Origin: a virus
Reading direction: 5' to 3' (one strand)
Length of the DNA: 64,000 nt
IMG/VR virus record: IMGVR_UViG_3300025133_000027
Location: 96,001 to 160,000 of that record
Below the pieces are notes generated by a model that worked only from the letters and a program-made list of their open reading frames with translations, was not told the DNA's origin and searched no databases. Below are positions 1 to 64,000 of the stretch, piece after piece. The first letter of the stretch is position 1, and each line of letters starts with the position of its first letter. Both the position numbers and the translations under genes were made by a program.

Positions 1-228
1 TTTTCAACGATATGGAATAATTCTAAGGAACTATATATTATATATTACATTACAGAAGTCAAGTCTTCTGGGGAAATTGTCTGGGAGATTTTGACAAAGG
101 AAGATTTGTTAGGCTCTAATGAACCTTTTCTATGCAAGATATTAAAATATAATAGTCAAAAGTATGGAGTGCTTCCACTAAAAGGTTTAAATTATACAAC
201 AACAAATGAGTTTTTTATTATAAGATGA
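1..228 (+). CDS. 3' end of a hypothetical protein, truncated by the window start
   Basis: Frame 1 is open from base 1 to TGA at 226-228, which overlaps the next ATG (ATGA coupling). Confidence 0.7.
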   Translation, partial: FSTIWNNSKELYIIYYITEVKSSGEIVWEILTKEDLLGSNEPFLCKILKYNSQKYGVLPLKGLNYTTTNEFFIIR

Positions 229-1946
229 TTGATTTTACAAACACAAATAGTGCATCTGGGATTGGTGAGTCCCTTACTTCAAAGACTTCTGAATTAGTTG
301 AATCTATTTCTGATTCTCAAAAGAATATTATAGAAAGAAAAGCTAAAAAACTAAGGCAAATAGATAAAGATATAATCGAAGAAGAATCTGCGCAATTGTT
401 TGGCCTTGGCGACTTTCTGAAGAAAATAGAAACATCTTCTCAGGCAGAAAACACTAAGAACGTAATCATAGCGCAGTCAGGAGGACCACAAGAAATAGAA
501 AATCTTCCAGTCGCTAAGAAGGTTATAGATAACATTACCCCTAAAGTAATCACACCAGAAGTATTTACCCCCGAAATAAACGCTTTCGATCCTTCTCAAA
601 CAACTAAAACAGTTACAAACGTTAAAATTGTAACTAAAAAATCTATAGATGATGAAATTACTAAAACTAAAGCTGCCGAAGTTAAAGAAACAGTAATCAC
701 TACAGAAAACATAGAAGAGGCCGCAAAGGTAGAATTAAAAAAGAAAATTAAAGAACTTGATATCTCACAAACACTTGGAGAGCTTGCAGATAAAGCAAGA
801 TTATTGTTTGTTAGCAAACCCTTAATCAAACCTAGTGTTAAGCCAATTACCGCTAATGATATAAAATATGTAATGTATCGTTATGATATTTTAACTACAA
901 ACAAATTTAAAGATCTAGAAGCATACTCTGGAAGACTTGTTGTTGATAAGAAACTAGAAAAATATCTTGATGAGTCTTCTATTCTTTTTAACACAGAAAA
1001 AGTTTTAGAAAACAAAACCATGGCTTTCGTAGTTAACTTAAAAGTCCCACTGAGTGAAAAGTTAGAGATAGAAGACGCAAAACTAATTCTAAAGACCCAT
1101 ATATTCCCGTTCGGACCAGATAATCCAGGCACAGAGACAGATTTCTTAAACGAAAAACCGGAACAAGAGACTTTTGGAGAAGTGAGCGATTCTATTATTT
1201 TTGATTTTTCCACAGTCGAGAAACCAGAAGCACCTGATATCGAGATAGTTTCTTATCGAGGAAATAGTTCAAAGCTTATATTTAATTTTTGGCCAAGATA
1301 TGTTATTGAGAATTATAATTTTACTAACTACTACCTTAAAGAATACATTATTGAACGCTCAATAGACACTACTAATTGGGAATTCGTAGGAAAAACCGAG
1401 TCTAATGAAGACACATACGTCGAAACCAACACTATTATAAATACTAAGGTATATTACAGGTTCTCATCTAAAGATACTGTTGAACAAGTCAGTAAGAAAT
1501 CGCCTATATATGAGGTAGTATTTCGGGAGTTCCACGGAACTCTTTTCTTAGAAGTAGAAATTCATAAAGAAGAGACTATAATCCCTTCTAGATTAAAGAT
1601 GAAATCACGGATTAAGATTGAACCATCTTCGATACAGAAGGAATTAATAGAAGACCCTAAAGGACTTTCCGTTGTGAGAAAGTATGAGGTTGGGAAAAAA
1701 AGTAAAGGCTCTCTTTGGTATGACAAGCCTAATATCAAAATAAGAGTAACTTCTAAGAAGACGAGAAGAAAGTTTGATTTGAATATAAACTTCAATCTTA
1801 TTGAAAAAGATTCAATAGATAAAAAACTTCCTGTAAAAGAGATATTAAAAGAAGCTGTCTATGAAACAGATTTGTTAGATAAAAAACTTCCTGTAAAAGA
1901 AACTACAAAAGAAGTAATAAAAGTTTTAGAAACACTAGTTATATAG
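225..1946 (+). CDS. Hypothetical protein, probably virion-associated; FN3-like segment near the C-terminus
   Basis: 573 aa ORF. YIIERS...WEFVG...YVETN...YYRFSSKD resembles a fibronectin-III strand pattern. Lies beside structural genes. Confidence 0.5.
   Translation: MIDFTNTNSASGIGESLTSKTSELVESISDSQKNIIERKAKKLRQIDKDIIEEESAQLFGLGDFLKKIETSSQAENTKNVIIAQSGGPQEIENLPVAKKVIDNITPKVITPEVFTPEINAFDPSQTTKTVTNVKIVTKKSIDDEITKTKAAEVKETVITTENIEEAAKVELKKKIKELDISQTLGELADKARLLFVSKPLIKPSVKPITANDIKYVMYRYDILTTNKFKDLEAYSGRLVVDKKLEKYLDESSILFNTEKVLENKTMAFVVNLKVPLSEKLEIEDAKLILKTHIFPFGPDNPGTETDFLNEKPEQETFGEVSDSIIFDFSTVEKPEAPDIEIVSYRGNSSKLIFNFWPRYVIENYNFTNYYLKEYIIERSIDTTNWEFVGKTESNEDTYVETNTIINTKVYYRFSSKDTVEQVSKKSPIYEVVFREFHGTLFLEVEIHKEETIIPSRLKMKSRIKIEPSSIQKELIEDPKGLSVVRKYEVGKKSKGSLWYDKPNIKIRVTSKKTRRKFDLNINFNLIEKDSIDKKLPVKEILKEAVYETDLLDKKLPVKETTKEVIKVLETLVI
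1816..1900 (+). repeat. 25-bp direct repeat with 60-bp period inside the CDS (DKKLPVKE x2)
   Basis: TAGATAAAAAACTTCCTGTAAAAGA at 1816-1840 and 1876-1900. Confidence 0.9.
1934..1943 (+). promoter_or_regulatory. Putative phage late promoter (ACTAGTTATA variant)
   Basis: Variant of the recurrent motif, 21 nt upstream of an SD-led structural gene. Confidence 0.6.
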
Positions 1947-1963
1947 ATTAATGGAGAAATATA

Positions 1964-2899
1964 ATGGCATTTTTAGGTAACGATGGAGACATAATTTTAG
2001 ACGCAGTTTTAACTGACGCTGGACGAAAACGATTGGCGGCTGGTGATGGAACTTTCCGAATTTCAAAGTTTGCGCTAGGTGATGATGAGATTAATTATGC
2101 TCTGTATGATTCAACAAATGCAAATGGCAGTGCTTATTATGATCTTGATCTGCTTAAAACCCCAGTTTTTGAGGCGATAACTCACTCTGGAGCTGGTTTA
2201 TCAAGCAAGCTATTGACGATTCCAAACTCTGAGCTATTGTTCTTACCATTATTAAAACTAAATGTGAAAAGAGCTCCTTTGTCATCACTTAATAACTACA
2301 TCCTTGTTGTAAATGATACTTTGGCAGAGGCTCTTACTGGTGGAGCTACTTTACCAAACTATAGAACAATCTTTAGTGGACAAACAGGCTATATTGATGG
2401 CAGAAGCTCTGCAAAGGCTGCGGAAACTTTAACGGCACGAGTTGACCAGGGGCTTGACAACCAAGAAGCTGGTGGTGCCGGAACCGCAATGCTTGAATCT
2501 CTTGAAGAGTCAAGATACTTAGTGTCTATGGACAACAGGTTTTGTGAGCTAACATCAGTCGGTGAAAACCCAGAAGCCGCAGAAATAGTATATGTCTCAG
2601 CAGATAAAACAAGCACATACTACATCTCAAGTGCGGCAAACCCTGAGTATTTTGCTCCTGCTCCAAGCAAGGAAAATACAAACATTGCAGGACCAGTTGG
2701 AAGACAGTTCCAATTCAGTATCAAGGGTTCTCCATCAATCCTGAACAATACAGAATATCTTTTTAATACATACGGAAGAAGTGTTGTGGATTATAATGGA
2801 ACAGGAGAGACTGTTAACGTTATCGATACAAATATCAAGATTCAAGGCGGAACACAGGGATCTACAATCAATATCCCAGTCCAACTCGTATCACAATAA
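1964..2899 (+). CDS. Virion structural protein (baseplate/tail-fibre associated)
   Basis: N-terminus IILDAVLTDAGRKRLA...ISKFALGDDEINY resembles tail-fibre/baseplate attachment domains. Late motif and GGAG SD upstream. Confidence 0.55.
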   Translation: MAFLGNDGDIILDAVLTDAGRKRLAAGDGTFRISKFALGDDEINYALYDSTNANGSAYYDLDLLKTPVFEAITHSGAGLSSKLLTIPNSELLFLPLLKLNVKRAPLSSLNNYILVVNDTLAEALTGGATLPNYRTIFSGQTGYIDGRSSAKAAETLTARVDQGLDNQEAGGAGTAMLESLEESRYLVSMDNRFCELTSVGENPEAAEIVYVSADKTSTYYISSAANPEYFAPAPSKENTNIAGPVGRQFQFSIKGSPSILNNTEYLFNTYGRSVVDYNGTGETVNVIDTNIKIQGGTQGSTINIPVQLVSQ

Positions 2900-2908
2900 G
2901 GAATAAAA

Positions 2909-3979
2909 ATGGCAGCAAGTATTTATAAAACAATCAAACCAGCAGATAAAACAAGTCAGAAAACTGTATTGCACGAATCAATCCCTATTACTGGATCGTT
3001 AGTATCTGGCACATATGGAACATGGCCAGACGATACAAACGTCAAATTTTATAGTCATGGATATTTCCAATCAGTTTATGATTATCCATATCTTAGTTCT
3101 TCAGCAAACCACATGTTTGATCTTAGTTTTGGTCTTGCACCCACGTATGCAACACAACCATCGGCAAGTGGTGAAGAAGGCACAATAAAAAATGCAATCT
3201 GGAATCAAATGTCCCAGGTTACATATGGCTATGACCCAACAGGTTCTATCATTCCTATCAATCGCTCTGGCTCACTAACTCCCTCTGGTGTCGGTCTTGC
3301 AGGACCTATCATGGAAGATATTGTTGTTATCAATTTTAGTAGGCTTCTTGCTAAAGATGAAATTAAGAAAGAATCGTTTAGCATGGTTCTTGGGACTGGG
3401 AATTATGCAACACCGTTTGACGCAGAAGGAGTAACTCTTTCAGACCTAGGAGCTTCAACTGCTTACAAAAACAACTCTCCACTTGGAGAATATTCGATTC
3501 TATACTCAGGTTCCACTGCTACTAGTATGGGAGCACAAGGGCTTTTATTTTACCAAGCAGGATTTGCTGTAGTTGCGGGTGCAGCAGTATTTTCGAATGC
3601 CGACGCTTTTGCTTCTTCAAGCATTCTAGGCACTCAAACATATGAAAACTCTATTGTTTCTCAAAGTTGCGATGATCTTAGTTCTGGGCTAAGGCGAAGA
3701 ATCCAAAATATCTCGTTTAACAATACGACAGAACTGAACTCATCTATTTATTTCTGCAAAGTAGACCATGGTGATTTCAACTATTCATCTAATCCTACTT
3801 ATGTTTCTGGTTCGAAGATTCGGGTCAAAGAAACAATTGGTGACTCTCCGATGACTTATATTACGACAGTTGGATTGTATTCAGAAGATAATGAACTACT
3901 TGCAGTTGCAAAGCTTTCGGAACCAATCAAAAATTCAGCGACAGATGCTTCAACTTTCAGAGTAAGACTTGACTACTAA
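2909..3979 (+). CDS. Virion structural protein (baseplate/fibre-associated)
   Basis: S/T/G-rich. Its C-terminal domain (NYSSNPTY...YITTVGLY..DNELLAVAKLSEP..FRVRLDY) is shared with the next gene. Confidence 0.55.
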   Translation: MAASIYKTIKPADKTSQKTVLHESIPITGSLVSGTYGTWPDDTNVKFYSHGYFQSVYDYPYLSSSANHMFDLSFGLAPTYATQPSASGEEGTIKNAIWNQMSQVTYGYDPTGSIIPINRSGSLTPSGVGLAGPIMEDIVVINFSRLLAKDEIKKESFSMVLGTGNYATPFDAEGVTLSDLGASTAYKNNSPLGEYSILYSGSTATSMGAQGLLFYQAGFAVVAGAAVFSNADAFASSSILGTQTYENSIVSQSCDDLSSGLRRRIQNISFNNTTELNSSIYFCKVDHGDFNYSSNPTYVSGSKIRVKETIGDSPMTYITTVGLYSEDNELLAVAKLSEPIKNSATDASTFRVRLDY

Positions 3980-3991
3980 GGTTCTAAACCT

Positions 3992-5914
3992 ATGTTTAAA
4001 ATAAAACAAAATGAGGTATTTAACAACATCTTGAAAACATACCCAAAATATGTTTTCAAGATGTTCAATAACAAATGTGTTTTAAATGATTCGAATGATG
4101 AGGGAATTCATTCTAGCGACGAGGGCAAGCTTTATTTAAATGACTTGAACCTAAAAGCTCCAGTAAGTAATAATTCTCTTTATTACGATAAGACAGGATC
4201 GTGTATTGTTTCAGGAGGTATTCCTGATTTACTTTCATCAGATGGAACCTCTATAAACGATGGCAATTTGGCAATCTCAATGTGGGTCTATGTAGAGACT
4301 GGCTCAATTCCTGGAAACCCAACCTTAGTACAAATAGGAACTCAGTCACTTTCTGTTGAAGATGGTCGTGATGTTCTATACTTCAACGGAACAAGTTCGA
4401 TAAATCCATTCTCTTTGGTTTATAGCATTGGAACACCCTCAGGAGAGAAAAGATACCGAACAGAGAAGAATATACTTCCTCTTGAAGAATGGACCCATGT
4501 TGCTGTAACCAAAGTTCAGTTTGATAAGGCGTATTTTTATGTAAATGGTGAAAGACTCACTACTATCAAAGAAGTTGACACAGCAACAGCCGGTGGGGTG
4601 TTTACAAAGTTAACTGCCTCTATAGGTAATAATGCAAATGACGGAAGTGTATTTCCTGGCTATATAGATGAAGTGAGTTTATTTTCAAAGAAGCTAAGAT
4701 CATCAGACGCCTCTTATCTCTATAACGAAGGCCAACCAAGAGACTATCTAAATCTTAATAGCACCCTATCCCCAAAGATAGTTTCTCACTGGACCATGGG
4801 GGACGGGGACACCGCTCCTACCGTTTCTGATAAAATATCCACAAACGATCTTATAATGTCAGGGTTTTCTACAAACTATGGAATCTCAAACAAGGTTCCT
4901 TTAGGCTCACAAGTCTCTATCAGCGATGGGAATCTAAAACAAAATAAAAAGAATCCAGATGGATTTACGTTTAGACGAGAGTATATTCATAAAACAGATA
5001 GTGCTGGGTATAATTCATACGATGAGACATACACTTCAACAAAAACGATGTTTAAGATGTTAACTCTTAAAAACGCAATGGACCGCTATCTTGTTATGTC
5101 TGATGCTTTTAAGTTTGAGAACTTTCTTTTAAGCGGTGGATTACCAACGAATACAAATACAGACACTAGCACTGGCTTAGTGACTAGAATGATCCATCCA
5201 TCTGGTAGTATTAACATTCTTAGCATTCCAAAGATGTTTTATGAAAACAGAATTAAGCCCGGAAGTGTGAGTCTTAATTTTTATACATCAGGAAGTCTTA
5301 TTGCGACTGCGCAGGACTTATATAAGAACGGAGCAATGGTCAGCACCCTGGGCATGGACTCAGGTTCGGTCGTCGGAACCGTCCTTTACAGCGAGGGATA
5401 TATCCTTTTGACGGGCTCCACAGTCCTAGACGCCTCTCACTCCGAGCCATATATGAAGCCTCTTAGAACGGAAGACAGCGCTGGATATGATAATCCGAAA
5501 TGGATCCACTTTGGCTCTTACGAGTCCGCAACAGGAAGCAACCTACCTTCGTCTTCATATAAGATGGAATTCAAAGGTGAGAACTCTATAAATACATTGA
5601 TGTTCTTTGCTCATGCAAGAAAGAATGAATTAAATTATAGTAACAACCCCTCATACCTAGAAGCTGGCAATGGTGGTAAATGGATAATAAGTACTGGTTC
5701 TAAGTTGTATCTAGAAAACGAAAGTCTACCAATTAAGAATACAATTTCCAGTTCAGTCTCACATCATTCAGAGTCTTTTCAACAGCAAGTTTTTATTGAT
5801 AGAATTGGAGTTTATGATAAAGATGGTGATATGATTATGGTCGCTTCCCTTGCCAACCCACTTAAAAAAAGGACAGATTTAAGCTATACTTTTAAACTCA
5901 AAATGGATATGTAA
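3992..5914 (+). CDS. Virion structural protein with a LamG/concanavalin-A-like domain
   Basis: LamG signature ISMWVY...EWTHVAVT...YFYVNG...FPGYIDEVSLF. C-terminal domain is paralogous to 2909-3979. Confidence 0.65.
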   Translation: MFKIKQNEVFNNILKTYPKYVFKMFNNKCVLNDSNDEGIHSSDEGKLYLNDLNLKAPVSNNSLYYDKTGSCIVSGGIPDLLSSDGTSINDGNLAISMWVYVETGSIPGNPTLVQIGTQSLSVEDGRDVLYFNGTSSINPFSLVYSIGTPSGEKRYRTEKNILPLEEWTHVAVTKVQFDKAYFYVNGERLTTIKEVDTATAGGVFTKLTASIGNNANDGSVFPGYIDEVSLFSKKLRSSDASYLYNEGQPRDYLNLNSTLSPKIVSHWTMGDGDTAPTVSDKISTNDLIMSGFSTNYGISNKVPLGSQVSISDGNLKQNKKNPDGFTFRREYIHKTDSAGYNSYDETYTSTKTMFKMLTLKNAMDRYLVMSDAFKFENFLLSGGLPTNTNTDTSTGLVTRMIHPSGSINILSIPKMFYENRIKPGSVSLNFYTSGSLIATAQDLYKNGAMVSTLGMDSGSVVGTVLYSEGYILLTGSTVLDASHSEPYMKPLRTEDSAGYDNPKWIHFGSYESATGSNLPSSSYKMEFKGENSINTLMFFAHARKNELNYSNNPSYLEAGNGGKWIISTGSKLYLENESLPIKNTISSSVSHHSESFQQQVFIDRIGVYDKDGDMIMVASLANPLKKRTDLSYTFKLKMDM

Positions 5915-5915
5915 A

Positions 5916-6467
5916 ATGATTTTAGGTTTAGATTTAAGTACAACTTGTTCTGGAATTACCATCTTAGATGCCTCTGGCAAGATTATACTTTGTGATGCTA
6001 TGATGTTATCGAAGTATAAAGATTTCTATGCAAAAGTATCATACGTTCAAGATTACTTAGCAAAAGTAAGGGTAGAGTACCCTGAGATAACACATATCTA
6101 CATTGAGAAGTCCTTACAAATGTTTGCCCCTGGAAGATCCTCAGCAAGAACGATTGACCTTTTATCAAGATTTAATGCCACTATAACGTGGATATGTTAT
6201 ATCATATTTCAAATTAAACCAGAACATCTAGCAGCGGGCTCTGCTAGAAAAAGTGCAGGAATTACAATTAAGAGAGGCATGAAAGCCAAGAAGATTGTTA
6301 TCGCCCACCTCATTGACACAGAGCCAGATTTCGAGGTAGAATATACCATCCACGGAAACCCACGACCAAGAGAGTTTGATCGTGCGGATAGCCTTGTAAT
6401 CGCAAAAGCAGGATTGGTAAATGTCAACGAAGAAAAAGAAAAAAATCCTAGTGGAAGTTCTAGGTGA
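5916..6467 (+). CDS. RuvC-like Holliday junction resolvase
   Basis: MILGLDLSTTCSG, IYIEK and DRADS acidic RNase H-fold motifs. Confidence 0.75.
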   Translation: MILGLDLSTTCSGITILDASGKIILCDAMMLSKYKDFYAKVSYVQDYLAKVRVEYPEITHIYIEKSLQMFAPGRSSARTIDLLSRFNATITWICYIIFQIKPEHLAAGSARKSAGITIKRGMKAKKIVIAHLIDTEPDFEVEYTIHGNPRPREFDRADSLVIAKAGLVNVNEEKEKNPSGSSR

Positions 6468-7380
6468 GTCTCAAAAGGTAGGGAATGAATATTTGTTTTA
6501 TTGCCCTTACTGCTCCCACGAAAAAAAGAAATTATCTATAAATTTGAATAAAAATAAATATAAGTGCTGGATTTGTGAAAAGTCCGGCTCTTCTATTTCC
6601 TATTTGATTAAAAGATTTGGCTCAACAACTCAATATATGGAATGGTCAAGCTTTGACGATAGCATTGATATGTCTATTGACAAGACTTTGATTGAAGATA
6701 TATATAAATTAGGAAAAGAAAAGAAAACTAAGACCAAAGTAAGCCTCCCAAAAGAGTTTATATCACTTACAGGAAAAAAACTAGCACCAACCGCAAGTAG
6801 AGCAATGGCTTATTTGCGCGGACGTAATTTAAATAAGAATGATATTCTAGCTTGGAAGATAGGATATTGTTCTAGTGGAGAATATGCAGGCAGGATTGTT
6901 ATTCCATCTTTCGATCTAGACGGTGATTTGTCTTACTTTATAGCTAGGAGTTATACAAGCGAAGCCTTTCCCCCATATAACAACTCAAACGCTAGCAAAG
7001 ATATTGTATTCAATGAACTATTTCAAAACATCGAGAAAGAAATAATTCTAGTTGAAGGAGTTTTCGATGCAATAATTGCAGGAGAGACTGCTATTCCGCT
7101 ATTAGGCTCAAGCCTTAGAAGCAATACTGAGTTATTCAATCGAATTTTAGAGTATTCCCCGAAGGTATATTTTGGTTTAGATCCTGACGCCATTAAAAAA
7201 GAAGACAAGATTATTAAAATGTTTCTTGAATATGGGCTTGAAGTTTATAAAATTAATGTAGAACCGTATCAGGATGTTGGTTCAATGACAAAATCAGTAT
7301 TTAAGAGAAGAAAAGACAAGGCGGAAAGAGTCACTATGGACTCTTTCCTTGAATATAGTTTTGATCACATGGAGATATAA
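6421..7380 (+). CDS. DNA primase (zinc-binding plus TOPRIM domains)
   Basis: CPYC..H...CWIC zinc domain; RIVIP; VEGVFD and DPDA TOPRIM motifs. Confidence 0.85.
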   Translation: MSTKKKKKILVEVLGESQKVGNEYLFYCPYCSHEKKKLSINLNKNKYKCWICEKSGSSISYLIKRFGSTTQYMEWSSFDDSIDMSIDKTLIEDIYKLGKEKKTKTKVSLPKEFISLTGKKLAPTASRAMAYLRGRNLNKNDILAWKIGYCSSGEYAGRIVIPSFDLDGDLSYFIARSYTSEAFPPYNNSNASKDIVFNELFQNIEKEIILVEGVFDAIIAGETAIPLLGSSLRSNTELFNRILEYSPKVYFGLDPDAIKKEDKIIKMFLEYGLEVYKINVEPYQDVGSMTKSVFKRRKDKAERVTMDSFLEYSFDHMEI

Positions 7381-7700
7381 TGAATAGAAAGTTTAAAGTA
7401 AAGTTTTACGTTCCAGGAGTTGAAGGTCAAGGAGACATTTTCTCAGCAGAGATGGAGTTACCTTCCGGGCCTAGGATTTTCAACTCTCTTTCGGAAGAAA
7501 AGAAGCGAAAAGAATGTAAGTTTATTATAGATTATATTAGCAAGCAAATTTTAACAGAAAAAAAGGTATATCAAATACTTAGTTCGATGGAGACTAGCGA
7601 TTTTGACAGGGTCTTATCCGAGCAGAATGTTAATAACATCATTCAAAGATGTGTAAACGGTGAATTTAAAGAAATAACAACAGAACAAGAGGATAAATAA
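7380..7700 (+). CDS. Hypothetical protein
   Basis: 106 aa with GGAG SD; translationally coupled on both sides. Confidence 0.6.
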   Translation: MNRKFKVKFYVPGVEGQGDIFSAEMELPSGPRIFNSLSEEKKRKECKFIIDYISKQILTEKKVYQILSSMETSDFDRVLSEQNVNNIIQRCVNGEFKEITTEQEDK

Positions 7701-7945
7701 TGATATTTGAAGAACATGACGATGGATCGGAGCAGAAAGAAGCTGTAGACCATCCTTCACATTATAACGCTGGCAAGTTTGAAGTAATTGATGTAATTGA
7801 AGATTGGCAGCTAGGCTTTAATCTCGGTAACACAGTCAAGTATTTAGCAAGAGCAAAACACAAAGGGAAGGAAAAAGAGGATCTTAAAAAGGCCCTCTGG
7901 TATTTGACCAGAGAATTAGAAGAGTTAGAAAGAAGGAAGGTATAA
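7700..7945 (+). CDS. DUF3310 family protein (T7 gp1.7-like putative nucleotide kinase)
   Basis: VDHPSHY...EVID...GFNLGNTVKYLARAKHKG..EDLKKALWYL signature. Confidence 0.85.
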   Translation: MIFEEHDDGSEQKEAVDHPSHYNAGKFEVIDVIEDWQLGFNLGNTVKYLARAKHKGKEKEDLKKALWYLTRELEELERRKV

Positions 7946-10900
7946 TGACCCGTATTGCACATATAGCAGACACACACATCCATAACTTTAGATATCATAA
8001 AGAATACAAGAAAGTATTTGAAATGATCTATACGAGTTTACGAAAAGAACAACCTGATTTGATCGTTCATTGTGGAGATATCGCACACACCAAAACACAG
8101 ATCTCACCAGAGTATATTGATACTTGTAAGGATTTCCTTGAGGGACTAGCAAACATTGCTCCCTTGGTTGTTATCTTAGGGAACCATGATGGCAATCTAA
8201 AGAATCTGAGTAGGCAAGATGCAATTTCACCTATCATTAGTTCCTTGAAGACTAAAAATCCTGTATATTTCTCAAGAGATACACAGACTTATAAATTTGA
8301 TGATGTCGCAATTCATGCCATCTCAGTTTTCGATGATGCTCCGTGGCCAGAACCTAGTGATAAACATATTAATATCGCTCTCTACCATGGATGTATGTCC
8401 GAAGCTAAGACTGACCTTGGTTTTGCTTTAAGTTCAGAAATGAATGCTGATGAAATCTTTAAGGCATATGATTACACTCTTCTTGGAGATATTCATAAGA
8501 AGCAGTTCTTAGGAGAGCGTATTGCTTATTGTGGCTCAACTATCCAGCAAAATTTTGGAGAAGTTAAGAATAAAGGCTATTTATTATGGGACATAGATTC
8601 AGCGACGGACTTTACTTGTGATTATCGCACGTTTGAAAACCCAAAAGCATTTGAAACTATTATCGTTGAAAAAGATTTTGACGTAAGCCAGATATCGATT
8701 TCAAATAACAGCAGAGTAAGGTTAAAAATTAAAAAAGACCTTACTATAAAAGAGGTTGAGGAAATTAAGATTGAGCTTAGAAATAAGTTTGATGTTGAAT
8801 CAATTATTGATATTAAGGAATACTTTGGTAATAATATCACAGAAGATGGTGAGATCGAGGATCTATCATCCCTGGATGTTCAAAGGGAGCACCTTGAATC
8901 TTATTTAGAGCCAGGACTTGACAAGGAAGTCAAAAAGGCTGTATTTGAGTTCGCAAAAAGGTTTCATAAAGAAGCTGATTATCAAAAAGTCTTTACGGGT
9001 TCAACATGGAATTTAAATTCATTAGATTGGTCTAACCTCTTTTCTTATGGAGAAGACAATGAGATTGATTTTAAATCTTACGAAGGTATCGTGGGCATAT
9101 TTGGAAAGAATTATACTGGTAAGTCTAGTATTGTTGATAGTTTACTTTATACGATTTTTAATTCTAATTCGAAAGGCATTAGGAAGACATACGATGTTAT
9201 CAATAATGCAAAGACCTCATGTTCTGGGGAAGTTTCAATTGAGGCTGGTGGCCAAAATATTAAGATACTCCGAAAGACAGAAAAGAAAGATCGCAAAGAT
9301 AAATCAGGAAATATTCTCAACGAAACAAAATCGACTCTAACTGTTACTCGTGACGGAAAGACTCTTAATGAACTCTCTAAGAGAGACACTGATAAACTTC
9401 TATCTAGAATGTTTGGCACGAAAGATGATTTTCTATTAACAACGTTATCTTCTCAGTCAGATCCGTTCAATTTCATTAGTCAAGGGAACACGGTGCGTCG
9501 TGAGATTCTATCAAGATTCCTGGGTCTTGATGCTTTCGAGCCTGTTCATAAGTTAGCAAAGAAAGAGCTTAACCTAGCTAAGAAGCAAGTTAATAAATAT
9601 AACCTTGAAGATTTGAATACTTCTATTAAAAGCCTTAAGGATGAATCCTTAAGGAAAGAAGCTCTTTTCCTTTCTAAGAAAAATGAAAATGATAAGAGAG
9701 CAAAGGATATTGAAGAATTATCTCACGATATTATAAAGATTAATGCAGGCATGAAGCCAGTCCCGAAGCTCCTTAACAGAAAAGAATTAAATCGACAACT
9801 CCGAGTTGCTAAGGAGTATCAAAAAAATCTTGAAAATGCTGTTAAAAAGTATCGTATTTACATAGATAGCTGGAAGGATGAGATAGCAGATTCGAAAACC
9901 ACAATGGACTCAATCGACGTAATCAATCTCAATAATGTTCTTTTAGAACATGAGACAAGTGAGCTTGAATTAAAAGCAGCTAGAGTAAAACTAGACAAAG
10001 CCCTAGTTGACCAAGCAAATATTGTTAAAGATAAAACGATTTTATGTGGTGTTCCTTGTGACAAAAAACTACATTCTAGTTGTAAATTTGTAAAAAATGC
10101 TTCTAATAATGTAGCTAAAACTTCAGAGGTTGAAGAGAGCATAATTCGCCTTGAAGCTTTGATTTCAGAGATTGAAGAAAAGAAACAGAAACTAGACTCG
10201 CAAGAGGGTGCAAAATCTTCTTTAGAGTTGAGAAAGTCTCTTTTTTCCTGTATTAATGACACTAATGCTCGCATCCGAACAGAGCATCTTGTCATTGAAA
10301 GCAAGGAGAAGGATATTAAAGCTTCGGCATTAGAACAGGAAAGAATTAAGGAGCAGCTTGCAGAGTTGACAGCAAACGAGGAGAGTATTCTCTTCAATGA
10401 AGAGATTTCTAGCAAAGTAGAGGCTCTTGAAAAGACTTTGAAAATACTGAAGATGACGCAGACTGATAACGAGATAATTTCTATTTCTAGAGAACTTGCA
10501 AGAATTGAGGTTAGGATCGAAACCGAAGAGGCTAACCTTGAAACTTATGAAAAGCTCAGTCAAGAATCAAAAGCCCTGGAAATATATTCAGCAGCTACTC
10601 ACAGCACTGGCATTCCATTATTGCTAATCAAGAAGCATCTCTCTCTAATCAATCAGAGAATCAACGAAGCTCTATCTACTATTGTAGACTTTACTTGTAA
10701 TTTTGTAATTGATGGTCCTAATCTAGAAATTAAGATTAAACACCCTGGGCAAGTAGAGCGAAGTATCGAATCTGGCTCCGGTGCGGAAAAGACTCTGGCC
10801 TCAATGGCAATTAGGATAGCTCTAACATCCCTAACTAAGATTGCTAAACCAAATATGCTTATCCTTGATGAACCAGCAGTTGCTTTAGATAAGGATAATA

Positions 10901-11046
10901 TGTTGAAGTTTTCTGATCTTTTAACGATGCTCAAGGACTATTTCAAGATAATCTTACTAATTACTCATGTAGACGAATTAAAAGATGTTGTTGACACTGT
11001 AATAAATGTGAACAAAAATTCGGAGGGATTCGCTACTTTAACTTAG
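7945..11046 (+). CDS. Fused SbcD/Mre11 (gp47) nuclease and SbcC/Rad50 (gp46) ATPase
   Basis: Phosphoesterase motifs HIADTH, GDIAH, GNHD, GDIH; Walker A GKNYTGKS; coiled coil; signature SGAEK; Walker B LILDEP; LITH. Confidence 0.9.
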   Translation: MTRIAHIADTHIHNFRYHKEYKKVFEMIYTSLRKEQPDLIVHCGDIAHTKTQISPEYIDTCKDFLEGLANIAPLVVILGNHDGNLKNLSRQDAISPIISSLKTKNPVYFSRDTQTYKFDDVAIHAISVFDDAPWPEPSDKHINIALYHGCMSEAKTDLGFALSSEMNADEIFKAYDYTLLGDIHKKQFLGERIAYCGSTIQQNFGEVKNKGYLLWDIDSATDFTCDYRTFENPKAFETIIVEKDFDVSQISISNNSRVRLKIKKDLTIKEVEEIKIELRNKFDVESIIDIKEYFGNNITEDGEIEDLSSLDVQREHLESYLEPGLDKEVKKAVFEFAKRFHKEADYQKVFTGSTWNLNSLDWSNLFSYGEDNEIDFKSYEGIVGIFGKNYTGKSSIVDSLLYTIFNSNSKGIRKTYDVINNAKTSCSGEVSIEAGGQNIKILRKTEKKDRKDKSGNILNETKSTLTVTRDGKTLNELSKRDTDKLLSRMFGTKDDFLLTTLSSQSDPFNFISQGNTVRREILSRFLGLDAFEPVHKLAKKELNLAKKQVNKYNLEDLNTSIKSLKDESLRKEALFLSKKNENDKRAKDIEELSHDIIKINAGMKPVPKLLNRKELNRQLRVAKEYQKNLENAVKKYRIYIDSWKDEIADSKTTMDSIDVINLNNVLLEHETSELELKAARVKLDKALVDQANIVKDKTILCGVPCDKKLHSSCKFVKNASNNVAKTSEVEESIIRLEALISEIEEKKQKLDSQEGAKSSLELRKSLFSCINDTNARIRTEHLVIESKEKDIKASALEQERIKEQLAELTANEESILFNEEISSKVEALEKTLKILKMTQTDNEIISISRELARIEVRIETEEANLETYEKLSQESKALEIYSAATHSTGIPLLLIKKHLSLINQRINEALSTIVDFTCNFVIDGPNLEIKIKHPGQVERSIESGSGAEKTLASMAIRIALTSLTKIAKPNMLILDEPAVALDKDNMLKFSDLLTMLKDYFKIILLITHVDELKDVVDTVINVNKNSEGFATLT

Positions 11047-11056
11047 GAGTAAGAAA

Positions 11057-11392
11057 ATGGAAATACCATATATACTTATATTAATTTTTCTCACATGTGG
11101 AAATCTTGTCGGAGGAGCTTTATCTTGGAGGCTTACAAAAGTATTAAATGCTTATGATGAAGAAAGAAACTATTCTGATTATAAAGAAGCTTGGGTTTTA
11201 TTAGCAATCCAAGTAGGAGTAGCTCTTTTGGCAGCCGTCCTCGCGGGGCTTGTTTCCCTTGAAGTGGTGGGTATTGGTTATATGGTAGCCGGCGGTTCAG
11301 CCTTTGTCGGCGGCTTAATGGCCCCATTCTGGTTCAAAGCAGCCAGAGATGCCGGCAAGAGAGTTATTTCGAAAAAGGCAGAGTCTCTCTAA
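11057..11392 (+). CDS. Small multi-pass membrane protein (holin candidate)
   Basis: About three hydrophobic segments and a basic C-terminus. Confidence 0.45.
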   Translation: MEIPYILILIFLTCGNLVGGALSWRLTKVLNAYDEERNYSDYKEAWVLLAIQVGVALLAAVLAGLVSLEVVGIGYMVAGGSAFVGGLMAPFWFKAARDAGKRVISKKAESL

Positions 11393-11793
11393 TGTGGCTT
11401 ATAAAATTAAAATATTGGGCTAAGAAGTTAGCAATATTGGGCAAGAATTACTGGTGGGTTTTCCCATTGGTAGTTCTTGCCTTTTTTTTATCCAAATATA
11501 AACCTTATAGTTTGGCTGGTTTGTATACGAAAAAGAAAGACATTGCAAAGAAAGAACTGGAGGAACTTGAAAGTATTCACGCCGAGGAGGTAAAAGAAAT
11601 ACTTGAGGTTGAAAAACACACCAGTGAACAGATCTCTTTAGTAGAAAAAAAGCTTGTAGAGAAGAAAGAAACCTTGAAACGTGAGCATAAGAAACGTATC
11701 AAAGAGATTGTCAAAGAATCCAAAGATGAGCCCGATGAGATGGCAAAAAAGATTGCTGATGAATTTGGATTTACTGTTACGGAGATAGAATGA
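11392..11793 (+). CDS. Membrane-anchored coiled-coil protein (inner-spanin-like candidate)
   Basis: N-terminal TM segment followed by a charged helical region. Confidence 0.4.
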   Translation: MWLIKLKYWAKKLAILGKNYWWVFPLVVLAFFLSKYKPYSLAGLYTKKKDIAKKELEELESIHAEEVKEILEVEKHTSEQISLVEKKLVEKKETLKREHKKRIKEIVKESKDEPDEMAKKIADEFGFTVTEIE

Positions 11794-12230
11794 GAAAAGT
11801 TCTTGTTGTAATTATTATTTGTAGTTTCATCACCACACCTGTTTTCGGTCAAGGAAAGGTTGGGAGTATTCAAAAAGGACAAACAGCACCATACTCAGGC
11901 CTTCTATATGACTTCGAGGCAAACGCCGAACTTTTAGACAGGGCTCGAAGCCACAGAAAACTTGTTGAGATGGAGAGAGAAGTTGCCGTAGAAAAAGCAA
12001 CGCTTACCTGTAAAAAAGACTTAGCTATTTGTGGTATAAGACTCAAGAAGCTAGAAGAGAAATATAAGTTTCGAATTTCATCTAAAGATAAAGAAATCGC
12101 AATGCTTGAATCAAAACTCCAAAGTGAATGGAAGGCCACAACCTATGTCGCTGGTGGAGTATTAATTGGAGCTGGATTAACTCTTCTGGTATTTTACTTA
12201 ACAATAAAGGTTGATAATGAAAAAAATTGA
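11790..12230 (+). CDS. Exported protein with signal peptide, coiled coil and C-terminal TM
   Basis: MRKVLVVIIICSFITTPVFG leader and a C-terminal hydrophobic helix. Confidence 0.45.
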   Translation: MRKVLVVIIICSFITTPVFGQGKVGSIQKGQTAPYSGLLYDFEANAELLDRARSHRKLVEMEREVAVEKATLTCKKDLAICGIRLKKLEEKYKFRISSKDKEIAMLESKLQSEWKATTYVAGGVLIGAGLTLLVFYLTIKVDNEKN

Positions 12231-12561
12231 TTTAGATAGGATTGCAGCTCTTGAGCTGGCAATCAAAGAAAAGTATGGAGATCTTGCAACTAGAAATCCC
12301 GCTTCTTTCTGGAATGAAGAAAAGGAAGCTAATTACTTAGAAGAGAGTAAATTAGAAGAGGAATCTTCTAATCAAAAACCAAAGATAAAAATAGGTGAAT
12401 TTTTTGTAACAAAAAAACTATTTAATAAGAGTAAGATCAAAAGTTGTCCATCATGTGAGAAACTTTTGATGAAAACTAGAGACGATTTATATTTAAATAA
12501 ATATGGCATGTGTGAAGTTTGTTTTTATTTACATGTCGATGGGAGAGAGATAAATGGGTAA
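12217..12561 (+). CDS. Hypothetical zinc-finger protein
   Basis: CPSC...CEVC pair. ATG at 12217 preferred over the TTG at 12211. Confidence 0.6.
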   Translation: MKKIDLDRIAALELAIKEKYGDLATRNPASFWNEEKEANYLEESKLEEESSNQKPKIKIGEFFVTKKLFNKSKIKSCPSCEKLLMKTRDDLYLNKYGMCEVCFYLHVDGREING

Positions 12562-13117
12562 GTCAACATATGAAATCATACAAGCCATTAAGCAAGCGGA
12601 AGCAAATGCTTATGATGGAGCCAAAAATGAGAAGGGTGAAGACCTAAAAGTCGGACTTAAAAGAGAAAAGGGTGATGTAATCTTAGATACCAGGATTATG
12701 GATGCTTTCGGTTTAAAGATTGTTGGTAATCTCTTAATGCTTAATTATAGTACAGAAGCTAAGATTAAAGAAATTCATCAAATGGGGCTTGCTAAGTATA
12801 AGACAGAGACAGAGAGCACCCTCAAATCTATTGTTTCCTATCTTAAGAAGGAATACAAGAAGATAACTGGCGATGCTTTGACTTTAACTAAGCATGGTGA
12901 AGTTGATATTCGAATTGACCCAATTTCAAAAATAAGAAACAGTATCAAAGCTAACTGTTCCTATAAGATTGGTGGCATCAAAGAAGTGGAACAAAGTAAG
13001 GGTGCAAAGAGTTGGGAGGATGCTGTAAAGGATATGTATTCAACACTGAAGAAAGAATCCTTTGACAAATCCATGGCTAAAGACCAAGGCAATAAATTAT
13101 TTAGAAACCTTGGATAA
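12554..13117 (+). CDS. Hypothetical protein upstream of terminase
   Basis: 187 aa with GGAG SD; late-like motif ACTATTTAAT at 12417. Confidence 0.6.
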   Translation: MGKSTYEIIQAIKQAEANAYDGAKNEKGEDLKVGLKREKGDVILDTRIMDAFGLKIVGNLLMLNYSTEAKIKEIHQMGLAKYKTETESTLKSIVSYLKKEYKKITGDALTLTKHGEVDIRIDPISKIRNSIKANCSYKIGGIKEVEQSKGAKSWEDAVKDMYSTLKKESFDKSMAKDQGNKLFRNLG

Positions 13118-13120
13118 CAA

Positions 13121-14710
13121 ATGAGTTACAGACTTACAAAAGCCCAGAAAAAAGCAGAGCTTCTTAAGTGTGGTAAAGACCCTAAATATTTTATTACAAA
13201 TTTTGTTAGAGCACCACACCCTCTTCTTGGTTTAATTCCATTAGCATTGTATGATTTTCAAAACGATGTTGTTGATGATTTAACAGACCATCGTTTCAAT
13301 ATCGTATTAAAATCAAGACAGCTTGGAATCTCAACTGTCACATCAGCATATGTTTTGTGGATTATGCTTTTTCATGAAGAAAAAGCAATTATGACAGTTG
13401 CTACTAAGCTTGGTGTCGCAGCAAATATTTTAAGAAAAGTTGTCAAGATGTATGACTCTATTCCTGATTTTTTTAAAGACGAAGTAGTCGTTAAAAGGAA
13501 TGAGCATAGGTTTGAACTAGGAAACGGTTCTTTCATTTACGCATCTGCCACTGGACCTGATGCAGGACGTTCCGAAGCCTTGTCTCTTCTGATTATTGAT
13601 GAAGCTGCTGTTGTAGACGGCTTAGATGAGATGTGGGAGTCTTTAGGGCCCACCTTGACACGAGGAGGTAGTTGTATTGCTATCGCTACCCCAAAGGGCG
13701 CACAGGGGTGGTTCTATGAAAAATGGATTGAAGCTGAGGATGGTGCGAATCTATTCAACCCAATTAAGCTTCCATGGTATGTCCACCCGGAACAGACAAA
13801 GGAATGGTACGAGCACGAAACCAAGAACATGAGTTCGAAGCAAAGAGCTCAAGAGTATGAGTGTGATTTTTCCTTATCTGGTGACACATTTATCGATCCA
13901 GTTTATCGTGAAAGAATTGAAAAAAAACAAGTAATGACACCTAAGAAGAAGATTGGTCCTGGGGGCAACTATTGGATCTGGGATGAACCCGAAGACGGGG
14001 AGACATATTTGATCTCTTCAGACGTTGCTCGTGGAGATGGTGGGGACAACTCAACAGCAGTAATCGTAAAACTTAGCAATATGGTTCAAGTTGCAGAATT
14101 TACTGGACAAGTTGCACAAGAAGAACTGCCTCGTTTACTGTTTGATATTGGTGTTGATTATAACAATGCTTTATTAATTGTAGAAAATAATACTTTTGGT
14201 TGGGCGGTTTGTAAAGAATTAGAAGCTATGAACTATCCAAACCTTTATTATCAAGATAGGAGCACTTACCAGTATGTTAATCCAATCAAAGCAAAACGCT
14301 CGTCTGGTTGTATAATAGGGTTTTCGCAAAAAGGCGAGATTATTCGAAACTTGTCTTTAGGTAAATTAGAAGAGATGGTTAGAAATAATCACATTACGAT
14401 TAGGTCAGAAAGAGTTACGAAAGAAATGCAGGCTTTCATTTGGAAGAATGGTAAGGCACAGGCAGCTAAGGGTAGGAAAGACGATCTTATGATGTCTCTT
14501 GCTATGATCTGCTGGGTTAAAGAAAATGGTGCGCTCACTACATCTACTCTAAAAAACAAAAAAACTGCTGCGATGAGAGCTGTCCTTGCTGTAAACAGAA
14601 CCTTTAACACTGCAATTCCTGGCATGGTAGGATACAAAGCAAGAAATTCTAATCGACAACATACCGAAGCTCAAAGAATTGCAGCAAAATATAAATGGGT
14701 ACTTAAATAA
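13121..14710 (+). CDS. terL: Terminase large subunit (T4 gp17-like)
   Basis: Walker A KSRQLGIST, Walker B LLIIDEAA, motif III ATPKG, nuclease residues SSDVARG and KDDLMM. Confidence 0.95.
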   Translation: MSYRLTKAQKKAELLKCGKDPKYFITNFVRAPHPLLGLIPLALYDFQNDVVDDLTDHRFNIVLKSRQLGISTVTSAYVLWIMLFHEEKAIMTVATKLGVAANILRKVVKMYDSIPDFFKDEVVVKRNEHRFELGNGSFIYASATGPDAGRSEALSLLIIDEAAVVDGLDEMWESLGPTLTRGGSCIAIATPKGAQGWFYEKWIEAEDGANLFNPIKLPWYVHPEQTKEWYEHETKNMSSKQRAQEYECDFSLSGDTFIDPVYRERIEKKQVMTPKKKIGPGGNYWIWDEPEDGETYLISSDVARGDGGDNSTAVIVKLSNMVQVAEFTGQVAQEELPRLLFDIGVDYNNALLIVENNTFGWAVCKELEAMNYPNLYYQDRSTYQYVNPIKAKRSSGCIIGFSQKGEIIRNLSLGKLEEMVRNNHITIRSERVTKEMQAFIWKNGKAQAAKGRKDDLMMSLAMICWVKENGALTTSTLKNKKTAAMRAVLAVNRTFNTAIPGMVGYKARNSNRQHTEAQRIAAKYKWVLK

Positions 14711-16656
14711 TGGCTGATCAAAGACAAAATCCGAAAAATGAAGTGTCACCACTTTTTAAAAAGTTAACTAAAATGTTTTCCGGGCCGCTTGTAAACTACA
14801 AGTCCCAAATCCCAAGAAACAATAAAAAGAGAAAGCTTGATAAACATGGAAGTGATTTTCGTTCTCTTGAAGGTTATAAATTTAAAAGGCGAGCATACAA
14901 CGCTTTTGATAACTTAAATACAAAACATATGAACCAGATTGGTAGAGCGGAGCGTTACTCTGACTTTGACCAAATGGAGTTTTATCCCTTACTACACTCA
15001 GCGATGGATATCTATGCTGATGAAATGACGACTCATAACGAGTTGGTCAAACTTCTCAAGATTGATTGCCCAAACGACGAGATTAAAGACGTATTGGATG
15101 TTCTTTTTTACAACGTTCTAAATATTAATGACAACCTATTCGAATGGTGTCGAACTATGTGCAAGAATGGAGATTTCTTCATGTATTTAGATGTCAATGA
15201 TGACATGGGTGTTAAAAACGTAATCGGGCTTCCACCAGAAGAAATCGAAAGACTTGAGGGCGAAGACCAGACCAATGCTAATTATGTTCAGTTTCAATGG
15301 AATGCCGGTGGGTTAACTTTTGAAAACTGGCAAATTGCTCACTTTCGTATCCTAGGAAATGATCGCTATGCTCCTTACGGAACCTCAGTTCTTGAAGGAG
15401 CAAGACGTATCTGGCGTCAGTTAACTATGATGGAAGATGCGATGATGGCGTATCGTATCGTTAGGGCACCAGAAAGGCGTGTGTTCAAGATTAACGTGTC
15501 TGGTATCCCTGATGAAGACGTTGAACAGTTCGTTCAGAGTATTATCACAAATACTAAACGACACCAAGTTGTAGATCCTGATAGTGGCCGTGTTGACTTA
15601 CGTTATAATCCCCTGGGAGTTGAAGAAGATATCTATCTACCATTCGTTGAAGGCAGTGAGCACTCAATCGATGTCCTACCTTCTGGTCAGAACACTGCAC
15701 ATATTGAAGATGTTGAGTATCTTAAGAATATGCTTCTATCTGCAATCAAGATTCCCAAGGCCTATCTTTCAATGGGTGACGATGGGGGAGAGGACGGTTC
15801 AACTTTATCCCAGAAAGATATTAGGTTTGCAAGAACGATCCAAAGATTACAAAGAAATGTAGTTGCACAACTTGAAAAAATTGCAATCGTTCATTTATTT
15901 ACTCTTGGATATAGAGGTGAGGATGTAATCTCATTTACTCTATCTCTAAATAATCCTTCAAAACTATCGCAACTTCAAGAGCTTGAGCACTGGAGAACCA
16001 AATTAGAAGTAGGATCCTCAGCCAAGGAAAGTTTCTTTTCTGAAGCATGGGTTGCTCGTAATATCTTTAATCTTTCTGACGATGAGTTTGAAAGAAACCA
16101 CTACGAGAAATTCTCAGATAAGAAGTTTGAGATGCAGATCGCTGCAATCGAAAAAGAACCAAACTTTGCAGGCGGTGGTCACGGCACAAGTCTTGGTGGA
16201 GCAGGCGCAGGTGGGGAAATTGGCGACGAATTCGCTACAGGAACTACATTAAGCCCAGAAGCAGAAGAAACAGAAATGATGGGATCCGAAGAGATGGGTG
16301 GGGACGCCGCTCCCGCTGCTGAGGAAGAAAAGAGTCCTTTACTGGCAGCTCCTGGTGAAGAAGCTCCAGCGAAAAGAGTTCCTGATGGATATACTACTAC
16401 TTTAAGATCTAAAGGTAAGAATTATAAACCAGCTATTTCAGATCGAAGAAAAAGTTCAGGCCCTCGTGAAAAGAATTATAGAGCTATGAGTGGTACGAAA
16501 ACCTCTCTTCCAAGAGCAACAACTACAAAAAACTTTAGTAGAGTTCAGTATGGATTAATGGAGAGTAAAGATACTATTTATAGTAAGCTTTTGAAGCTAG
16601 AACAGCGTCAAGAGGATATTCTGGAGAATCATAAAGATGAAGATACGACACAATAA
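14710..16656 (+). CDS. Portal protein (T4 gp20-like) with a long acidic/Gly C-terminal tail
   Basis: MEDAMMAYRIVRAPERRVFKI, EEDIYLP and LKIPKAYL-type gp20 motifs; directly follows TerL. Confidence 0.92.
   Translation: MADQRQNPKNEVSPLFKKLTKMFSGPLVNYKSQIPRNNKKRKLDKHGSDFRSLEGYKFKRRAYNAFDNLNTKHMNQIGRAERYSDFDQMEFYPLLHSAMDIYADEMTTHNELVKLLKIDCPNDEIKDVLDVLFYNVLNINDNLFEWCRTMCKNGDFFMYLDVNDDMGVKNVIGLPPEEIERLEGEDQTNANYVQFQWNAGGLTFENWQIAHFRILGNDRYAPYGTSVLEGARRIWRQLTMMEDAMMAYRIVRAPERRVFKINVSGIPDEDVEQFVQSIITNTKRHQVVDPDSGRVDLRYNPLGVEEDIYLPFVEGSEHSIDVLPSGQNTAHIEDVEYLKNMLLSAIKIPKAYLSMGDDGGEDGSTLSQKDIRFARTIQRLQRNVVAQLEKIAIVHLFTLGYRGEDVISFTLSLNNPSKLSQLQELEHWRTKLEVGSSAKESFFSEAWVARNIFNLSDDEFERNHYEKFSDKKFEMQIAAIEKEPNFAGGGHGTSLGGAGAGGEIGDEFATGTTLSPEAEETEMMGSEEMGGDAAPAAEEEKSPLLAAPGEEAPAKRVPDGYTTTLRSKGKNYKPAISDRRKSSGPREKNYRAMSGTKTSLPRATTTKNFSRVQYGLMESKDTIYSKLLKLEQRQEDILENHKDEDTTQ
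16573..16582 (+). promoter_or_regulatory. Putative late promoter ACTATTTATA
   Basis: Exact motif about 55 nt upstream of the 16637 start. Confidence 0.6.
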
Positions 16657-17455
16657 GAAAAGAAATACCGCTTTTCTTTACGAAGCTTTAATCAGAGAAA
16701 TGGTCAAAGCTTCTATCAAGAACGATAAAAAACGAGCTAAGTTAATAAAAGATATTATTTTAGAATACTTTAATACAAACAGTATACTCGGTAAAGAGTT
16801 GCTAGCTTATAAGGCGATTAATGAAGCCAAAGGGATGCACCCTATCGATGCAGAAAAAGTCATCCACGAGTGTAAGAGAGTTTTTGCCAATCTTGATCGT
16901 AAAGAATCATTTAATGTAAACAGCAATCTTATCTCTAAAATCAATAAAGAGCTAGGCGCTAATGTTTATTCTAATCATGTTCCTAACTATAAATTTATTG
17001 CGTCGTTGAATCACATATTCAACGACTCAGCTTCAATCAGTTCAAAAGTATTGATGGAGCGAAGAATCTTGAAAAAGATGACTGGCGTAGTTGAAAAGAA
17101 AGAAACAAAGCAGAAAGCAGTAGATGAACTTGTAATTAAGTCTTACACAAAATCATATAATAAGAAATACAAGGCAATGCTTCCAGAGCAGAAAGAAATG
17201 GTAAAGTTTTTTATTAATGAGAGACTAGATACTATTGAGTTTAAAGTTTTTCTAAATGAACAACTGGACAAGATTAAAAAGACCGTTCGTGATGGTTTGA
17301 AACTAGAAGAAGTGAAAGCTGATTCTAATATGCTTGAGAACTCTATGAAGGTATTGAATATCTTAGAGAGCTTCCGTGGGAAGCAAGAATATACAAAAGA
17401 AGACTTTTCAACAATAATGCATATGCAAGATCTAGCAAAGGAAATTACTAGCTAA
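16637..17455 (+). CDS. Hypothetical head-module protein
   Basis: 272 aa helical ORF between portal and protease, with GGAG SD. Confidence 0.65.
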   Translation: MKIRHNKKRNTAFLYEALIREMVKASIKNDKKRAKLIKDIILEYFNTNSILGKELLAYKAINEAKGMHPIDAEKVIHECKRVFANLDRKESFNVNSNLISKINKELGANVYSNHVPNYKFIASLNHIFNDSASISSKVLMERRILKKMTGVVEKKETKQKAVDELVIKSYTKSYNKKYKAMLPEQKEMVKFFINERLDTIEFKVFLNEQLDKIKKTVRDGLKLEEVKADSNMLENSMKVLNILESFRGKQEYTKEDFSTIMHMQDLAKEITS

Positions 17456-18033
17456 TGGCAATACAAGTAACCATAAACAAGAACGTAGTAGATGCCCTCG
17501 GAGGCCCAACTGAATCCGAGGCTCCTGATATTGTTGTTGATATTAAAGGTGCTTTTCTAAAGATTAAGCTCAATGCGAGAAAAACCCTAGACGGCAATAT
17601 CATAATTTATGATCATAAGCACCTAGACATCATCATTATTCCTTTTAAGAATAAGATCCTTACCTTACCGAAGAAGAATAGAAGCACCGATTCATTCTAT
17701 GTTCAGAAAAGATATTTTGATTTTTTAAAGAACAAAGGTGTTATTGTATATGACTCGGTGAGAGGCGGTTCTGTATATGGCTCTCTTGAGGCGTTCTATC
17801 CAGTAAACAAACAAGTAGATGCTCTACAGGTTGTGTTGTTGGTAACAAAAAGATTTTTAGAACAGGACAAGAATAAATATCAGACTTTTGATGAGTATCA
17901 AGAAGACGTTGACAACATGTTCTTAGAGCCAGAAGATGACGATTCGACAGAACTAGGTGAGGTTCCACACTCAGAAGAAAAAGGAACGATTGATCCAAAC
18001 TTCAAGCCTTACGGCATCTTATATAGGATATGA
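17455..18033 (+). CDS. Hypothetical head-module protein
   Basis: 192 aa; TAATG coupling to the upstream gene. Confidence 0.65.
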   Translation: MAIQVTINKNVVDALGGPTESEAPDIVVDIKGAFLKIKLNARKTLDGNIIIYDHKHLDIIIIPFKNKILTLPKKNRSTDSFYVQKRYFDFLKNKGVIVYDSVRGGSVYGSLEAFYPVNKQVDALQVVLLVTKRFLEQDKNKYQTFDEYQEDVDNMFLEPEDDDSTELGEVPHSEEKGTIDPNFKPYGILYRI

Positions 18034-18036
18034 ATA

Positions 18037-18222
18037 ATGATAGGATTCAGTAATAAAAAAGGTTTGGATTCTCCACCAAGCATGTGGGACGCTAATGCTA
18101 GTGCAAATGTAAAAATTGCTTCATTTCTTGTTAAAAACGATAGGCTTGAGGTTTTATATCGTGATGTTCTGACAGAACATCGTTTCATCTTTCAAGGCTA
18201 CAAAGAGACAACCTTATACTAA
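18037..18222 (+). CDS. Small hypothetical protein
   Basis: 61 aa with AGGA SD; fills the gap. Confidence 0.45.
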   Translation: MIGFSNKKGLDSPPSMWDANASANVKIASFLVKNDRLEVLYRDVLTEHRFIFQGYKETTLY

Positions 18223-18243
18223 ACTACTGATCCGATCAGTAGT
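18223..18243. repeat. 21-bp intergenic palindrome
   Basis: ACTACTGATC-C-GATCAGTAGT, perfect 10-bp arms. Confidence 0.85.
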
Positions 18244-18248
18244 AAGAT

Positions 18249-18536
18249 ATGTTTATGATTGAATTTATATTATTTACCTTTGGCCTAACACAAATATTAT
18301 TATACGGCTCTATTTTTGATAGAATTCGTCCTGATTGGAATCTGTTTAAGTGTCCTCTTTGTATGGGATTTCATACCGGATGGTTCGGATATTTATTTTT
18401 ATACACTATTAGTATATTCCCTATATTGTCATTACCACATTTATTTGTCTATGCTTTCATAAGTGCTGGTATTAATTATGTATTGGATAGAGTGTTTGAC
18501 GATGATGGAATAAAAATAGATTTAAGCAAACAATAA
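18249..18536 (+). CDS. Membrane protein with CxxC (DUF1360-like)
   Basis: Hydrophobic helices around LFKCPLCMGFHTGW. Confidence 0.55.
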   Translation: MFMIEFILFTFGLTQILLYGSIFDRIRPDWNLFKCPLCMGFHTGWFGYLFLYTISIFPILSLPHLFVYAFISAGINYVLDRVFDDDGIKIDLSKQ

Positions 18537-18546
18537 ACTATTTATA
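18537..18546 (+). promoter_or_regulatory. Putative late promoter ACTATTTATA
   Basis: Exact motif followed by AAGGA SD and ATG at 18557. Confidence 0.65.
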
Positions 18547-18556
18547 AGGAAGAACA

Positions 18557-18682
18557 ATGAATAATCATGTAGAGATAAAATGGTTCCTTCAACCACCAAG
18601 GCTTTGTAAAAAAGGTTGTTATATCGTGCGGGTAACGCCCGCTGGAGAAGTGAATGTCCAAAATCAAACTAAAAGTCTCTGA
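18557..18682 (+). CDS. 41-aa peptide absent from the ORF track (MNNHVEIKWFLQPPRLCKKGCYIVRVTPAGEVNVQNQTKSL)
   Basis: Translated by hand; preceded by the late motif and an SD. Confidence 0.5.
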   Translation: MNNHVEIKWFLQPPRLCKKGCYIVRVTPAGEVNVQNQTKSL

Positions 18683-18866
18683 CCTAAGAAGGTTGATCAA
18701 AGAAGAGACAGAGAACCTTCATGCGGAAATCCGCAATAACAAAGAAGCCTTACTTGAGTCGCTTGGCGAATTTGAACAAATCGAAACCCAAGAACTTCTT
18801 AGCGAGGCTATCAAGATCATGAGCAACGAGCAGGTTGCTATCTTACTAGGGATGTCAGATGAGTAA
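18654..18866 (+). CDS. Small prohead-core/internal protein candidate
   Basis: IKLKVSDLRRLIKEE N-terminus and several L-x-E sites; lies directly before the protease. Confidence 0.55.
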   Translation: MSKIKLKVSDLRRLIKEETENLHAEIRNNKEALLESLGEFEQIETQELLSEAIKIMSNEQVAILLGMSDE

Positions 18867-19464
18867 TAAATATGTTCTTACAGAGTATCGAGTGTTCGAT
18901 AATAGCCACCCAGAACTATTAACCGAAGCTGAAAAGCTTGAAATGGCTAATGGTTCCGTTATGTATCTCACTGGTGTTATGCAGAGAGCAGACGCTGAGA
19001 ATGGAAATGGAAGAGTCTACCCGATGGAGATTCTTGAGCGTGAAGTTGAGAACTATAAGAAACTCGTAAAAGAGCATCGCTCATATGGTGAATTAGATCA
19101 CCCTGATAGTCCTATTGTAGAACTACAAAAAGCTTCTCACTTCGTAACTCACATTGAGATGAAAGGTAAAGAAGTCATTGGCAAGATTAAGTTGATGGAT
19201 ACCGATACAGGCAGGAACGCTCAAGGTATTGTAAGAAGTGGCGGAATGCTTTCGATTTCATCACGAGGACTTGGCTCTACAACTCAGAAGAATGGTAAGA
19301 CTTATGTTCAAGATGATTACCAATTAGTATGTTTTGATCTTGTCTCAGAGCCTTCAACGGCTGGTGCTTACATGCTTAAGGAAGGAAAAGTTCCTTCAAT
19401 AGATAATAAAGGGGACCGAATCAATAGAGCCCTAAACAACGTATTGCGTTCATGGAATAAATAA
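18859..19464 (+). CDS. Prohead core protease (T4 gp21-like)
   Basis: NGNGRVYP, GELDHP (His), ISSRGLGS (Ser), FDLVSEPS (Asp). Confidence 0.93.
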   Translation: MSNKYVLTEYRVFDNSHPELLTEAEKLEMANGSVMYLTGVMQRADAENGNGRVYPMEILEREVENYKKLVKEHRSYGELDHPDSPIVELQKASHFVTHIEMKGKEVIGKIKLMDTDTGRNAQGIVRSGGMLSISSRGLGSTTQKNGKTYVQDDYQLVCFDLVSEPSTAGAYMLKEGKVPSIDNKGDRINRALNNVLRSWNK

Positions 19465-19961
19465 TGACCAGTAAGAGAGCTAAAATGAAGATGATGATGA
19501 AGCCGATTATCAAGGAATTGATTGCAGAGCTTCTATTTGAAGAAGGTGTCCTATCTTCTATTATTAGAGAAGTCGCTATTGCTTCTGGTCCAGTTCTCAC
19601 AGAATCAAGAAGCGCTCCTCAACGAAGAGCCAAGGAGCTTCCAGAAGGTGCACAGGCTAGAGAATCTAGAGAAGCCAGTGAGGCTATGATTCGTAAGATT
19701 AGAAACGAAGGCTCAAGAGAAGTAACTTCCTCAAGAGCACGAGACCAGTTTGAAAAATCAGGTATGGGAAGTTTCTTTGAGGGCACTGCACCTCTCAAAA
19801 CAAAGGGTGTTGTCAATGAAGGACGAAGTGGCGGCGGTGGCTTAACTGCTCCAAGCCCACTCGCAGGCATAGACCCTGATGACGAAGGTGTCAACATCGA
19901 CGCGCTTGACAAACTACTCGGAAATAAATGGGGTGAAATCGCTAAAAGGTTGGAGGACTAA
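19464..19961 (+). CDS. Hypothetical head-module protein
   Basis: 165 aa; MKPIIKELIAELLFEE start; coupled to the protease gene. Confidence 0.6.
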   Translation: MTSKRAKMKMMMKPIIKELIAELLFEEGVLSSIIREVAIASGPVLTESRSAPQRRAKELPEGAQARESREASEAMIRKIRNEGSREVTSSRARDQFEKSGMGSFFEGTAPLKTKGVVNEGRSGGGGLTAPSPLAGIDPDDEGVNIDALDKLLGNKWGEIAKRLED

Positions 19962-20204
19962 TTGAGTAACGAAAGAAAAACACATAAAAAAGCACCTGTT
20001 AACGTTGAGGTTATCAATCATGGACGTGACAGTTTTAAGGTGATCCGAAGATTTATGAAGAAAGTCAAGAATGAAGGACTGATGCAAGAGCTAAGAGATC
20101 GTAGATATTATGAAAAACCATCAGAAAAAAGACGTAAGCGCAAATTAAGAAGGATTAAAGTTCTTAAAAAATTAAGAAAGGAGACAGAAAAAAATGCCGG
20201 ATAG
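19962..20204 (+). CDS. rpsU: Phage-encoded 30S ribosomal protein bS21
   Basis: IRRFMKKVKNEGLMQELRDRRYYEKPSEKRRKRK is the bS21 signature. TTG start with GGAGG SD. Confidence 0.9.
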   Translation: MSNERKTHKKAPVNVEVINHGRDSFKVIRRFMKKVKNEGLMQELRDRRYYEKPSEKRRKRKLRRIKVLKKLRKETEKNAG

Positions 20205-20607
20205 CAATATACAAGTAAGAGTTGGTCTTGGAAATGTTGGTTCTTACCAAGTTAGTGGAGTTCCGTTTGCTTCAAGCTCAATCGCCTGTGCGATAAATTC
20301 TTCAGCACCAACACAAGTTTCATTTCCAAATGTAACTAAAGAAATTATAATTAAAAACACCAGTGGAGTAAGTGTAGATTTGCGTGTCGGGTTTAGTGAA
20401 AATGGAGTATTTGACGCTCTTGGCGAGAAGTATTTCTTTACTCTTGCAAATGGAGAATCTTACAGCTCTTCAGTAAGATGCACAAGTGTATTCTTATTAT
20501 CAGACAGTGGAACTATCCCAGCATCAGCTAGTGTAATAGCCGCTTTAACCGGAATCCCTGCGAGTAGACTACCTGAAAACTGGTCAGGCTCAGTTGGAAT
20601 TGGATAG
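20194..20607 (+). CDS. Small beta-rich virion protein (decoration candidate)
   Basis: S/G/V-rich 137 aa ORF within the head module. Confidence 0.45.
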   Translation: MPDSNIQVRVGLGNVGSYQVSGVPFASSSIACAINSSAPTQVSFPNVTKEIIIKNTSGVSVDLRVGFSENGVFDALGEKYFFTLANGESYSSSVRCTSVFLLSDSGTIPASASVIAALTGIPASRLPENWSGSVGIG

Positions 20608-20632
20608 TTCTGTGGAATTAAAGATTTTGTTA

Positions 20633-20642
20633 ACTATTTATA
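20633..20642 (+). promoter_or_regulatory. Putative late promoter ACTATTTATA for the scaffold-capsid operon
   Basis: Exact motif in the intergenic gap, then AAGGAG SD. Confidence 0.7.
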
Positions 20643-20667
20643 ATAGTTATTTAAGGAGAAAATATTA

Positions 20668-21939
20668 ATGTCTTCAATGTTAGGCCAAGCGATAATAGAT
20701 GTAGAAGAACTAAAAAGAATTGCCAAAGAAAAGGCAGAGCAAGATATTATCGAGCAATATTCTTCTAAAGTAAAAAATGTTATGGAGGAGCTTCTTCAGA
20801 AGAGTCTTCTTAACGAAGATGAAACCCCTTTCGAGGATGAAGACCTAGGCGGCATGGACGATATGGGCGGCATGGACGATATGGGTGGCATGGACGATAT
20901 GGGTGGAGAAGCTGGTGGTGATGCTGGCGGGCCTATCGAGTTTGGCGACGGTGGCGACGGTGAAGTCGGTGGAAAAGAAATTGGTGCTAGTGATGATGGT
21001 GATAGCACGCCTTCACTTCCACTTGCTGCTCTTGACGGCGAAACAATCGGAAGCACAACTTTTCCTAGCGAAGATGAGATGATTGAGATTGACTTAGATA
21101 ACATTGGAGAAGAAGAGTTCGGAACCTCCGAGAATGAATTTGGTCAAAAAAGCCCATGGGGACATGATAATGATGACTCTGGTGAAGGCGAGAACGGCGG
21201 AAGCTTCCTGAATGAAAGCGCTGATGGCGTAACCGAAGACAGGATATTTGATCCAAACAAAGAAGAAGACAAAGAAGAAGACAAAGAAGAAGTCCAAGAA
21301 GAAGGCGTTGAAGTAGATTACCAAAATGTAAAAACTCCACATGCTCCCTTCGGCTCCAACAATGAAGAAGACGAGATTAACTTAATGCTCTCACAACTAT
21401 GTGATGAAGCAGAAGAGTTGGAAAGCAAGAACAAAACAATCAAAAAAGAAAGTCGTGCTAAGAGTCAAAAGCTCGCAGAAACTATGAAAACTAACGATAA
21501 TCTTAGGAAAGATATTAAAAAACTAGTTGAAGCTATGAAAATGGTAAACAAGGAACTAGTTACTATAACGAACAATTATGAAAAAAGCAATAAAACTGTA
21601 AAGTCACTTAAAGCTAATTTCAATATGTTACAATCAGAGAGCAAGAAATTGTTCTTTAAAAACCAAGTTCTAGAAGATAGGACCTTGAATGCAAGACAGC
21701 GAAAGCAGATTGTCGAGGCTATTGAAAGAGCGAAGTCAGGTGAAGAAGCGAAAATCGTTTACGAAACGCTTCAAAGCACAGTGGAAGGAAGACGAGTACG
21801 CTCCGAACCGAAATCACTTAGCGAGGCCATGGATAAGAGAGCTTCACCATTGTTGTCAATTAAATCTAGACAACGACCTCTAGAGCCGCCAAAGACAAAC
21901 CATCGTATTACTCGATGGAAAGAATTAGCGGGTATCTAA
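20668..21939 (+). CDS. Prohead scaffold/core protein (gp22-like)
   Basis: Acidic low-complexity region plus coiled coil; C-terminal RWKELAGI; immediately upstream of the MCP. Confidence 0.75.
   Translation: MSSMLGQAIIDVEELKRIAKEKAEQDIIEQYSSKVKNVMEELLQKSLLNEDETPFEDEDLGGMDDMGGMDDMGGMDDMGGEAGGDAGGPIEFGDGGDGEVGGKEIGASDDGDSTPSLPLAALDGETIGSTTFPSEDEMIEIDLDNIGEEEFGTSENEFGQKSPWGHDNDDSGEGENGGSFLNESADGVTEDRIFDPNKEEDKEEDKEEVQEEGVEVDYQNVKTPHAPFGSNNEEDEINLMLSQLCDEAEELESKNKTIKKESRAKSQKLAETMKTNDNLRKDIKKLVEAMKMVNKELVTITNNYEKSNKTVKSLKANFNMLQSESKKLFFKNQVLEDRTLNARQRKQIVEAIERAKSGEEAKIVYETLQSTVEGRRVRSEPKSLSEAMDKRASPLLSIKSRQRPLEPPKTNHRITRWKELAGI
20848..20901 (+). repeat. 18-bp tandem repeat x3 (GGMDDM)
   Basis: GG(C/T)GGCATGGACGATATG x3. 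Confidence 0.95.
21259..21306 (+). repeat. 12-bp tandem repeat (KEED, two exact and two degenerate copies)
   Basis: AAAGAAGAAGAC units. Confidence 0.85.
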
Positions 21940-21968
21940 CTAACCAACTTTAAGGAGTTAAATTTATT

Positions 21969-23804
21969 ATGAGTACAATCGTAGAAGCATTAACTCGTGA
22001 TGTTGTACATACAGACCGTAAGGCAGAAGGCGCAGCTCTCATCAAGAAATGGGAGAAAGTCGGCTTGCTAGAAGGTCTTTCAACAGAGCGAAGCAAAATT
22101 AACATGTCGGTTCTATTAGAGAACCAAGCTAAGGAACTTCTTCGTGAAGCTTCCTCAATGAGTGCCGGTGACGTAGAAGGTTTCGCATCAGTTGCGTTCC
22201 CAATCGTCCGTAGGGTATTCGGTGGTCTTATTGCAAACGAGCTAGTCTCGGTTCAACCAATGAGTCTTCCATCTGGTCTTATCTTCTTCCTAGACTTTGT
22301 CTACAGTGGTAACACACCTGAGAAACTACACAACGGCGCAGTTGCCGGTGCATCACTATTCGGTGGTGGCGTAGTTGGTAAGGGAATCACTGGTGGTGTT
22401 GACCTTTCAGGTGATAACGCTGAGACTTCTTTTTATGGCCTTAACAACGGCTTTTCAACTGCTACAGGTAGTATTAATGCGGGTGAAGCAGACACTAACG
22501 TCCAGAATGTCGCTCTCCTTGGAACAGAGACTCTTGTTAGCGATCTATCAGCTCTTGACAAGAAAGTTCTTCGTTATGATCCTGATGTTCTAGGTTCAAC
22601 ACCAAGCGATATTATCGCTGCTGTAGTTGTTACCCTATCTACTGCTGAGATGGCTCAGATTGATGGTAGCAACTTAGTTACTATCGACCTAGTATCTTCA
22701 AGTACAACATCCGACGTTCGTGTTCCTGTTGACGGAGCTCTTGGAGCTACTGAGACTAAGGTTATTCGTAGATTAACTCACAAGGGTGCCTGGGATGCTA
22801 CAGCAACTACACTTTCAGATGAAGATACGAAGATTACTTTTTATCTACAATCCACTACTGCTGGTGGATTGGTTGCTGCTAATGTTGCTGGCAACCCTGG
22901 CTTAGGCAATACACTTAAGTTCTCACGTAAGGATTCGTGGGGTCAGGGTAACTCAGTAGGTTCAGTTCTAGCCGAACTTCTAGTCCAAGAAGGGGCGGGT
23001 TCTAGTTCGGTAGCTGGTGATGAAAAAGATGGTCACAACCGTACCATCTCAGAAATCGACATTAAGCTTGACTCTATCTCGGTAGACGTTAAGACTAAGA
23101 AGTTGAAGGCTAAGTGGACTCCTGAGCTTGCTCAAGACATCAACGCTTACCACAACATCGATGCTGAAGTTGAGCTAACTGGTATTCTTTCAGAGCACGT
23201 TGCTCTTGAAATCGACCAAGAAATCCTTAACGAGCTCGTTTCCGGTGGAACTGGCGGAACTCTTTACTGGAGTCGTCACGCTGGTAACTTCTTGAACCGT
23301 GAAACTGGTGCATCTGTTGTATCAGCTACTGCACCACCTGACTTCACAGGTAACGTGTCAGAATGGTACGAGACTCTTATTGAGACAATCAATGATGTGT
23401 CTGCACGTATCCACAGAAAGACACTTCGCGGTGGAGCTAACTTCCTAGTAACCTCACCTGAAATTGCTAACATTCTTGAGTTCACTAGTGGATTCAGAGC
23501 AACTGTAAACATGGAAGACCTCAAGGGTGGCTCCGTTGGTGCAGAGAAGGTTGGTTCACTTTCACGCAAGTGGGATGTGTATGTTGACCCTTACTTCTAC
23601 CGTAACGTAATTCTGGTAGGACGTAAAGGCAAGTCATTCCTAGAGTCTGGCTTTGTATACGCACCTTACGTGCCACTACAGACTACACCTACTATCTTCG
23701 GAACAGAGGACTTCGTACCACGCAAGGGTATGATGACTCGTTACGCCAAGAAGATGGTTCGTCCTGACATGTATGGCCTTGTTGTAGTGCAAGACTTAGT
23801 ATAA
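21969..23804 (+). CDS. Major capsid protein (T4 gp23-like) with a large central insertion
   Basis: LLENQ, VSVQPMSLPSGLIF, KLKAKWTPELAQD, EIDQEI, YAPYVPL and MTRYA motifs. Confidence 0.96.
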   Translation: MSTIVEALTRDVVHTDRKAEGAALIKKWEKVGLLEGLSTERSKINMSVLLENQAKELLREASSMSAGDVEGFASVAFPIVRRVFGGLIANELVSVQPMSLPSGLIFFLDFVYSGNTPEKLHNGAVAGASLFGGGVVGKGITGGVDLSGDNAETSFYGLNNGFSTATGSINAGEADTNVQNVALLGTETLVSDLSALDKKVLRYDPDVLGSTPSDIIAAVVVTLSTAEMAQIDGSNLVTIDLVSSSTTSDVRVPVDGALGATETKVIRRLTHKGAWDATATTLSDEDTKITFYLQSTTAGGLVAANVAGNPGLGNTLKFSRKDSWGQGNSVGSVLAELLVQEGAGSSSVAGDEKDGHNRTISEIDIKLDSISVDVKTKKLKAKWTPELAQDINAYHNIDAEVELTGILSEHVALEIDQEILNELVSGGTGGTLYWSRHAGNFLNRETGASVVSATAPPDFTGNVSEWYETLIETINDVSARIHRKTLRGGANFLVTSPEIANILEFTSGFRATVNMEDLKGGSVGAEKVGSLSRKWDVYVDPYFYRNVILVGRKGKSFLESGFVYAPYVPLQTTPTIFGTEDFVPRKGMMTRYAKKMVRPDMYGLVVVQDLV

Positions 23805-23820
23805 TCTAAGATAAACTAAC

Positions 23821-23856
23821 AGAAAAGCCCCTTGGAGAAATCCAAGGGGCTTTTCT
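23821..23856 (+). terminator. Intrinsic terminator after the MCP
   Basis: AGAAAAGCCCCTTGGA-GAAA-TCCAAGGGGCTTTTCT perfect stem with a GNRA loop. Confidence 0.9.
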
Positions 23857-23876
23857 TGTATTAGGGCTCCTAGCAA

Positions 23877-23886
23877 ACTATTTATA
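23877..23886 (+). promoter_or_regulatory. Putative late promoter ACTATTTATA
   Basis: Exact motif just after the terminator and before GAGGA SD. Confidence 0.7.
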
Positions 23887-23902
23887 TCACTAGAGGACTT
23901 CA

Positions 23903-26254
23903 ATGCTAAAATTAACAATCAATAACAAAAAAAAACTAATAAGTGAAATTAAGGGTAACAACCAAAAACTAGAACAAGTTGTTTCTAGAATGGATAAAGG
24001 ATACCTTGAAGACTATCTTGTAGATATTTTTGGTGATAAAAACAGGTTTGCTGTCCGGTCAGAAGTTAGTCTTGGCCTAACACACCCTGTATGGAAAAAT
24101 ATACTTTCATCGTTTGAGATTGATAAAAAAGGAATTTCTAGGTGGTGGTATTATAATGAATATACTAAAAATACGGAAACTAAAAGTAAAAAACTTGGTA
24201 AGCACTTAACAGATCTTGTTAGGGTGTCTAAGCCTCTGCTGGCAATTCGTGAAAAGAGAGACGAGGACTTTTTCAAGTTGTCGGACTTGAGATTTAATCT
24301 GAGGAAAGTTGCGCAAGATCTTAGGGATGAGGCCATTAATACTTTAAGGTATCCTGGGTCAAGGGCAACCTTGGAGCGGGATGCTGGTGTTCCTTTTAAT
24401 GCAAGAGCGGAAGGTGCCATTATACAATTTTTTGAAATCAATAGAGAAGAATTATACGAAGTTTTTGCTTTCTTTGACAAAATCGCTTTTGGTGCGTTTA
24501 AAGATAATTATGAAGTTTATGCAGAAACAAAAGCTCAAGAAGAGAAAGCTCTTACTCTTATCGGGTTCGTTATTGAAGAGTTTGATTACATTATCGATAA
24601 TCCACAATTATATAATGCATCAATTATGAAACAAAAACTAGGCGCATTAGAGAAGGAAATAGTTAAGAGAAGAGAATGGCTTGCAAGAAATGAAAAACAT
24701 GAAGAGGAAGAGATATCGGCTATAAAAAAGTTTAAAAACTTTGGTGGCGAAAATCGGCTATTAAAAAAGTATCAAACAATGTTAGATTGGTGGAATAAAA
24801 ACTCAGAAGAAGCACTTAGAGATCTCAATGGTGAATCAACTAAAGACCCTGGGTTTGTCTATATCTTTTCAAAACATCCAATTGATGTCCTGAGAATGGG
24901 CGATCATGATGGTATTACATCATGCCACTCCCCATCACAAGGATATTTTAAATGCGCAGTAGCTGATGCGAAAGGTGGCGGTGCTGTCGTATATTTAATC
25001 AACTCAGACCAATATGATGTGCTTAACAGGGTTAATAGCAATTGGGAGAGGAGCAAAGAAGAAATCTTCTTTGATAAAGATCGCCCAGATAACCAAAACA
25101 TGGAAGACGAAATCTCGAAAGGTAAGCTTGTTCCAAGTGCAAGATTCAGAATCCGAAGAATTGTTCATTATGAAAATGGAAGACCTGCAAGAGATTTTGG
25201 CGTGCCAGAGCTTCGAATTTATTCAAATAAGTTTACAGAGATAGGCGAAACTGTTCGGGCGAAGTTTCTAAAAGAAATAACAATAATTCTTAGAGATTTA
25301 CAGAAAGAAGTCTTTCAGGCAGGTTTACCAGATGAAGAAGATCTAAAACTAGCTGGTGGTGATTATCAAGATACACCTCCTTCCAAACTATTCAAAAACT
25401 TCTTTGGATTAGAGTATGTGTCATCATATGTTCTTGATAATCATCCACTTGAGAATAAGGCAAATAGCACAAAACACTTATTTGCTCACTTTAAGAAAAT
25501 ATACGCCATTAATGAGGAATCCGAAGCTCATTCTAACCATACAACTTATAATTTTTATTCAAGCTTTGCCGAACACCCAGAGGATCGGGTATATCCAAAC
25601 GAAACGGGGATGCCTTGGCGGGTGCAGTATTTTGAAGGAGGAAACAATGGAGATTCTCTTCAATTTGACATTGAAGACCCATTTCCAGGACTTGGAACTA
25701 AAGTTGGCTTTCTGATGCCACTCAACAAACACCAATCCAATAGATTTATTATGAGCTCCTATGTTGATCAGGAATTCCGAGGCTTTGTTATTGAACAATT
25801 TGTTAAATCTATATCATCTAAACCTTCTTATCTTAGAGCTAGGTGTTATAACCTAGAAGAAAACAATATTTTTGCTATTGATTTTGATGGAGATAAACAA
25901 GTCTTTAGTTTTCGTGGTATTGAGTTTTCATTTTCAGATTCTAAAGAAGACATATTAAGCAAATTGATAGAACATAGAGATAGCGAAATCAAGGCTTACG
26001 ACAAGGTTAGTCAAAAATCGAAAAGAATTCTGGCCAAAAAGAATATAAACCCGACAAGCATAGTCAATAAAAATTTCGCATCAATCATTGCAACTTTCGA
26101 AAGCACCGACGAGTATTATCTTAAAAGTTTCTTCACTTCACTCGTTCAGAACTATAGAAACTTTAAGAAACAAGAAGCAATTCTTAGAGACGTTATTTTT
26201 GCTATCCAAAAACTTAATCCAGACTTTAGATTTGAATATAAATATTTAGAATGA
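23903..26254 (+). CDS. Large hypothetical late protein (783 aa), candidate internal virion protein
   Basis: Own late motif; LISE in the N-terminus; central block SKHPIDVLRMGDHDGITSCHSP..YFKCAV looks enzyme-like. Confidence 0.6.
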   Translation: MLKLTINNKKKLISEIKGNNQKLEQVVSRMDKGYLEDYLVDIFGDKNRFAVRSEVSLGLTHPVWKNILSSFEIDKKGISRWWYYNEYTKNTETKSKKLGKHLTDLVRVSKPLLAIREKRDEDFFKLSDLRFNLRKVAQDLRDEAINTLRYPGSRATLERDAGVPFNARAEGAIIQFFEINREELYEVFAFFDKIAFGAFKDNYEVYAETKAQEEKALTLIGFVIEEFDYIIDNPQLYNASIMKQKLGALEKEIVKRREWLARNEKHEEEEISAIKKFKNFGGENRLLKKYQTMLDWWNKNSEEALRDLNGESTKDPGFVYIFSKHPIDVLRMGDHDGITSCHSPSQGYFKCAVADAKGGGAVVYLINSDQYDVLNRVNSNWERSKEEIFFDKDRPDNQNMEDEISKGKLVPSARFRIRRIVHYENGRPARDFGVPELRIYSNKFTEIGETVRAKFLKEITIILRDLQKEVFQAGLPDEEDLKLAGGDYQDTPPSKLFKNFFGLEYVSSYVLDNHPLENKANSTKHLFAHFKKIYAINEESEAHSNHTTYNFYSSFAEHPEDRVYPNETGMPWRVQYFEGGNNGDSLQFDIEDPFPGLGTKVGFLMPLNKHQSNRFIMSSYVDQEFRGFVIEQFVKSISSKPSYLRARCYNLEENNIFAIDFDGDKQVFSFRGIEFSFSDSKEDILSKLIEHRDSEIKAYDKVSQKSKRILAKKNINPTSIVNKNFASIIATFESTDEYYLKSFFTSLVQNYRNFKKQEAILRDVIFAIQKLNPDFRFEYKYLE

Positions 26255-26264
26255 TCTAGTTATA
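26255..26264 (+). promoter_or_regulatory. Putative late promoter variant TCTAGTTATA
   Basis: Motif variant upstream of the neck gene SD. Confidence 0.5.
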
Positions 26265-26279
26265 AAAGAGGGACCATAG

Positions 26280-27527
26280 ATGTCACAACCAATATTAACT
26301 CCAGCGAGTACAACAAGTACCACAATTTTATCAGCTTCAGCAACGCCTGCGGAGGCTGCTGCTTATGCTTTTAAAGCAGACGCTTATGCAGCAAATCAAT
26401 ATTTTTTATCAGGAGCGGCGGATCAGGTATCTTATACATATAAGAGATTGGGTGGCGATGTTCTTGATATCGAAATTGTTAATGATATGGTCTTCGAAGC
26501 ATATGAAGAAGCAGTTGTGGAATATAGTTATCTTGTTAATATTCATCAAGCAAAAAATGCACTCCCGAGTCTTCTTGGAGACACTACAGGAAGTTTTGAT
26601 CATACAGGACAATTAATATCAGGCGATTCCCTTGAAAACATTAATGTCGAGTTAAAGTATCCAAGGTTTGAAATGCCACATCCAAAAAGAGTCGGAATTG
26701 GACTTGGACGAGAAGGCGGGTTCGGTGGCGACGCTCAAATTCACACAGGTTCTTTTACTCCGGTGGTAAGACAGCAAGAATACGATCTACAGGCTTTAGT
26801 GTCTGATAGCCATCCAACTCTTGATATTGGAAATAAAAGAATTGTTATTCAAACAGTATATTATAAGACTCCAAGAACTATGTGGAGGTTCTTTTCATAT
26901 TATGGTGGCTTGAATGTTGTTGGAAACCTTATGGACTATGGACAATACTCAGACCGCTCTACATATGAGATTGTTCCAACTTGGCAAAATAAGTTGCAGG
27001 CCATGCAGTTTGAAGACTCTTTATATACAAGAACTTCACACTACTCTTATGATGTGATTAATAATAGGTTGAGAATATTTCCAACTCCAGAAGCTTCATT
27101 GTATCCAGATAAGATTTATTTTAGATTTTATGTCCCAGCAGATGCTTGGGTTGAAGAGGCTGATCGCCAAACTGGCACTTCTGGTATCAACAATATGAAT
27201 ACACTTCCTTTTGCTAACGTACCATATACAAGCATCAACTCAATTGGCAAGCAGTGGATTCGTAGATATGGCTTTTCTGTGGCTAAAAGGATGCTTGGAC
27301 GGGTGCGCTCCAAATTGGACAGCCTCCCCTTCTCAGGGCAAGATGTGACCCTGGATGGGAAAGACCTCATTTCAGAGGCAACAGAGGAACAAGAAAAGCT
27401 CAGAGAAGAGCTTAAAACTGTTCTTGACGAGCTTACTTATAATCAAGTGGCAGAGAATCAAGCAAAGATGGTCGAGGATTCCAGGAAGGCTATACGCGGA
27501 ACACCTCTTAAGATTTACGTGGGATAA
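26280..27527 (+). CDS. Neck protein (gp13-like head-tail adaptor)
   Basis: RLGGDVLDIEI, KQWIRRY..AKRMLGRVRSK, VTLDG..LISEA and PLKIYVG match the gp13 pattern. Confidence 0.75.
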   Translation: MSQPILTPASTTSTTILSASATPAEAAAYAFKADAYAANQYFLSGAADQVSYTYKRLGGDVLDIEIVNDMVFEAYEEAVVEYSYLVNIHQAKNALPSLLGDTTGSFDHTGQLISGDSLENINVELKYPRFEMPHPKRVGIGLGREGGFGGDAQIHTGSFTPVVRQQEYDLQALVSDSHPTLDIGNKRIVIQTVYYKTPRTMWRFFSYYGGLNVVGNLMDYGQYSDRSTYEIVPTWQNKLQAMQFEDSLYTRTSHYSYDVINNRLRIFPTPEASLYPDKIYFRFYVPADAWVEEADRQTGTSGINNMNTLPFANVPYTSINSIGKQWIRRYGFSVAKRMLGRVRSKLDSLPFSGQDVTLDGKDLISEATEEQEKLREELKTVLDELTYNQVAENQAKMVEDSRKAIRGTPLKIYVG

Positions 27528-27532
27528 AAGTT

Positions 27533-27733
27533 ATGTTTGAAAAGTGGAAACTATTTCTCGAAGCAAAATGCAAGACTCCTGGCGCAATCTATCACTTTAA
27601 TATTAATAATAAAAGTGTTGGAGTTGAGGTAGAGTTGCCCTCTGAAATCGATCTTGATGAAGAGAAGGCTAAAGAACTTGAAAATGAAATACATGATGCA
27701 CTAGAGAACATATTAGCGAGGTTTTTTGAATAA
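27533..27733 (+). CDS. Small acidic hypothetical protein inserted between neck genes
   Basis: 66 aa, MFEKWKLFLEA start; coupled to the next gene. Confidence 0.55.
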   Translation: MFEKWKLFLEAKCKTPGAIYHFNINNKSVGVEVELPSEIDLDEEKAKELENEIHDALENILARFFE

Positions 27734-28218
27734 TGGCAGACGAATGGACACAACCAGCAGCACCTCCTTCACCTCTTTTTACTGGAAAGAAAGAAAAGGA
27801 TTTTGTTAAACAAGTAGCTGACGAAGTTATAGAAAGAGTTATTGGGCAAGCAATTATGTATTACCCAATAAGTATTGAAGATACCAACTTTCATCCCCTA
27901 TATGGTGAAGCGATCGAAAAAACATTCCTTCCACCAGTCAGAGTGTATGCATTGGTTGAGTTAACAGAATATGTAACAGAAACAACAGATTTGGGTGTTG
28001 ACCATAGGTCTTCCATTGTTGTTAACTTTCATAAGCGACGCTTAACTGAGGATCAAAATCTGTATGTCAGAGAAGGTGATTTCGTGCTCTATGACGATAT
28101 CTATTATGAAATTGTAATGATCGGGGAACCAAGAAGGCTATTTGGTCAGATGGACTCCCGAATTGAAATCTCAGCAACCTGTATTAGAGCTAGAGATGGG
28201 AAGTTTAACGCGAAATGA
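27733..28218 (+). CDS. Neck/head-closure protein (gp14-like)
   Basis: GQAIMYYP, HPLYGE and VREGDFV motifs; position in the module. Confidence 0.7.
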   Translation: MADEWTQPAAPPSPLFTGKKEKDFVKQVADEVIERVIGQAIMYYPISIEDTNFHPLYGEAIEKTFLPPVRVYALVELTEYVTETTDLGVDHRSSIVVNFHKRRLTEDQNLYVREGDFVLYDDIYYEIVMIGEPRRLFGQMDSRIEISATCIRARDGKFNAK

Positions 28219-29006
28219 AAACACTAGTTTATGTGCCATCAACAATAGAAACAGTAGATTACGCTCTGTATGACTGGTTAGAAGGTCTCAATATCAAAAC
28301 GAGAACTAATAGTGGAGTCAGAGTGGTTCCGTTGGTATGGCTTTCCTCAGAAAGAGTCTTTCAGGTTAAGAATGATAAAGATTTACGAGAAGTAGATTCA
28401 AATTCAATTATCTTGCCAATTATAACAATTGAAAGAACATCTATGTCTAAAACTCCTGCCGGTGAGAGAGCTTTTCCTGGAAACGTGTTTCCGGTTAATG
28501 ACCATCGCAAAGGGGCTGTAACTATATATAAGAAAATAGTTCAAGATAAGACTGCCAACTTTGCGAATGCAGATTCAAAACGAGTATATGGGCAAAACAA
28601 CTTCCCTTTTGACAACAAGAAGGTGGTTAATAAGGCTATCTCCATCCCATATCCAGTCTTTATGAATATGAACTATACGATTAAGATTAGAACAGATTAC
28701 TTACAACAGATGAATGAAGCAACAACTCCGTTTTATAGATATACAAGTGGTATCAATCAGTTTATTGTAAAACGTGATGGACATCGATATGAGGCCTTTC
28801 TTGATGATGACTTTCCGATTGAAAGTAATGCCTCTGGTTTAGGTGAGGAAGAAAAGAAGTTTGAAGCAACAATATCGATTAAGGTTTTAGGTTATTTAAG
28901 CTCAGACGATACTAATCAAGAATCCCCAGAAGTCGTAGTAAGAGAAAATGCAGTTCAAGTAAGAATGCAAAGAGAACGGAGCGTCCTAGACAGCGAATCT
29001 TTTTAG
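28215..29006 (+). CDS. Tail completion/sheath terminator (gp15-like)
   Basis: VPLVW, LPIITIER and PYPV.MNY motifs; lies just before the sheath. Confidence 0.65.
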   Translation: MKTLVYVPSTIETVDYALYDWLEGLNIKTRTNSGVRVVPLVWLSSERVFQVKNDKDLREVDSNSIILPIITIERTSMSKTPAGERAFPGNVFPVNDHRKGAVTIYKKIVQDKTANFANADSKRVYGQNNFPFDNKKVVNKAISIPYPVFMNMNYTIKIRTDYLQQMNEATTPFYRYTSGINQFIVKRDGHRYEAFLDDDFPIESNASGLGEEEKKFEATISIKVLGYLSSDDTNQESPEVVVRENAVQVRMQRERSVLDSESF

Positions 29007-29033
29007 ATGTTATCGAAATTGAGTCTTTATCAA

Positions 29034-29043
29034 ACTATTTATT
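29034..29043 (+). promoter_or_regulatory. Putative late promoter ACTATTTATT for sheath and tube
   Basis: Motif in the intergenic gap upstream of AGGAG SD. Confidence 0.65.
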
Positions 29044-29083
29044 GTAGTGATTGCACACGAGATCTATTTAGGAGCAATTTATA

Positions 29084-32053
29084 ATGGCAGAATCAGCAAA
29101 GAATTTTCATTTCAGATCCCCTGGGATTAAGACACAAGAAATCGACCAATCGGAGATCCCAAACGCTGCGGAAGCACTTGGACCCGTAATTATTGGACGT
29201 GCAAAACGCGGACCAGCGTTTAAACCTGTTAAAGTCAACTCCTTTGATGAGTTTGTTAAGATCTTTGGCGAGCCTGTTGCTGGTGGAACTTCAAATGATG
29301 TTTGGAGAGACGGCAATCTTACCTCCCCAATGTATGGAGTCTATGGCGCACAGTCTTGGTTAAAGAATGGTGAAGCTCTTACCTATGTTAGAGTTCTTGG
29401 TGATGCAAGTCCACAAGCAACTTCAGCCGGAAAGGCTGGTTGGACTGCTGGAGCTATTGGGACAGCGAAAGAGGCTGGTGGAGCTTACGGACTGTTTGTA
29501 TTCCCATCTTCAAGTGCTGGCAACGTAGCTACTGCTCATTTGACAGGTGCTCTTGCTGCTGTCTTTTACATGGCCACAGGCTCAGGTGCTCCACAACTAT
29601 CTGGTAACATCTATGCTGCACCAGGGCCAGTCGGTGCTACAACAGCAAGCAACTCTATCCTAATCGAAAGTAATAATTCAGGAGATTTTGTAATTCAATT
29701 TACAGGCTCTAACTTACCATCAAGTAAGACAACTTTTTCGATGACAAAGACGAAAGGCAACTTCATCAGAAAGGTATTTAATACCAACCCAACTCTTCTT
29801 GGAAGAAACAGTGAAACAGATGGTCAAGTTAACTATTTCCTAGGTGAAACCTACGAAGATACTTACAAGAGCGCAGTTTCAACAGGCTCTTATTTTACTG
29901 GTAGCGGTACTATCAGTTCTACTAAGTATGTCGGTGTTATCTTAGGCCTAATGAGTGGAAGTTCGGTAGCAAACCACTCTATTAATCAAAACAGAGCACT
30001 ACAAAGCTCAACTCTTCCAAAATCAGGTTGGTTCTTTACTCAGCATTTGTCACAAGATACTGGTAGTTTTGATCCATCTAGCACAACTTTCTTTACAGAT
30101 GGTACTGTAAAGAAGTTATTCAGATTCGTAGGTTTAGATACTGGCGAAGATCTTCAGAATAACTTCAAAGTATCTATCGCTAACATTAAGCCATCATCTA
30201 ATGAAGATGTAGAGCCTTATGGAACTTTCGATGTTGAAGTTCGTAGAATTCACGACACTGATGAAAATATTTCCATGGTTGAAAGATACGTTGGGTGCAC
30301 TCTGGACGTAAGCGCAGAATCTTACATTCTTAATGTAATCGGTGATAAGTACACAGAATACGACGATACAAAAGCTCGACTTATCGAGAAAGGCTCCTAC
30401 CCAAATAAGTCTAAATACATTAGAGTTGAAATCAACTCAGAGTTTGAGAGTGGTTTCGAGCCATCATATGTTCCTTTCGGAATTACAGGTCCTACAAAGT
30501 ATAAAAACATTGACATCGATTCCGATAGTGCATTACGCGATGCAACTACTGCTTGGGTTACTGGTGGAACTAGCGCAGTATATGGAGCTTCGGCAGATGC
30601 AATAGTCACAGGCTCGGGTGCTGACATTCCTAACTTAAAGATTATGTTCCCAGAAGTTCCTGTTAGAACATCAACCTCGACACTTACTAATATTAGACAA
30701 GGATATTGGGGTGCATACTTAACTCCTGATGGAACAGACGCTTTTAACAATTCAGTAAAAGACCACATTAGGTGCAAGCCAACTAATGTTGCTAACCATG
30801 ATGAAGATACTTCAACAGTTTATCAATGGGTTATCTCACTTGACAACGTTAAGTATGATACAGCACCTGCTGCTAGTGCAAAAGGAGTTGGGACACTTGT
30901 TTACAGCAACTCTGCTAGGTATGATGGTTATTCGCTAACAGCAACAGCATCATTGCCAACTAACTACCCTGATAGTAGCGATGCCCTGCTTTCTTACAAA
31001 GCACCACTCGCTCTTGGAGTTGGTAATCTTACTTCAGTATTCTATGGTGGAACTAACGGCTTTGATATTACAGAGTCCGACCCTCTGAGAAATTCAAAGA
31101 TTGCAACATCACCAACTTTAACAACAGATCCAGTTTATTACTCTTACAGAAGAGCGATTGACACGGTAAAGCATCCAGAAATTGCAGAGTATCACTTGAT
31201 TGCAATCCCTGGAATGAATAACGAGAGTCTAAACAAAACTTTGGTAAACAACTCTGCTGAGAGATCTGATGCTCTTGCTGTCATCGACATTGAAGAGAGT
31301 TACTTGCCTCCTCATGAGAGACTTTATGATTCTAGTGATAGAAATGCTGCTCAAATGGGTGATATTCAAACAGCTCTTGAAACATTTAAGAGTTGGAAGA
31401 TGAACTCAAGTTATGGCGCTGCTTATTACCCATGGGTTCAGATTAGAGACTCAATTAGTGAGAAATCTGTATGGGTCCCACCTTCTGTTGCTGCCCTAGG
31501 AGCTCTGGCTTACACTGACAAGGTTGGTGGTCAATGGCAAGCTCCTGCTGGTTTCAACCGAGCAGGCCTCTCAAGTGGCGAAGCTGGTCTTCCAGTAAGC
31601 AACGTAGCTCTTAAACTCTTTAGTTCTGATAGAGATGACCTATATGACATCAATATCAACCCAATCGCTTCATTCCCAAACCAGGGTGTTGTAATTTGGG
31701 GTCAAAAGACTTTGCAGGTTAAGAGAAGTGGACTTGATAGAGTTAACGTCAGAAGACTAATGTTGCACCTTAAGAGAGGAATCTCACTTATCGGTGACAC
31801 AGTTTTGTTTGAGCCAAACCTTGATGACACTTGGAAGAACTTCAAGAGACAAGCAGAGCCATTTTTGGCAGAAATTAAGGCGAAATTCGGCTTGGTAGAT
31901 TATAAGCTTGTTCTCGATGAAACAACAACAACACCTGATCTAGTCGATCAGAACATAATGTATGTTCAAATTTGGGTTAAACCAGCGAAATCAATTGAAT
32001 TTATTGCAGTTGACTTCTATTTAACTACATCAGGCGCTACATTTAATGGATAA
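29084..32053 (+). CDS. Tail sheath protein (gp18-like)
   Basis: FRSPGIKTQEID, GPAFKP, YYPWV, WQAPAGFNR, WGQKTLQ, RVNVRRL, FEPN and KSIEFI motifs. Confidence 0.95.
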   Translation: MAESAKNFHFRSPGIKTQEIDQSEIPNAAEALGPVIIGRAKRGPAFKPVKVNSFDEFVKIFGEPVAGGTSNDVWRDGNLTSPMYGVYGAQSWLKNGEALTYVRVLGDASPQATSAGKAGWTAGAIGTAKEAGGAYGLFVFPSSSAGNVATAHLTGALAAVFYMATGSGAPQLSGNIYAAPGPVGATTASNSILIESNNSGDFVIQFTGSNLPSSKTTFSMTKTKGNFIRKVFNTNPTLLGRNSETDGQVNYFLGETYEDTYKSAVSTGSYFTGSGTISSTKYVGVILGLMSGSSVANHSINQNRALQSSTLPKSGWFFTQHLSQDTGSFDPSSTTFFTDGTVKKLFRFVGLDTGEDLQNNFKVSIANIKPSSNEDVEPYGTFDVEVRRIHDTDENISMVERYVGCTLDVSAESYILNVIGDKYTEYDDTKARLIEKGSYPNKSKYIRVEINSEFESGFEPSYVPFGITGPTKYKNIDIDSDSALRDATTAWVTGGTSAVYGASADAIVTGSGADIPNLKIMFPEVPVRTSTSTLTNIRQGYWGAYLTPDGTDAFNNSVKDHIRCKPTNVANHDEDTSTVYQWVISLDNVKYDTAPAASAKGVGTLVYSNSARYDGYSLTATASLPTNYPDSSDALLSYKAPLALGVGNLTSVFYGGTNGFDITESDPLRNSKIATSPTLTTDPVYYSYRRAIDTVKHPEIAEYHLIAIPGMNNESLNKTLVNNSAERSDALAVIDIEESYLPPHERLYDSSDRNAAQMGDIQTALETFKSWKMNSSYGAAYYPWVQIRDSISEKSVWVPPSVAALGALAYTDKVGGQWQAPAGFNRAGLSSGEAGLPVSNVALKLFSSDRDDLYDININPIASFPNQGVVIWGQKTLQVKRSGLDRVNVRRLMLHLKRGISLIGDTVLFEPNLDDTWKNFKRQAEPFLAEIKAKFGLVDYKLVLDETTTTPDLVDQNIMYVQIWVKPAKSIEFIAVDFYLTTSGATFNG

Positions 32054-32065
32054 GGAGAATAGATA

Positions 32066-32587
32066 ATGGCAACACCAATTTGGTCCCCAACCGCAGAGCC
32101 GATAAGAAAATTTAAGTTCTTATTAAATATCGCTGGTATTCCAACGTATATGATTAAGACTTCCGACAGGCCACAGCAGACTATTGGGCAGCAAGAACAC
32201 AAGTTCTTAGCTCAGACTTATAAGTTCCCTGGACAAGTTACCTGGAATGACATTGGAGTTACAATGGTTGATCTTGTTGATGTTGAAGCTGCTAAGGTAT
32301 TATACAAAGCAGTCAAAGCATCTGGTTATGTTGCTCCAAGTGATTACGATATGAGTGATAGCTCAAGTTCAAACTATTACAGAAGAACTCCTTCAAAGAG
32401 AAACGCTGTAAACTCACTTGGTAATGTAACTATCGAGATGCTAGATTCAGACGGTAAGGTTGTTGAAGAATGGAAGCTTCATAATGTCTGGATTAAAGAC
32501 GTTAATAACGATGGAGTTGGATATGAAGATGAAGGCCTTATCAATTTAACACTGCAACTAGCTTATGATTGGGCTATTCTTACATAA
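32066..32587 (+). CDS. Tail tube protein (gp19-like)
   Basis: FPGQVTWNDI, EEWKLHNVW and LAYDWA motifs; follows the sheath. Confidence 0.88.
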   Translation: MATPIWSPTAEPIRKFKFLLNIAGIPTYMIKTSDRPQQTIGQQEHKFLAQTYKFPGQVTWNDIGVTMVDLVDVEAAKVLYKAVKASGYVAPSDYDMSDSSSSNYYRRTPSKRNAVNSLGNVTIEMLDSDGKVVEEWKLHNVWIKDVNNDGVGYEDEGLINLTLQLAYDWAILT

Positions 32588-32611
32588 ACTATTTTACAGG
32601 CTATTTAGAGT

Positions 32612-33214
32612 ATGGCATTTAAGTTAAATTTAGATTTACCCGGAGAGCTTGCTCGGTTTGCTTCTAATAAGCGGATCAAGCAGGCTCCTCTATTTCAAAA
32701 AGACATGTTCTTTGATGCTCAACAGGCACATCGATTCTTTTTGAATATGCATGGTATTAAAGCAGCATACATTTCAAATGTTGAAAGACCTTCCTATTCA
32801 ATAGGAACAGAACAATATGTCTACCTAAACCATAAATTAAATTACCCAGGCCTAATTGAGTGGAGCCCTATTTCACTTACAATTAGAGAAATCTATACAC
32901 CAGAAGCTTTTGGCTCTGTTTTGAGTAATCTAATGGCTAAATTAACTCATATTTCTTATGAGACACCAACAGATCTTAGTCCAGATTTTGCAAAAAATAT
33001 CTCAAAACAGAATTTAACTCTTGCTATGGAAAATACTATAATAGAATCTCTTGATCATAATGGAGTAACCCATGAAGCCTGGAAGCTTCACGGTGCCATG
33101 ATAACATCTCTGAAGCCTTCACGACTATCCTATGAAGAGGACTCTCTTACGGGCATTGATGTTACGATTGCTTATGATTGGGCCGACTATGCCTTCAAGG
33201 GCGTCTTTTTATAG
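32612..33214 (+). CDS. Second tail-tube-like paralogue
   Basis: YPGLIEWSPI, EAWKLHGA and IAYDWA align with the preceding tube gene. The start could instead be the ATG at 32706. Confidence 0.8.
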   Translation: MAFKLNLDLPGELARFASNKRIKQAPLFQKDMFFDAQQAHRFFLNMHGIKAAYISNVERPSYSIGTEQYVYLNHKLNYPGLIEWSPISLTIREIYTPEAFGSVLSNLMAKLTHISYETPTDLSPDFAKNISKQNLTLAMENTIIESLDHNGVTHEAWKLHGAMITSLKPSRLSYEEDSLTGIDVTIAYDWADYAFKGVFL

Positions 33215-33222
33215 AGGATTAA

Positions 33223-34041
33223 ATGAGAGATAACGAGAACAGGCTTCAAGCCAACCAAAGTATGCCAACTCCGAGCATGCCTACATATACAGTACCAACA
33301 GATTTCGCAAAACTACCATCAGAGGGCAGGTTTTACCCACAAGAACACCCTTTGTATGGAAAAAAAGATGTTGAAATCAAGTTCATGACCACAAAAGAAG
33401 AAGATATTATTTCGAATGAGTCATATATTAAAAAAGGCATCACAGTTGAAAGATTATTGGGTAGTTTGCTGGTTGATAAGCGTATTGACCCAAAAACACT
33501 GCTCGCCGGGGATCAGAATGCAATTCTTGTTAATGCTAGAAAGAATGCTTACGGTCCAAACTATGAACTAAACGTATCTTGCGAAGTATGTGAGACCAAA
33601 AATGATATTGTTATAGATCTTAACAGTGATGACTTCGTAATCAAGTCAGATCCAGAGCTTGCAGTTACTAATTCGGGAACTTTCTTTGTAGAATTACCAG
33701 TAAGTAAATTAAAACTTGAACTAAGACTGCTGACAGGTGAAGATGAAGCCGAAATCGAGAAATCTTTGAAACAAAAGGCTGACGCTGGATTAGAACTAGA
33801 ACCCTTATCCGCTCGACTGATGAAAATGATTGTATCAATTAACGGAAATGCATCCTTCCCGGTAAAAGCAGGTCTGGTCTCGCAAGGCTTGCTTTTGAGA
33901 GACTCAGATGCGGTAAAGGATGCACATTTTAAAGCGAATCCCGCTTATCGAGTAAGTATGGATGTTCCTTGTAAAATGTGTGGAACGCATATTAAGGGGG
34001 TTGTGCCCTTAACGGCTAACTTTTTTTGGCCTAACGGATAA
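33223..34041 (+). CDS. Baseplate hub assembly/tail chaperone (T4 gp26-like)
   Basis: LPSEGRFYP, MTTKEED, CEVC and CKMC pairs, C-terminal NFFWP; upstream of the tape measure. Confidence 0.75.
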   Translation: MRDNENRLQANQSMPTPSMPTYTVPTDFAKLPSEGRFYPQEHPLYGKKDVEIKFMTTKEEDIISNESYIKKGITVERLLGSLLVDKRIDPKTLLAGDQNAILVNARKNAYGPNYELNVSCEVCETKNDIVIDLNSDDFVIKSDPELAVTNSGTFFVELPVSKLKLELRLLTGEDEAEIEKSLKQKADAGLELEPLSARLMKMIVSINGNASFPVKAGLVSQGLLLRDSDAVKDAHFKANPAYRVSMDVPCKMCGTHIKGVVPLTANFFWPNG

Positions 34042-34174
34042 ATACGTTACAGAAATCTATGATGCTATTTTCGAGTTCACAATAAGAACTTCGTGGACAT
34101 TCTTTCAATTGTATTCAATACCTATTAAGCTAAGGGATTATTATATCAATAAGCTTTATAATGAAAAGAAATAA
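34021..34174 (+). other. Putative programmed +1/-2 frameshift site (T7 run) and 48-codon extension
   Basis: AAC TTT TTT TGG. The shifted frame reads GLTDKYVTEIYDAIFEFTIRTSWTFFQLYSIPIKLRDYYINKLYNEKK* and has no start codon after the in-frame TAA at 34010-34012. Confidence 0.7.
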
Positions 34175-34177
34175 GAT

Positions 34178-34187
34178 ACTAGTTATA
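34178..34187 (+). promoter_or_regulatory. Putative late promoter ACTAGTTATA
   Basis: Motif variant upstream of the GAGG SD of the tape measure gene. Confidence 0.6.
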
Positions 34188-34201
34188 GATGAGGTATTCT
34201 A

Positions 34202-35830
34202 ATGTCAACAAAAGAAAATCAAGTTGCAGCATTCTGGAAAGCAGTTAGAAATGATAACACAAAAGCGGCAAGACGTGTTCTTGATGCGATGCCGAGCGGA
34301 ACTGAAACAAACAAACTCAGGAAATATCTATCAAGTATAAAAGCAAGTGGCAACAAGAGTTTTAAACAGAATGTAAAAGATGAATTTAACCTCAATGGAT
34401 TTTCATCTTTCGGTGAAACTATTCGCACCTTGACACAGAAATCATATAATCTTTCAAAAGTAGTAGAAACAAATCGCATTGAGTTGCAGAAATCCTTCGG
34501 GAAAAACTCAGCATTTACCAGAGAGTTTATTGTAAATCTTGAGAAGAAAGGTAGAAATCTTGCGGACCTGGGATCCTCTTTCGATGAGCTTACCGAAGTT
34601 TCCACTGCTTTCGCAGAAGGCTATGTTAAAACTGCGACAAAGCCTATGTCCAAGACTATAGATCATTATAGTGAATTTGCGATGGTCAATAAAAGATTTG
34701 GTTTTGGTGTTAAAGAGACTGTAGAGTTTGTGAACAAGCTGACTACTGGGGCAAATTTAGCAGGAAACAAGATTCGTGACCTAGGTTCAAGAATGTTTCA
34801 AGCTCATAGGGAGACTGGCGTTCCTTACGGAACCCTTATGCGGGATCTTACAAGCAACTTTTATGATTTATCTGATCAAGTTACTAAGGTTTCAACGAGT
34901 AGTGTTTCAAAAGAGTTTATGAAGTTCTCTGCTGTTGCCAGAAGGACTGGTGAAAGTGTCTCAACTCTTATTGGAATGACGAAACAATTTGATACTATTG
35001 GCACTGGTATGGCTGCCGGTGGTAAAATGAACAGGTTGCTACAACACTTTGGAAGCTCATTTGACACAGCCAAAGCCATGTTGATGAACCGCTCAGATCG
35101 TATGAAATATATTATCTCAAGAGTAGCTAAAGCCGGTGATCGATTTAGACAAGGCTCAGAGCACCAAAGAAGAGCTATGATGGTAGCTTTTAGAGATACT
35201 GGCTTACCAGAAGGCCTTATCAGACAAGCCCTCGCTGTAAAAAGTGCATCAGGAATTCAAGCCCTGATGGAAAGGACTATGAAAACTAGTGGCGGTAACA
35301 GTGCCAAAGGTGCTATGAGAGATCGAGCAGGTGAAATGACATCAAGGGCTCAAAGAGAGAGGGCTAGATATGATGGTCTGTTAAAAGCAGCAGTTTCTCT
35401 TGAGAGAATCACTTCGAAAGTTGAAAGAGGAATCACTCTTACTTTCAGGAAAGTGATCCCAACCTTACTCGGTAAGTTATTCGATAACAAAATTGGAAAA
35501 AGTTTAGGAAATATTAGCTCAGGATTTGAAGAAAAAGTTAACGAAATACTTGAAAAAGGCCTCCGAGCAAAATTAGGAGGCCTTAACGGCCCGGTTACAA
35601 TTAATTGGGCAGAAGAATCAAGAGTTGGTGAGATCCAGGCGAATACACTTAAGATCAGAACCGTCGAAAACCAAGCTTCTCAAGAGCGCAGCCGAATAAA
35701 AGAAAGACGAGATGCCGAATCTCACTCACATCTTAGTTATTTACCTATAATAGCAAGGCACTTGGAAAGAATAGCATCTAGGAGCGGACAACCAGTTGCG
35801 CCTGTTAGGCCTAAAAGAATAGGAGAATAA
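34202..35830 (+). CDS. Tape measure protein (putative)
   Basis: Helical A/G/K/R-rich 542 aa ORF between chaperone and baseplate genes. Confidence 0.65.
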   Translation: MSTKENQVAAFWKAVRNDNTKAARRVLDAMPSGTETNKLRKYLSSIKASGNKSFKQNVKDEFNLNGFSSFGETIRTLTQKSYNLSKVVETNRIELQKSFGKNSAFTREFIVNLEKKGRNLADLGSSFDELTEVSTAFAEGYVKTATKPMSKTIDHYSEFAMVNKRFGFGVKETVEFVNKLTTGANLAGNKIRDLGSRMFQAHRETGVPYGTLMRDLTSNFYDLSDQVTKVSTSSVSKEFMKFSAVARRTGESVSTLIGMTKQFDTIGTGMAAGGKMNRLLQHFGSSFDTAKAMLMNRSDRMKYIISRVAKAGDRFRQGSEHQRRAMMVAFRDTGLPEGLIRQALAVKSASGIQALMERTMKTSGGNSAKGAMRDRAGEMTSRAQRERARYDGLLKAAVSLERITSKVERGITLTFRKVIPTLLGKLFDNKIGKSLGNISSGFEEKVNEILEKGLRAKLGGLNGPVTINWAEESRVGEIQANTLKIRTVENQASQERSRIKERRDAESHSHLSYLPIIARHLERIASRSGQPVAPVRPKRIGE

Positions 35831-35836
35831 CAAATA

Positions 35837-36604
35837 ATGTCAAGTTTCGAACTATCAGGTCATATACAAAAAGCAATAGCAGCAGCTAATGCAAGCCCAA
35901 CAGAAGCATCTTTAAGAACTAAGTATCCATTTGCAAATGTTATTATACAATTTGCTACAAGAAAAGAGGCTGCTCCTGTTATACTGCCAGCTTATGTTAA
36001 GACTGTGGATAATAGTTTTACTCCTGGTTTCTCAAACGTTGAGGTCTATGGACGTATGGATCCAATCCCAGTTTACTCAGGAACTACAAGAACTGTGACT
36101 CTAACACTTGGGTTGCCAGTTTTTAGTGAGACTCACGGTCTTTACCTGCTTGAACAAATGAATACTATAGCAAAAGGCCTTTATCCGACTTATGAAAACT
36201 CTCAAGGGAGTCTAATTATTAATAGCCCTCCTCTTTGGAGATTAAAGTTTGCAAACCTAATTTGCAACCCAGTAAACAATAAACTTGGCCTACTTGGATA
36301 TGTAAATGGTGGCCTTAATATGTCCCATGCTATTGAACAGAAAGGAGTTTTCGTTTCATCTGAGGATGGACAAGGTCTTTTGATTCCTAAATCTTGGGAA
36401 CTTAGTTTAAGTTACAATGTATTACACGAAAAAACTCCTGGGTTTGTAAAAGGAAAGTTTAAGGGTGGAGACAGTTTTCCACATAGCACAGGCTTTGAAG
36501 AAGTATTGGTCGACACAGTAACCGATGCGCTACCTGAAACTAGCGCAAAGAATACTGCAAGATTTTTAAACTCTCCAGAAAGCATGAAAATTTTGGAGAA
36601 TTAA
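35837..36604 (+). CDS. Baseplate tube-initiator-like protein
   Basis: VYGRMDPIPVYSGTTRTVTL and SPPLWRLKF tube-fold pattern; position after the tape measure. Confidence 0.6.
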   Translation: MSSFELSGHIQKAIAAANASPTEASLRTKYPFANVIIQFATRKEAAPVILPAYVKTVDNSFTPGFSNVEVYGRMDPIPVYSGTTRTVTLTLGLPVFSETHGLYLLEQMNTIAKGLYPTYENSQGSLIINSPPLWRLKFANLICNPVNNKLGLLGYVNGGLNMSHAIEQKGVFVSSEDGQGLLIPKSWELSLSYNVLHEKTPGFVKGKFKGGDSFPHSTGFEEVLVDTVTDALPETSAKNTARFLNSPESMKILEN

Positions 36605-36949
36605 ATGCCAACATCAAGATACGAAAAATCAGAAGACACTGTTATCACGGATTTAAGATACAAGCAGAAATTCAACTCAAGATGGATGCCTAATGGAATT
36701 TCTGTTTTAGAAAACCCAGAACTTCATTACCCAACTGATATTGAAAAACAAGATCTAACGATTGCCAGTATCAGGTGGAAACTTGGAGATCGTCTATATA
36801 AGTTAGCTCATACTTATTATGGAGACTCTTCATACTGGTGGATTATAGCTTTCTATAACAAAAAACCAACAGAACAATCAATCGAGATTGGCGATCTAAT
36901 TGAAGTCCCAACGTCCCTTACCGACATCCTCTCAATTTATGGTGTATAA
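36605..36949 (+). CDS. Baseplate protein with a LysM-like domain (gp53/tail X-like)
   Basis: GDRLYKLAHTYYGDSSYWWIIAFYN...GDLIEVP. Confidence 0.75.
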   Translation: MPTSRYEKSEDTVITDLRYKQKFNSRWMPNGISVLENPELHYPTDIEKQDLTIASIRWKLGDRLYKLAHTYYGDSSYWWIIAFYNKKPTEQSIEIGDLIEVPTSLTDILSIYGV

Positions 36950-39489
36950 TGAAACACGTTTATTTTCCGATAAATAACCTGAATTCTCAGGGATGGATTA
37001 CTGATTTTATCACAAGTAAGATTAGTAGAAGCCCAAGAGATCAGTTGGCTAACGCTTTCTATGGAAATGTAGATCATAAATCTAAGATCTTTAGTATACA
37101 TCCTAAATTTCATGACGAGATTCAGAGTAGGTGTCTAACTCCAAAGACTAGGAAGGACTCTGTCGAATATGCTAAATATCTAAAGTTTATGTCTAATATT
37201 AGACCAGAGCAAGTTGCGGCTTTATACCCAAAACTACAATTAAGTTATATCTACCAGAAAGATAAGAAATCACCAAAGGTTAAAATCCCATTCCCATTCA
37301 GACTTACAACTGATGTTGACTCCATACTAGAAAACGCATTTAGTCGTGGTGATGGTTCTGGTATTCAAAGTATGACAACCAAAAGAGAATTCAAATATCT
37401 TGGAGATGTTATGAATGTAGAGGTAGACTTGTCTTTCTACTTTCAAAGTATGTCTACTTTTACGAAAGAGATTGAGCACAAGAAGTTACCATCTGGTGTG
37501 AAGTTCAGCTTCATTAAATTAATTTCTGCTTTAAAACCTAACGAAAAAATTGAACTTGAATATGGTTGGGGCGCTAGTCATGGAGTTGAAAACGCTCTGA
37601 TCCCGACAGCAATGATTGAAGCAATTAATAAATATGAAACAAAGAAGTTTTTATTGCACTATATTAATCACGACCTATCTTTTGAGAAGGATGGTTCGAT
37701 TAGTCTAAGAGGAACCTACTATTGGAGTGGAGAAGCTGGGCTATATGCACAAGCAGAGCTTACCGATATTGATAAAAAGAAAATTGATGGTATGGATAAT
37801 ATTGAAGTCTCTAAGAAGCAAAAGAAGATATTGAAAAAGGCTGCTGCTTATAAATCTAGTATAAAAATAATAGAAGAGTATCTTAAAAACACAAAACCAA
37901 TAAAGAGAAATAATAACCCTGTCACTCTTACCGAGGATGATTTTTATGATGAACTTCTAGATGAGCTTGATGGGCCAAGAATATCCTCTGGTTTTCTAGA
38001 AAGACAAAATAGATTATCCAAATCAGATAAAAGCCTCAAGGCTCTTAAAAAAGTAAGACGAAAAAAAGACAGACTAAATAAGAAGTTAAACTCTCTTAAC
38101 CGAGAAATAAGACAAGGGTTGTCAGGATTTATTATTGACAACCTTATACTTGAGCATAAAATGTTTCATGTTAATTTTAAAACAAGCAAATCTAATGCTG
38201 TCGTAGACAATATCTATACAGCCGAGGCCGATATCAGCAAGATTATGTATGTTGATGGCAAGAAAGAAATTTTTAAGATAAAAACTATTCAAGATCAAGT
38301 CCGAGTTGAGAAGATCCAAAAAGCATACACTCTTATGTATGATAAGATTTTTAATATCAACTCGAAAGGGAAGTATTTTGGTGACGCCACCTTTTTCAGC
38401 TTTAGATCTTTAGCTGAAGTAGTGTATTCATTATTAAACAAGGAACAAGCCGCACCACTACCTCTTATGTGTCTTGGTAATGTTACTGCTAGAAGCTCAG
38501 ATGATTTGTATACTATCAATATTGGAGATGTTCTTATAGAAACAAAGACATTTCAGGATTGGTTTTACACAAATTTCATAAGAACTGATCTTGCTAATAT
38601 TTCATTTATTGATTTTATGAACGAGGCAATGGAAGACTTAATTCCTACTGTTTTAAATGAGAATTTAGTGCTCGATAATAGCCAGACAAGAATTGGTGTC
38701 ATCAAGAAGACGTTCTTAACATATGAAGGCAATGTCGGAGATCCTTTATTTGCTCAACTATATGAAAGAGCAGATAGGTTCGCTTTAGAACAATTTTTAG
38801 AAAAAACAAGTGATAGAGGGTTAAAAATAGGAACTCCTATGGTGATATTCCATGAGGTAAAGACAACTAGCACGTCTCTTAATTCTGGATATTTTAGCAA
38901 GATTATTGGAAACAAAACAGAAAGCTTTAACGAGATAAGAGATTCTAAACTAGGAATTCCTCATATTAAAATCGGAGCAGATGATGGCTTGTTGATAAAT
39001 GTTAGTTTTGCAGGTGTTGGTCAGCCAGGGATAAGAACATCATATTGGCTTGCTGCAAATAAAGACAGCACTGAGAGTATCATGACCGAGCATTACACAG
39101 CTACCTTGTCTCTTATCGGAAACAACATATTCTTTAAAGGAGGCTACTTTGCTATTCCATCAAACCCACTTGGGGGCAGAGGTGCTTTTGACCCTGGTAT
39201 TGTTGGATATTACTCTATGATCTCAGTAACTGATTCTATTGATTCAAACGGTAATTATACAACTCAAGTATCTGGTCCCTGGATGGATAATCCAGAAGCC
39301 AGGAAAAGAACTTCAGATAAAGCAAAGTTCAAGGAAAAAATCGACACTAATAAAATCGATGATCACACAAAACACTTTTCTTCCATTACATATATAAAAG
39401 ATTATCTAGATAGCAATATTGAATTAGGAGATAATGTTGGTTTAAATGATAATAAAGCAATTAAGAAGCTAAAAAAACTAGGGTTTTAA
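36949..39489 (+). CDS. Baseplate hub-like protein (gp27/late-control-D-like)
   Basis: LEYGWG and C-terminal ATLSLIGN...GYYSMISVTDSI..GNYTTQV hub pattern. Confidence 0.55.
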   Translation: MKHVYFPINNLNSQGWITDFITSKISRSPRDQLANAFYGNVDHKSKIFSIHPKFHDEIQSRCLTPKTRKDSVEYAKYLKFMSNIRPEQVAALYPKLQLSYIYQKDKKSPKVKIPFPFRLTTDVDSILENAFSRGDGSGIQSMTTKREFKYLGDVMNVEVDLSFYFQSMSTFTKEIEHKKLPSGVKFSFIKLISALKPNEKIELEYGWGASHGVENALIPTAMIEAINKYETKKFLLHYINHDLSFEKDGSISLRGTYYWSGEAGLYAQAELTDIDKKKIDGMDNIEVSKKQKKILKKAAAYKSSIKIIEEYLKNTKPIKRNNNPVTLTEDDFYDELLDELDGPRISSGFLERQNRLSKSDKSLKALKKVRRKKDRLNKKLNSLNREIRQGLSGFIIDNLILEHKMFHVNFKTSKSNAVVDNIYTAEADISKIMYVDGKKEIFKIKTIQDQVRVEKIQKAYTLMYDKIFNINSKGKYFGDATFFSFRSLAEVVYSLLNKEQAAPLPLMCLGNVTARSSDDLYTINIGDVLIETKTFQDWFYTNFIRTDLANISFIDFMNEAMEDLIPTVLNENLVLDNSQTRIGVIKKTFLTYEGNVGDPLFAQLYERADRFALEQFLEKTSDRGLKIGTPMVIFHEVKTTSTSLNSGYFSKIIGNKTESFNEIRDSKLGIPHIKIGADDGLLINVSFAGVGQPGIRTSYWLAANKDSTESIMTEHYTATLSLIGNNIFFKGGYFAIPSNPLGGRGAFDPGIVGYYSMISVTDSIDSNGNYTTQVSGPWMDNPEARKRTSDKAKFKEKIDTNKIDDHTKHFSSITYIKDYLDSNIELGDNVGLNDNKAIKKLKKLGF

Positions 39490-39492
39490 ACA

Positions 39493-40632
39493 ATGATATC
39501 AAAAGCAAACAATAAATCCGGGCCTAAAGAGTTCTATAAAAATAGAGTTAAGTTTGAAGAGTCTGTTGATAAGACACAGCAAATAGATTTATGGAAAGAA
39601 ATCCCGCTATATGGAAAAATAAATACTATTGGGACATCTGTTGTGGTAAGGGAAAATAAATTATCTTTATTCTCGGCAGATAGTCAAAATGTTCATGGAT
39701 TACTAGATTTTGCAGCAGATGCTTTTTTAGCTTTGAAGGCTGAGTATGATTCTTTTTCTAATCGAGGTCTTTTAAATCAAAATTCATTATTTGGAGTAAA
39801 ACTCATCCCAAAATTAGGATGGGTTAGCGCTAAAACAAGATATTCAAGTTACATAACAGAATACTACAATATAATGATGCAGAAATATCTGGCAAAGAAC
39901 GCTTTTAGTGACAACCTTGTAGACTATCCCTCTTTCGTTTCAGGGGTTGAATCTTATATCTTAGATAACAATAACCCTTTTACTAGGCATGGATTTCACG
40001 AATCTAACTTTAATCATAGCCTTACATCTGGCTTGTCAATTGAGTTCGAAACGGTAGCAGATGTAACAGATGCTATTAGGGAAGAATGGTTCACTGATCC
40101 AAACTTTAATTTCTTTAAGAATCTTTGTGTAAGACATGGGTTCAAAGTTAACAGAGGCTTGCCTTGGAGAATCACTTTTGATATAAGGTCAAAACTATCT
40201 ACTCCTTATATTGTTTCGAGGAACAAAAATATACCACAGGAGTTTACCTCAGCGATAGAGTATGTATTTAAGACTTATTACCAAGATTTATTAACCAGTG
40301 ACATTTTTAAAGAATTCAAATTCTTGCTAGGAAGAACGTATGATATATTCAGATATCAATTCCCTCTGTATGGTGAGAATAAGAAAAGAATCAATAATCA
40401 AGATGTGTTTACAGACCTTGACTACTTTGAACTTTATGGTAGAATAAGAAACCAAGAAAGAAAAGAAGAAATTAGTAAGAAAGAAATAAGTTCTATATAT
40501 AAAAACTCTAAACTAGAAAGTAAAGATTATATAGCTAAGAAAGTTCTAGAATATATAGAGCTAAAAACAGGCACAATTGGATACAGACGGAAGACAGCGA
40601 ATTTGATCAACTTGCAGAGAAAGTTGATCTAG
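39493..40632 (+). CDS. Hypothetical protein at the end of the tail module
   Basis: 379 aa ORF. Confidence 0.6.
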   Translation: MISKANNKSGPKEFYKNRVKFEESVDKTQQIDLWKEIPLYGKINTIGTSVVVRENKLSLFSADSQNVHGLLDFAADAFLALKAEYDSFSNRGLLNQNSLFGVKLIPKLGWVSAKTRYSSYITEYYNIMMQKYLAKNAFSDNLVDYPSFVSGVESYILDNNNPFTRHGFHESNFNHSLTSGLSIEFETVADVTDAIREEWFTDPNFNFFKNLCVRHGFKVNRGLPWRITFDIRSKLSTPYIVSRNKNIPQEFTSAIEYVFKTYYQDLLTSDIFKEFKFLLGRTYDIFRYQFPLYGENKKRINNQDVFTDLDYFELYGRIRNQERKEEISKKEISSIYKNSKLESKDYIAKKVLEYIELKTGTIGYRRKTANLINLQRKLI

Positions 40633-40640
40633 GATAGACT
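40612..40640 (+). promoter_or_regulatory. Sigma70-type promoter opening the replication module
   Basis: TTGCAG-17 nt-TAGACT upstream of the GAGGTG SD. Confidence 0.45.
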
Positions 40641-40663
40641 TATTCTCACAAATAGAGGTGAAA

Positions 40664-41836
40664 ATGAGCTTTCAAGTTTTAGAAACAAGTAAAAAATGTG
40701 CAACGATATATAAAGATGATAAATTACATACAAGAATCTTTCCAAAAAACCTAGATGCTACTTGGTCTCCACACTGTGAGATGCCATTAGACGTGTTATA
40801 TGCAAAACACTATGTGGCAGGGCTCTCAATCGAAGAAGTCACGCCAGAGAACCTCCTAGGCCCCTTGAAGAAGGCATCTGATAAGATGCAGGCCTGTGCG
40901 AAAGCATTGGTAAGCTCAAAAGTAAACTTAACAGATAATTGTCTTCATGAAGTCATACCTTTTAGAATTTTAAAAGAGTTTTATGACCTTAAAAATCAAG
41001 TTGTCGATCATGTTATTGAGTCAAGGGAGCAACCAAAGAATTATCAATTCCTGGTAGACTTAGATCTCTTACTGCAAGAAATGGCTAAACAAGAGTTAAA
41101 TCTTAAAAGAGTTCGAACTCTTATGTTGCCAACTAGATCAGACAAGATCAAAGCAACAAAGCTCGTTAAGGGACCCAACAAGGTCTTGTATAAAATGAAT
41201 GCTTCGAAAACTGGGAGGCTTACTTTACATGAAGAAAGTTTCCCTATTCTTAATTTAAAGAAGAATCTCAGAACTGTAATATATCCAAAAAATGATTTAT
41301 TTCTAGAATTGGATTTTAATGCTAGTGAAGTAAGAACTCTTTTGGCTTTATCCGGTATTGAACAGCCAGGAATAGATATTCATGAGTGGAATATTCTGAA
41401 TATTTTCAAAGGAAATACAGATAGGGCCGAAGCAAAGAGTAAGTTCTTCTTCTGGTTATTTAATCCAGAAGCAGTAAATCTTGCCATAGAGAAATTCTAT
41501 AGTAAGAAGATAGTTGACAATTACTACCAAGATGGTATGATAGTGACACCTTTCCACAGAAAGATTCCGTCAGATGATTTTCACGCACTAAATTACTTAG
41601 TGCAGAGCACTGCATCTGATAACTTTTTAACACAAGCTCTAAAATTACATAAGTATCTAAATAAGAAACGCTCGTTCGTGTCATTGTTGATGCACGATGC
41701 TATCCTAATAGACTTATCGTATGAAGAGATATCGGATCTTGAGGAAATTGTGGATATATTCTCTAAAACTACTCTTGGTAAGTTTAAGATAAACAAGTCC
41801 ATTGGTAAGAATTACGGAGAAATGAAAGCAGTATGA
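40664..41836 (+). CDS. Truncated family A DNA polymerase (polymerase domain only)
   Basis: SKTGRLT; motif A LDFNASEVR; motif B RAEAKSKFF; NYLVQSTASD; motif C LMHDAILID. ATG 40664 follows an SD. Confidence 0.8.
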   Translation: MSFQVLETSKKCATIYKDDKLHTRIFPKNLDATWSPHCEMPLDVLYAKHYVAGLSIEEVTPENLLGPLKKASDKMQACAKALVSSKVNLTDNCLHEVIPFRILKEFYDLKNQVVDHVIESREQPKNYQFLVDLDLLLQEMAKQELNLKRVRTLMLPTRSDKIKATKLVKGPNKVLYKMNASKTGRLTLHEESFPILNLKKNLRTVIYPKNDLFLELDFNASEVRTLLALSGIEQPGIDIHEWNILNIFKGNTDRAEAKSKFFFWLFNPEAVNLAIEKFYSKKIVDNYYQDGMIVTPFHRKIPSDDFHALNYLVQSTASDNFLTQALKLHKYLNKKRSFVSLLMHDAILIDLSYEEISDLEEIVDIFSKTTLGKFKINKSIGKNYGEMKAV

Positions 41837-42633
41837 AAACAATAATAGGATTAGGAAAAGCAGGTTGTTCAACAGCAAGGCTCTTCAAAGGCAACATGTA
41901 TGATGTACAAACGATAGATACATCAAATGCAGATGTTCTTATTGAAGAAGTCGACACAATTGAGGCCTATGAAAAAGCAGCAGCCTCGATGAGCTCATTA
42001 ACGACAGAGGATGAAGTCTATTTTATTCTAGCAGGTGGGGGAAAGATTGCTGGAGCTTCTTTATCAATATTGGAAAAGATTAAAGATAAGAAAATTACAG
42101 TAGTGTATATAAAACCTGATATCGGGCTGTTAAATGACCACGAAAAACTCAGCGAAAGGCTCATTTACAAGGTCTTGCAGGAATTCGTTAGATCAGGTAT
42201 GATTCATGGGTTGGTTCTGGCAAGTAATTCGCACATAGAGAAGCAATTAGGCGGAATAGGATTTAATGATTATTATCATCTTATAAACGAAAGAATAGCA
42301 AAAACTCTACAGATGTGTGATTATTTGTCACAAGCAAAATCTATAATTGGAGAATTGAGAGAACCTTCTGATTATAGCAGGATTGGAACAATAGGTGTCC
42401 GTGAAGGTGGAAAAGATTACCTTCTTTTCCCTATTGACTTAATCCGAGAGAAACGGTATCTTTATGCCATACCAGAAGAGAAACTTGCAACACACAAGAC
42501 TCTTCTGTCAGAAATTAAAGAGGTATTAGAAGTTGGCAAAGAGGCCATCAAGATATCATATAAGGTCGTGTCCACCACATATAAGGACACACAAGTTTTT
42601 GTTCAATGTTATTCAAACAAGGTTCAAGATTAA
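41833..42633 (+). CDS. Divergent tubulin/FtsZ-like GTPase-domain protein
   Basis: T1 loop IIGLGKAGCS; degenerate signature LAGGGKIAG; VYIKP; LVLASN; YHLINE. Confidence 0.65.
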   Translation: MKTIIGLGKAGCSTARLFKGNMYDVQTIDTSNADVLIEEVDTIEAYEKAAASMSSLTTEDEVYFILAGGGKIAGASLSILEKIKDKKITVVYIKPDIGLLNDHEKLSERLIYKVLQEFVRSGMIHGLVLASNSHIEKQLGGIGFNDYYHLINERIAKTLQMCDYLSQAKSIIGELREPSDYSRIGTIGVREGGKDYLLFPIDLIREKRYLYAIPEEKLATHKTLLSEIKEVLEVGKEAIKISYKVVSTTYKDTQVFVQCYSNKVQD

Positions 42634-42659
42634 ACAAAAACACCCAAAACAAGTATAAT
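42631..42659 (+). promoter_or_regulatory. Sigma70-type promoter for ssb
   Basis: TAAACA-17 nt-TATAAT. Confidence 0.45.
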
Positions 42660-42718
42660 ACTAATCGCGGAGAGGGAATATTTGCTCTCTCTATAATTTT
42701 AAAAAGGAAAAAAATAAT

Positions 42719-43438
42719 ATGGCTTTAGACTTACGAAAAATGAAATCAAAACAACAGAATCTCAACGGCGGAGGGTTTCAATGGAAGCCTCAAGACGGTG
42801 AGAATCTGATTCGCATCGTGCCGGTGCCAGACGGAGACCCCTTCAAGGAAGTCCATCTGCACTATAACATTGAAAGAGGTGGTGTCCTCTGCCCAAAGAG
42901 AAACTTTGGTGAAGAGTGCCCTGCTTGTGACTATGCTTCATCACTATTTAACAGTGGCGATGAGGAGAGCCGAAAGGCAGCAAAAGATATCGTGGCAAAA
43001 AAGAGATTCTACTCTCCTGTCATTGATAGAAACGATGCAAACGGAGGTGTCCGTTGGTATGCATATAGCAAGACAGTATATGAAAAAATGTTGAGCTTGG
43101 TTCTAAACCCTGATTATGGAGATATTACTGACCCTGAATCAGGAACTGACCTAAATATTACATACTCAAAGGGTGGAAAGGGTACGTTCCCATCAACTGA
43201 CGTGCAGCCGAAGCGAAAATCGTCTATTCTCTCGAAAGACGAGGCTCTATTGACTGAAATTGCTGAAAAAGATTATGATATCTTTAACAACTTCAAGCGA
43301 AAGAGCCCTGAAGAGATCAAGGAATTGCTAGATGTTTACCTACTAGGCGATGATAACGCCGAAGAAGGAGGTGATGTATCACCGGCAAATGAAAAATCGT
43401 TGGTAGACGAAGTTTACCAGAAGCTTAGAAAAAGCTAA
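42719..43438 (+). CDS. Single-stranded DNA-binding protein (gp32-like)
   Basis: IRIVP; His/Cys zinc ligands (HY...CPK...CPAC); GDITDPESGTDL; acidic tail; next to RecA. Confidence 0.8.
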   Translation: MALDLRKMKSKQQNLNGGGFQWKPQDGENLIRIVPVPDGDPFKEVHLHYNIERGGVLCPKRNFGEECPACDYASSLFNSGDEESRKAAKDIVAKKRFYSPVIDRNDANGGVRWYAYSKTVYEKMLSLVLNPDYGDITDPESGTDLNITYSKGGKGTFPSTDVQPKRKSSILSKDEALLTEIAEKDYDIFNNFKRKSPEEIKELLDVYLLGDDNAEEGGDVSPANEKSLVDEVYQKLRKS

Positions 43439-43453
43439 GGGTCTAGCATAGTG

Positions 43454-43496
43454 AGTTCCAAGCTATGTTGAAATATATGTAGCTTGGAACTTTTTT
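43454..43496 (+). terminator. Intrinsic terminator between ssb and recA
   Basis: AGTTCCAAGCTA...TAGCTTGGAACT 12-bp stem followed by a T run. Confidence 0.8.
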
Positions 43497-43513
43497 ACAA
43501 TAACGGAGTAGTG

Positions 43514-44641
43514 ATGGCAAGGGCTAAGAAAAAGAAAGAAGTAGTAAGAGGCAAGATAAGCACTGAACAACTAAGAGGCCTTCTTAATAAGAAGGCTGGT
43601 GAAACAATTGCTTATGACTTGGGAGCTAATAACCCTACTGATGTAGTGGATTGGATTCCTACAGGCGCGAGATGGTTAGACTCCATTATTTGCAAAGGCA
43701 AGTTGGCAGGTATTCCTGTTGGCAAAGTTTCTGAAATCGCAGGACTAACTGCGACAGGAAAGAGCTATATGGCTGCGCAGATTGCGGCTAATGCCCAGAA
43801 GAAAGGAATCGTCCCTGTTTACTTCGACTCAGAGTCAGCACTAGACTCTGACTTCTTAATTAATGCCGGATGTAACTTGGAAGAGTTGATTTACATCCAG
43901 GCAAGGTCTGTAGAATTCGTTCTAGAGACAATTGAGGATATTATGGCAGCTTCTGAGACGAGGCACTTATTTATCCTTGATTCCCTTGCCTTCACTCCTG
44001 CTGAGTCAGACATTGCTGGTGATTATAATCCGCAATCTTCGATGGCAGTGAAGCCGCGAGTTATGGCCAAGGGTTTATCGAAATTGATAATTCCCTTGGC
44101 CAACACTCAGTCAACATTTTTGATTCTAAATCAACTTAAAACAAACATCTCGTCAAATCTCTTTGATATGAAGATGAATCCATATTTTACTCCTGGTGGT
44201 AAAGCAACCGCCTACTCTTACTCATTAAGAATCTGGCTAACTGGGAAACAAACGAAAGACTCAGCTATCTATGATGATAAGGGATATAAAGTCGGATCTG
44301 AGATTAAAGCTCGGCTAAAGAAGTCGAGATTTGGAACTGAAAACAGGACCTGTGAGTTCAAGATCTTATGGGGCGCTGACTCGGTTGCTATCCAAGATGA
44401 AGAGTCCTGGCTTGAGGCAATAAGGCCTTCGGATCAGATTAAAACAGGAGCCTGGAACACTCTCTTCTATCAAGACGGCACTGAAAAGAAGTTCCAAAGA
44501 GCTACTTGGCTTAAAGAATTAGAAGACCCTCTATTCAGAGCCGAAGTGTTAAGAATCATGGATGAAGAAGTCATCCAGAAGTTTGAGTCAAGAGAAGGAA
44601 ATGCTTCCGACTATTATGACTCACAAGATTCAGAGGAATAA
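43514..44641 (+). CDS. recA: RecA/UvsX recombinase
   Basis: WIPTG..LD, GIPVGK..EIAG..ATGKS, YFDSE, ILDS, LNQL and TPGGKA motifs. Start set at the ATG after GGAG. Confidence 0.92.
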   Translation: MARAKKKKEVVRGKISTEQLRGLLNKKAGETIAYDLGANNPTDVVDWIPTGARWLDSIICKGKLAGIPVGKVSEIAGLTATGKSYMAAQIAANAQKKGIVPVYFDSESALDSDFLINAGCNLEELIYIQARSVEFVLETIEDIMAASETRHLFILDSLAFTPAESDIAGDYNPQSSMAVKPRVMAKGLSKLIIPLANTQSTFLILNQLKTNISSNLFDMKMNPYFTPGGKATAYSYSLRIWLTGKQTKDSAIYDDKGYKVGSEIKARLKKSRFGTENRTCEFKILWGADSVAIQDEESWLEAIRPSDQIKTGAWNTLFYQDGTEKKFQRATWLKELEDPLFRAEVLRIMDEEVIQKFESREGNASDYYDSQDSEE

Positions 44642-44643
44642 CA

Positions 44644-44742
44644 GTGAATTACTATAAGGTAACTCTGGTTTATGACGGAAAAGAGTTCCATGGTGGGCGA
44701 CTCTTGGAAGAACTTAAGAGAATGGCAGAAGGCAATGAATAA
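44644..44742 (+). CDS. Possible 32-aa peptide (GTG start)
   Basis: GAGGA SD; its stop overlaps ATG 44735 of the next ORF. Confidence 0.35.
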   Translation: MNYYKVTLVYDGKEFHGGRLLEELKRMAEGNE

Positions 44743-45013
44743 TTTAAAGAACCAAGGTCCTTTGAAAAAAGTTGGCGATACTCTTGGGCACTTCATAGGC
44801 GAAAATTATGTAACCATAGAAGGAAAACGTTACCCACTCTTTAAGGATGCACGACCACACCAGTTTAGCTCAATAGCATTCCCGATAATAACAAGAGCAT
44901 TTCCACCACAACTGAGAAACAGCCTTGTTTCAGTTCAACCAATGAGTGTTCCATCTGAACAGATTTTTAAAATGGATTTCAAATACACAAACAAGGAAGA
45001 AGACGATGAGTGA
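44672..45013 (+). CDS. Mini-protein carrying a fragment of the major capsid protein (start may be 44735)
   Basis: FSSIAFPIITRAFPPQLRNSLVSVQPMSVPSEQIFKMDFKY is 24/41 identical to MCP residues 72-112. Confidence 0.75.
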   Translation: MTEKSSMVGDSWKNLREWQKAMNNLKNQGPLKKVGDTLGHFIGENYVTIEGKRYPLFKDARPHQFSSIAFPIITRAFPPQLRNSLVSVQPMSVPSEQIFKMDFKYTNKEEDDE

Positions 45014-45260
45014 ACGAGATTTTGTATACTGGCTTCAAGGATATCTTGAAGTTAGTAATGCTAATGAATTAGATGAGTCACAGCTACAAATAGTTAAGGA
45101 TCACCTAGCCTTGGTCTTAAAAAAAGTAACACCAGAATATGATGGGAATAGGTTCGTAAACAACCTCGCTAGACTAAGAGGGGAAAGAGATGCGAAGCTT
45201 TGTAGCAACGCAGAACTAGAGGAAATAGGTAATGCTCTTCCAGCTCAATTAACATGCTAA
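45006..45260 (+). CDS. Small phage hypothetical protein
   Basis: MSERDFVYWLQGYLE start (ATG 45006) overlapping the previous stop. Confidence 0.6.
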   Translation: MSERDFVYWLQGYLEVSNANELDESQLQIVKDHLALVLKKVTPEYDGNRFVNNLARLRGERDAKLCSNAELEEIGNALPAQLTC

Positions 45261-45269
45261 AGGAACCGA

Positions 45270-46232
45270 ATGAACCAACCAAATAGAATATTAATAATTG
45301 ATGCATTAAACATGTATCTAAGAAGCTTCATTATCAATCCCACACTGACACCATCTGGCGACCCTGCCGGTGGTGTTGTTGGTTTTATGAAGAGTTTACA
45401 AAAAACAATTAGGGAGATGCAACCAGATCAGGTGTATATTTGCTGGGATGGTCAGAGAGGCACCAATAACCGAAAGAACTTGAATAAAGACTATAAAGAA
45501 GGGCGTAAGCCCATTCGATTCAATCGAAGATTTGCAGAACTCAACGAAGAACAAGAGCTCCAAAATAAAATCTGGCAACAGCAGAGACTTATTGAGTATC
45601 TTAATGAAATGCCAGTTGCACAGTTGCTATTTGATGAAGCGGAGGCTGATGATGTTATCTCAGCCATCGTAGCAGATACTCCTGGCGTTGAAAAAGTGAT
45701 TATTTCCATGGATAAAGACTTTTATCAACTCTTAGACAAAGAAACTATCATTTATAGCCCAGTTCAAAAGAAGTTTGTGTCGGAAGTTTCTCTTTTGGAA
45801 GAAGAAAACATACACCCAGCCAATTTTGCACTAGCAAAAGCAATTGTTGGAGACAAATCTGACAATATTCTTGGTGTTCAAGGTGTTGGAATGAAGACTC
45901 TAACCAAAAGATTCCCAATGCTAGCGGATCCTAACGCCCATACCATCTCGGAATTGCTAATGAAAGCAAAAACAGTCGAGAAACCTTTAAAAATACACAC
46001 GAATATTATTGAAAGTGAAGATCGAATACGAGAAAACTATAAAGTCGTGCAGTTGCATATCCCTTCCATTTCCCCAACAAGTAGGGGTACTATTAGGGGG
46101 GTACTAGGTGCGTATCCATACATGTTAAACAGGACCGAGATTACGAAAATGATGATTCAAGACGGGTTTACCGATCTTAACTGGAATCCATTATTCGCAA
46201 ATCTACAAAGAATAAGCTTAAATAACAAATAG
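45270..46232 (+). CDS. 5'-3' exonuclease/flap endonuclease (T4 RNase H / PolI N-domain-like)
   Basis: IIDALN, CWDG, YKEGR, EADDVI, SMDKDFYQL and GDKSDNILGVQGVG motifs. Confidence 0.92.
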   Translation: MNQPNRILIIDALNMYLRSFIINPTLTPSGDPAGGVVGFMKSLQKTIREMQPDQVYICWDGQRGTNNRKNLNKDYKEGRKPIRFNRRFAELNEEQELQNKIWQQQRLIEYLNEMPVAQLLFDEAEADDVISAIVADTPGVEKVIISMDKDFYQLLDKETIIYSPVQKKFVSEVSLLEEENIHPANFALAKAIVGDKSDNILGVQGVGMKTLTKRFPMLADPNAHTISELLMKAKTVEKPLKIHTNIIESEDRIRENYKVVQLHIPSISPTSRGTIRGVLGAYPYMLNRTEITKMMIQDGFTDLNWNPLFANLQRISLNNK

Positions 46233-46505
46233 GAATAATATGATTAAATATATTGATGAGAGCGATAAAGAACACCCAGAAGTTCATTGGGGGGTTTATG
46301 GTGATGTTAAGACTAACGAAATAGTTGTTATCGCTACTCTTGAAGGAAAAAAATACGAGAAACGGGAAAAAAGTCCAATTCTTCATCCTGCCATGATTGA
46401 TCGAATTTTTGGCATAGACATAGCAGACGGAGATGTTGCTGCTAGGTTATCAAATGAAATTTATGATGAAAGTCTTCAGACTCACTTAGAAAATAACAAA
46501 TAGGA
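46220..46505 (+). repeat. 15-bp direct repeat flanking a small gene
   Basis: AAATAACAAATAGGA at 46220-46234 and 46491-46505. Confidence 0.85.
46240..46503 (+). CDS. Small hypothetical protein
   Basis: 87 aa with AGGA SD. Confidence 0.6.
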   Translation: MIKYIDESDKEHPEVHWGVYGDVKTNEIVVIATLEGKKYEKREKSPILHPAMIDRIFGIDIADGDVAARLSNEIYDESLQTHLENNK

Positions 46506-46511
46506 GGCCAT

Positions 46512-47927
46512 ATGAGCCATGAATTCGAGAAAGACTTTTCAAAATTTGGAAAGCTTTTCCAAGAGAAATTGGTTAAAATCATGTTCTATGAAAGACCATT
46601 TTTTAACCAATTTATGGAAGTGTTAAACATTAACTTCCTGGAAGTAAAATATCTACAGAAATTTGTAGAACTAATGTTTGATTATAAAAATGAATACGGA
46701 AGCCACCCAACAGAAGACGCCATGACAATGCTCATGGCTTCGTCATTAGATGGTGAAAATAAAGTCCTAGATACGCAAATAAGGAACTTCTATGCAAGGA
46801 TCCTATCTGCTTCCGGGGAAGAGTCTGACGCGGAATATGTGAAAAACACTGCTTTGGATTTCTGCAAGAAGCAAAAACTAAGAGAAGCTATGATTAAGTC
46901 AGCAGGACTTTTGAAGTCTTCCTCTTTTGATGAGATTGCTTCACTTGTAAATGATGCTTTAAAACTAGGAATGTCTAATGATTTTGGTCATGATTATGTA
47001 GCTGATTTTGAAGAACGATATAAGACAAGTTTTAGAAATCAAATCACAACTGGATGGGAACTTATCGATAAAATCACCAAAGGTGGACACGGAGCAGGTG
47101 AGTTGGGAGTAGTTATTGCACCAACAGGTGCCGGAAAAAGCATGTGTTTGGTGCATTTAGCGACCAAAGCCCTTCTTGAGGGCAAGAATGTAGTGTATTA
47201 TACATTAGAACTTTCTGAGGCTGTTGTTGGAAAGAGATTTGACTCTTGTCTTACTCAGGTTCATCTTGGAGATCTGGAGCTTTTCAAGGAAGATATTAAG
47301 GAACAAGTCCTTGGCAACGCATCTCTTGGTAATCTTATTATTAAGCAATATCCAACAAAAAAGGCGACAACCTCAACAATTAAGAATCACCTTGAAAAAG
47401 TAAGAAGTTCAGGCACAGATATTGAATTCGTATGTGTTGACTATGGCGATCTTTTAAGATCAGTGTCTTCGTATAAAGAAAAAAGACACGAACTTGAAGG
47501 CATTTATGAAGAACTAAGAGGTCTTGCAGTTGAGTTTGCTTGTCCTTTCTGGACTGCTAGCCAGACAAATCGCGGTGCCTTGAATCAAGAGGTAATCACT
47601 ATGGAAGCAATCTCGGAGGCATATAACAAATGTTTCCCTGCTGACTTCATTATCACTATTTCTAGAACGATCGAAGATAAAAATAAAAACGCAGGAAAAA
47701 TGTTTATTGCTAAAAATAGAAATGGGCCAGATGGGCTTATTTTTGAACTATTTATGGATACCTCTAACGTTACTATTGAAGTTTTGGAGCCAGTTGAGAC
47801 AACTATCGAGTCAACTACAACCAAGGCTACTGCCGAGAGAAAGACGGTTTTGGCGGCAAAGTATAAAGAATATCTTGAGAGCAAAAAAGAAAAAGTTGGA
47901 AATCAAAAAGAATCTAACTTTAACTAA
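46512..47927 (+). CDS. Replicative DNA helicase (DnaB/gp41 family)
   Basis: Walker A APTGAGKS; YYTLE; CVDYGD; SQTNR; KNRNG. Confidence 0.92.
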   Translation: MSHEFEKDFSKFGKLFQEKLVKIMFYERPFFNQFMEVLNINFLEVKYLQKFVELMFDYKNEYGSHPTEDAMTMLMASSLDGENKVLDTQIRNFYARILSASGEESDAEYVKNTALDFCKKQKLREAMIKSAGLLKSSSFDEIASLVNDALKLGMSNDFGHDYVADFEERYKTSFRNQITTGWELIDKITKGGHGAGELGVVIAPTGAGKSMCLVHLATKALLEGKNVVYYTLELSEAVVGKRFDSCLTQVHLGDLELFKEDIKEQVLGNASLGNLIIKQYPTKKATTSTIKNHLEKVRSSGTDIEFVCVDYGDLLRSVSSYKEKRHELEGIYEELRGLAVEFACPFWTASQTNRGALNQEVITMEAISEAYNKCFPADFIITISRTIEDKNKNAGKMFIAKNRNGPDGLIFELFMDTSNVTIEVLEPVETTIESTTTKATAERKTVLAAKYKEYLESKKEKVGNQKESNFN

Positions 47928-47930
47928 ACC

Positions 47931-47959
47931 TTGTTATTAAGTCGTAATGGGGGTAAACT
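47931..47959 (+). promoter_or_regulatory. Sigma70-type promoter for the RNR gene
   Basis: TTGTTA-17 nt-TAAACT upstream of AAGGAG SD. Confidence 0.4.
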
Positions 47960-47984
47960 AGTCCATATAGAATAAGGAGTATAA

Positions 47985-49841
47985 ATGGAATTATCAGCAG
48001 AAATATTAAGCAATATTACAACGCATATGAAATATGCAAAGTATTTGCCAATGGAATTAAGAAGAGAAAATTGGCAGGAACTTGTTTCTCGCAATGAAGA
48101 GATGCATGTTCGAAAATATCCACAAATTAAAAGCGAAATTAGAGAAGCTTATAAGTTTGTTTATGACAAGAAGGTGTTGCCTTCAATGAGAGCGATGCAA
48201 TTCTCAGGTAAGCCAATTGAGATTACGCCAAGTCGTATATTTAATTGCGCTTATTTGCCAGTAGATGATTGGAGAGCATTTTCAGAGACAATGTTTTTAC
48301 TTCTTGGAGGAACAGGAGTTGGTTATTCGGTGCAAAAACACCATATTGAAAAATTACCAGATATTATTCGCCCAAATGAAAAAAGAACCAGAAGATATCT
48401 AATTGGAGACTCCATCGAGGGTTGGGCTGACGCTGTAAAGATTTTAATGAGAAGTTACTTCTTTGGGGGCTCGAAAATTCGATTTGACTTTTCTGATATT
48501 AGAAAGAAAGGAGCTAGGCTTGTCACTTCAGGAGGAAAAGCACCAGGACCTCAACCTCTCAAAGAGTGTTTATTAAAGATTGAAGGAATATTAGATGAAA
48601 AACAAAATGGTTCAAAACTTACAACACTGGAGACACACGATATTGTCTGTTATATTGCAGATGCAGTTCTTGCTGGCGGGATACGAAGAGCAGCTCTTAT
48701 TTCACTTTTTAGCGCTGATGATGATGATATAATTTCTTGTAAATCAGGAAATTGGTGGGAACTAAATCCTCAAAGAGGCCGAGCAAATAACTCGGCAGTC
48801 TTGTTAAGGCACAAAATAAATGAGCCTTTCTTTCTAAAGCTTTGGGAACGTATTAAGAATTCTGGTTCTGGCGAGCCTGGGATTTATTTTTCAAATGATA
48901 AAGATATGGGAACCAATCCTTGTTGTGAGATCTCGTTGAAGCCTCATCAATTTTGTAACCTTACAGAAGTAAATGCTAGTGATATTGTTTCACAGGAAGA
49001 TCTTAACGAGAGAGTCCGAGTCGGAGCTTTTATCGGCACACTTCAAGCTGGATATACCGATTTTCACTATTTACGTGAAAAATGGAAACGTAATACAGAA
49101 AAAGAAGCTCTAATCGGTGTATCTATGACAGGTATTGCTTCTGGTGAGGTTATCAAGCTTGATATGAAAGAGGCAAGCCAGGAAGTCAAGAAAGAGAATG
49201 CAAGAGTTGCAAATTTGATTGGCATCAATCGGGCAGCAAGAACGACTTGTGTAAAACCTGCGGGAACAACAAGTCTGGTTTTGGGAACTTCCAGCGGAAT
49301 CCATGCTTGGCATGATGACTTCTATATCCGAAGACTTCGTGTTGGAAAGAATGAGGCAATTTATCATTACCTAGTAACAAACCACCCTTCTTTGATAGAA
49401 GATTGCGAAATGAGACCACATGATACTGGTATTATCAAAGTACCAATCAAAGCACCTAGCGGTGCTATCACTAGAAGAGAGTCGGCTCTGCATCTTCTTG
49501 AGAGAGTCAAAAGAGTAAGTCTTGAATGGGTTCGAACGGGACACCGAAAAGGTTCAAATACAAATAACGTTTCTGCCACAATCTCAGTAAGAGAGCATGA
49601 GTGGGACGAAGTTGGTAATTGGATGTGGAATAATCGAAATTCTTATAATGGACTTTCAATTCTTCCGTTTAGTGACCATAGTTATGTTCAGGCTCCTTTT
49701 GAATCAATTACAGAACTAGAGTATAATGCCCTGTATACTAATCTTCAAAAAATTGATCTAAATTATGTCTTAGAACATGGAGATAACACTGATTTAAGTG
49801 GAGAAATTGCATGTGGAGCTGGTGGTTGTGAAGTAATTTAA
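47985..49841 (+). CDS. nrdJ: Class II (B12-dependent) ribonucleotide reductase
   Basis: FNCAY, RRAALI, TNPCCEI, FCNLTEVN, VKPAGT and C-terminal CGAGGC. No small-subunit gene is adjacent. Confidence 0.88.
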   Translation: MELSAEILSNITTHMKYAKYLPMELRRENWQELVSRNEEMHVRKYPQIKSEIREAYKFVYDKKVLPSMRAMQFSGKPIEITPSRIFNCAYLPVDDWRAFSETMFLLLGGTGVGYSVQKHHIEKLPDIIRPNEKRTRRYLIGDSIEGWADAVKILMRSYFFGGSKIRFDFSDIRKKGARLVTSGGKAPGPQPLKECLLKIEGILDEKQNGSKLTTLETHDIVCYIADAVLAGGIRRAALISLFSADDDDIISCKSGNWWELNPQRGRANNSAVLLRHKINEPFFLKLWERIKNSGSGEPGIYFSNDKDMGTNPCCEISLKPHQFCNLTEVNASDIVSQEDLNERVRVGAFIGTLQAGYTDFHYLREKWKRNTEKEALIGVSMTGIASGEVIKLDMKEASQEVKKENARVANLIGINRAARTTCVKPAGTTSLVLGTSSGIHAWHDDFYIRRLRVGKNEAIYHYLVTNHPSLIEDCEMRPHDTGIIKVPIKAPSGAITRRESALHLLERVKRVSLEWVRTGHRKGSNTNNVSATISVREHEWDEVGNWMWNNRNSYNGLSILPFSDHSYVQAPFESITELEYNALYTNLQKIDLNYVLEHGDNTDLSGEIACGAGGCEVI

Positions 49842-49850
49842 GTTAATTGG

Positions 49851-49886
49851 ATCCAAGGAGAATCACACATGTGATTCTCCTTGGAT
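49851..49886 (+). terminator. 16-bp hairpin after nrdJ (probable terminator)
   Basis: ATCCAAGGAGAATCAC-ACAT-GTGATTCTCCTTGGAT; the U tract is weak. Confidence 0.7.
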
Positions 49887-49891
49887 TATTG

Positions 49892-49901
49892 ACTATTTAT
49901 A
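49892..49901 (+). promoter_or_regulatory. Putative late promoter ACTATTTATA
   Basis: Exact motif right after the hairpin. Confidence 0.65.
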
Positions 49902-49925
49902 ATAAGAAAGGGGACATAAATATAA

Positions 49926-50378
49926 ATGGAAAATCTTCAAGCTAAAATAATTTTACAAACACTAACAGACCTAGGTTTAAAAATAGATAAGTTTCAAGAA
50001 AACTTAGCATCAGATAGAGAAAGGATCGTTGCACTAGAGGTTGAAGAGCGTAGCAATCAAGAAAACAAGAAAACTTTTAATGAAATCACTTGGCCAAATT
50101 TAGAGGAAGAAGTTAGAGGGATAAAAGACAGGCTTGTTAAGATAGAAAAAGAGACTGTTTCACTAAGAAAAATCGAAAATATTGAAAGTAAACTAACAAC
50201 CGTACTAACTAAAATAGAAATTTGGATTCCAAGAATGGAAAAAATTGAAGAAAAATTACCTAAGCTTGATGAAGTGAATTGGAAAATGAAGTTAATCTGG
50301 GCAGGTTCAGCAGCAGGTATATCATTTTTAACAGCTAGTGTTGTTGCTATTTTTCTTAAGATTGCTGGGTTAGGATAG
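49926..50378 (+). CDS. Late coiled-coil protein with a C-terminal TM helix (holin/XhlA-like candidate)
   Basis: Heptad-rich region followed by LIWAGSAAGISFLTASVVAIFL. Confidence 0.55.
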   Translation: MENLQAKIILQTLTDLGLKIDKFQENLASDRERIVALEVEERSNQENKKTFNEITWPNLEEEVRGIKDRLVKIEKETVSLRKIENIESKLTTVLTKIEIWIPRMEKIEEKLPKLDEVNWKMKLIWAGSAAGISFLTASVVAIFLKIAGLG

Positions 50379-50379
50379 C

Positions 50380-50426
50380 TTGACGTTTAAACCTCTTCGA
50401 TGTATGATTGGTGCATCTTGAGGAGG
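50380..50426 (+). promoter_or_regulatory. Sigma70 promoter overlapped by an SD-sequestering hairpin
   Basis: TTGACG-17-TATGAT. CCTCTTC/GATGTA pairs with TGCATC/GAGGAGG. Confidence 0.7.
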
Positions 50427-50430
50427 ATAC

Positions 50431-51498
50431 ATGAAAGAGGCTTTGACCTATGATGACTTATTATTACAACCACAATATTCGGATATTAAATCTCGCAAAG
50501 AGATTAATCTAAAACCTACAGATGTAAAACTAGGCGAAGATAGACAATTAGCAATACCAATTATTAGTAGTCCCATGGATACTGTAACTGAGGCTGATAT
50601 GTGTAATGCTATGGATGCTGCTGGTGGTCTTGGGATTATTCATCGTTATAATACAGTAGAAGAGCAAACACGGATAGTGGGAAAGGTCGAAGATTCGGTA
50701 TACTATGATGACTGGAATAAACCTATTACACCAAATTATGCTTGTGCGATCGGAGCAACTGGTGACTATTATGAACGTTTATGTTCTTTATATATGCGAG
50801 GTTGTCGAACTTTCTGCATAGATATCGCTCACGGTCATCACATTGTCATGAAAGAAGCATTAGCGAAAATTAAACTACATCCTGCTAGGAGTTATTTTAC
50901 AGTAATTGCTGGTAATGTAGCAACTTCGGAAGGTGCTTGGGATTTGCAGTCGTGGGGAGCTGATATCGTTAAGGTTGGAATCGGTGGCGGATCTATCTGT
51001 TCAACGAGAATCGAGACAGGACACGGAGTTCCTAACGTAGAAGCTCTATCGCAAATTGCAGATATGAGAAAAATACACAAGCTAGATTTTGGAATTATCG
51101 CTGACGGTGGAATTAAAAGCGCTGGTGATGTAGTTAAGGCACTTGCGCTTGGAGCTGACTATGTAATGCTAGGTTCGATGCTAGCAGGAACTGATGAAAC
51201 GCCTGGGATAATCCATACTTCAAACAGTGGTAGAAAAATTAAAGAATATAGAGGGATGGCAAGCCCGGAATCACAACTTGCTTGGAAAGGCTCAGTCTCC
51301 TCAGAAGAGGGGATTGCAACTTATATACCAGCAAAAGGACCTGTCTCTAGGGTCTTGGAACATATTGACAAAGGACTACGTTCTGGGTTATCCTATACGG
51401 GAGCTAGGACAATTAAAGAACTTCAAACAAAAGCAAAGTTCATTCGACAATCGAACTCCTCCAAGGTGGAGAGTTCGACACACATTTTAAACAAATAA
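50431..51498 (+). CDS. IMPDH/GMP reductase family protein without CBS domains (probably GMP reductase)
   Basis: SSPMDTV, DIAHGH, AGNVAT, GIGGGSICSTR, IADGG and YRGMAS motifs. Confidence 0.85.
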   Translation: MKEALTYDDLLLQPQYSDIKSRKEINLKPTDVKLGEDRQLAIPIISSPMDTVTEADMCNAMDAAGGLGIIHRYNTVEEQTRIVGKVEDSVYYDDWNKPITPNYACAIGATGDYYERLCSLYMRGCRTFCIDIAHGHHIVMKEALAKIKLHPARSYFTVIAGNVATSEGAWDLQSWGADIVKVGIGGGSICSTRIETGHGVPNVEALSQIADMRKIHKLDFGIIADGGIKSAGDVVKALALGADYVMLGSMLAGTDETPGIIHTSNSGRKIKEYRGMASPESQLAWKGSVSSEEGIATYIPAKGPVSRVLEHIDKGLRSGLSYTGARTIKELQTKAKFIRQSNSSKVESSTHILNK

Positions 51499-51507
51499 GG
51501 AATATTA

Positions 51508-51789
51508 ATGAGTATTACAAACGCAGTGACGATTTCACCAGAATCAACAAAGAAAGAGCGAGCAATTGACTATATCAAGAGCATCTATGCCCTGGATCAA
51601 GCGATTGAGCCCTATCAATCACAAAAGAAAGAGCTTCGAAAGAGCTATGTTTCTAACGGATGGCTTGATGCTGAAGAGATTAAGAGTGCAATGAGAGTAT
51701 ATAGGCTCCTAAAGATTGATGCAGACTTTGAACAGCTTGCTGACTTCTATGAAGCAACTAAGGGAAATGTAACAGAAGAGGACGAATAA
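51508..51789 (+). CDS. DsbA/GapR (DUF2312)-like dsDNA-binding protein
   Basis: YIKSIYALDQAIEPYQSQKKELRKSYVSNGWLD..IKSAMRVYRL matches the helical pattern of that family. Confidence 0.5.
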   Translation: MSITNAVTISPESTKKERAIDYIKSIYALDQAIEPYQSQKKELRKSYVSNGWLDAEEIKSAMRVYRLLKIDADFEQLADFYEATKGNVTEEDE

Positions 51790-52058
51790 TGAAGATTTAT
51801 CCACAAAATGGATGGTTGCTTCTCAAAAGAGCCCTTAGCGATCATGATTTACAAACGCTAGAATACACGAGTATGTTGCCACCATTAGAAAGGGTAGACC
51901 ATTTTACTGTCGTTGGGGCTCCTGAAGACAATGAGGGCTATCATGTTGGTAATAAGGTTCTAGTATTGACACATGCAATCGAAGAACTAGAAATAGAGGG
52001 CGACCTTTATTACTTTGCTAAGGTTCAATCTATTATGGGGGTCTTACTCAATGACTGA
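51789..52058 (+). CDS. GroES/gp31-like co-chaperonin
   Basis: IYPQNGWLLLK...VVGAP...VGNKVL...EIEGDLYYF...IMGVL follows the GroES strand pattern. Confidence 0.6.
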   Translation: MKIYPQNGWLLLKRALSDHDLQTLEYTSMLPPLERVDHFTVVGAPEDNEGYHVGNKVLVLTHAIEELEIEGDLYYFAKVQSIMGVLLND

Positions 52059-52755
52059 TGACACTAAATATCTATACGGTGACAAGATTGGTAGAGTTGA
52101 ACTTATCAACCACTGGGGAACTGACAAGATGGTTGTTAACGCAGCTAGGGTTAGTTTCGGTCAAGATAGCGATAAGCCCTTAGTTGCTAAGGATATCAAG
52201 CTTATTAAGTATCTTATCAAGCATAGGCATACTTCAACTCTTGAGCACTGTGGGGTGACTTTCAAGTTCACTGTTCCGCTATATGTCAGATCTCAACACC
52301 ATAGACATAGAACATGGTCATATAACGAGATTTCTCGTAGGTATACATCTGAGGATATTAGGTTCTATGAACCTAAAGCTTTCAGGACTCAACACAAGAG
52401 CAATCGACAAGCTTCGAATGAGGCCGAGTTGATAAACCCAGGCTGGGCTCCTCACACGGCGTTCGTGTTGACAGATCGAATAAGTGAACACCACGAAGAC
52501 TGCTTAGAATTATATGAAGGCTGTCTGAAACTGGGCATGTGTCGTGAGCAAGCAAGAGGTGTTCTTCCACAGAACATGTATACCCAATACTATGGAACTG
52601 TGAATATGAACAACCTAATGAAGTTCATATCCCTCAGAACACATGAGGGCGCTCAGTGGGAAATTCAAAAAGTAGCAGAGGCCTGTCTAGACTTTGCGAG
52701 AGAGCTCTGGCCTGAAACAATTAATGCATATGACGAGGTCCATAATGAGTCCTGA
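52051..52755 (+). CDS. thyX: FAD-dependent thymidylate synthase
   Basis: VNAARVS, HTSTLEH, RHRTWSYNEISRRY, EQARGVLP and AQWEI motifs. Start at ATG 52051. Confidence 0.95.
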   Translation: MTDDTKYLYGDKIGRVELINHWGTDKMVVNAARVSFGQDSDKPLVAKDIKLIKYLIKHRHTSTLEHCGVTFKFTVPLYVRSQHHRHRTWSYNEISRRYTSEDIRFYEPKAFRTQHKSNRQASNEAELINPGWAPHTAFVLTDRISEHHEDCLELYEGCLKLGMCREQARGVLPQNMYTQYYGTVNMNNLMKFISLRTHEGAQWEIQKVAEACLDFARELWPETINAYDEVHNES

Positions 52756-53032
52756 ATTACAATTTGAAATCATATTAGACTTCTTCAATAAATTGCATAA
52801 GTCAGATCCGGTATTTACCGATAGTATTTTAAGGAGCCGACATTCTTTCAGTGTCGGTGAGGATGAACTTCCAGAAGACTTAATAGTCAGGATAGAAGAT
52901 GATGAGATGAGCGCATCTGTCCTTGGAGTTTTCAACACTCTTCTTGAGAGGTTGCGAATTCCGAAACTTGCAGTTTCTGTCGATCTTGATACGGATGAAA
53001 CTTTAAAGTATGTTAATTACACTGGAGGATAA
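52745..53032 (+). CDS. Hypothetical protein
   Basis: ATG 52745 with GAGG SD. Confidence 0.55.
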   Translation: MSPELQFEIILDFFNKLHKSDPVFTDSILRSRHSFSVGEDELPEDLIVRIEDDEMSASVLGVFNTLLERLRIPKLAVSVDLDTDETLKYVNYTGG

Positions 53033-53256
53033 TGATGAAGCTATCTGATAAACTTGGCCTTTGGTTTGTTTTACTAGTTTTGGTGACAGTCTTTACTTGT
53101 TTTGTTTGGGGTATCTGCAATCACCACCAATCATCGGAAAGTTGTAAAAAAGTGTGTGCTCCGTATGCCTGGGAAGTATCAGGTCTCAGATGTTATTGCG
53201 GAAACAATAAACACTATACCTTTGAACGAAAGATGACTCATGTGAGGGTTAGATGA
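53032..53256 (+). CDS. Small membrane/exported Cys-rich protein
   Basis: N-terminal TM followed by CKKVC...CYC. Confidence 0.6.
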   Translation: MMKLSDKLGLWFVLLVLVTVFTCFVWGICNHHQSSESCKKVCAPYAWEVSGLRCYCGNNKHYTFERKMTHVRVR

Positions 53257-53426
53257 TAAACAAATGTAACTATTGTAATTTTTCATATGAAAAATCAAAG
53301 GATTATATTAAGCATTTAAACGAAAAACACATAAAATGTTTATGTGGAAAAGTCTTTGACAAGAACGACAGTTCAGATAATTTAGCACTTTGTAAAAAAT
53401 GCAAGGAGAGTCAAAATGATAAGTAA
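53253..53426 (+). CDS. 57-aa C2H2 zinc-finger protein absent from the ORF track
   Basis: MINKCNYCNFSYEKSKDYIKHLNEKHIKCLCGK...CKKC; ATGA overlap and GAGG SD. Confidence 0.7.
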   Translation: MINKCNYCNFSYEKSKDYIKHLNEKHIKCLCGKVFDKNDSSDNLALCKKCKESQNDK

Positions 53427-53703
53427 AAGAAAGATCCCGAGAATTAAAATGGTAGAGATTTTAGAAGGTAGCGCCGGCAAAGTCTTAAGCGATACACTCT
53501 ACGATCATCATGACTGGACAGTAGAGCGTCGATTGATTTTTGAATTTGAAGGGAAGACCTGGAGAACTTATTATCAGGTTGGAGCAACTGAATATCAGGA
53601 AGCTCCTCCGTGGGAAGACCAAAAACAAGTTGGGGTTTGGGAAGTTAAAGAAGTAACCGTCCCCAAGAAAGATTGGATAATAGTATATACAGAGGATAAA
53701 TAA
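53416..53703 (+). CDS. Hypothetical protein
   Basis: 95 aa with GGAG SD. Confidence 0.65.
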   Translation: MISKRKIPRIKMVEILEGSAGKVLSDTLYDHHDWTVERRLIFEFEGKTWRTYYQVGATEYQEAPPWEDQKQVGVWEVKEVTVPKKDWIIVYTEDK

Positions 53704-53957
53704 TGAAAACAGCAACAATTTTAAATAAAGATATGGTTAATGATAACCAGTGGTTGGTTAAAGTATCACCTCCACATGATGGACACGAGTTTATTGTAGT
53801 CAGTGTAGGAAATTCAGGCTTCAATGAGACTTATTTATTCGGAGCCAATGAGGACGGAATCATTACAAATTGGATGGAATTGTCAGGTAGTCGAAAAGGA
53901 TTTCGTGATCACAGAAGAGTTTTATGTGAAGCTGGCTTCATTATTTCGGAGGATTAA
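53703..53957 (+). CDS. Hypothetical protein
   Basis: 84 aa, coupled, with GAGG SD. Confidence 0.6.
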   Translation: MKTATILNKDMVNDNQWLVKVSPPHDGHEFIVVSVGNSGFNETYLFGANEDGIITNWMELSGSRKGFRDHRRVLCEAGFIISED

Positions 53958-53959
53958 GA

Positions 53960-54172
53960 ATGACAGCAGGACAATTAATTTTACTTCTAGAAGAATATCC
54001 ACCAGCTACCGAAGTCGTAATGATGACAGACTCTGAAGGCAATGGAGTTAATGAACTCGACACCGTTGAGCCTGGATTCTATCACGAAGAAGATAGAGAA
54101 CTTTACAGTCCTGATGAAGATCTGGAAGATCTTCCAAAGGATTGCAGAAAGGTATTAGTAATCTGGCCGTAA
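53960..54172 (+). CDS. Small acidic hypothetical protein
   Basis: 70 aa with GGAGG SD; DSEGN motif. Confidence 0.65.
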   Translation: MTAGQLILLLEEYPPATEVVMMTDSEGNGVNELDTVEPGFYHEEDRELYSPDEDLEDLPKDCRKVLVIWP

Positions 54173-55051
54173 ATGTCATCTAAAAAACAAAGAATAATTA
54201 AATATGACACTATAGTTGTCGGTGATACAATTGAAGCTTTGGTTTATGCATTCATAAATCAGGCTCCCTGTATCACCGACAACTCTTTGTTGTTTGATCG
54301 AGATATTGATAAACTCGATCCTTCAATTGATCTTGTCCCAATATTATTACCACACCCAACAACCCAGATAAGAACAGTAAAGGGTATTGAGACTCGTGGC
54401 ATCTCTATGCTTGATTTGCAGAATTATTTAAAATTCTGCTTATCAATGGATGGATATCTACCATTTAACGGAACTATCCGTAGTATCCGCATTAATGATG
54501 ATAATAGTCTTACTGTTAGAAATGGTGACTCTGGCAAACATATCTTAAAATACAAGAAGCTTGAGATCTTTACACCAGGGCAGGTTCATGGGTTAGAAAT
54601 CGAAACCTATAAAGAACCAATCTATAGAATAGTCCACAACTTTAAATTCGCACACTTATTAGCTTGGGATTACGACGTTATCAGGACAGATGAGCCTTTC
54701 CTAAGAGAAGTCTATCAACTCTCTAAAACCAAAGGAAAAGGAGTTAGTTTCCTAACCAAGAAAGAACGAGAATCCCATGATTTCTCAGACTTCTTTGTAA
54801 AAAGAAAACTAAAAGAAGTTCTAAAGGAAATGGGAGCGACGAGTCCTCCTCGAAATTGGACCAAACGGTATATATTAGATAGAACAGTTACCAAGATCAA
54901 TCGAAATACCTATATAATGCCAAACAAGGTAAACCTGAATACTCTAACACTAAAGGAAATATTATGTCTTCAAAAAACTTGGTCGGTATCGTACCAGTGG
55001 AAAATACAAATGAGATATTCGGTATGCCATGGCCCGACGCTCTTCAAGTAA
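54173..55051 (+). CDS. Hypothetical protein with a degenerate Rossmann (FAD/NAD-binding-like) N-terminus
   Basis: YDTIVVGDTIEALVYA resembles the dinucleotide-binding beta-alpha start but lacks the full GxGxxG. Confidence 0.45.
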   Translation: MSSKKQRIIKYDTIVVGDTIEALVYAFINQAPCITDNSLLFDRDIDKLDPSIDLVPILLPHPTTQIRTVKGIETRGISMLDLQNYLKFCLSMDGYLPFNGTIRSIRINDDNSLTVRNGDSGKHILKYKKLEIFTPGQVHGLEIETYKEPIYRIVHNFKFAHLLAWDYDVIRTDEPFLREVYQLSKTKGKGVSFLTKKERESHDFSDFFVKRKLKEVLKEMGATSPPRNWTKRYILDRTVTKINRNTYIMPNKVNLNTLTLKEILCLQKTWSVSYQWKIQMRYSVCHGPTLFK

Positions 55052-55872
55052 TTTCATCAAGATTTACACTAATGCAGCGTGCAATCTATGAATGTGCTTG
55101 TGCTGGCTGCAAAAGTATCTGGGTGGCTGTTGAACCTGAGTATTTCGATCTATATAAGCACTTTGTGAAGGATAGTCTTGAGGATCCTTATAACCTGCTT
55201 ATCAATAAATTCCAATATGGAATTACTAAAAAAGCAAAAATGGAAATTCCAATCTATTTTACACCTACCATGCCAAAAGATGTAAAGGCTAGAAAGAGCC
55301 AAGCATGGAGTATCATTACAGCAGCACGTTCAGCGAATAGAATCTTTGCTACTATTGCAGAGGAGTCAAAACCTTTAAGATTCTATGTAGCGTTTACTAA
55401 TGGGATTTATAATGAGGATGCATTACTGCATGACAGGCCCCTGCTTTGTGCAAAAAGTCCGTTTCACTTTTCATTTCAGAAGAAAACCTTTAAGGATGAC
55501 TTACCTTTAGGCTTCACCTTTACTCAGGACGAGCTAAAGGAAGCTATAAAATACGTCAGAGTAAACAGTACCGGGCTCTATAGGATCAAAGATGAATACC
55601 TAAACAACAACGACCCAAGCCTTCCATCTAGAGAGAAACTAGAGAGGATCTCTAAAGAAGATCGCATAGATGCTAAAAAACTAACAGTTTCAGAGGTATT
55701 CAACCACGTAGACCTGAGCGGAGAGCGATACTATTCTTTAGACTGGCTCTACGACATAAGAGAATATGAAGATTGGGATAAATATATAGTTTCTAAGAAG
55801 AAAAAGAAGTATTACTGGAAATTATTCAAACAAGCAAGAATCGAGAAAATAGGAGAAAACATTGAGCAATAA
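54964..55872 (+). CDS. Divergent sugar-nucleotidyltransferase-like (GT-A fold) protein
   Basis: VGIVPV...MPWPDALQVI...LMQRAIYEC..AGCKSIWV mirrors the NTP-transferase N-terminus but has no GxGTR. Confidence 0.45.
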   Translation: MSSKNLVGIVPVENTNEIFGMPWPDALQVISSRFTLMQRAIYECACAGCKSIWVAVEPEYFDLYKHFVKDSLEDPYNLLINKFQYGITKKAKMEIPIYFTPTMPKDVKARKSQAWSIITAARSANRIFATIAEESKPLRFYVAFTNGIYNEDALLHDRPLLCAKSPFHFSFQKKTFKDDLPLGFTFTQDELKEAIKYVRVNSTGLYRIKDEYLNNNDPSLPSREKLERISKEDRIDAKKLTVSEVFNHVDLSGERYYSLDWLYDIREYEDWDKYIVSKKKKKYYWKLFKQARIEKIGENIEQ

Positions 55873-58800
55873 AATTAAATTTACAAACCTTCACGCTCAC
55901 ACTACATTTAGCACTTTTGATGGTTTAGGATATCCTGCCGAGCATTATGACTATGCTTTTGAAAACGGCATGGACGCTATGGCTATTACAGATCATGGCA
56001 ATATGAACTCGCTTAGTTACTGCCTAGAACATATTAAGAAGATGAAAAAAGAAGGCAAGGACTTCAAACCAATTTTTGGCATTGAAGCATATTTTGTAGA
56101 CTCTGTATCGGATTGGAAAATAGCATATGACAAAGAACGAGAAAATAAGAAAGCTAAAAGCAAGAAGGCAAGCGCTGACGAAAAAAATGGCACAATTGTT
56201 GAAGACGAAAATGCTTCAAAAGCAGCCGGAAAAACACTCCGAAGTCGTGCTCACCTTGTCCTTCTAGCCAAGAATGAAGTTGGCCTAAAGAACATCTTCT
56301 CGATGATTTCACAATCATATAAATCACCTAACTTCTATTACTACCCAAGAATTGATTTTGACTTGCTTCGAAAGCATTCAGAAGGGGTTATTGTTAGTTC
56401 GGCTTGCCTTGGTGGTCCTCTTTCAAAGATCTTCTGGAACAACCAAGAAGAGTCGGATGAGCATCTTGTAGAGTTAATGCTTGAGAAAGTGAACAAGTTC
56501 AAGGAAATTCTAGGCGAGGATTTTTACGGTGAAATCCAATGGAACAGAATAGAGGAGCAACATAAGGTAAACAAGCTCGTTATTGAGGCATGTAAACAAG
56601 CTAATGTTGAGATTATTTCAACCGCAGATAGTCACTACCCAAGACCTGAGCTTTGGAAAGAGCGACAGATCTATAAGTCAATTGGTTGGATGAAAAAATC
56701 CTCTAGTGAAGAACTTCTAGCCTCTATTGACCCAGATAGGGAGTCACTAAAGGGTGAATATTACCCAAAGAATGGCGAGCAAATGTGGGATGCTTACAAG
56801 AAATACTCAGATGAACTTGGGTATTCTTATGATGATGACTTTATTCGTTCAACCATGGAAAGAACACACCAAATATCTTCAGATAAAATTACAGAGTTTG
56901 CTCTAGATAATACTCCGAGACTGCCAGATTTCGTCGTTCCAGAGGGGAAAACACCCGAAGAAACGCTCAGAGAACTCTCTCTAGCAGGTCTCAAAGATAA
57001 GGGTAGGGACCAAGACCTTGAGTATATCGAGAGACTGAACAGCGAGCTTGAAGTAATTGAGTATCGAGGGTTCTCAAAGTATTTCATCACAATGAAGGCT
57101 ATTATCGATCTTGCGAAAGACACTCAGTTAATTGGCCCTGGTCGAGGATCTGCTGCTGGCTCCTTGGTTGCTTATGTTCTTGAAATTACACAAGCTGACC
57201 CCATCAAGTATGGTCTACAGTTTAGCAGATTCTTGAGAAGAGACGCTAACGATTATCCAGACATTGATGTTGACTTTGGTTATAATATGGAACTTAAGAA
57301 TCTTCTTATTGAAGAATGGGGAGCAGACACAGTTGTTCCTATTACAAACTTCAATACGCTGAAGCTACGTTCTTTGATTAAGGACTTATCAAAACTTTAT
57401 GGTATTCCATTTATGGAAGTAAATAAGGTCACTTCGGTAATGGAAGAAGAGGCTACACCTGGGGCTAAGAAAGCAAGAGGCATGAAGACTGGTCATATTG
57501 TTCCAACTTTTGATGAGTTAATGAAGCACTCGCCTTCGCTTATCTCTTTCATGAAGAAACACTCACAGATTGCTTCTCACGTTAAAGTTCTTCATGGGCA
57601 AGTGAGAAGTATCGCAAGGCACGCTGGTGGCGTTGTTATCGCAGATGACCTGAATAACCACATGCCGTTGATTTCATCAAAAGGAATTACACAAACTCCT
57701 TGGAGTGAAGGGCAAAACGTAAGACACTTGGAGCCCATGGGCTTCATTAAGTTTGATATTTTGGCTCTTGATGCTTTAAAAATGTTTGACTCGTGTATCA
57801 ATACAATTCTAAAGAGAAAATATGGTATTGCAGAGCCTACTTTTGCTCAAAGATTAGATTTTTACAACAAGAATCTTCATCCTGATGTTATGGATATGGA
57901 AGATCAGGAAGTCTTTGAAAACGTATTTCATGAGGGCAAGTGGGTCGGAATATTTCAATTTACAGAGTCCACTGCACAAGACCTCTGTAGTGCTTCTAAG
58001 CCAAGGTCAATTGTTGACATATCAGCCGTAACAAGCATTGTAAGACCAGGACCATTAGAGGCTGATGTAGATAAGTCTTATCTGAAAGCAAAGAAGAGTC
58101 CAAGATCAGTAAGATATCTTAACAAGACTGTGGAAGAGGTCACGAAAGAAACATCAGGTTTTTTGATTTTTCAAGAGCAAATTGCATTACTAGCTCACAA
58201 GCTAGGCAAGGATATCTCACTAGATGAGGGTAATAAGCTAAGAAAGCTTCTAACCAAGAAAGGAATCGATGAAATCGAGGAAAAGAAAAAGAAGATTAAA
58301 GATAAGTTTGATGCTGGTTGTCTTGAGAAGAAGATTTCAAAGAAAGATGCCACCGATATGTGGAAGACCTTCGAGTTCTTTTCAGGTTATGGATTCAATA
58401 AGTCACACGCAGTTTGTTACAGTATGATTTCATATCAGTGTGCGTGGTTAATGACATATCACGAGCCTGAGTGGGTTGCAGCTTTCCTTGATAAAGAGCC
58501 TGATTCTAGAAAAGAGAAGGCAATTTCACTAGCAAGAACACTGGGATATGAGATTGTCAAACCAACAATTAATCATTCTGGATTCAAATGGGAGCCTATT
58601 GATATTGATGGAACAACTAAGCTCGTGCAGCCATTGAGTTCGATCAAAGGACTCGGAGTAACAGCTATTTCACAAATTCTAGAACATAGACCCTTTAAGA
58701 CAGTTGAAGAAACATTATTCAATGACAAGATTTCCTATCGTGCTTTCAACAAAAAAGCTTTTGATGTTCTGTGTAGGTCTGGAGCTATGAATAGTCTTAT

Positions 58801-59293
58801 GGATTCTAGGTTCACAGGTAGTAAACATTTCTGGACTGTAGTTGCGGCGAACAAGCCAACAAAGAAGCAACAAAAAATCTTTAAAGAAAATATTGCCGTT
58901 TTTGCAGGAGAAGGTGAGTTTAGTAGGGATGAGCAGATTGAAAATATTCTGTCACTAACAGGTTTCTATCCGTTAGAACTTGTTGTTGGGCAAGAATCTC
59001 TAGATAAGCTTGAAGAGTGTGGAATTCCTCCCTTAGGAGAATTTGATAAAGATCTGCAAGTTGCATGGTGTATTCCAAGAGAGATCATAAAAAGAGTAAC
59101 GAAGAAAAATAAGCAATATTGGATTGTGAAGGTTACTGATTCTACGAATACGATGATTGACATTAAGTGTTGGGGTATTAGACCAATTCTTGACACTTTA
59201 AAGCTTAATGCTATATATATTGTTAATCCCAAGTTTGAGCAGACTTGGGGCTTCTCAACCTCATCAATTTCAACACAGTGGAAAAAACTATAA
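55862..59293 (+). CDS. dnaE: DNA polymerase III alpha subunit (family C)
   Basis: PHP motifs HAHTTFS.FDG and ITDHG; GPGRGSAAGS; PDIDVD; RHAGG; KFDIL; YGFNKSH. TTG start. Confidence 0.96.
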   Translation: MSNKIKFTNLHAHTTFSTFDGLGYPAEHYDYAFENGMDAMAITDHGNMNSLSYCLEHIKKMKKEGKDFKPIFGIEAYFVDSVSDWKIAYDKERENKKAKSKKASADEKNGTIVEDENASKAAGKTLRSRAHLVLLAKNEVGLKNIFSMISQSYKSPNFYYYPRIDFDLLRKHSEGVIVSSACLGGPLSKIFWNNQEESDEHLVELMLEKVNKFKEILGEDFYGEIQWNRIEEQHKVNKLVIEACKQANVEIISTADSHYPRPELWKERQIYKSIGWMKKSSSEELLASIDPDRESLKGEYYPKNGEQMWDAYKKYSDELGYSYDDDFIRSTMERTHQISSDKITEFALDNTPRLPDFVVPEGKTPEETLRELSLAGLKDKGRDQDLEYIERLNSELEVIEYRGFSKYFITMKAIIDLAKDTQLIGPGRGSAAGSLVAYVLEITQADPIKYGLQFSRFLRRDANDYPDIDVDFGYNMELKNLLIEEWGADTVVPITNFNTLKLRSLIKDLSKLYGIPFMEVNKVTSVMEEEATPGAKKARGMKTGHIVPTFDELMKHSPSLISFMKKHSQIASHVKVLHGQVRSIARHAGGVVIADDLNNHMPLISSKGITQTPWSEGQNVRHLEPMGFIKFDILALDALKMFDSCINTILKRKYGIAEPTFAQRLDFYNKNLHPDVMDMEDQEVFENVFHEGKWVGIFQFTESTAQDLCSASKPRSIVDISAVTSIVRPGPLEADVDKSYLKAKKSPRSVRYLNKTVEEVTKETSGFLIFQEQIALLAHKLGKDISLDEGNKLRKLLTKKGIDEIEEKKKKIKDKFDAGCLEKKISKKDATDMWKTFEFFSGYGFNKSHAVCYSMISYQCAWLMTYHEPEWVAAFLDKEPDSRKEKAISLARTLGYEIVKPTINHSGFKWEPIDIDGTTKLVQPLSSIKGLGVTAISQILEHRPFKTVEETLFNDKISYRAFNKKAFDVLCRSGAMNSLMDSRFTGSKHFWTVVAANKPTKKQQKIFKENIAVFAGEGEFSRDEQIENILSLTGFYPLELVVGQESLDKLEECGIPPLGEFDKDLQVAWCIPREIIKRVTKKNKQYWIVKVTDSTNTMIDIKCWGIRPILDTLKLNAIYIVNPKFEQTWGFSTSSISTQWKKL

Positions 59294-59310
59294 AACTTCG
59301 GCATGTCAAT

Positions 59311-59320
59311 ACTATTTATA
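59311..59320 (+). promoter_or_regulatory. Putative late promoter ACTATTTATA
   Basis: Exact motif upstream of AAGGAG SD. Confidence 0.65.
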
Positions 59321-59350
59321 TTAGCCACCCCCTTAAGGAGACTATTATAA

Positions 59351-60121
59351 ATGGTATCGCCACGAAAAAGAAAAGTCAAAAAATATTTAATCGGAACATA
59401 TGTTAATAACGCTGGGTTATCAACGACAGGAATTCTTGCAGCAAACGATGCTAGTTTGCTTAGTGCAAGCCTTGCCGACCCTGCTGTTGTTGGTACAAGC
59501 AGCGCAGCAGGATATTTTGCTAATGCAAGCACCGCTCTATTGACAGATGGAGCTTCTGACGGTGACGGAAACTTCTCAAATGCTGGAGTTGCTCCTAAAA
59601 CTGGTGAAACTACGGACTTTTCTGGTGAGACTGTTTCCCATTTTAAGTTATCACTCCCAGGTGAAGCAGCAATTCAAGTTTCTGCAACAAACTGGCCTGT
59701 AATTATTTATAGTCCTGATGGGCCTTCTGCTAATTCACATAAGACTTACTCTAGTTGGGGACTCAATGCAACTGCTTCTATCGGGTTTGATAATCAAGTC
59801 ACAGGCTCGGTAAACGAAGTTACTCACTTGCAAGTTTACTATGCCGGTACTCTACACTCAAATTCTTTAGGGTATGATAAGTTAGAGATATATGCAGGGG
59901 CGGGACCATCCCTTGTAGCTTCGGTATCTGGAACAAATGAATATGTGTCTGGAAATCTATACATTGAAACAGCATCCATAGGTGGGTCTGGTTTTCTAAT
60001 GGCTACCTTATCATCATCAGCAGATCAAACTAACACCGATTGGTTAAGTGGTTTCTTAGTTCACGTTTCTGGTACCGTTGGCACAACCACTCCAACAGGT
60101 TCAGCTTGGACTTTAGCTTAA
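59351..60121 (+). CDS. Late S/T/G/A-rich virion-type protein with a basic N-terminus
   Basis: Composition resembles structural proteins; has its own late motif. Confidence 0.55.
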   Translation: MVSPRKRKVKKYLIGTYVNNAGLSTTGILAANDASLLSASLADPAVVGTSSAAGYFANASTALLTDGASDGDGNFSNAGVAPKTGETTDFSGETVSHFKLSLPGEAAIQVSATNWPVIIYSPDGPSANSHKTYSSWGLNATASIGFDNQVTGSVNEVTHLQVYYAGTLHSNSLGYDKLEIYAGAGPSLVASVSGTNEYVSGNLYIETASIGGSGFLMATLSSSADQTNTDWLSGFLVHVSGTVGTTTPTGSAWTLA

Positions 60122-60128
60122 TTTAGAG

Positions 60129-60186
60129 TTGACATAAAATAAAACCTCCTGTATGATATCTTAATGATGCCATACAGGAGGTTTTT
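60129..60186 (+). promoter_or_regulatory. Sigma70 promoter inside a 15-bp terminator/SD-sequestering hairpin
   Basis: TTGACA-17-TATGAT. Perfect inverted repeat AAAACCTCCTGTATG (60141-60155) / CATACAGGAGGTTTT (60171-60185). Confidence 0.8.
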
Positions 60187-60645
60187 ATGGTTTTACACAC
60201 AGCAATCTTGAGAGACAGAGTAAAAAAGCCAAAACGAGCACACAATACGGATGCTGGTATTGATTTTTTTTACTGTCCAATAGAAAAATTAACATTAGCA
60301 ATTAGGCCGGGAGAGACTAAGTTGTTAAAAACCGGGGTATCCGTTGCGGTCCCTGAGGGTTTTTATTTAGAAATAAAAAACAAATCAGGTATGGCTTACA
60401 AAAAACAATTACTAGTTGGCGCTTGTGTTATCGACGCTGGGTATGATGGTGAGGTTTTTGTTAACCTACACAATGTAGGTAATAAGATTACATTTATAGA
60501 TCCTGGTGATAAGATTGCTCAAGGAGTTTTATTAAGGCACCATCTAACTTCATTAAAATTTGAAGAACCTACAAAAGTTTCAGAAAGAAATTCTATGATT
60601 TCAAAACGAGGTTCCGGCGCGCTTGGAAGCACGGGAGTCAAATAA
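60187..60645 (+). CDS. dut: dUTPase (trimeric type)
   Basis: DAGID, NKSG, VIDAGYDGE, KIAQ and RGSGALGSTG motifs. Confidence 0.93.
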   Translation: MVLHTAILRDRVKKPKRAHNTDAGIDFFYCPIEKLTLAIRPGETKLLKTGVSVAVPEGFYLEIKNKSGMAYKKQLLVGACVIDAGYDGEVFVNLHNVGNKITFIDPGDKIAQGVLLRHHLTSLKFEEPTKVSERNSMISKRGSGALGSTGVK

Positions 60646-61166
60646 TGACTAATCCAAATGGACAACTTAAAAACCTGAATCAGGTCCACTATACATCAAA
60701 TTCTGATGAGTGGGGAACTCCTGATGCTTTTATGGAAGTTTTAAATCAGAGGTTTGGTGATTTTACACTTGATCCCTGTTGCACAATAAACAGTGCAAAA
60801 GCTCCAAATTTTATAACTTCAAATGAAAATGGACTAACAAAAGATTGGAGCGGAAATGTTTATATGAACCCTCCATATTCTAGTGTTTCTAAGTGGATTG
60901 ACAAGGCTATCTTTGAAACGGCCTCCGGTAATACGGATAGAGTAGTCTGTCTCGTACCAGCTAGGACGGCTACCAAGTGGTTTTACAGGGCTGCAATCGA
61001 GGCTTCTGAGGTTCTTTTTGTCCATGGAAGACTCTCATTTGAAAACCCTGTAAACAAAAATAAGAACTCTGCACCATTCCCTTCAGTTGTTATTGTCTTT
61101 GAAAAGAAAAGTGCTCTAACCCCACTAAGTGGAGCTAAATTTGGCTTTCTAGGGAGGACATTATAA
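60645..61166 (+). CDS. Phage DNA N6-adenine methyltransferase (Dam-like)
   Basis: DEWGTP, LDPC, YMNPPYS, LVPART, GRLSF and APFPS motifs. Confidence 0.88.
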   Translation: MTNPNGQLKNLNQVHYTSNSDEWGTPDAFMEVLNQRFGDFTLDPCCTINSAKAPNFITSNENGLTKDWSGNVYMNPPYSSVSKWIDKAIFETASGNTDRVVCLVPARTATKWFYRAAIEASEVLFVHGRLSFENPVNKNKNSAPFPSVVIVFEKKSALTPLSGAKFGFLGRTL

Positions 61167-61426
61167 TGTCCTCAATTGCAAGAAATTTAGAAAAGAAAAA
61201 AGAACGTAACGAAGATAAGAAGGCTGAGAAGAATATGGCCAAGAAGATTTCTATGTTTGATAGAATTCCTGATGAATGTCTAACCTGTAAAGCTCCTTTT
61301 GACAAGAAAAGTAAAATACATGCACAGACCTGGATTGTATCCGTCTTTACTGAACAGAAGAAGGTTGTAATTATATGCCCAGAATGTTATAATAAGAAGG
61401 TAGCAGAAAGGAGCAGCAATGATTGA
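61166..61426 (+). CDS. Hypothetical zinc-ribbon protein
   Basis: CLTC...CPEC. Confidence 0.6.
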   Translation: MSSIARNLEKKKERNEDKKAEKNMAKKISMFDRIPDECLTCKAPFDKKSKIHAQTWIVSVFTEQKKVVIICPECYNKKVAERSSND

Positions 61427-61700
61427 GCAAGATTGTTTATTATATTTTTCAAGTGATATGTGTGGTTTATGTGAGGTTTTAGATGAAGTCCTCGTTAAAA
61501 TAGAGCGATTATATCCTAGCTTAACGGTATATAAACTAAACCAAGAAGAAGACCTTCAGCTTTTTGAAAAGTTTGAAATTGACGGAGTGCCAACTTTATA
61601 TATGAGAAGAGTGGAGGGGTTCGTTGAAATACCCTACCCCGAAACTGGTTATCAGTATGAGTATTTAAAGGATTACTTTGAAGAGGTATACAGTGTATAA
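61419..61700 (+). CDS. Thioredoxin-like protein
   Basis: YFSSDMCGLC active-site pattern and IDGVPTL cis-Pro loop. Confidence 0.8.
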   Translation: MIEQDCLLYFSSDMCGLCEVLDEVLVKIERLYPSLTVYKLNQEEDLQLFEKFEIDGVPTLYMRRVEGFVEIPYPETGYQYEYLKDYFEEVYSV

Positions 61701-62010
61701 CTTTCCTTACAAAGTGTCGCTTAGGATCGGGTATCATAAACTAACACAATTAAAAGTATATGCTAGATATGACGGCATGAGTTATATTAAACTTCTTAAA
61801 GCCCTAGCAACAGGATATGTTGACGGAGACCCAGACATTCGGTCTTTCGTTGAGAAACATAAGCTTAAAGAAAAACTTAGTTATAAGAAATATATAAAAG
61901 TATCAAAAAATAGTTTTCAAAAAAAGCAAGAAATCAACAAATTGTATAATATTAATCAAGCTTTTAATAAGAAAAATGTTCAAGACGTTGAGGAGATTAG
62001 TGGAATATGA
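61678..62010 (+). CDS. Basic hypothetical protein (possibly DNA-binding)
   Basis: 110 aa and K-rich; the start is uncertain. Confidence 0.5.
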   Translation: MKRYTVYNFPYKVSLRIGYHKLTQLKVYARYDGMSYIKLLKALATGYVDGDPDIRSFVEKHKLKEKLSYKKYIKVSKNSFQKKQEINKLYNINQAFNKKNVQDVEEISGI

Positions 62011-62237
62011 ATTGCCATGAAACTTGTGAGTTAGCCTGTGAAGGCTGCCCAGTCCAAAAATGTAAATTCTGGATAGATTATCCCGAAGAGTTTAATTGCT
62101 CAAAAATTTCAGTCGAAAAGAATGGAGCAATGACTCTAAGAGAAACAGCTAAAAGGCTCGGCATATCATATGTAAGAGTTAAGCAATTAGAAGATGAAGC
62201 CTTAGAAGCCCTTTCTACTATCGAAGACAAAAGATAA
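62007..62237 (+). CDS. Cys-rich domain fused to a sigma70 region-4 helix-turn-helix
   Basis: Six Cys in the N-terminal half, then MTLRETAKRLGISYVRVKQLEDEAL. Confidence 0.75.
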   Translation: MNCHETCELACEGCPVQKCKFWIDYPEEFNCSKISVEKNGAMTLRETAKRLGISYVRVKQLEDEALEALSTIEDKR

Positions 62238-62250
62238 CAATAAATTGAAT

Positions 62251-62739
62251 TATTTATACCTGTATACCGTTGGAGGTTTTTTAAGCTATGAGTGTATCAA
62301 AAGAAAATGTGGTTAAAAAGTGGAAAAAACTATCAGGAGAAGAGTACGATAAAGCTGTAACCAGTTTGTACGAGATAGATGACCGCTACATGACGATGAG
62401 TGCTAAACGAAGCCACGAGATTGATTTGACGATCAGTCACCTCCTCGGCCTTGACTTTCCAGTCAAGAGGCGCAAAGCAATCAAGAAGGCATTGGGCAAA
62501 ATCAACCGACGCCTCTTTTTGAAGCATGTCGTGATTATAGTGCGCGGATTTTTTGACAAACAGTTTATTCCAGAAACTGGAGAATTTGCAAGAGTTACCC
62601 GAGAATGCCTCGGTGAAGTTTTGTCTGATGATGAACTGAATGACTATCTAGGTGAATGGATTAAATCCAACAAACTAATATAAGTTGAAATTAACGTTTT
62701 TTATATACTATTTATATCTGTATACCGTTGGAGGTTTTT
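62251..62739 (+). repeat. Duplicated 31-bp late leader (promoter core plus SD)
   Basis: TATTTATA(C/T)CTGTATACCGTTGGAGGTTTTT at 62251-62281 and 62709-62739, 30/31 identical. Confidence 0.92.
62288..62683 (+). CDS. Late hypothetical protein (internal-protein candidate)
   Basis: KENVVKKWKKLSG N-terminus; late leader. Confidence 0.65.
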   Translation: MSVSKENVVKKWKKLSGEEYDKAVTSLYEIDDRYMTMSAKRSHEIDLTISHLLGLDFPVKRRKAIKKALGKINRRLFLKHVVIIVRGFFDKQFIPETGEFARVTRECLGEVLSDDELNDYLGEWIKSNKLI

Positions 62740-62744
62740 AAATA

Positions 62745-63599
62745 ATGACTTTACTAAAAGAAAATGTAGTTGTAGATTTCATGAGGCACGCTGGCCTCTC
62801 TACGCATACTACGAAGATTATCAGAGAAATGAAAGAAGCAGACGAAGAAGTCCAAGAAGAAGGCAAGAGCTGCGAAGATTGCGATTGTGGCGAGAAAGGC
62901 TGCGAGAAGTGTAAAAAGGGCAAAAAAGTTGTTGAAGAAGCCGAAGCCGAAGACGACAGCGCTCTTTATGAAGAACTAAAGAGTCTTATGGAAGCCGAAG
63001 GTTTTGGCGAAGAAGATGAAGAGGAACCCGGTATGGAATACGGGAACGAGAGAGGCGAAGAAGAGATGGGTGATGACGAAGACCTTGATATGAGCGACGA
63101 AGACGTTGATGATGAGGATCTTGGCCTAGAAGATGATAGTATGGATATGGAAGACGACGAGGCGGGTGTTTCGTCCGGTAGTCCAGAAGTTGAAGATGCA
63201 ATCAAGCAAGTTCTTGAAGCATTTGCTGAGGCTGTAAGTTCAACTCTCGGAATCAAAATCGATGTTACTCAAGGTGACGATGATGATGATGAAGGCATGG
63301 AAGGCATGGAAGGCATGGAAGACATGGGCGATGAAGGCATGGAAGACATGGGCGATGAAGGCATGGAAGACATGGACGATGAAGGCATGGAAGACATGGA
63401 CGATGAAGAAGATATGGGTGGCGAAGAAGAACTCGCTCCTGAAGAAGAAGAAGCCCTACAAGAAGCTATCAATCTTCTAAAGAAGAGCATGCGAAAGAAG
63501 ACAAAAAAAGCTACAAGGCTTAAAGAGTCTAAGATGTCAAACAAAGCTCTTATTAGCCGAGTAAAGAGAAGAATTGCAAAAAGAGTTTCAAAAAAGTAA
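62745..63599 (+). CDS. Highly acidic late protein resembling the scaffold/core protein
   Basis: D/E/G/M low-complexity body, basic C-terminus, CEDCDC..CEKC cluster; late leader. Confidence 0.7.
   Translation: MTLLKENVVVDFMRHAGLSTHTTKIIREMKEADEEVQEEGKSCEDCDCGEKGCEKCKKGKKVVEEAEAEDDSALYEELKSLMEAEGFGEEDEEEPGMEYGNERGEEEMGDDEDLDMSDEDVDDEDLGLEDDSMDMEDDEAGVSSGSPEVEDAIKQVLEAFAEAVSSTLGIKIDVTQGDDDDDEGMEGMEGMEDMGDEGMEDMGDEGMEDMDDEGMEDMDDEEDMGGEEELAPEEEEALQEAINLLKKSMRKKTKKATRLKESKMSNKALISRVKRRIAKRVSKK
63291..63404 (+). repeat. 9-bp and 24-bp tandem repeats (EGM; EGMEDM[G/D]D x4)
   Basis: GAAGGCATG x3, then GAAGGCATGGAAGACATGG(G/A)CGAT x4. Confidence 0.92.
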
Positions 63600-63623
63600 T
63601 TTAAAATATTAAATGGTATACAC

Positions 63624-63653
63624 AAAAGAGTCATCCGAAAGGGTGGCTCTTTT
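63624..63653 (+). terminator. Intrinsic terminator
   Basis: AAAAGAGTCATCC-GAAA-GGGTGGCTCTTTT. Confidence 0.85.
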
Positions 63654-63663
63654 ACTATTTATA
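63654..63663 (+). promoter_or_regulatory. Putative late promoter ACTATTTATA
   Basis: Exact motif abutting the terminator, then GGAG SD. Confidence 0.65.
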
Positions 63664-63682
63664 CATATATATGGAGACAAAC

Positions 63683-64000
63683 ATGACAAAGCCCGGTGAT
63701 ACCTTAATGGATGAAATTTTTTCGAAAAAGAAAAGAATAAATATATTGAATACTCTCATTAGAGAGTCTATATCTGATTTTCGGTCAGAGTCTCAGAAAG
63801 AACCCAGGACTATTAATTTCCCAACTTTCAAATTCACAACAAAAACAGGAGTTCCTGATACAAAAGATCGTGTTCACTTCGAGAAGATAGCTAGGGGTAT
63901 CAAAGGGGATACTGTTAAAGACAAGCTCACTAATTTAGATAGAGCCTTATATCCAAGGAATGGTAGCACAGGGCAGGTTGGATTAGATCACTTAATATCA
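63683..64000 (+). CDS. 5' part of a late hypothetical protein, truncated by the window end
   Basis: MTKPGDTLMDEIFSKKKRINILNTLIRESI... is open to base 64000. Confidence 0.7.
   Translation, partial: MTKPGDTLMDEIFSKKKRINILNTLIRESISDFRSESQKEPRTINFPTFKFTTKTGVPDTKDRVHFEKIARGIKGDTVKDKLTNLDRALYPRNGSTGQVGLDHLIS

What the first reader, a model, noticed from the sequence alone, without database searches (positions are those of the whole stretch)
44672..45013. Stand-alone capsid 'Gol-peptide' mini-gene in the replication module: candidate decoy against capsid-sensing defence, or EF-Tu ligand
Seen: between recA and the 5'-3' exonuclease is a 92-113 aa ORF. Its segment 44864-44986 (FSSIAFPIITRAFPPQLRNSLVSVQPMSVPSEQIFKMDFKY) is 24/41 identical to residues 72-112 of this phage's own MCP (FASVAFPIVRRVFGGLIANELVSVQPMSLPSGLIFFLDFVY, 22182-22304), and the DNA shares GTTCAACCAATGAGT-n-TTCCATCTG. 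No other part of the capsid fold is kept. The ORF is intact, its stop overlaps the next start, and it lacks the late motif, so it is probably expressed before the MCP. Established: the equivalent stretch of T4 gp23 (about residues 94-122, ...VRRAIPNLIAFDICGVQPMNSPTG, recalled from memory) is the Gol peptide, which binds EF-Tu and activates the Lit abortive-infection protease. Capsid proteins also trigger other sensors such as CapRel. Inference: retaining exactly this epitope, with changes in its middle (GGLIA to PPQLR), suggests an early non-activating mimic that titrates a capsid sensor, modulates EF-Tu, or poisons assembly of competing phages.
Basis: partly seen in the sequence, partly recalled or inferred. 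Interest (0 to 1): 0.88.

Follow-up and report, generated by a model that had tools for sequence, protein, structure and literature searches.

The report
Stand-alone capsid N-arm (Gol) mini-gene
A small gene among the DNA-replication genes of an uncultured marine T4-like phage really does encode a protein that carries only the most conserved 42-residue stretch of T4-type head proteins (the "Gol" stretch); it belongs to a widespread, undescribed family of such mini-proteins whose job is still unknown.

Summary
Residues 65-106 of ORF 44672-45013 match residues 72-113 of the phage's capsid protein (24/42, E 5e-14) and pass Pfam Gp23's cut-off on profile positions 3-49 only. Through the capsid protein this stretch maps to T4 gp23 residues 91-131, which contain the Gol region.

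Corrections:
- The conserved gene is 44735-45013 (92 aa). The longer frame exists only because a neighbouring gene was deleted.
- The copy is old. It is no closer to this phage's own capsid protein than to others, and its synonymous sites are randomised.
- In a sister phage (L083) it is the second gene of a two-gene cassette. The first gene carries another capsid-like piece and is deleted here.

It is not a one-off. An exhaustive search found a full-length orthologue at 52% identity. It also found dozens of clusters of small viral proteins with the same sharply bounded segment, behind unrelated leaders and before short, often acidic tails. This scan had already noted the same family in at least 18 other genomes. 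I found no paper describing it.

Models suggest a small beta carrier displaying a disordered peptide. Recent constraint is weak (dN/dS 0.42 against 0.09 for neighbours). A decoy, EF-Tu or assembly role remains untested.

The parts
44735..45013 (+). Conserved mini-gene, 92 aa: leader, capsid N-arm/Gol-like segment, acidic tail
   Evidence: Same start and stop as in the sister locus L083 (P0002, 91 aa, about 90% identical) and aligned to the orthologue P0007 (85 aa, 52% identical). Pfam Gp23 31.6 bits on residues 43-89.
44672..44734 (+). In-frame 5' extension specific to this phage (possible starts at ATG 44672 and ATG 44690); not conserved
   Evidence: No start codon is available upstream in L083. 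The extension lies in sequence left by a deletion. Gene callers elsewhere chose 113 aa or 107 aa forms.
44762..44836 (+). Leader (residues 10-34), predicted as a four-strand beta meander; contains the invariant TIEGKRYPLF
   Evidence: AlphaFold2 model, pLDDT about 70 in this part. Ten consecutive invariant residues across the three family members.
44864..44989 (+). 42-residue capsid N-arm/Gol-like segment (residues 44-85 of the 92-aa protein)
   Evidence: 24/42 identical to capsid residues 72-113. Equivalent to T4 gp23 91-131. Modelled as mostly coil, pLDDT about 55-70.
44990..45010 (+). Acidic tail NKEEDDE
   Evidence: The last four residues (EDDE) are invariant in the window, L083 and P0007. 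Many other family members have short acidic tails.
44702..44742 (+). Remnant of the 3' end of a deleted upstream gene (ORF-A of L083), in another frame; its stop TAA overlaps the mini-gene's ATG
   Evidence: Window 44702 onwards aligns to L083 from 10001. It encodes LEELKRMAEGNE against ORF-A's LEELNKMAEGNE.
44658..44701 (+). 44 bases that stand in place of 330 bases of L083 (the body of ORF-A): the deletion scar
   Evidence: BLASTN of window 44601-44760 against L083 9616-10060.
45006..45260 (+). Downstream 84-aa gene, start overlapping the mini-gene's stop; unknown function (PHROG 28500 and 35763)
   Evidence: Present in L083. Absent from the same slot in 80 more distant relatives.
21969..23804 (+). 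Major capsid protein, 611 aa; its residues 72-113 (22182-22307) are the full-length counterpart of the segment
   Evidence: Pfam Gp23 239 bits. Matches T4 gp23 structures.
43484..44641 (+). UvsX/RecA recombinase, left border of the variable slot
   Evidence: Pfam RecA and PHROG 97. The distance from uvsX to the exonuclease gene varies from about 0 to 3.8 kb among 80 relatives.
45270..46232 (+). 5'-3' exonuclease (RNase H-like), right border of the slot
   Evidence: Pfam 5_3_exonuc_N and 5_3_exonuc.

Best explanation
It is a real accessory gene (92 aa, 44735-45013) of an undescribed family of small phage proteins. Each member joins a small leader ("carrier") to the same sharply bounded, about 42-residue N-arm/Gol segment of T4-type capsid proteins, followed by a short tail that is often acidic.

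Shown:
- The homology to the capsid segment.
- The gene model.
- A full-length orthologue and a wide family.
- The position in a hypervariable slot of the replication module.
- The loss here of a sister gene that carried another capsid-like piece.

Inferred:
- The segment is an unfolded peptide held out by the carrier. The protein would work by mimicry: it would occupy whatever normally binds this stretch on newly made or unassembled capsid protein.
- It is probably made with the replication genes, before the capsid protein.
- The partner is not identified. Candidates are a host factor that handles nascent capsid protein (EF-Tu, the chaperonin, or a defence sensor that watches them) or the head-assembly machinery (scaffold core, portal, neighbouring capsid subunits).
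- In this lineage the gene looks only weakly constrained.
For: Homology.

Age and maintenance:
- Synonymous sites are randomised, yet 24/42 residues and an open frame are kept.
- The sister copy differs by an in-frame one-codon deletion, not a frameshift.

Family:
- P0007 (85 aa) is 52% identical over the whole length, including the leader TIEGKRYPLF and a tail ending EDDE.
- In the top 150 representatives, 46 proteins have a non-capsid leader of at least 12 residues and a tail of at most 35 residues. Their segment has the same borders and the consensus FxxxAFPxVRRVFPxLIANELVSVQPMSxPSGxIFYLDYKYG.
- The ESM Atlas holds clusters of 57-204 small viral proteins with PF07068.
- Complete members lie on long phage contigs and are named only "hypothetical protein".

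Architecture:
- Model of this protein: leader in beta strands, segment mostly coil.
- Model of the unrelated-leader member P0011: carrier pLDDT 75-85, segment about 30.

Paired pieces:
- L083 ORF-A residues 6-32 match capsid residues 359-387; 0 of 500 shuffles reach the score.
- ORF-A shares KRYPxFxD with the mini-gene's leader; 1 of 500 shuffles.
- In the unrelated contig L092, two paralogues share one carrier (E 6e-10). One ends in the N-arm segment, the other in a tail like ORF-A's.

Timing: no promoter-like or terminator-like site separates it from uvsX, and the cTATTTATA motif is absent from the whole replication block.

Biology of the stretch, from papers:
- It is the most conserved part of gp23, and a 29-residue piece binds EF-Tu domains II and III (PMC3014915).
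- Residues before L106 are disordered and inside the unexpanded head. They are thought to touch the scaffold core, and later form the N-arm, which contacts neighbouring capsomers and the portal whisker (PMC9546572).
Against: - No partner is shown and no expression data could be obtained.
- Both models are of low overall confidence (pLDDT 64 and 60), so "disordered" is a weak inference.
- Recent constraint is weak: 10 non-synonymous against 6 synonymous changes versus L083, dN/dS 0.42, not separable from 1 (p = 0.095).
- The helical half departs from the family consensus (R10T, V12A, L16Q, A18R). A highly conserved Gly is Glu here, and the RR-V-F motif is lost in L083.
- The gene is absent from the relatives checked at 60-66% UvsX identity, including a complete 184-kb genome. 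It is therefore dispensable.
- For known sensors that respond to this stretch (Lit with EF-Tu), a free copy would be expected to trigger them rather than block them.
- An earlier check within this scan priced the mimicry reading for the family at 13 in 100.
Confidence: 0.4

Rival explanations
1. Decaying leftover. A cassette of capsid-derived fragments landed in the variable uvsX-exonuclease slot. It is being lost piece by piece, and the surviving frame has no function in this phage.
For: - The upstream cassette gene has already been deleted here.
- dN/dS is 0.42 and not separable from 1.
- Consensus residues of the segment are replaced here, and more so in L083.
- The gene is absent from more distant relatives.
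- The slot turns over quickly.
Against: - The frame is intact in all copies seen. The indel is in frame.
- The stretch SLVSVQPMSVPS and the leader TIEGKRYPLF show no change between window and L083, and their core residues are invariant in P0007.
- A 52% orthologue of the same length, with the same leader and tail, exists.
- Synonymous sites against any capsid gene are saturated while the protein motif is kept.
- Other small accessory ORFs nearby have similar dN/dS, 0.2-0.67.
Confidence: 0.15
2. Decoy against capsid-sensing defence. Made early, it binds a host sensor that recognises this stretch of nascent capsid protein, without activating it.
For: - The segment equals the Gol region that triggers Lit through EF-Tu (PMC3014915).
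- Many defence systems are now known to sense capsid proteins: CapRel, CmdTAC, Avs7/Dsr1, Avs8, Avs10 (PMC9712102, PMC11618068, bioRxiv 10.64898/2026.01.04.697583).
- The gene lies outside the late module.
- The departures from consensus in the helical half could make a non-activating variant.
Against: - The host, and any sensor in it, are unknown.
- The free Gol peptide activates Lit; it does not block it (PMC3014915).
- Avs-type sensors are reported to recognise conserved core folds, which a 42-residue piece lacks (same preprint).
- I found no paper reporting such a decoy.
Confidence: 0.13
3. EF-Tu or chaperonin ligand. The displayed segment binds the host factor that normally handles the capsid protein's N-terminus, and so tunes translation or folding capacity before late gene expression.
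For: - T4 Gol binds EF-Tu domains II and III. This region is the most conserved in gp23, which led to the proposal that all T4-type capsid proteins bind EF-Tu (PMC3014915).
- The N-terminus of gp23 is reported to direct proteins to GroEL (Snyder and Tarkowski 2005; seen only as a title in the reference list of PMC3012670).
- The family keeps exactly this segment.
Against: - EF-Tu is far too abundant to be titrated by a minor early protein (6-10% of the proteome, per the Avs7 preprint).
- The residues corresponding to the T4 core (RRAIPNLIAF) are the ones changed here.
- No binding data exist.
Confidence: 0.12
4. Head-assembly factor or head-loaded protein. The segment docks where the capsid protein's own N-arm docks (scaffold core, portal whisker, neighbouring subunit). 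The protein would then regulate or poison assembly, possibly of co-infecting relatives, or be carried into the head.
For: - In T4 the equivalent residues lie inside the unexpanded head, probably on the scaffold core. They later form contacts between capsomers, and Met98 contacts the portal whisker (PMC9546572).
- L083's ORF-A carries the piece equivalent to the return linker strand of T4's I-domain linkers (capsid residues 359-387). By that homology the cassette may have encoded two neighbouring parts of one capsid substructure.
Against: - The gene sits with the replication genes, not the head genes.
- A T4-type head-targeting leader with an L/I-x-E cleavage site is not conserved: IGE here, ISE in L083, none in P0007.
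- The segment is so conserved that a poison would hit the phage's own capsid as well.
Confidence: 0.18

Closest known systems
Gol region of T4 gp23 (Gol / Lit / EF-Tu exclusion system of prophage e14)
   Same: Homologous stretch. The segment maps to T4 gp23 91-131, which includes the 29-residue Gol region (PMC3014915). It is the most conserved part of T4-type capsid proteins.
   Different: Gol is an internal part of a 521-aa capsid protein and is defined by function (it binds EF-Tu and activates Lit). Here the stretch is a separate 92-aa gene product with its own leader and acidic tail. Several residues aligned to the T4 RRAIPNLIAF stretch are changed. Neither EF-Tu binding nor Lit activation has been tested.
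T4-type major capsid and vertex proteins gp23/gp24 (Pfam PF07068, HK97 fold)
   Same: Scores above the Pfam cut-off. gp24 shows that capsid-gene paralogues can persist as separate genes.
   Different: Only 47 of the 376 profile positions are present. There is no A-domain, no P-domain sheet and no propeptide, so it cannot form a capsid subunit.
Undescribed family of stand-alone N-arm mini-proteins (small viral "hypothetical proteins" with a PF07068 hit)
   Same: Non-capsid leader, the same segment borders, a short acidic tail, and a place outside the head module.
   Different: The leader type (KRYP-type) is rare: only the window's lineage, L083 and P0007 were found. The segment is among the more divergent in its helical half.
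Phage proteins that act by mimicry or as dominant-negative fragments (general principle)
   Same: A conserved piece of a protein, expressed on its own, could compete for that piece's partner.
   Different: Published phage examples known to me mimic DNA or a signalling ligand, not the phage's own structural protein (my own knowledge). No competition has been shown here.

Membership tests
Pfam PF07068 Gp23 (T4-type major capsid protein) | Score above the curated cut-off | tested here: met
   31.0-31.6 bits against 24.4.
Pfam PF07068 Gp23 (T4-type major capsid protein) | Full HK97-type fold (most of the 376 profile positions; A- and P-domains) | tested here: not met
   Only profile positions 3-49 match. 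The protein has 92 residues. No other part of the capsid protein aligns.
T4 Gol peptide | Homology to gp23 residues about 93-122 | tested here: met
   Mini-protein to own capsid protein, and capsid protein to T4 gp23*, give T4 91-131.
T4 Gol peptide | Binds EF-Tu domains II and III | not testable with these tools
   Needs a binding assay.
T4 Gol peptide | Activates Lit protease to cleave EF-Tu | not testable with these tools
   Needs an in vivo or in vitro cleavage assay. The host and any Lit-like protease in it are unknown.
Stand-alone N-arm mini-protein family (undescribed) | Leader without the capsid propeptide signature (W..LLEG, ENQ) | tested here: met
   Leader MNNLKNQGPLKKVGDTLGHFIGENYVTIEGKRYPLFKDARPHQ; classification.
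Stand-alone N-arm mini-protein family (undescribed) | Segment borders F...D(F/Y)xY, followed by a short tail | tested here: met
   The tail is 6 residues by the classification (KEEDDE; NKEEDDE by the 42-residue segment border used in the parts list). The same borders hold in 46 family representatives.
Stand-alone N-arm mini-protein family (undescribed) | Encoded in a phage genome, outside the head-gene module | tested here: met
   Between uvsX and the 5'-3' exonuclease gene. L092's member lies next to a DNA polymerase III alpha-like gene.
T4 internal proteins (head-targeting leader cut by the prohead protease) | Conserved N-terminal targeting leader ending in L/I-x-E | tested here: not met
   IGE (residues 21-23) here, ISE in L083, no such motif at the aligned place in P0007.

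The most novel reading that the evidence does not exclude
T4-like phages carry a class of "peptide-display" proteins. Small carriers would present unfolded, highly conserved pieces of the phage's own structural proteins (capsid N-arm/Gol here; a second capsid piece in the sister gene) before late gene expression. This would pre-empt or blunt host surveillance of nascent capsid protein, for example EF-Tu/Lit-type or chaperone-based sensors.
Probability: 0.13. Interest if true: 0.9.

Novelty: new variant of a known kind. Interest (0 to 1): 0.6.

Why it matters
The Gol stretch has been known for decades as the most conserved part of T4-type capsid proteins. It is also the trigger of a classic abortive-infection system, yet its normal partner and the reason for its conservation remain open.

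Natural proteins that consist of little more than this stretch are ready-made probes. Pull-downs with them could identify what the stretch binds. The same proteins could show whether phages use pieces of their own structural proteins against host sensors or against competing phages.

This copy adds three things to the family picture:
- a corrected gene model;
- a sister cassette that pairs two capsid-derived pieces;
- a case where one piece has been lost and the other is weakly constrained, which warns that not every member need be active.

Tried and rejected
- Co-fold of the mini-protein (alignment A4) with E. coli EF-Tu and GDP. The tool returned "no answer" (score 0.00, controls not run). 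This is neither for nor against binding. It used a stand-in host, and the partner's own fold was uncertain.
- Close or distant DNA relatives among deposited phages: none.
- tblastn of the mini-protein and of family member P0009 against 50,697 phage records hit only positions annotated as or consistent with full-length capsid genes. The one "hypothetical protein" checked, in Ralstonia phage RsoM2USA, is a 411-aa gene that I take to be the capsid gene. No cultured phage with a member was identified.
- IMG/VR and GTDB scans for the KRYP-type subfamily returned only capsid genes (L090, L091) or nothing.
- ORF-A of L083 has no relative besides itself and no Pfam hit.
- The resemblance of ORF-A's tail to the capsid spine helix is weak (13 of 500 shuffles reach the score; E 0.019 to the L092 paralogue). 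I treat it as suggestive only.
- Recent copy from the phage's own capsid gene: rejected.
- Other fragment-type mini-genes in this genome: none comparable by BLASTP.
- Cpn10/GroES-type gene in the phage: none by PF00166. This is uninformative, since T4 gp31 may not match that model.
- Many short database "proteins" with this segment are capsid genes cut by contig ends or by frameshifts (for example P0206, P0207, P0235). The raw count of 3162 short hits must therefore not be read as the family's size.

Full report
**What is there.** The window is part of a 176-kb IMG/VR virus record, 97% complete. It is a T4-like phage that other notes of this scan call marine. The relevant genes are:
- scaffold, 20668-21939;
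- a 611-aa Gp23-family capsid protein, 21969-23804;
- a replication block: gp32 at 42719, UvsX at 43484-44641, a 5'-3' exonuclease at 45270-46232 and a DnaB-like helicase at 46512.

The ORF 44672-45013 lies between UvsX and the exonuclease. Its residues 65-106 align without gaps to capsid residues 72-113 (24/42, E 5e-14). Pfam Gp23 scores 31 bits against a cut-off of 24.4, on profile positions 3-49 of 376 only. The capsid protein aligns to T4 gp23* (mature numbering plus 65). The segment therefore corresponds to T4 gp23 91-131, which includes the 29-residue Gol region (PMC3014915).

**Gene model.** A close relative was recovered: L083, a 30.7-kb metagenome contig whose neighbouring proteins are 95-100% identical.
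- In L083 the gene starts at the ATG equivalent to 44735 and encodes 91 aa (P0002).
- No start codon lies upstream of it there.
- The orthologue P0007 also begins near that point.

The conserved product is therefore 92 aa (44735-45013). The 113-aa frame exists only in this phage.

**A lost neighbour.** In L083 a 106-aa gene (ORF-A, 9721-10041) lies between UvsX and the mini-gene. Its stop overlaps the mini-gene's ATG (ATGAATAA).
- In the window, 44 bases (44658-44701) stand where L083 has 330 bases. Only ORF-A's last 12 codons and stop survive, at 44702-44742.
- ORF-A residues 6-32 match capsid residues 359-387, the stretch that aligns with the return strand leading into the spine helix in T4 (E 5e-4; 0 of 500 shuffles reach the score).
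- ORF-A's tail EKEIDAEILEEL resembles the start of the spine helix only weakly (13 of 500 shuffles).
- ORF-A shares KRYPxFxD with the mini-gene's leader (1 of 500 shuffles).
- ORF-A has no relatives in the databases.

The "stand-alone" gene is thus the survivor of a two-gene cassette. Each gene carried a different capsid-like piece behind a similar leader.

**Age and origin.**
- The segment and the capsid gene are 57% identical in DNA.
- Of the 24 identical residues, 11 use the same codon, against 10.5 expected from codon usage.
- The segment is as close to other phages' capsid proteins (mean 23.2/42; 31 of 78 reach 24 or more) as to its own (24/42).

It is therefore an old gene, not a recent copy of the resident capsid gene. 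The capsid-like residues have been kept at protein level.

**Distribution.**
- Eighty IMG/VR relatives with 59-66% identical UvsX keep the order gp32, uvsX, exonuclease, helicase. The uvsX-exonuclease gap varies from about 0 to 3.8 kb, and none holds a relative of the mini-gene or of the next gene.
- Four of the five long relative records searched show only the capsid gene, including a complete 184-kb genome; the fifth (85% complete) shows no match at all.
- This genome has no other comparable fragment-type mini-gene by BLASTP.

**A family.** An exhaustive phmmer search of 1.84 billion representatives gave 218 hits.
- The best, P0007 (85 aa, E 3e-19), is 52% identical over the whole length. 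It shares the leader (LK-VGDT-G-F, then TIEGKRYPLF) and a tail ending EDDE.
- Among the top 150, 79 are capsid proteins or their fragments.
- Forty-six have a non-capsid leader of at least 12 residues, the same segment borders (F...D(F/Y)xY) and a tail of at most 35 residues, which is often acidic.
- The leaders fall into several unrelated types.
- ESM Atlas clusters of 57-204 small viral proteins with PF07068 agree with this picture.
- Complete members lie on contigs of 12-318 kb and are named only "hypothetical protein".
- Many short database hits are cut or frameshifted capsid genes, so raw counts mislead.
- On contig L092, a 118-aa member lies next to a paralogue with the same carrier (E 6e-10) but a different tail that resembles ORF-A's. 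A DNA polymerase III alpha-like gene lies about 1 kb downstream.

Notes of this scan report the same kind of gene in at least 18 other genomes. Another reader marked 44735-45013 in this genome. I found no paper describing the family.

**Selection.** All figures are window against L083, by the Nei-Gojobori method.

| Genes compared | Synonymous changes | Non-synonymous changes | dN/dS |
|---|---|---|---|
| Mini-gene | 6 | 10 | 0.42 |
| 19 neighbouring genes, pooled | 327.3 | 104.7 | 0.086 |
| Other small accessory ORFs nearby | | | 0.2-0.67 |

- The mini-gene differs from its neighbours (Fisher p = 0.0017).
- It cannot be separated from neutrality (p = 0.095).
- One block (R54S, A55I, F56L, loss of P57) removes the RR-V-F motif in L083.
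- The window's copy departs from the family consensus at R10T, V12A, L16Q, A18R, G32E and Y36K.
- SLVSVQPMSVPS and TIEGKRYPLF show no change between window and L083, and their core residues are invariant in P0007.

Long-term maintenance is clear. Present-day constraint in this lineage is weak.

**Structure.**
- AlphaFold2 with the family alignment gives pLDDT 64. The leader residues 10-34 form a four-strand meander (about 70), and the segment is mostly coil.
- For P0011, which has an unrelated leader, the carrier is confident (75-85) and the segment is about 30.

This fits a folded carrier displaying an unfolded peptide, but confidence is low.

**Expression context.**
- No promoter-like or terminator-like site separates the gene from uvsX.
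- The motif cTATTTATA lies 10-35 bases upstream of the scaffold/capsid genes and several other genes. It is absent between about 26.3 and 49.9 kb.

Co-transcription with the replication genes is an inference.

**Mechanism.** Published work gives this stretch two kinds of partner.
- Host EF-Tu, and with it the Lit protease. The chaperonin may be another, going by a paper title in the reference list of PMC3012670 (PMC3014915).
- The head machinery. In T4 the equivalent residues lie inside the unexpanded head, probably on the scaffold core. After expansion they form the N-arm, which contacts neighbouring capsomers and the portal whisker (PMC9546572).

Many defence systems sense capsid proteins (PMC9712102, PMC11618068, bioRxiv 10.64898/2026.01.04.697583).

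My best reading is mimicry of this stretch toward one of these partners (0.4 overall). None of the specific partners is favoured by data. A neutral leftover remains possible (0.15).

Noticed in passing
window 20635, 23879, 49894, 59313, 62251, 62709, 63656 (+ strand TATTTATA): The motif cTATTTATA lies about 10-35 bases upstream of several genes, including the scaffold gene. TATAAATA occurs 14 times on both strands against 4.9 expected, and most hits are this reverse form. It is absent from about 26.3 to 49.9 kb. It may be this lineage's late-type promoter.
   Followed up: partly
window 46240-46503: An 87-aa ORF between the exonuclease and helicase genes has no counterpart in L083, where those two genes are 8 bases apart. 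This is a second small indel of an accessory gene in the same block.
   Followed up: partly
window 35837-55051 against L083: Synonymous divergence between the two phages varies more than tenfold from gene to gene. For example gp32 is 0.36 and the exonuclease 0.37, against 0.07 for UvsX and 0.02 for the 84-aa gene. This suggests mosaic recombination between close relatives.
   Followed up: no
L003-L082 (uvsX to exonuclease gap): The slot between uvsX and the 5'-3' exonuclease gene holds from about 0 to 3.8 kb of unrelated small genes in 80 relatives. It is a hotspot for accessory genes.
   Followed up: partly
L092:1231-1587 and L092:2094-2363: Two paralogues share one small beta carrier (E 6e-10). 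One ends in the capsid N-arm segment. The other ends in AQKVADEIDALILRDLEKMY, which resembles the tail of L083's ORF-A.
   Followed up: partly
window 21969-23804: The capsid protein (611 aa) has about 240 residues (roughly 113-355) between the two strands that flank T4's insertion domain. That is a much larger insert than in T4 gp23.
   Followed up: no
window 20668-21939: The scaffold-like protein has a run of GGMDDM repeats and long acidic tracts.
   Followed up: no
window 45006-45260: The 84-aa protein coupled to the mini-gene matches PHROGs 28500 and 35763 (unknown function) over its first 45 residues only. It travels with the mini-gene in L083 and is missing from the slot in more distant relatives.
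   Followed up: partly
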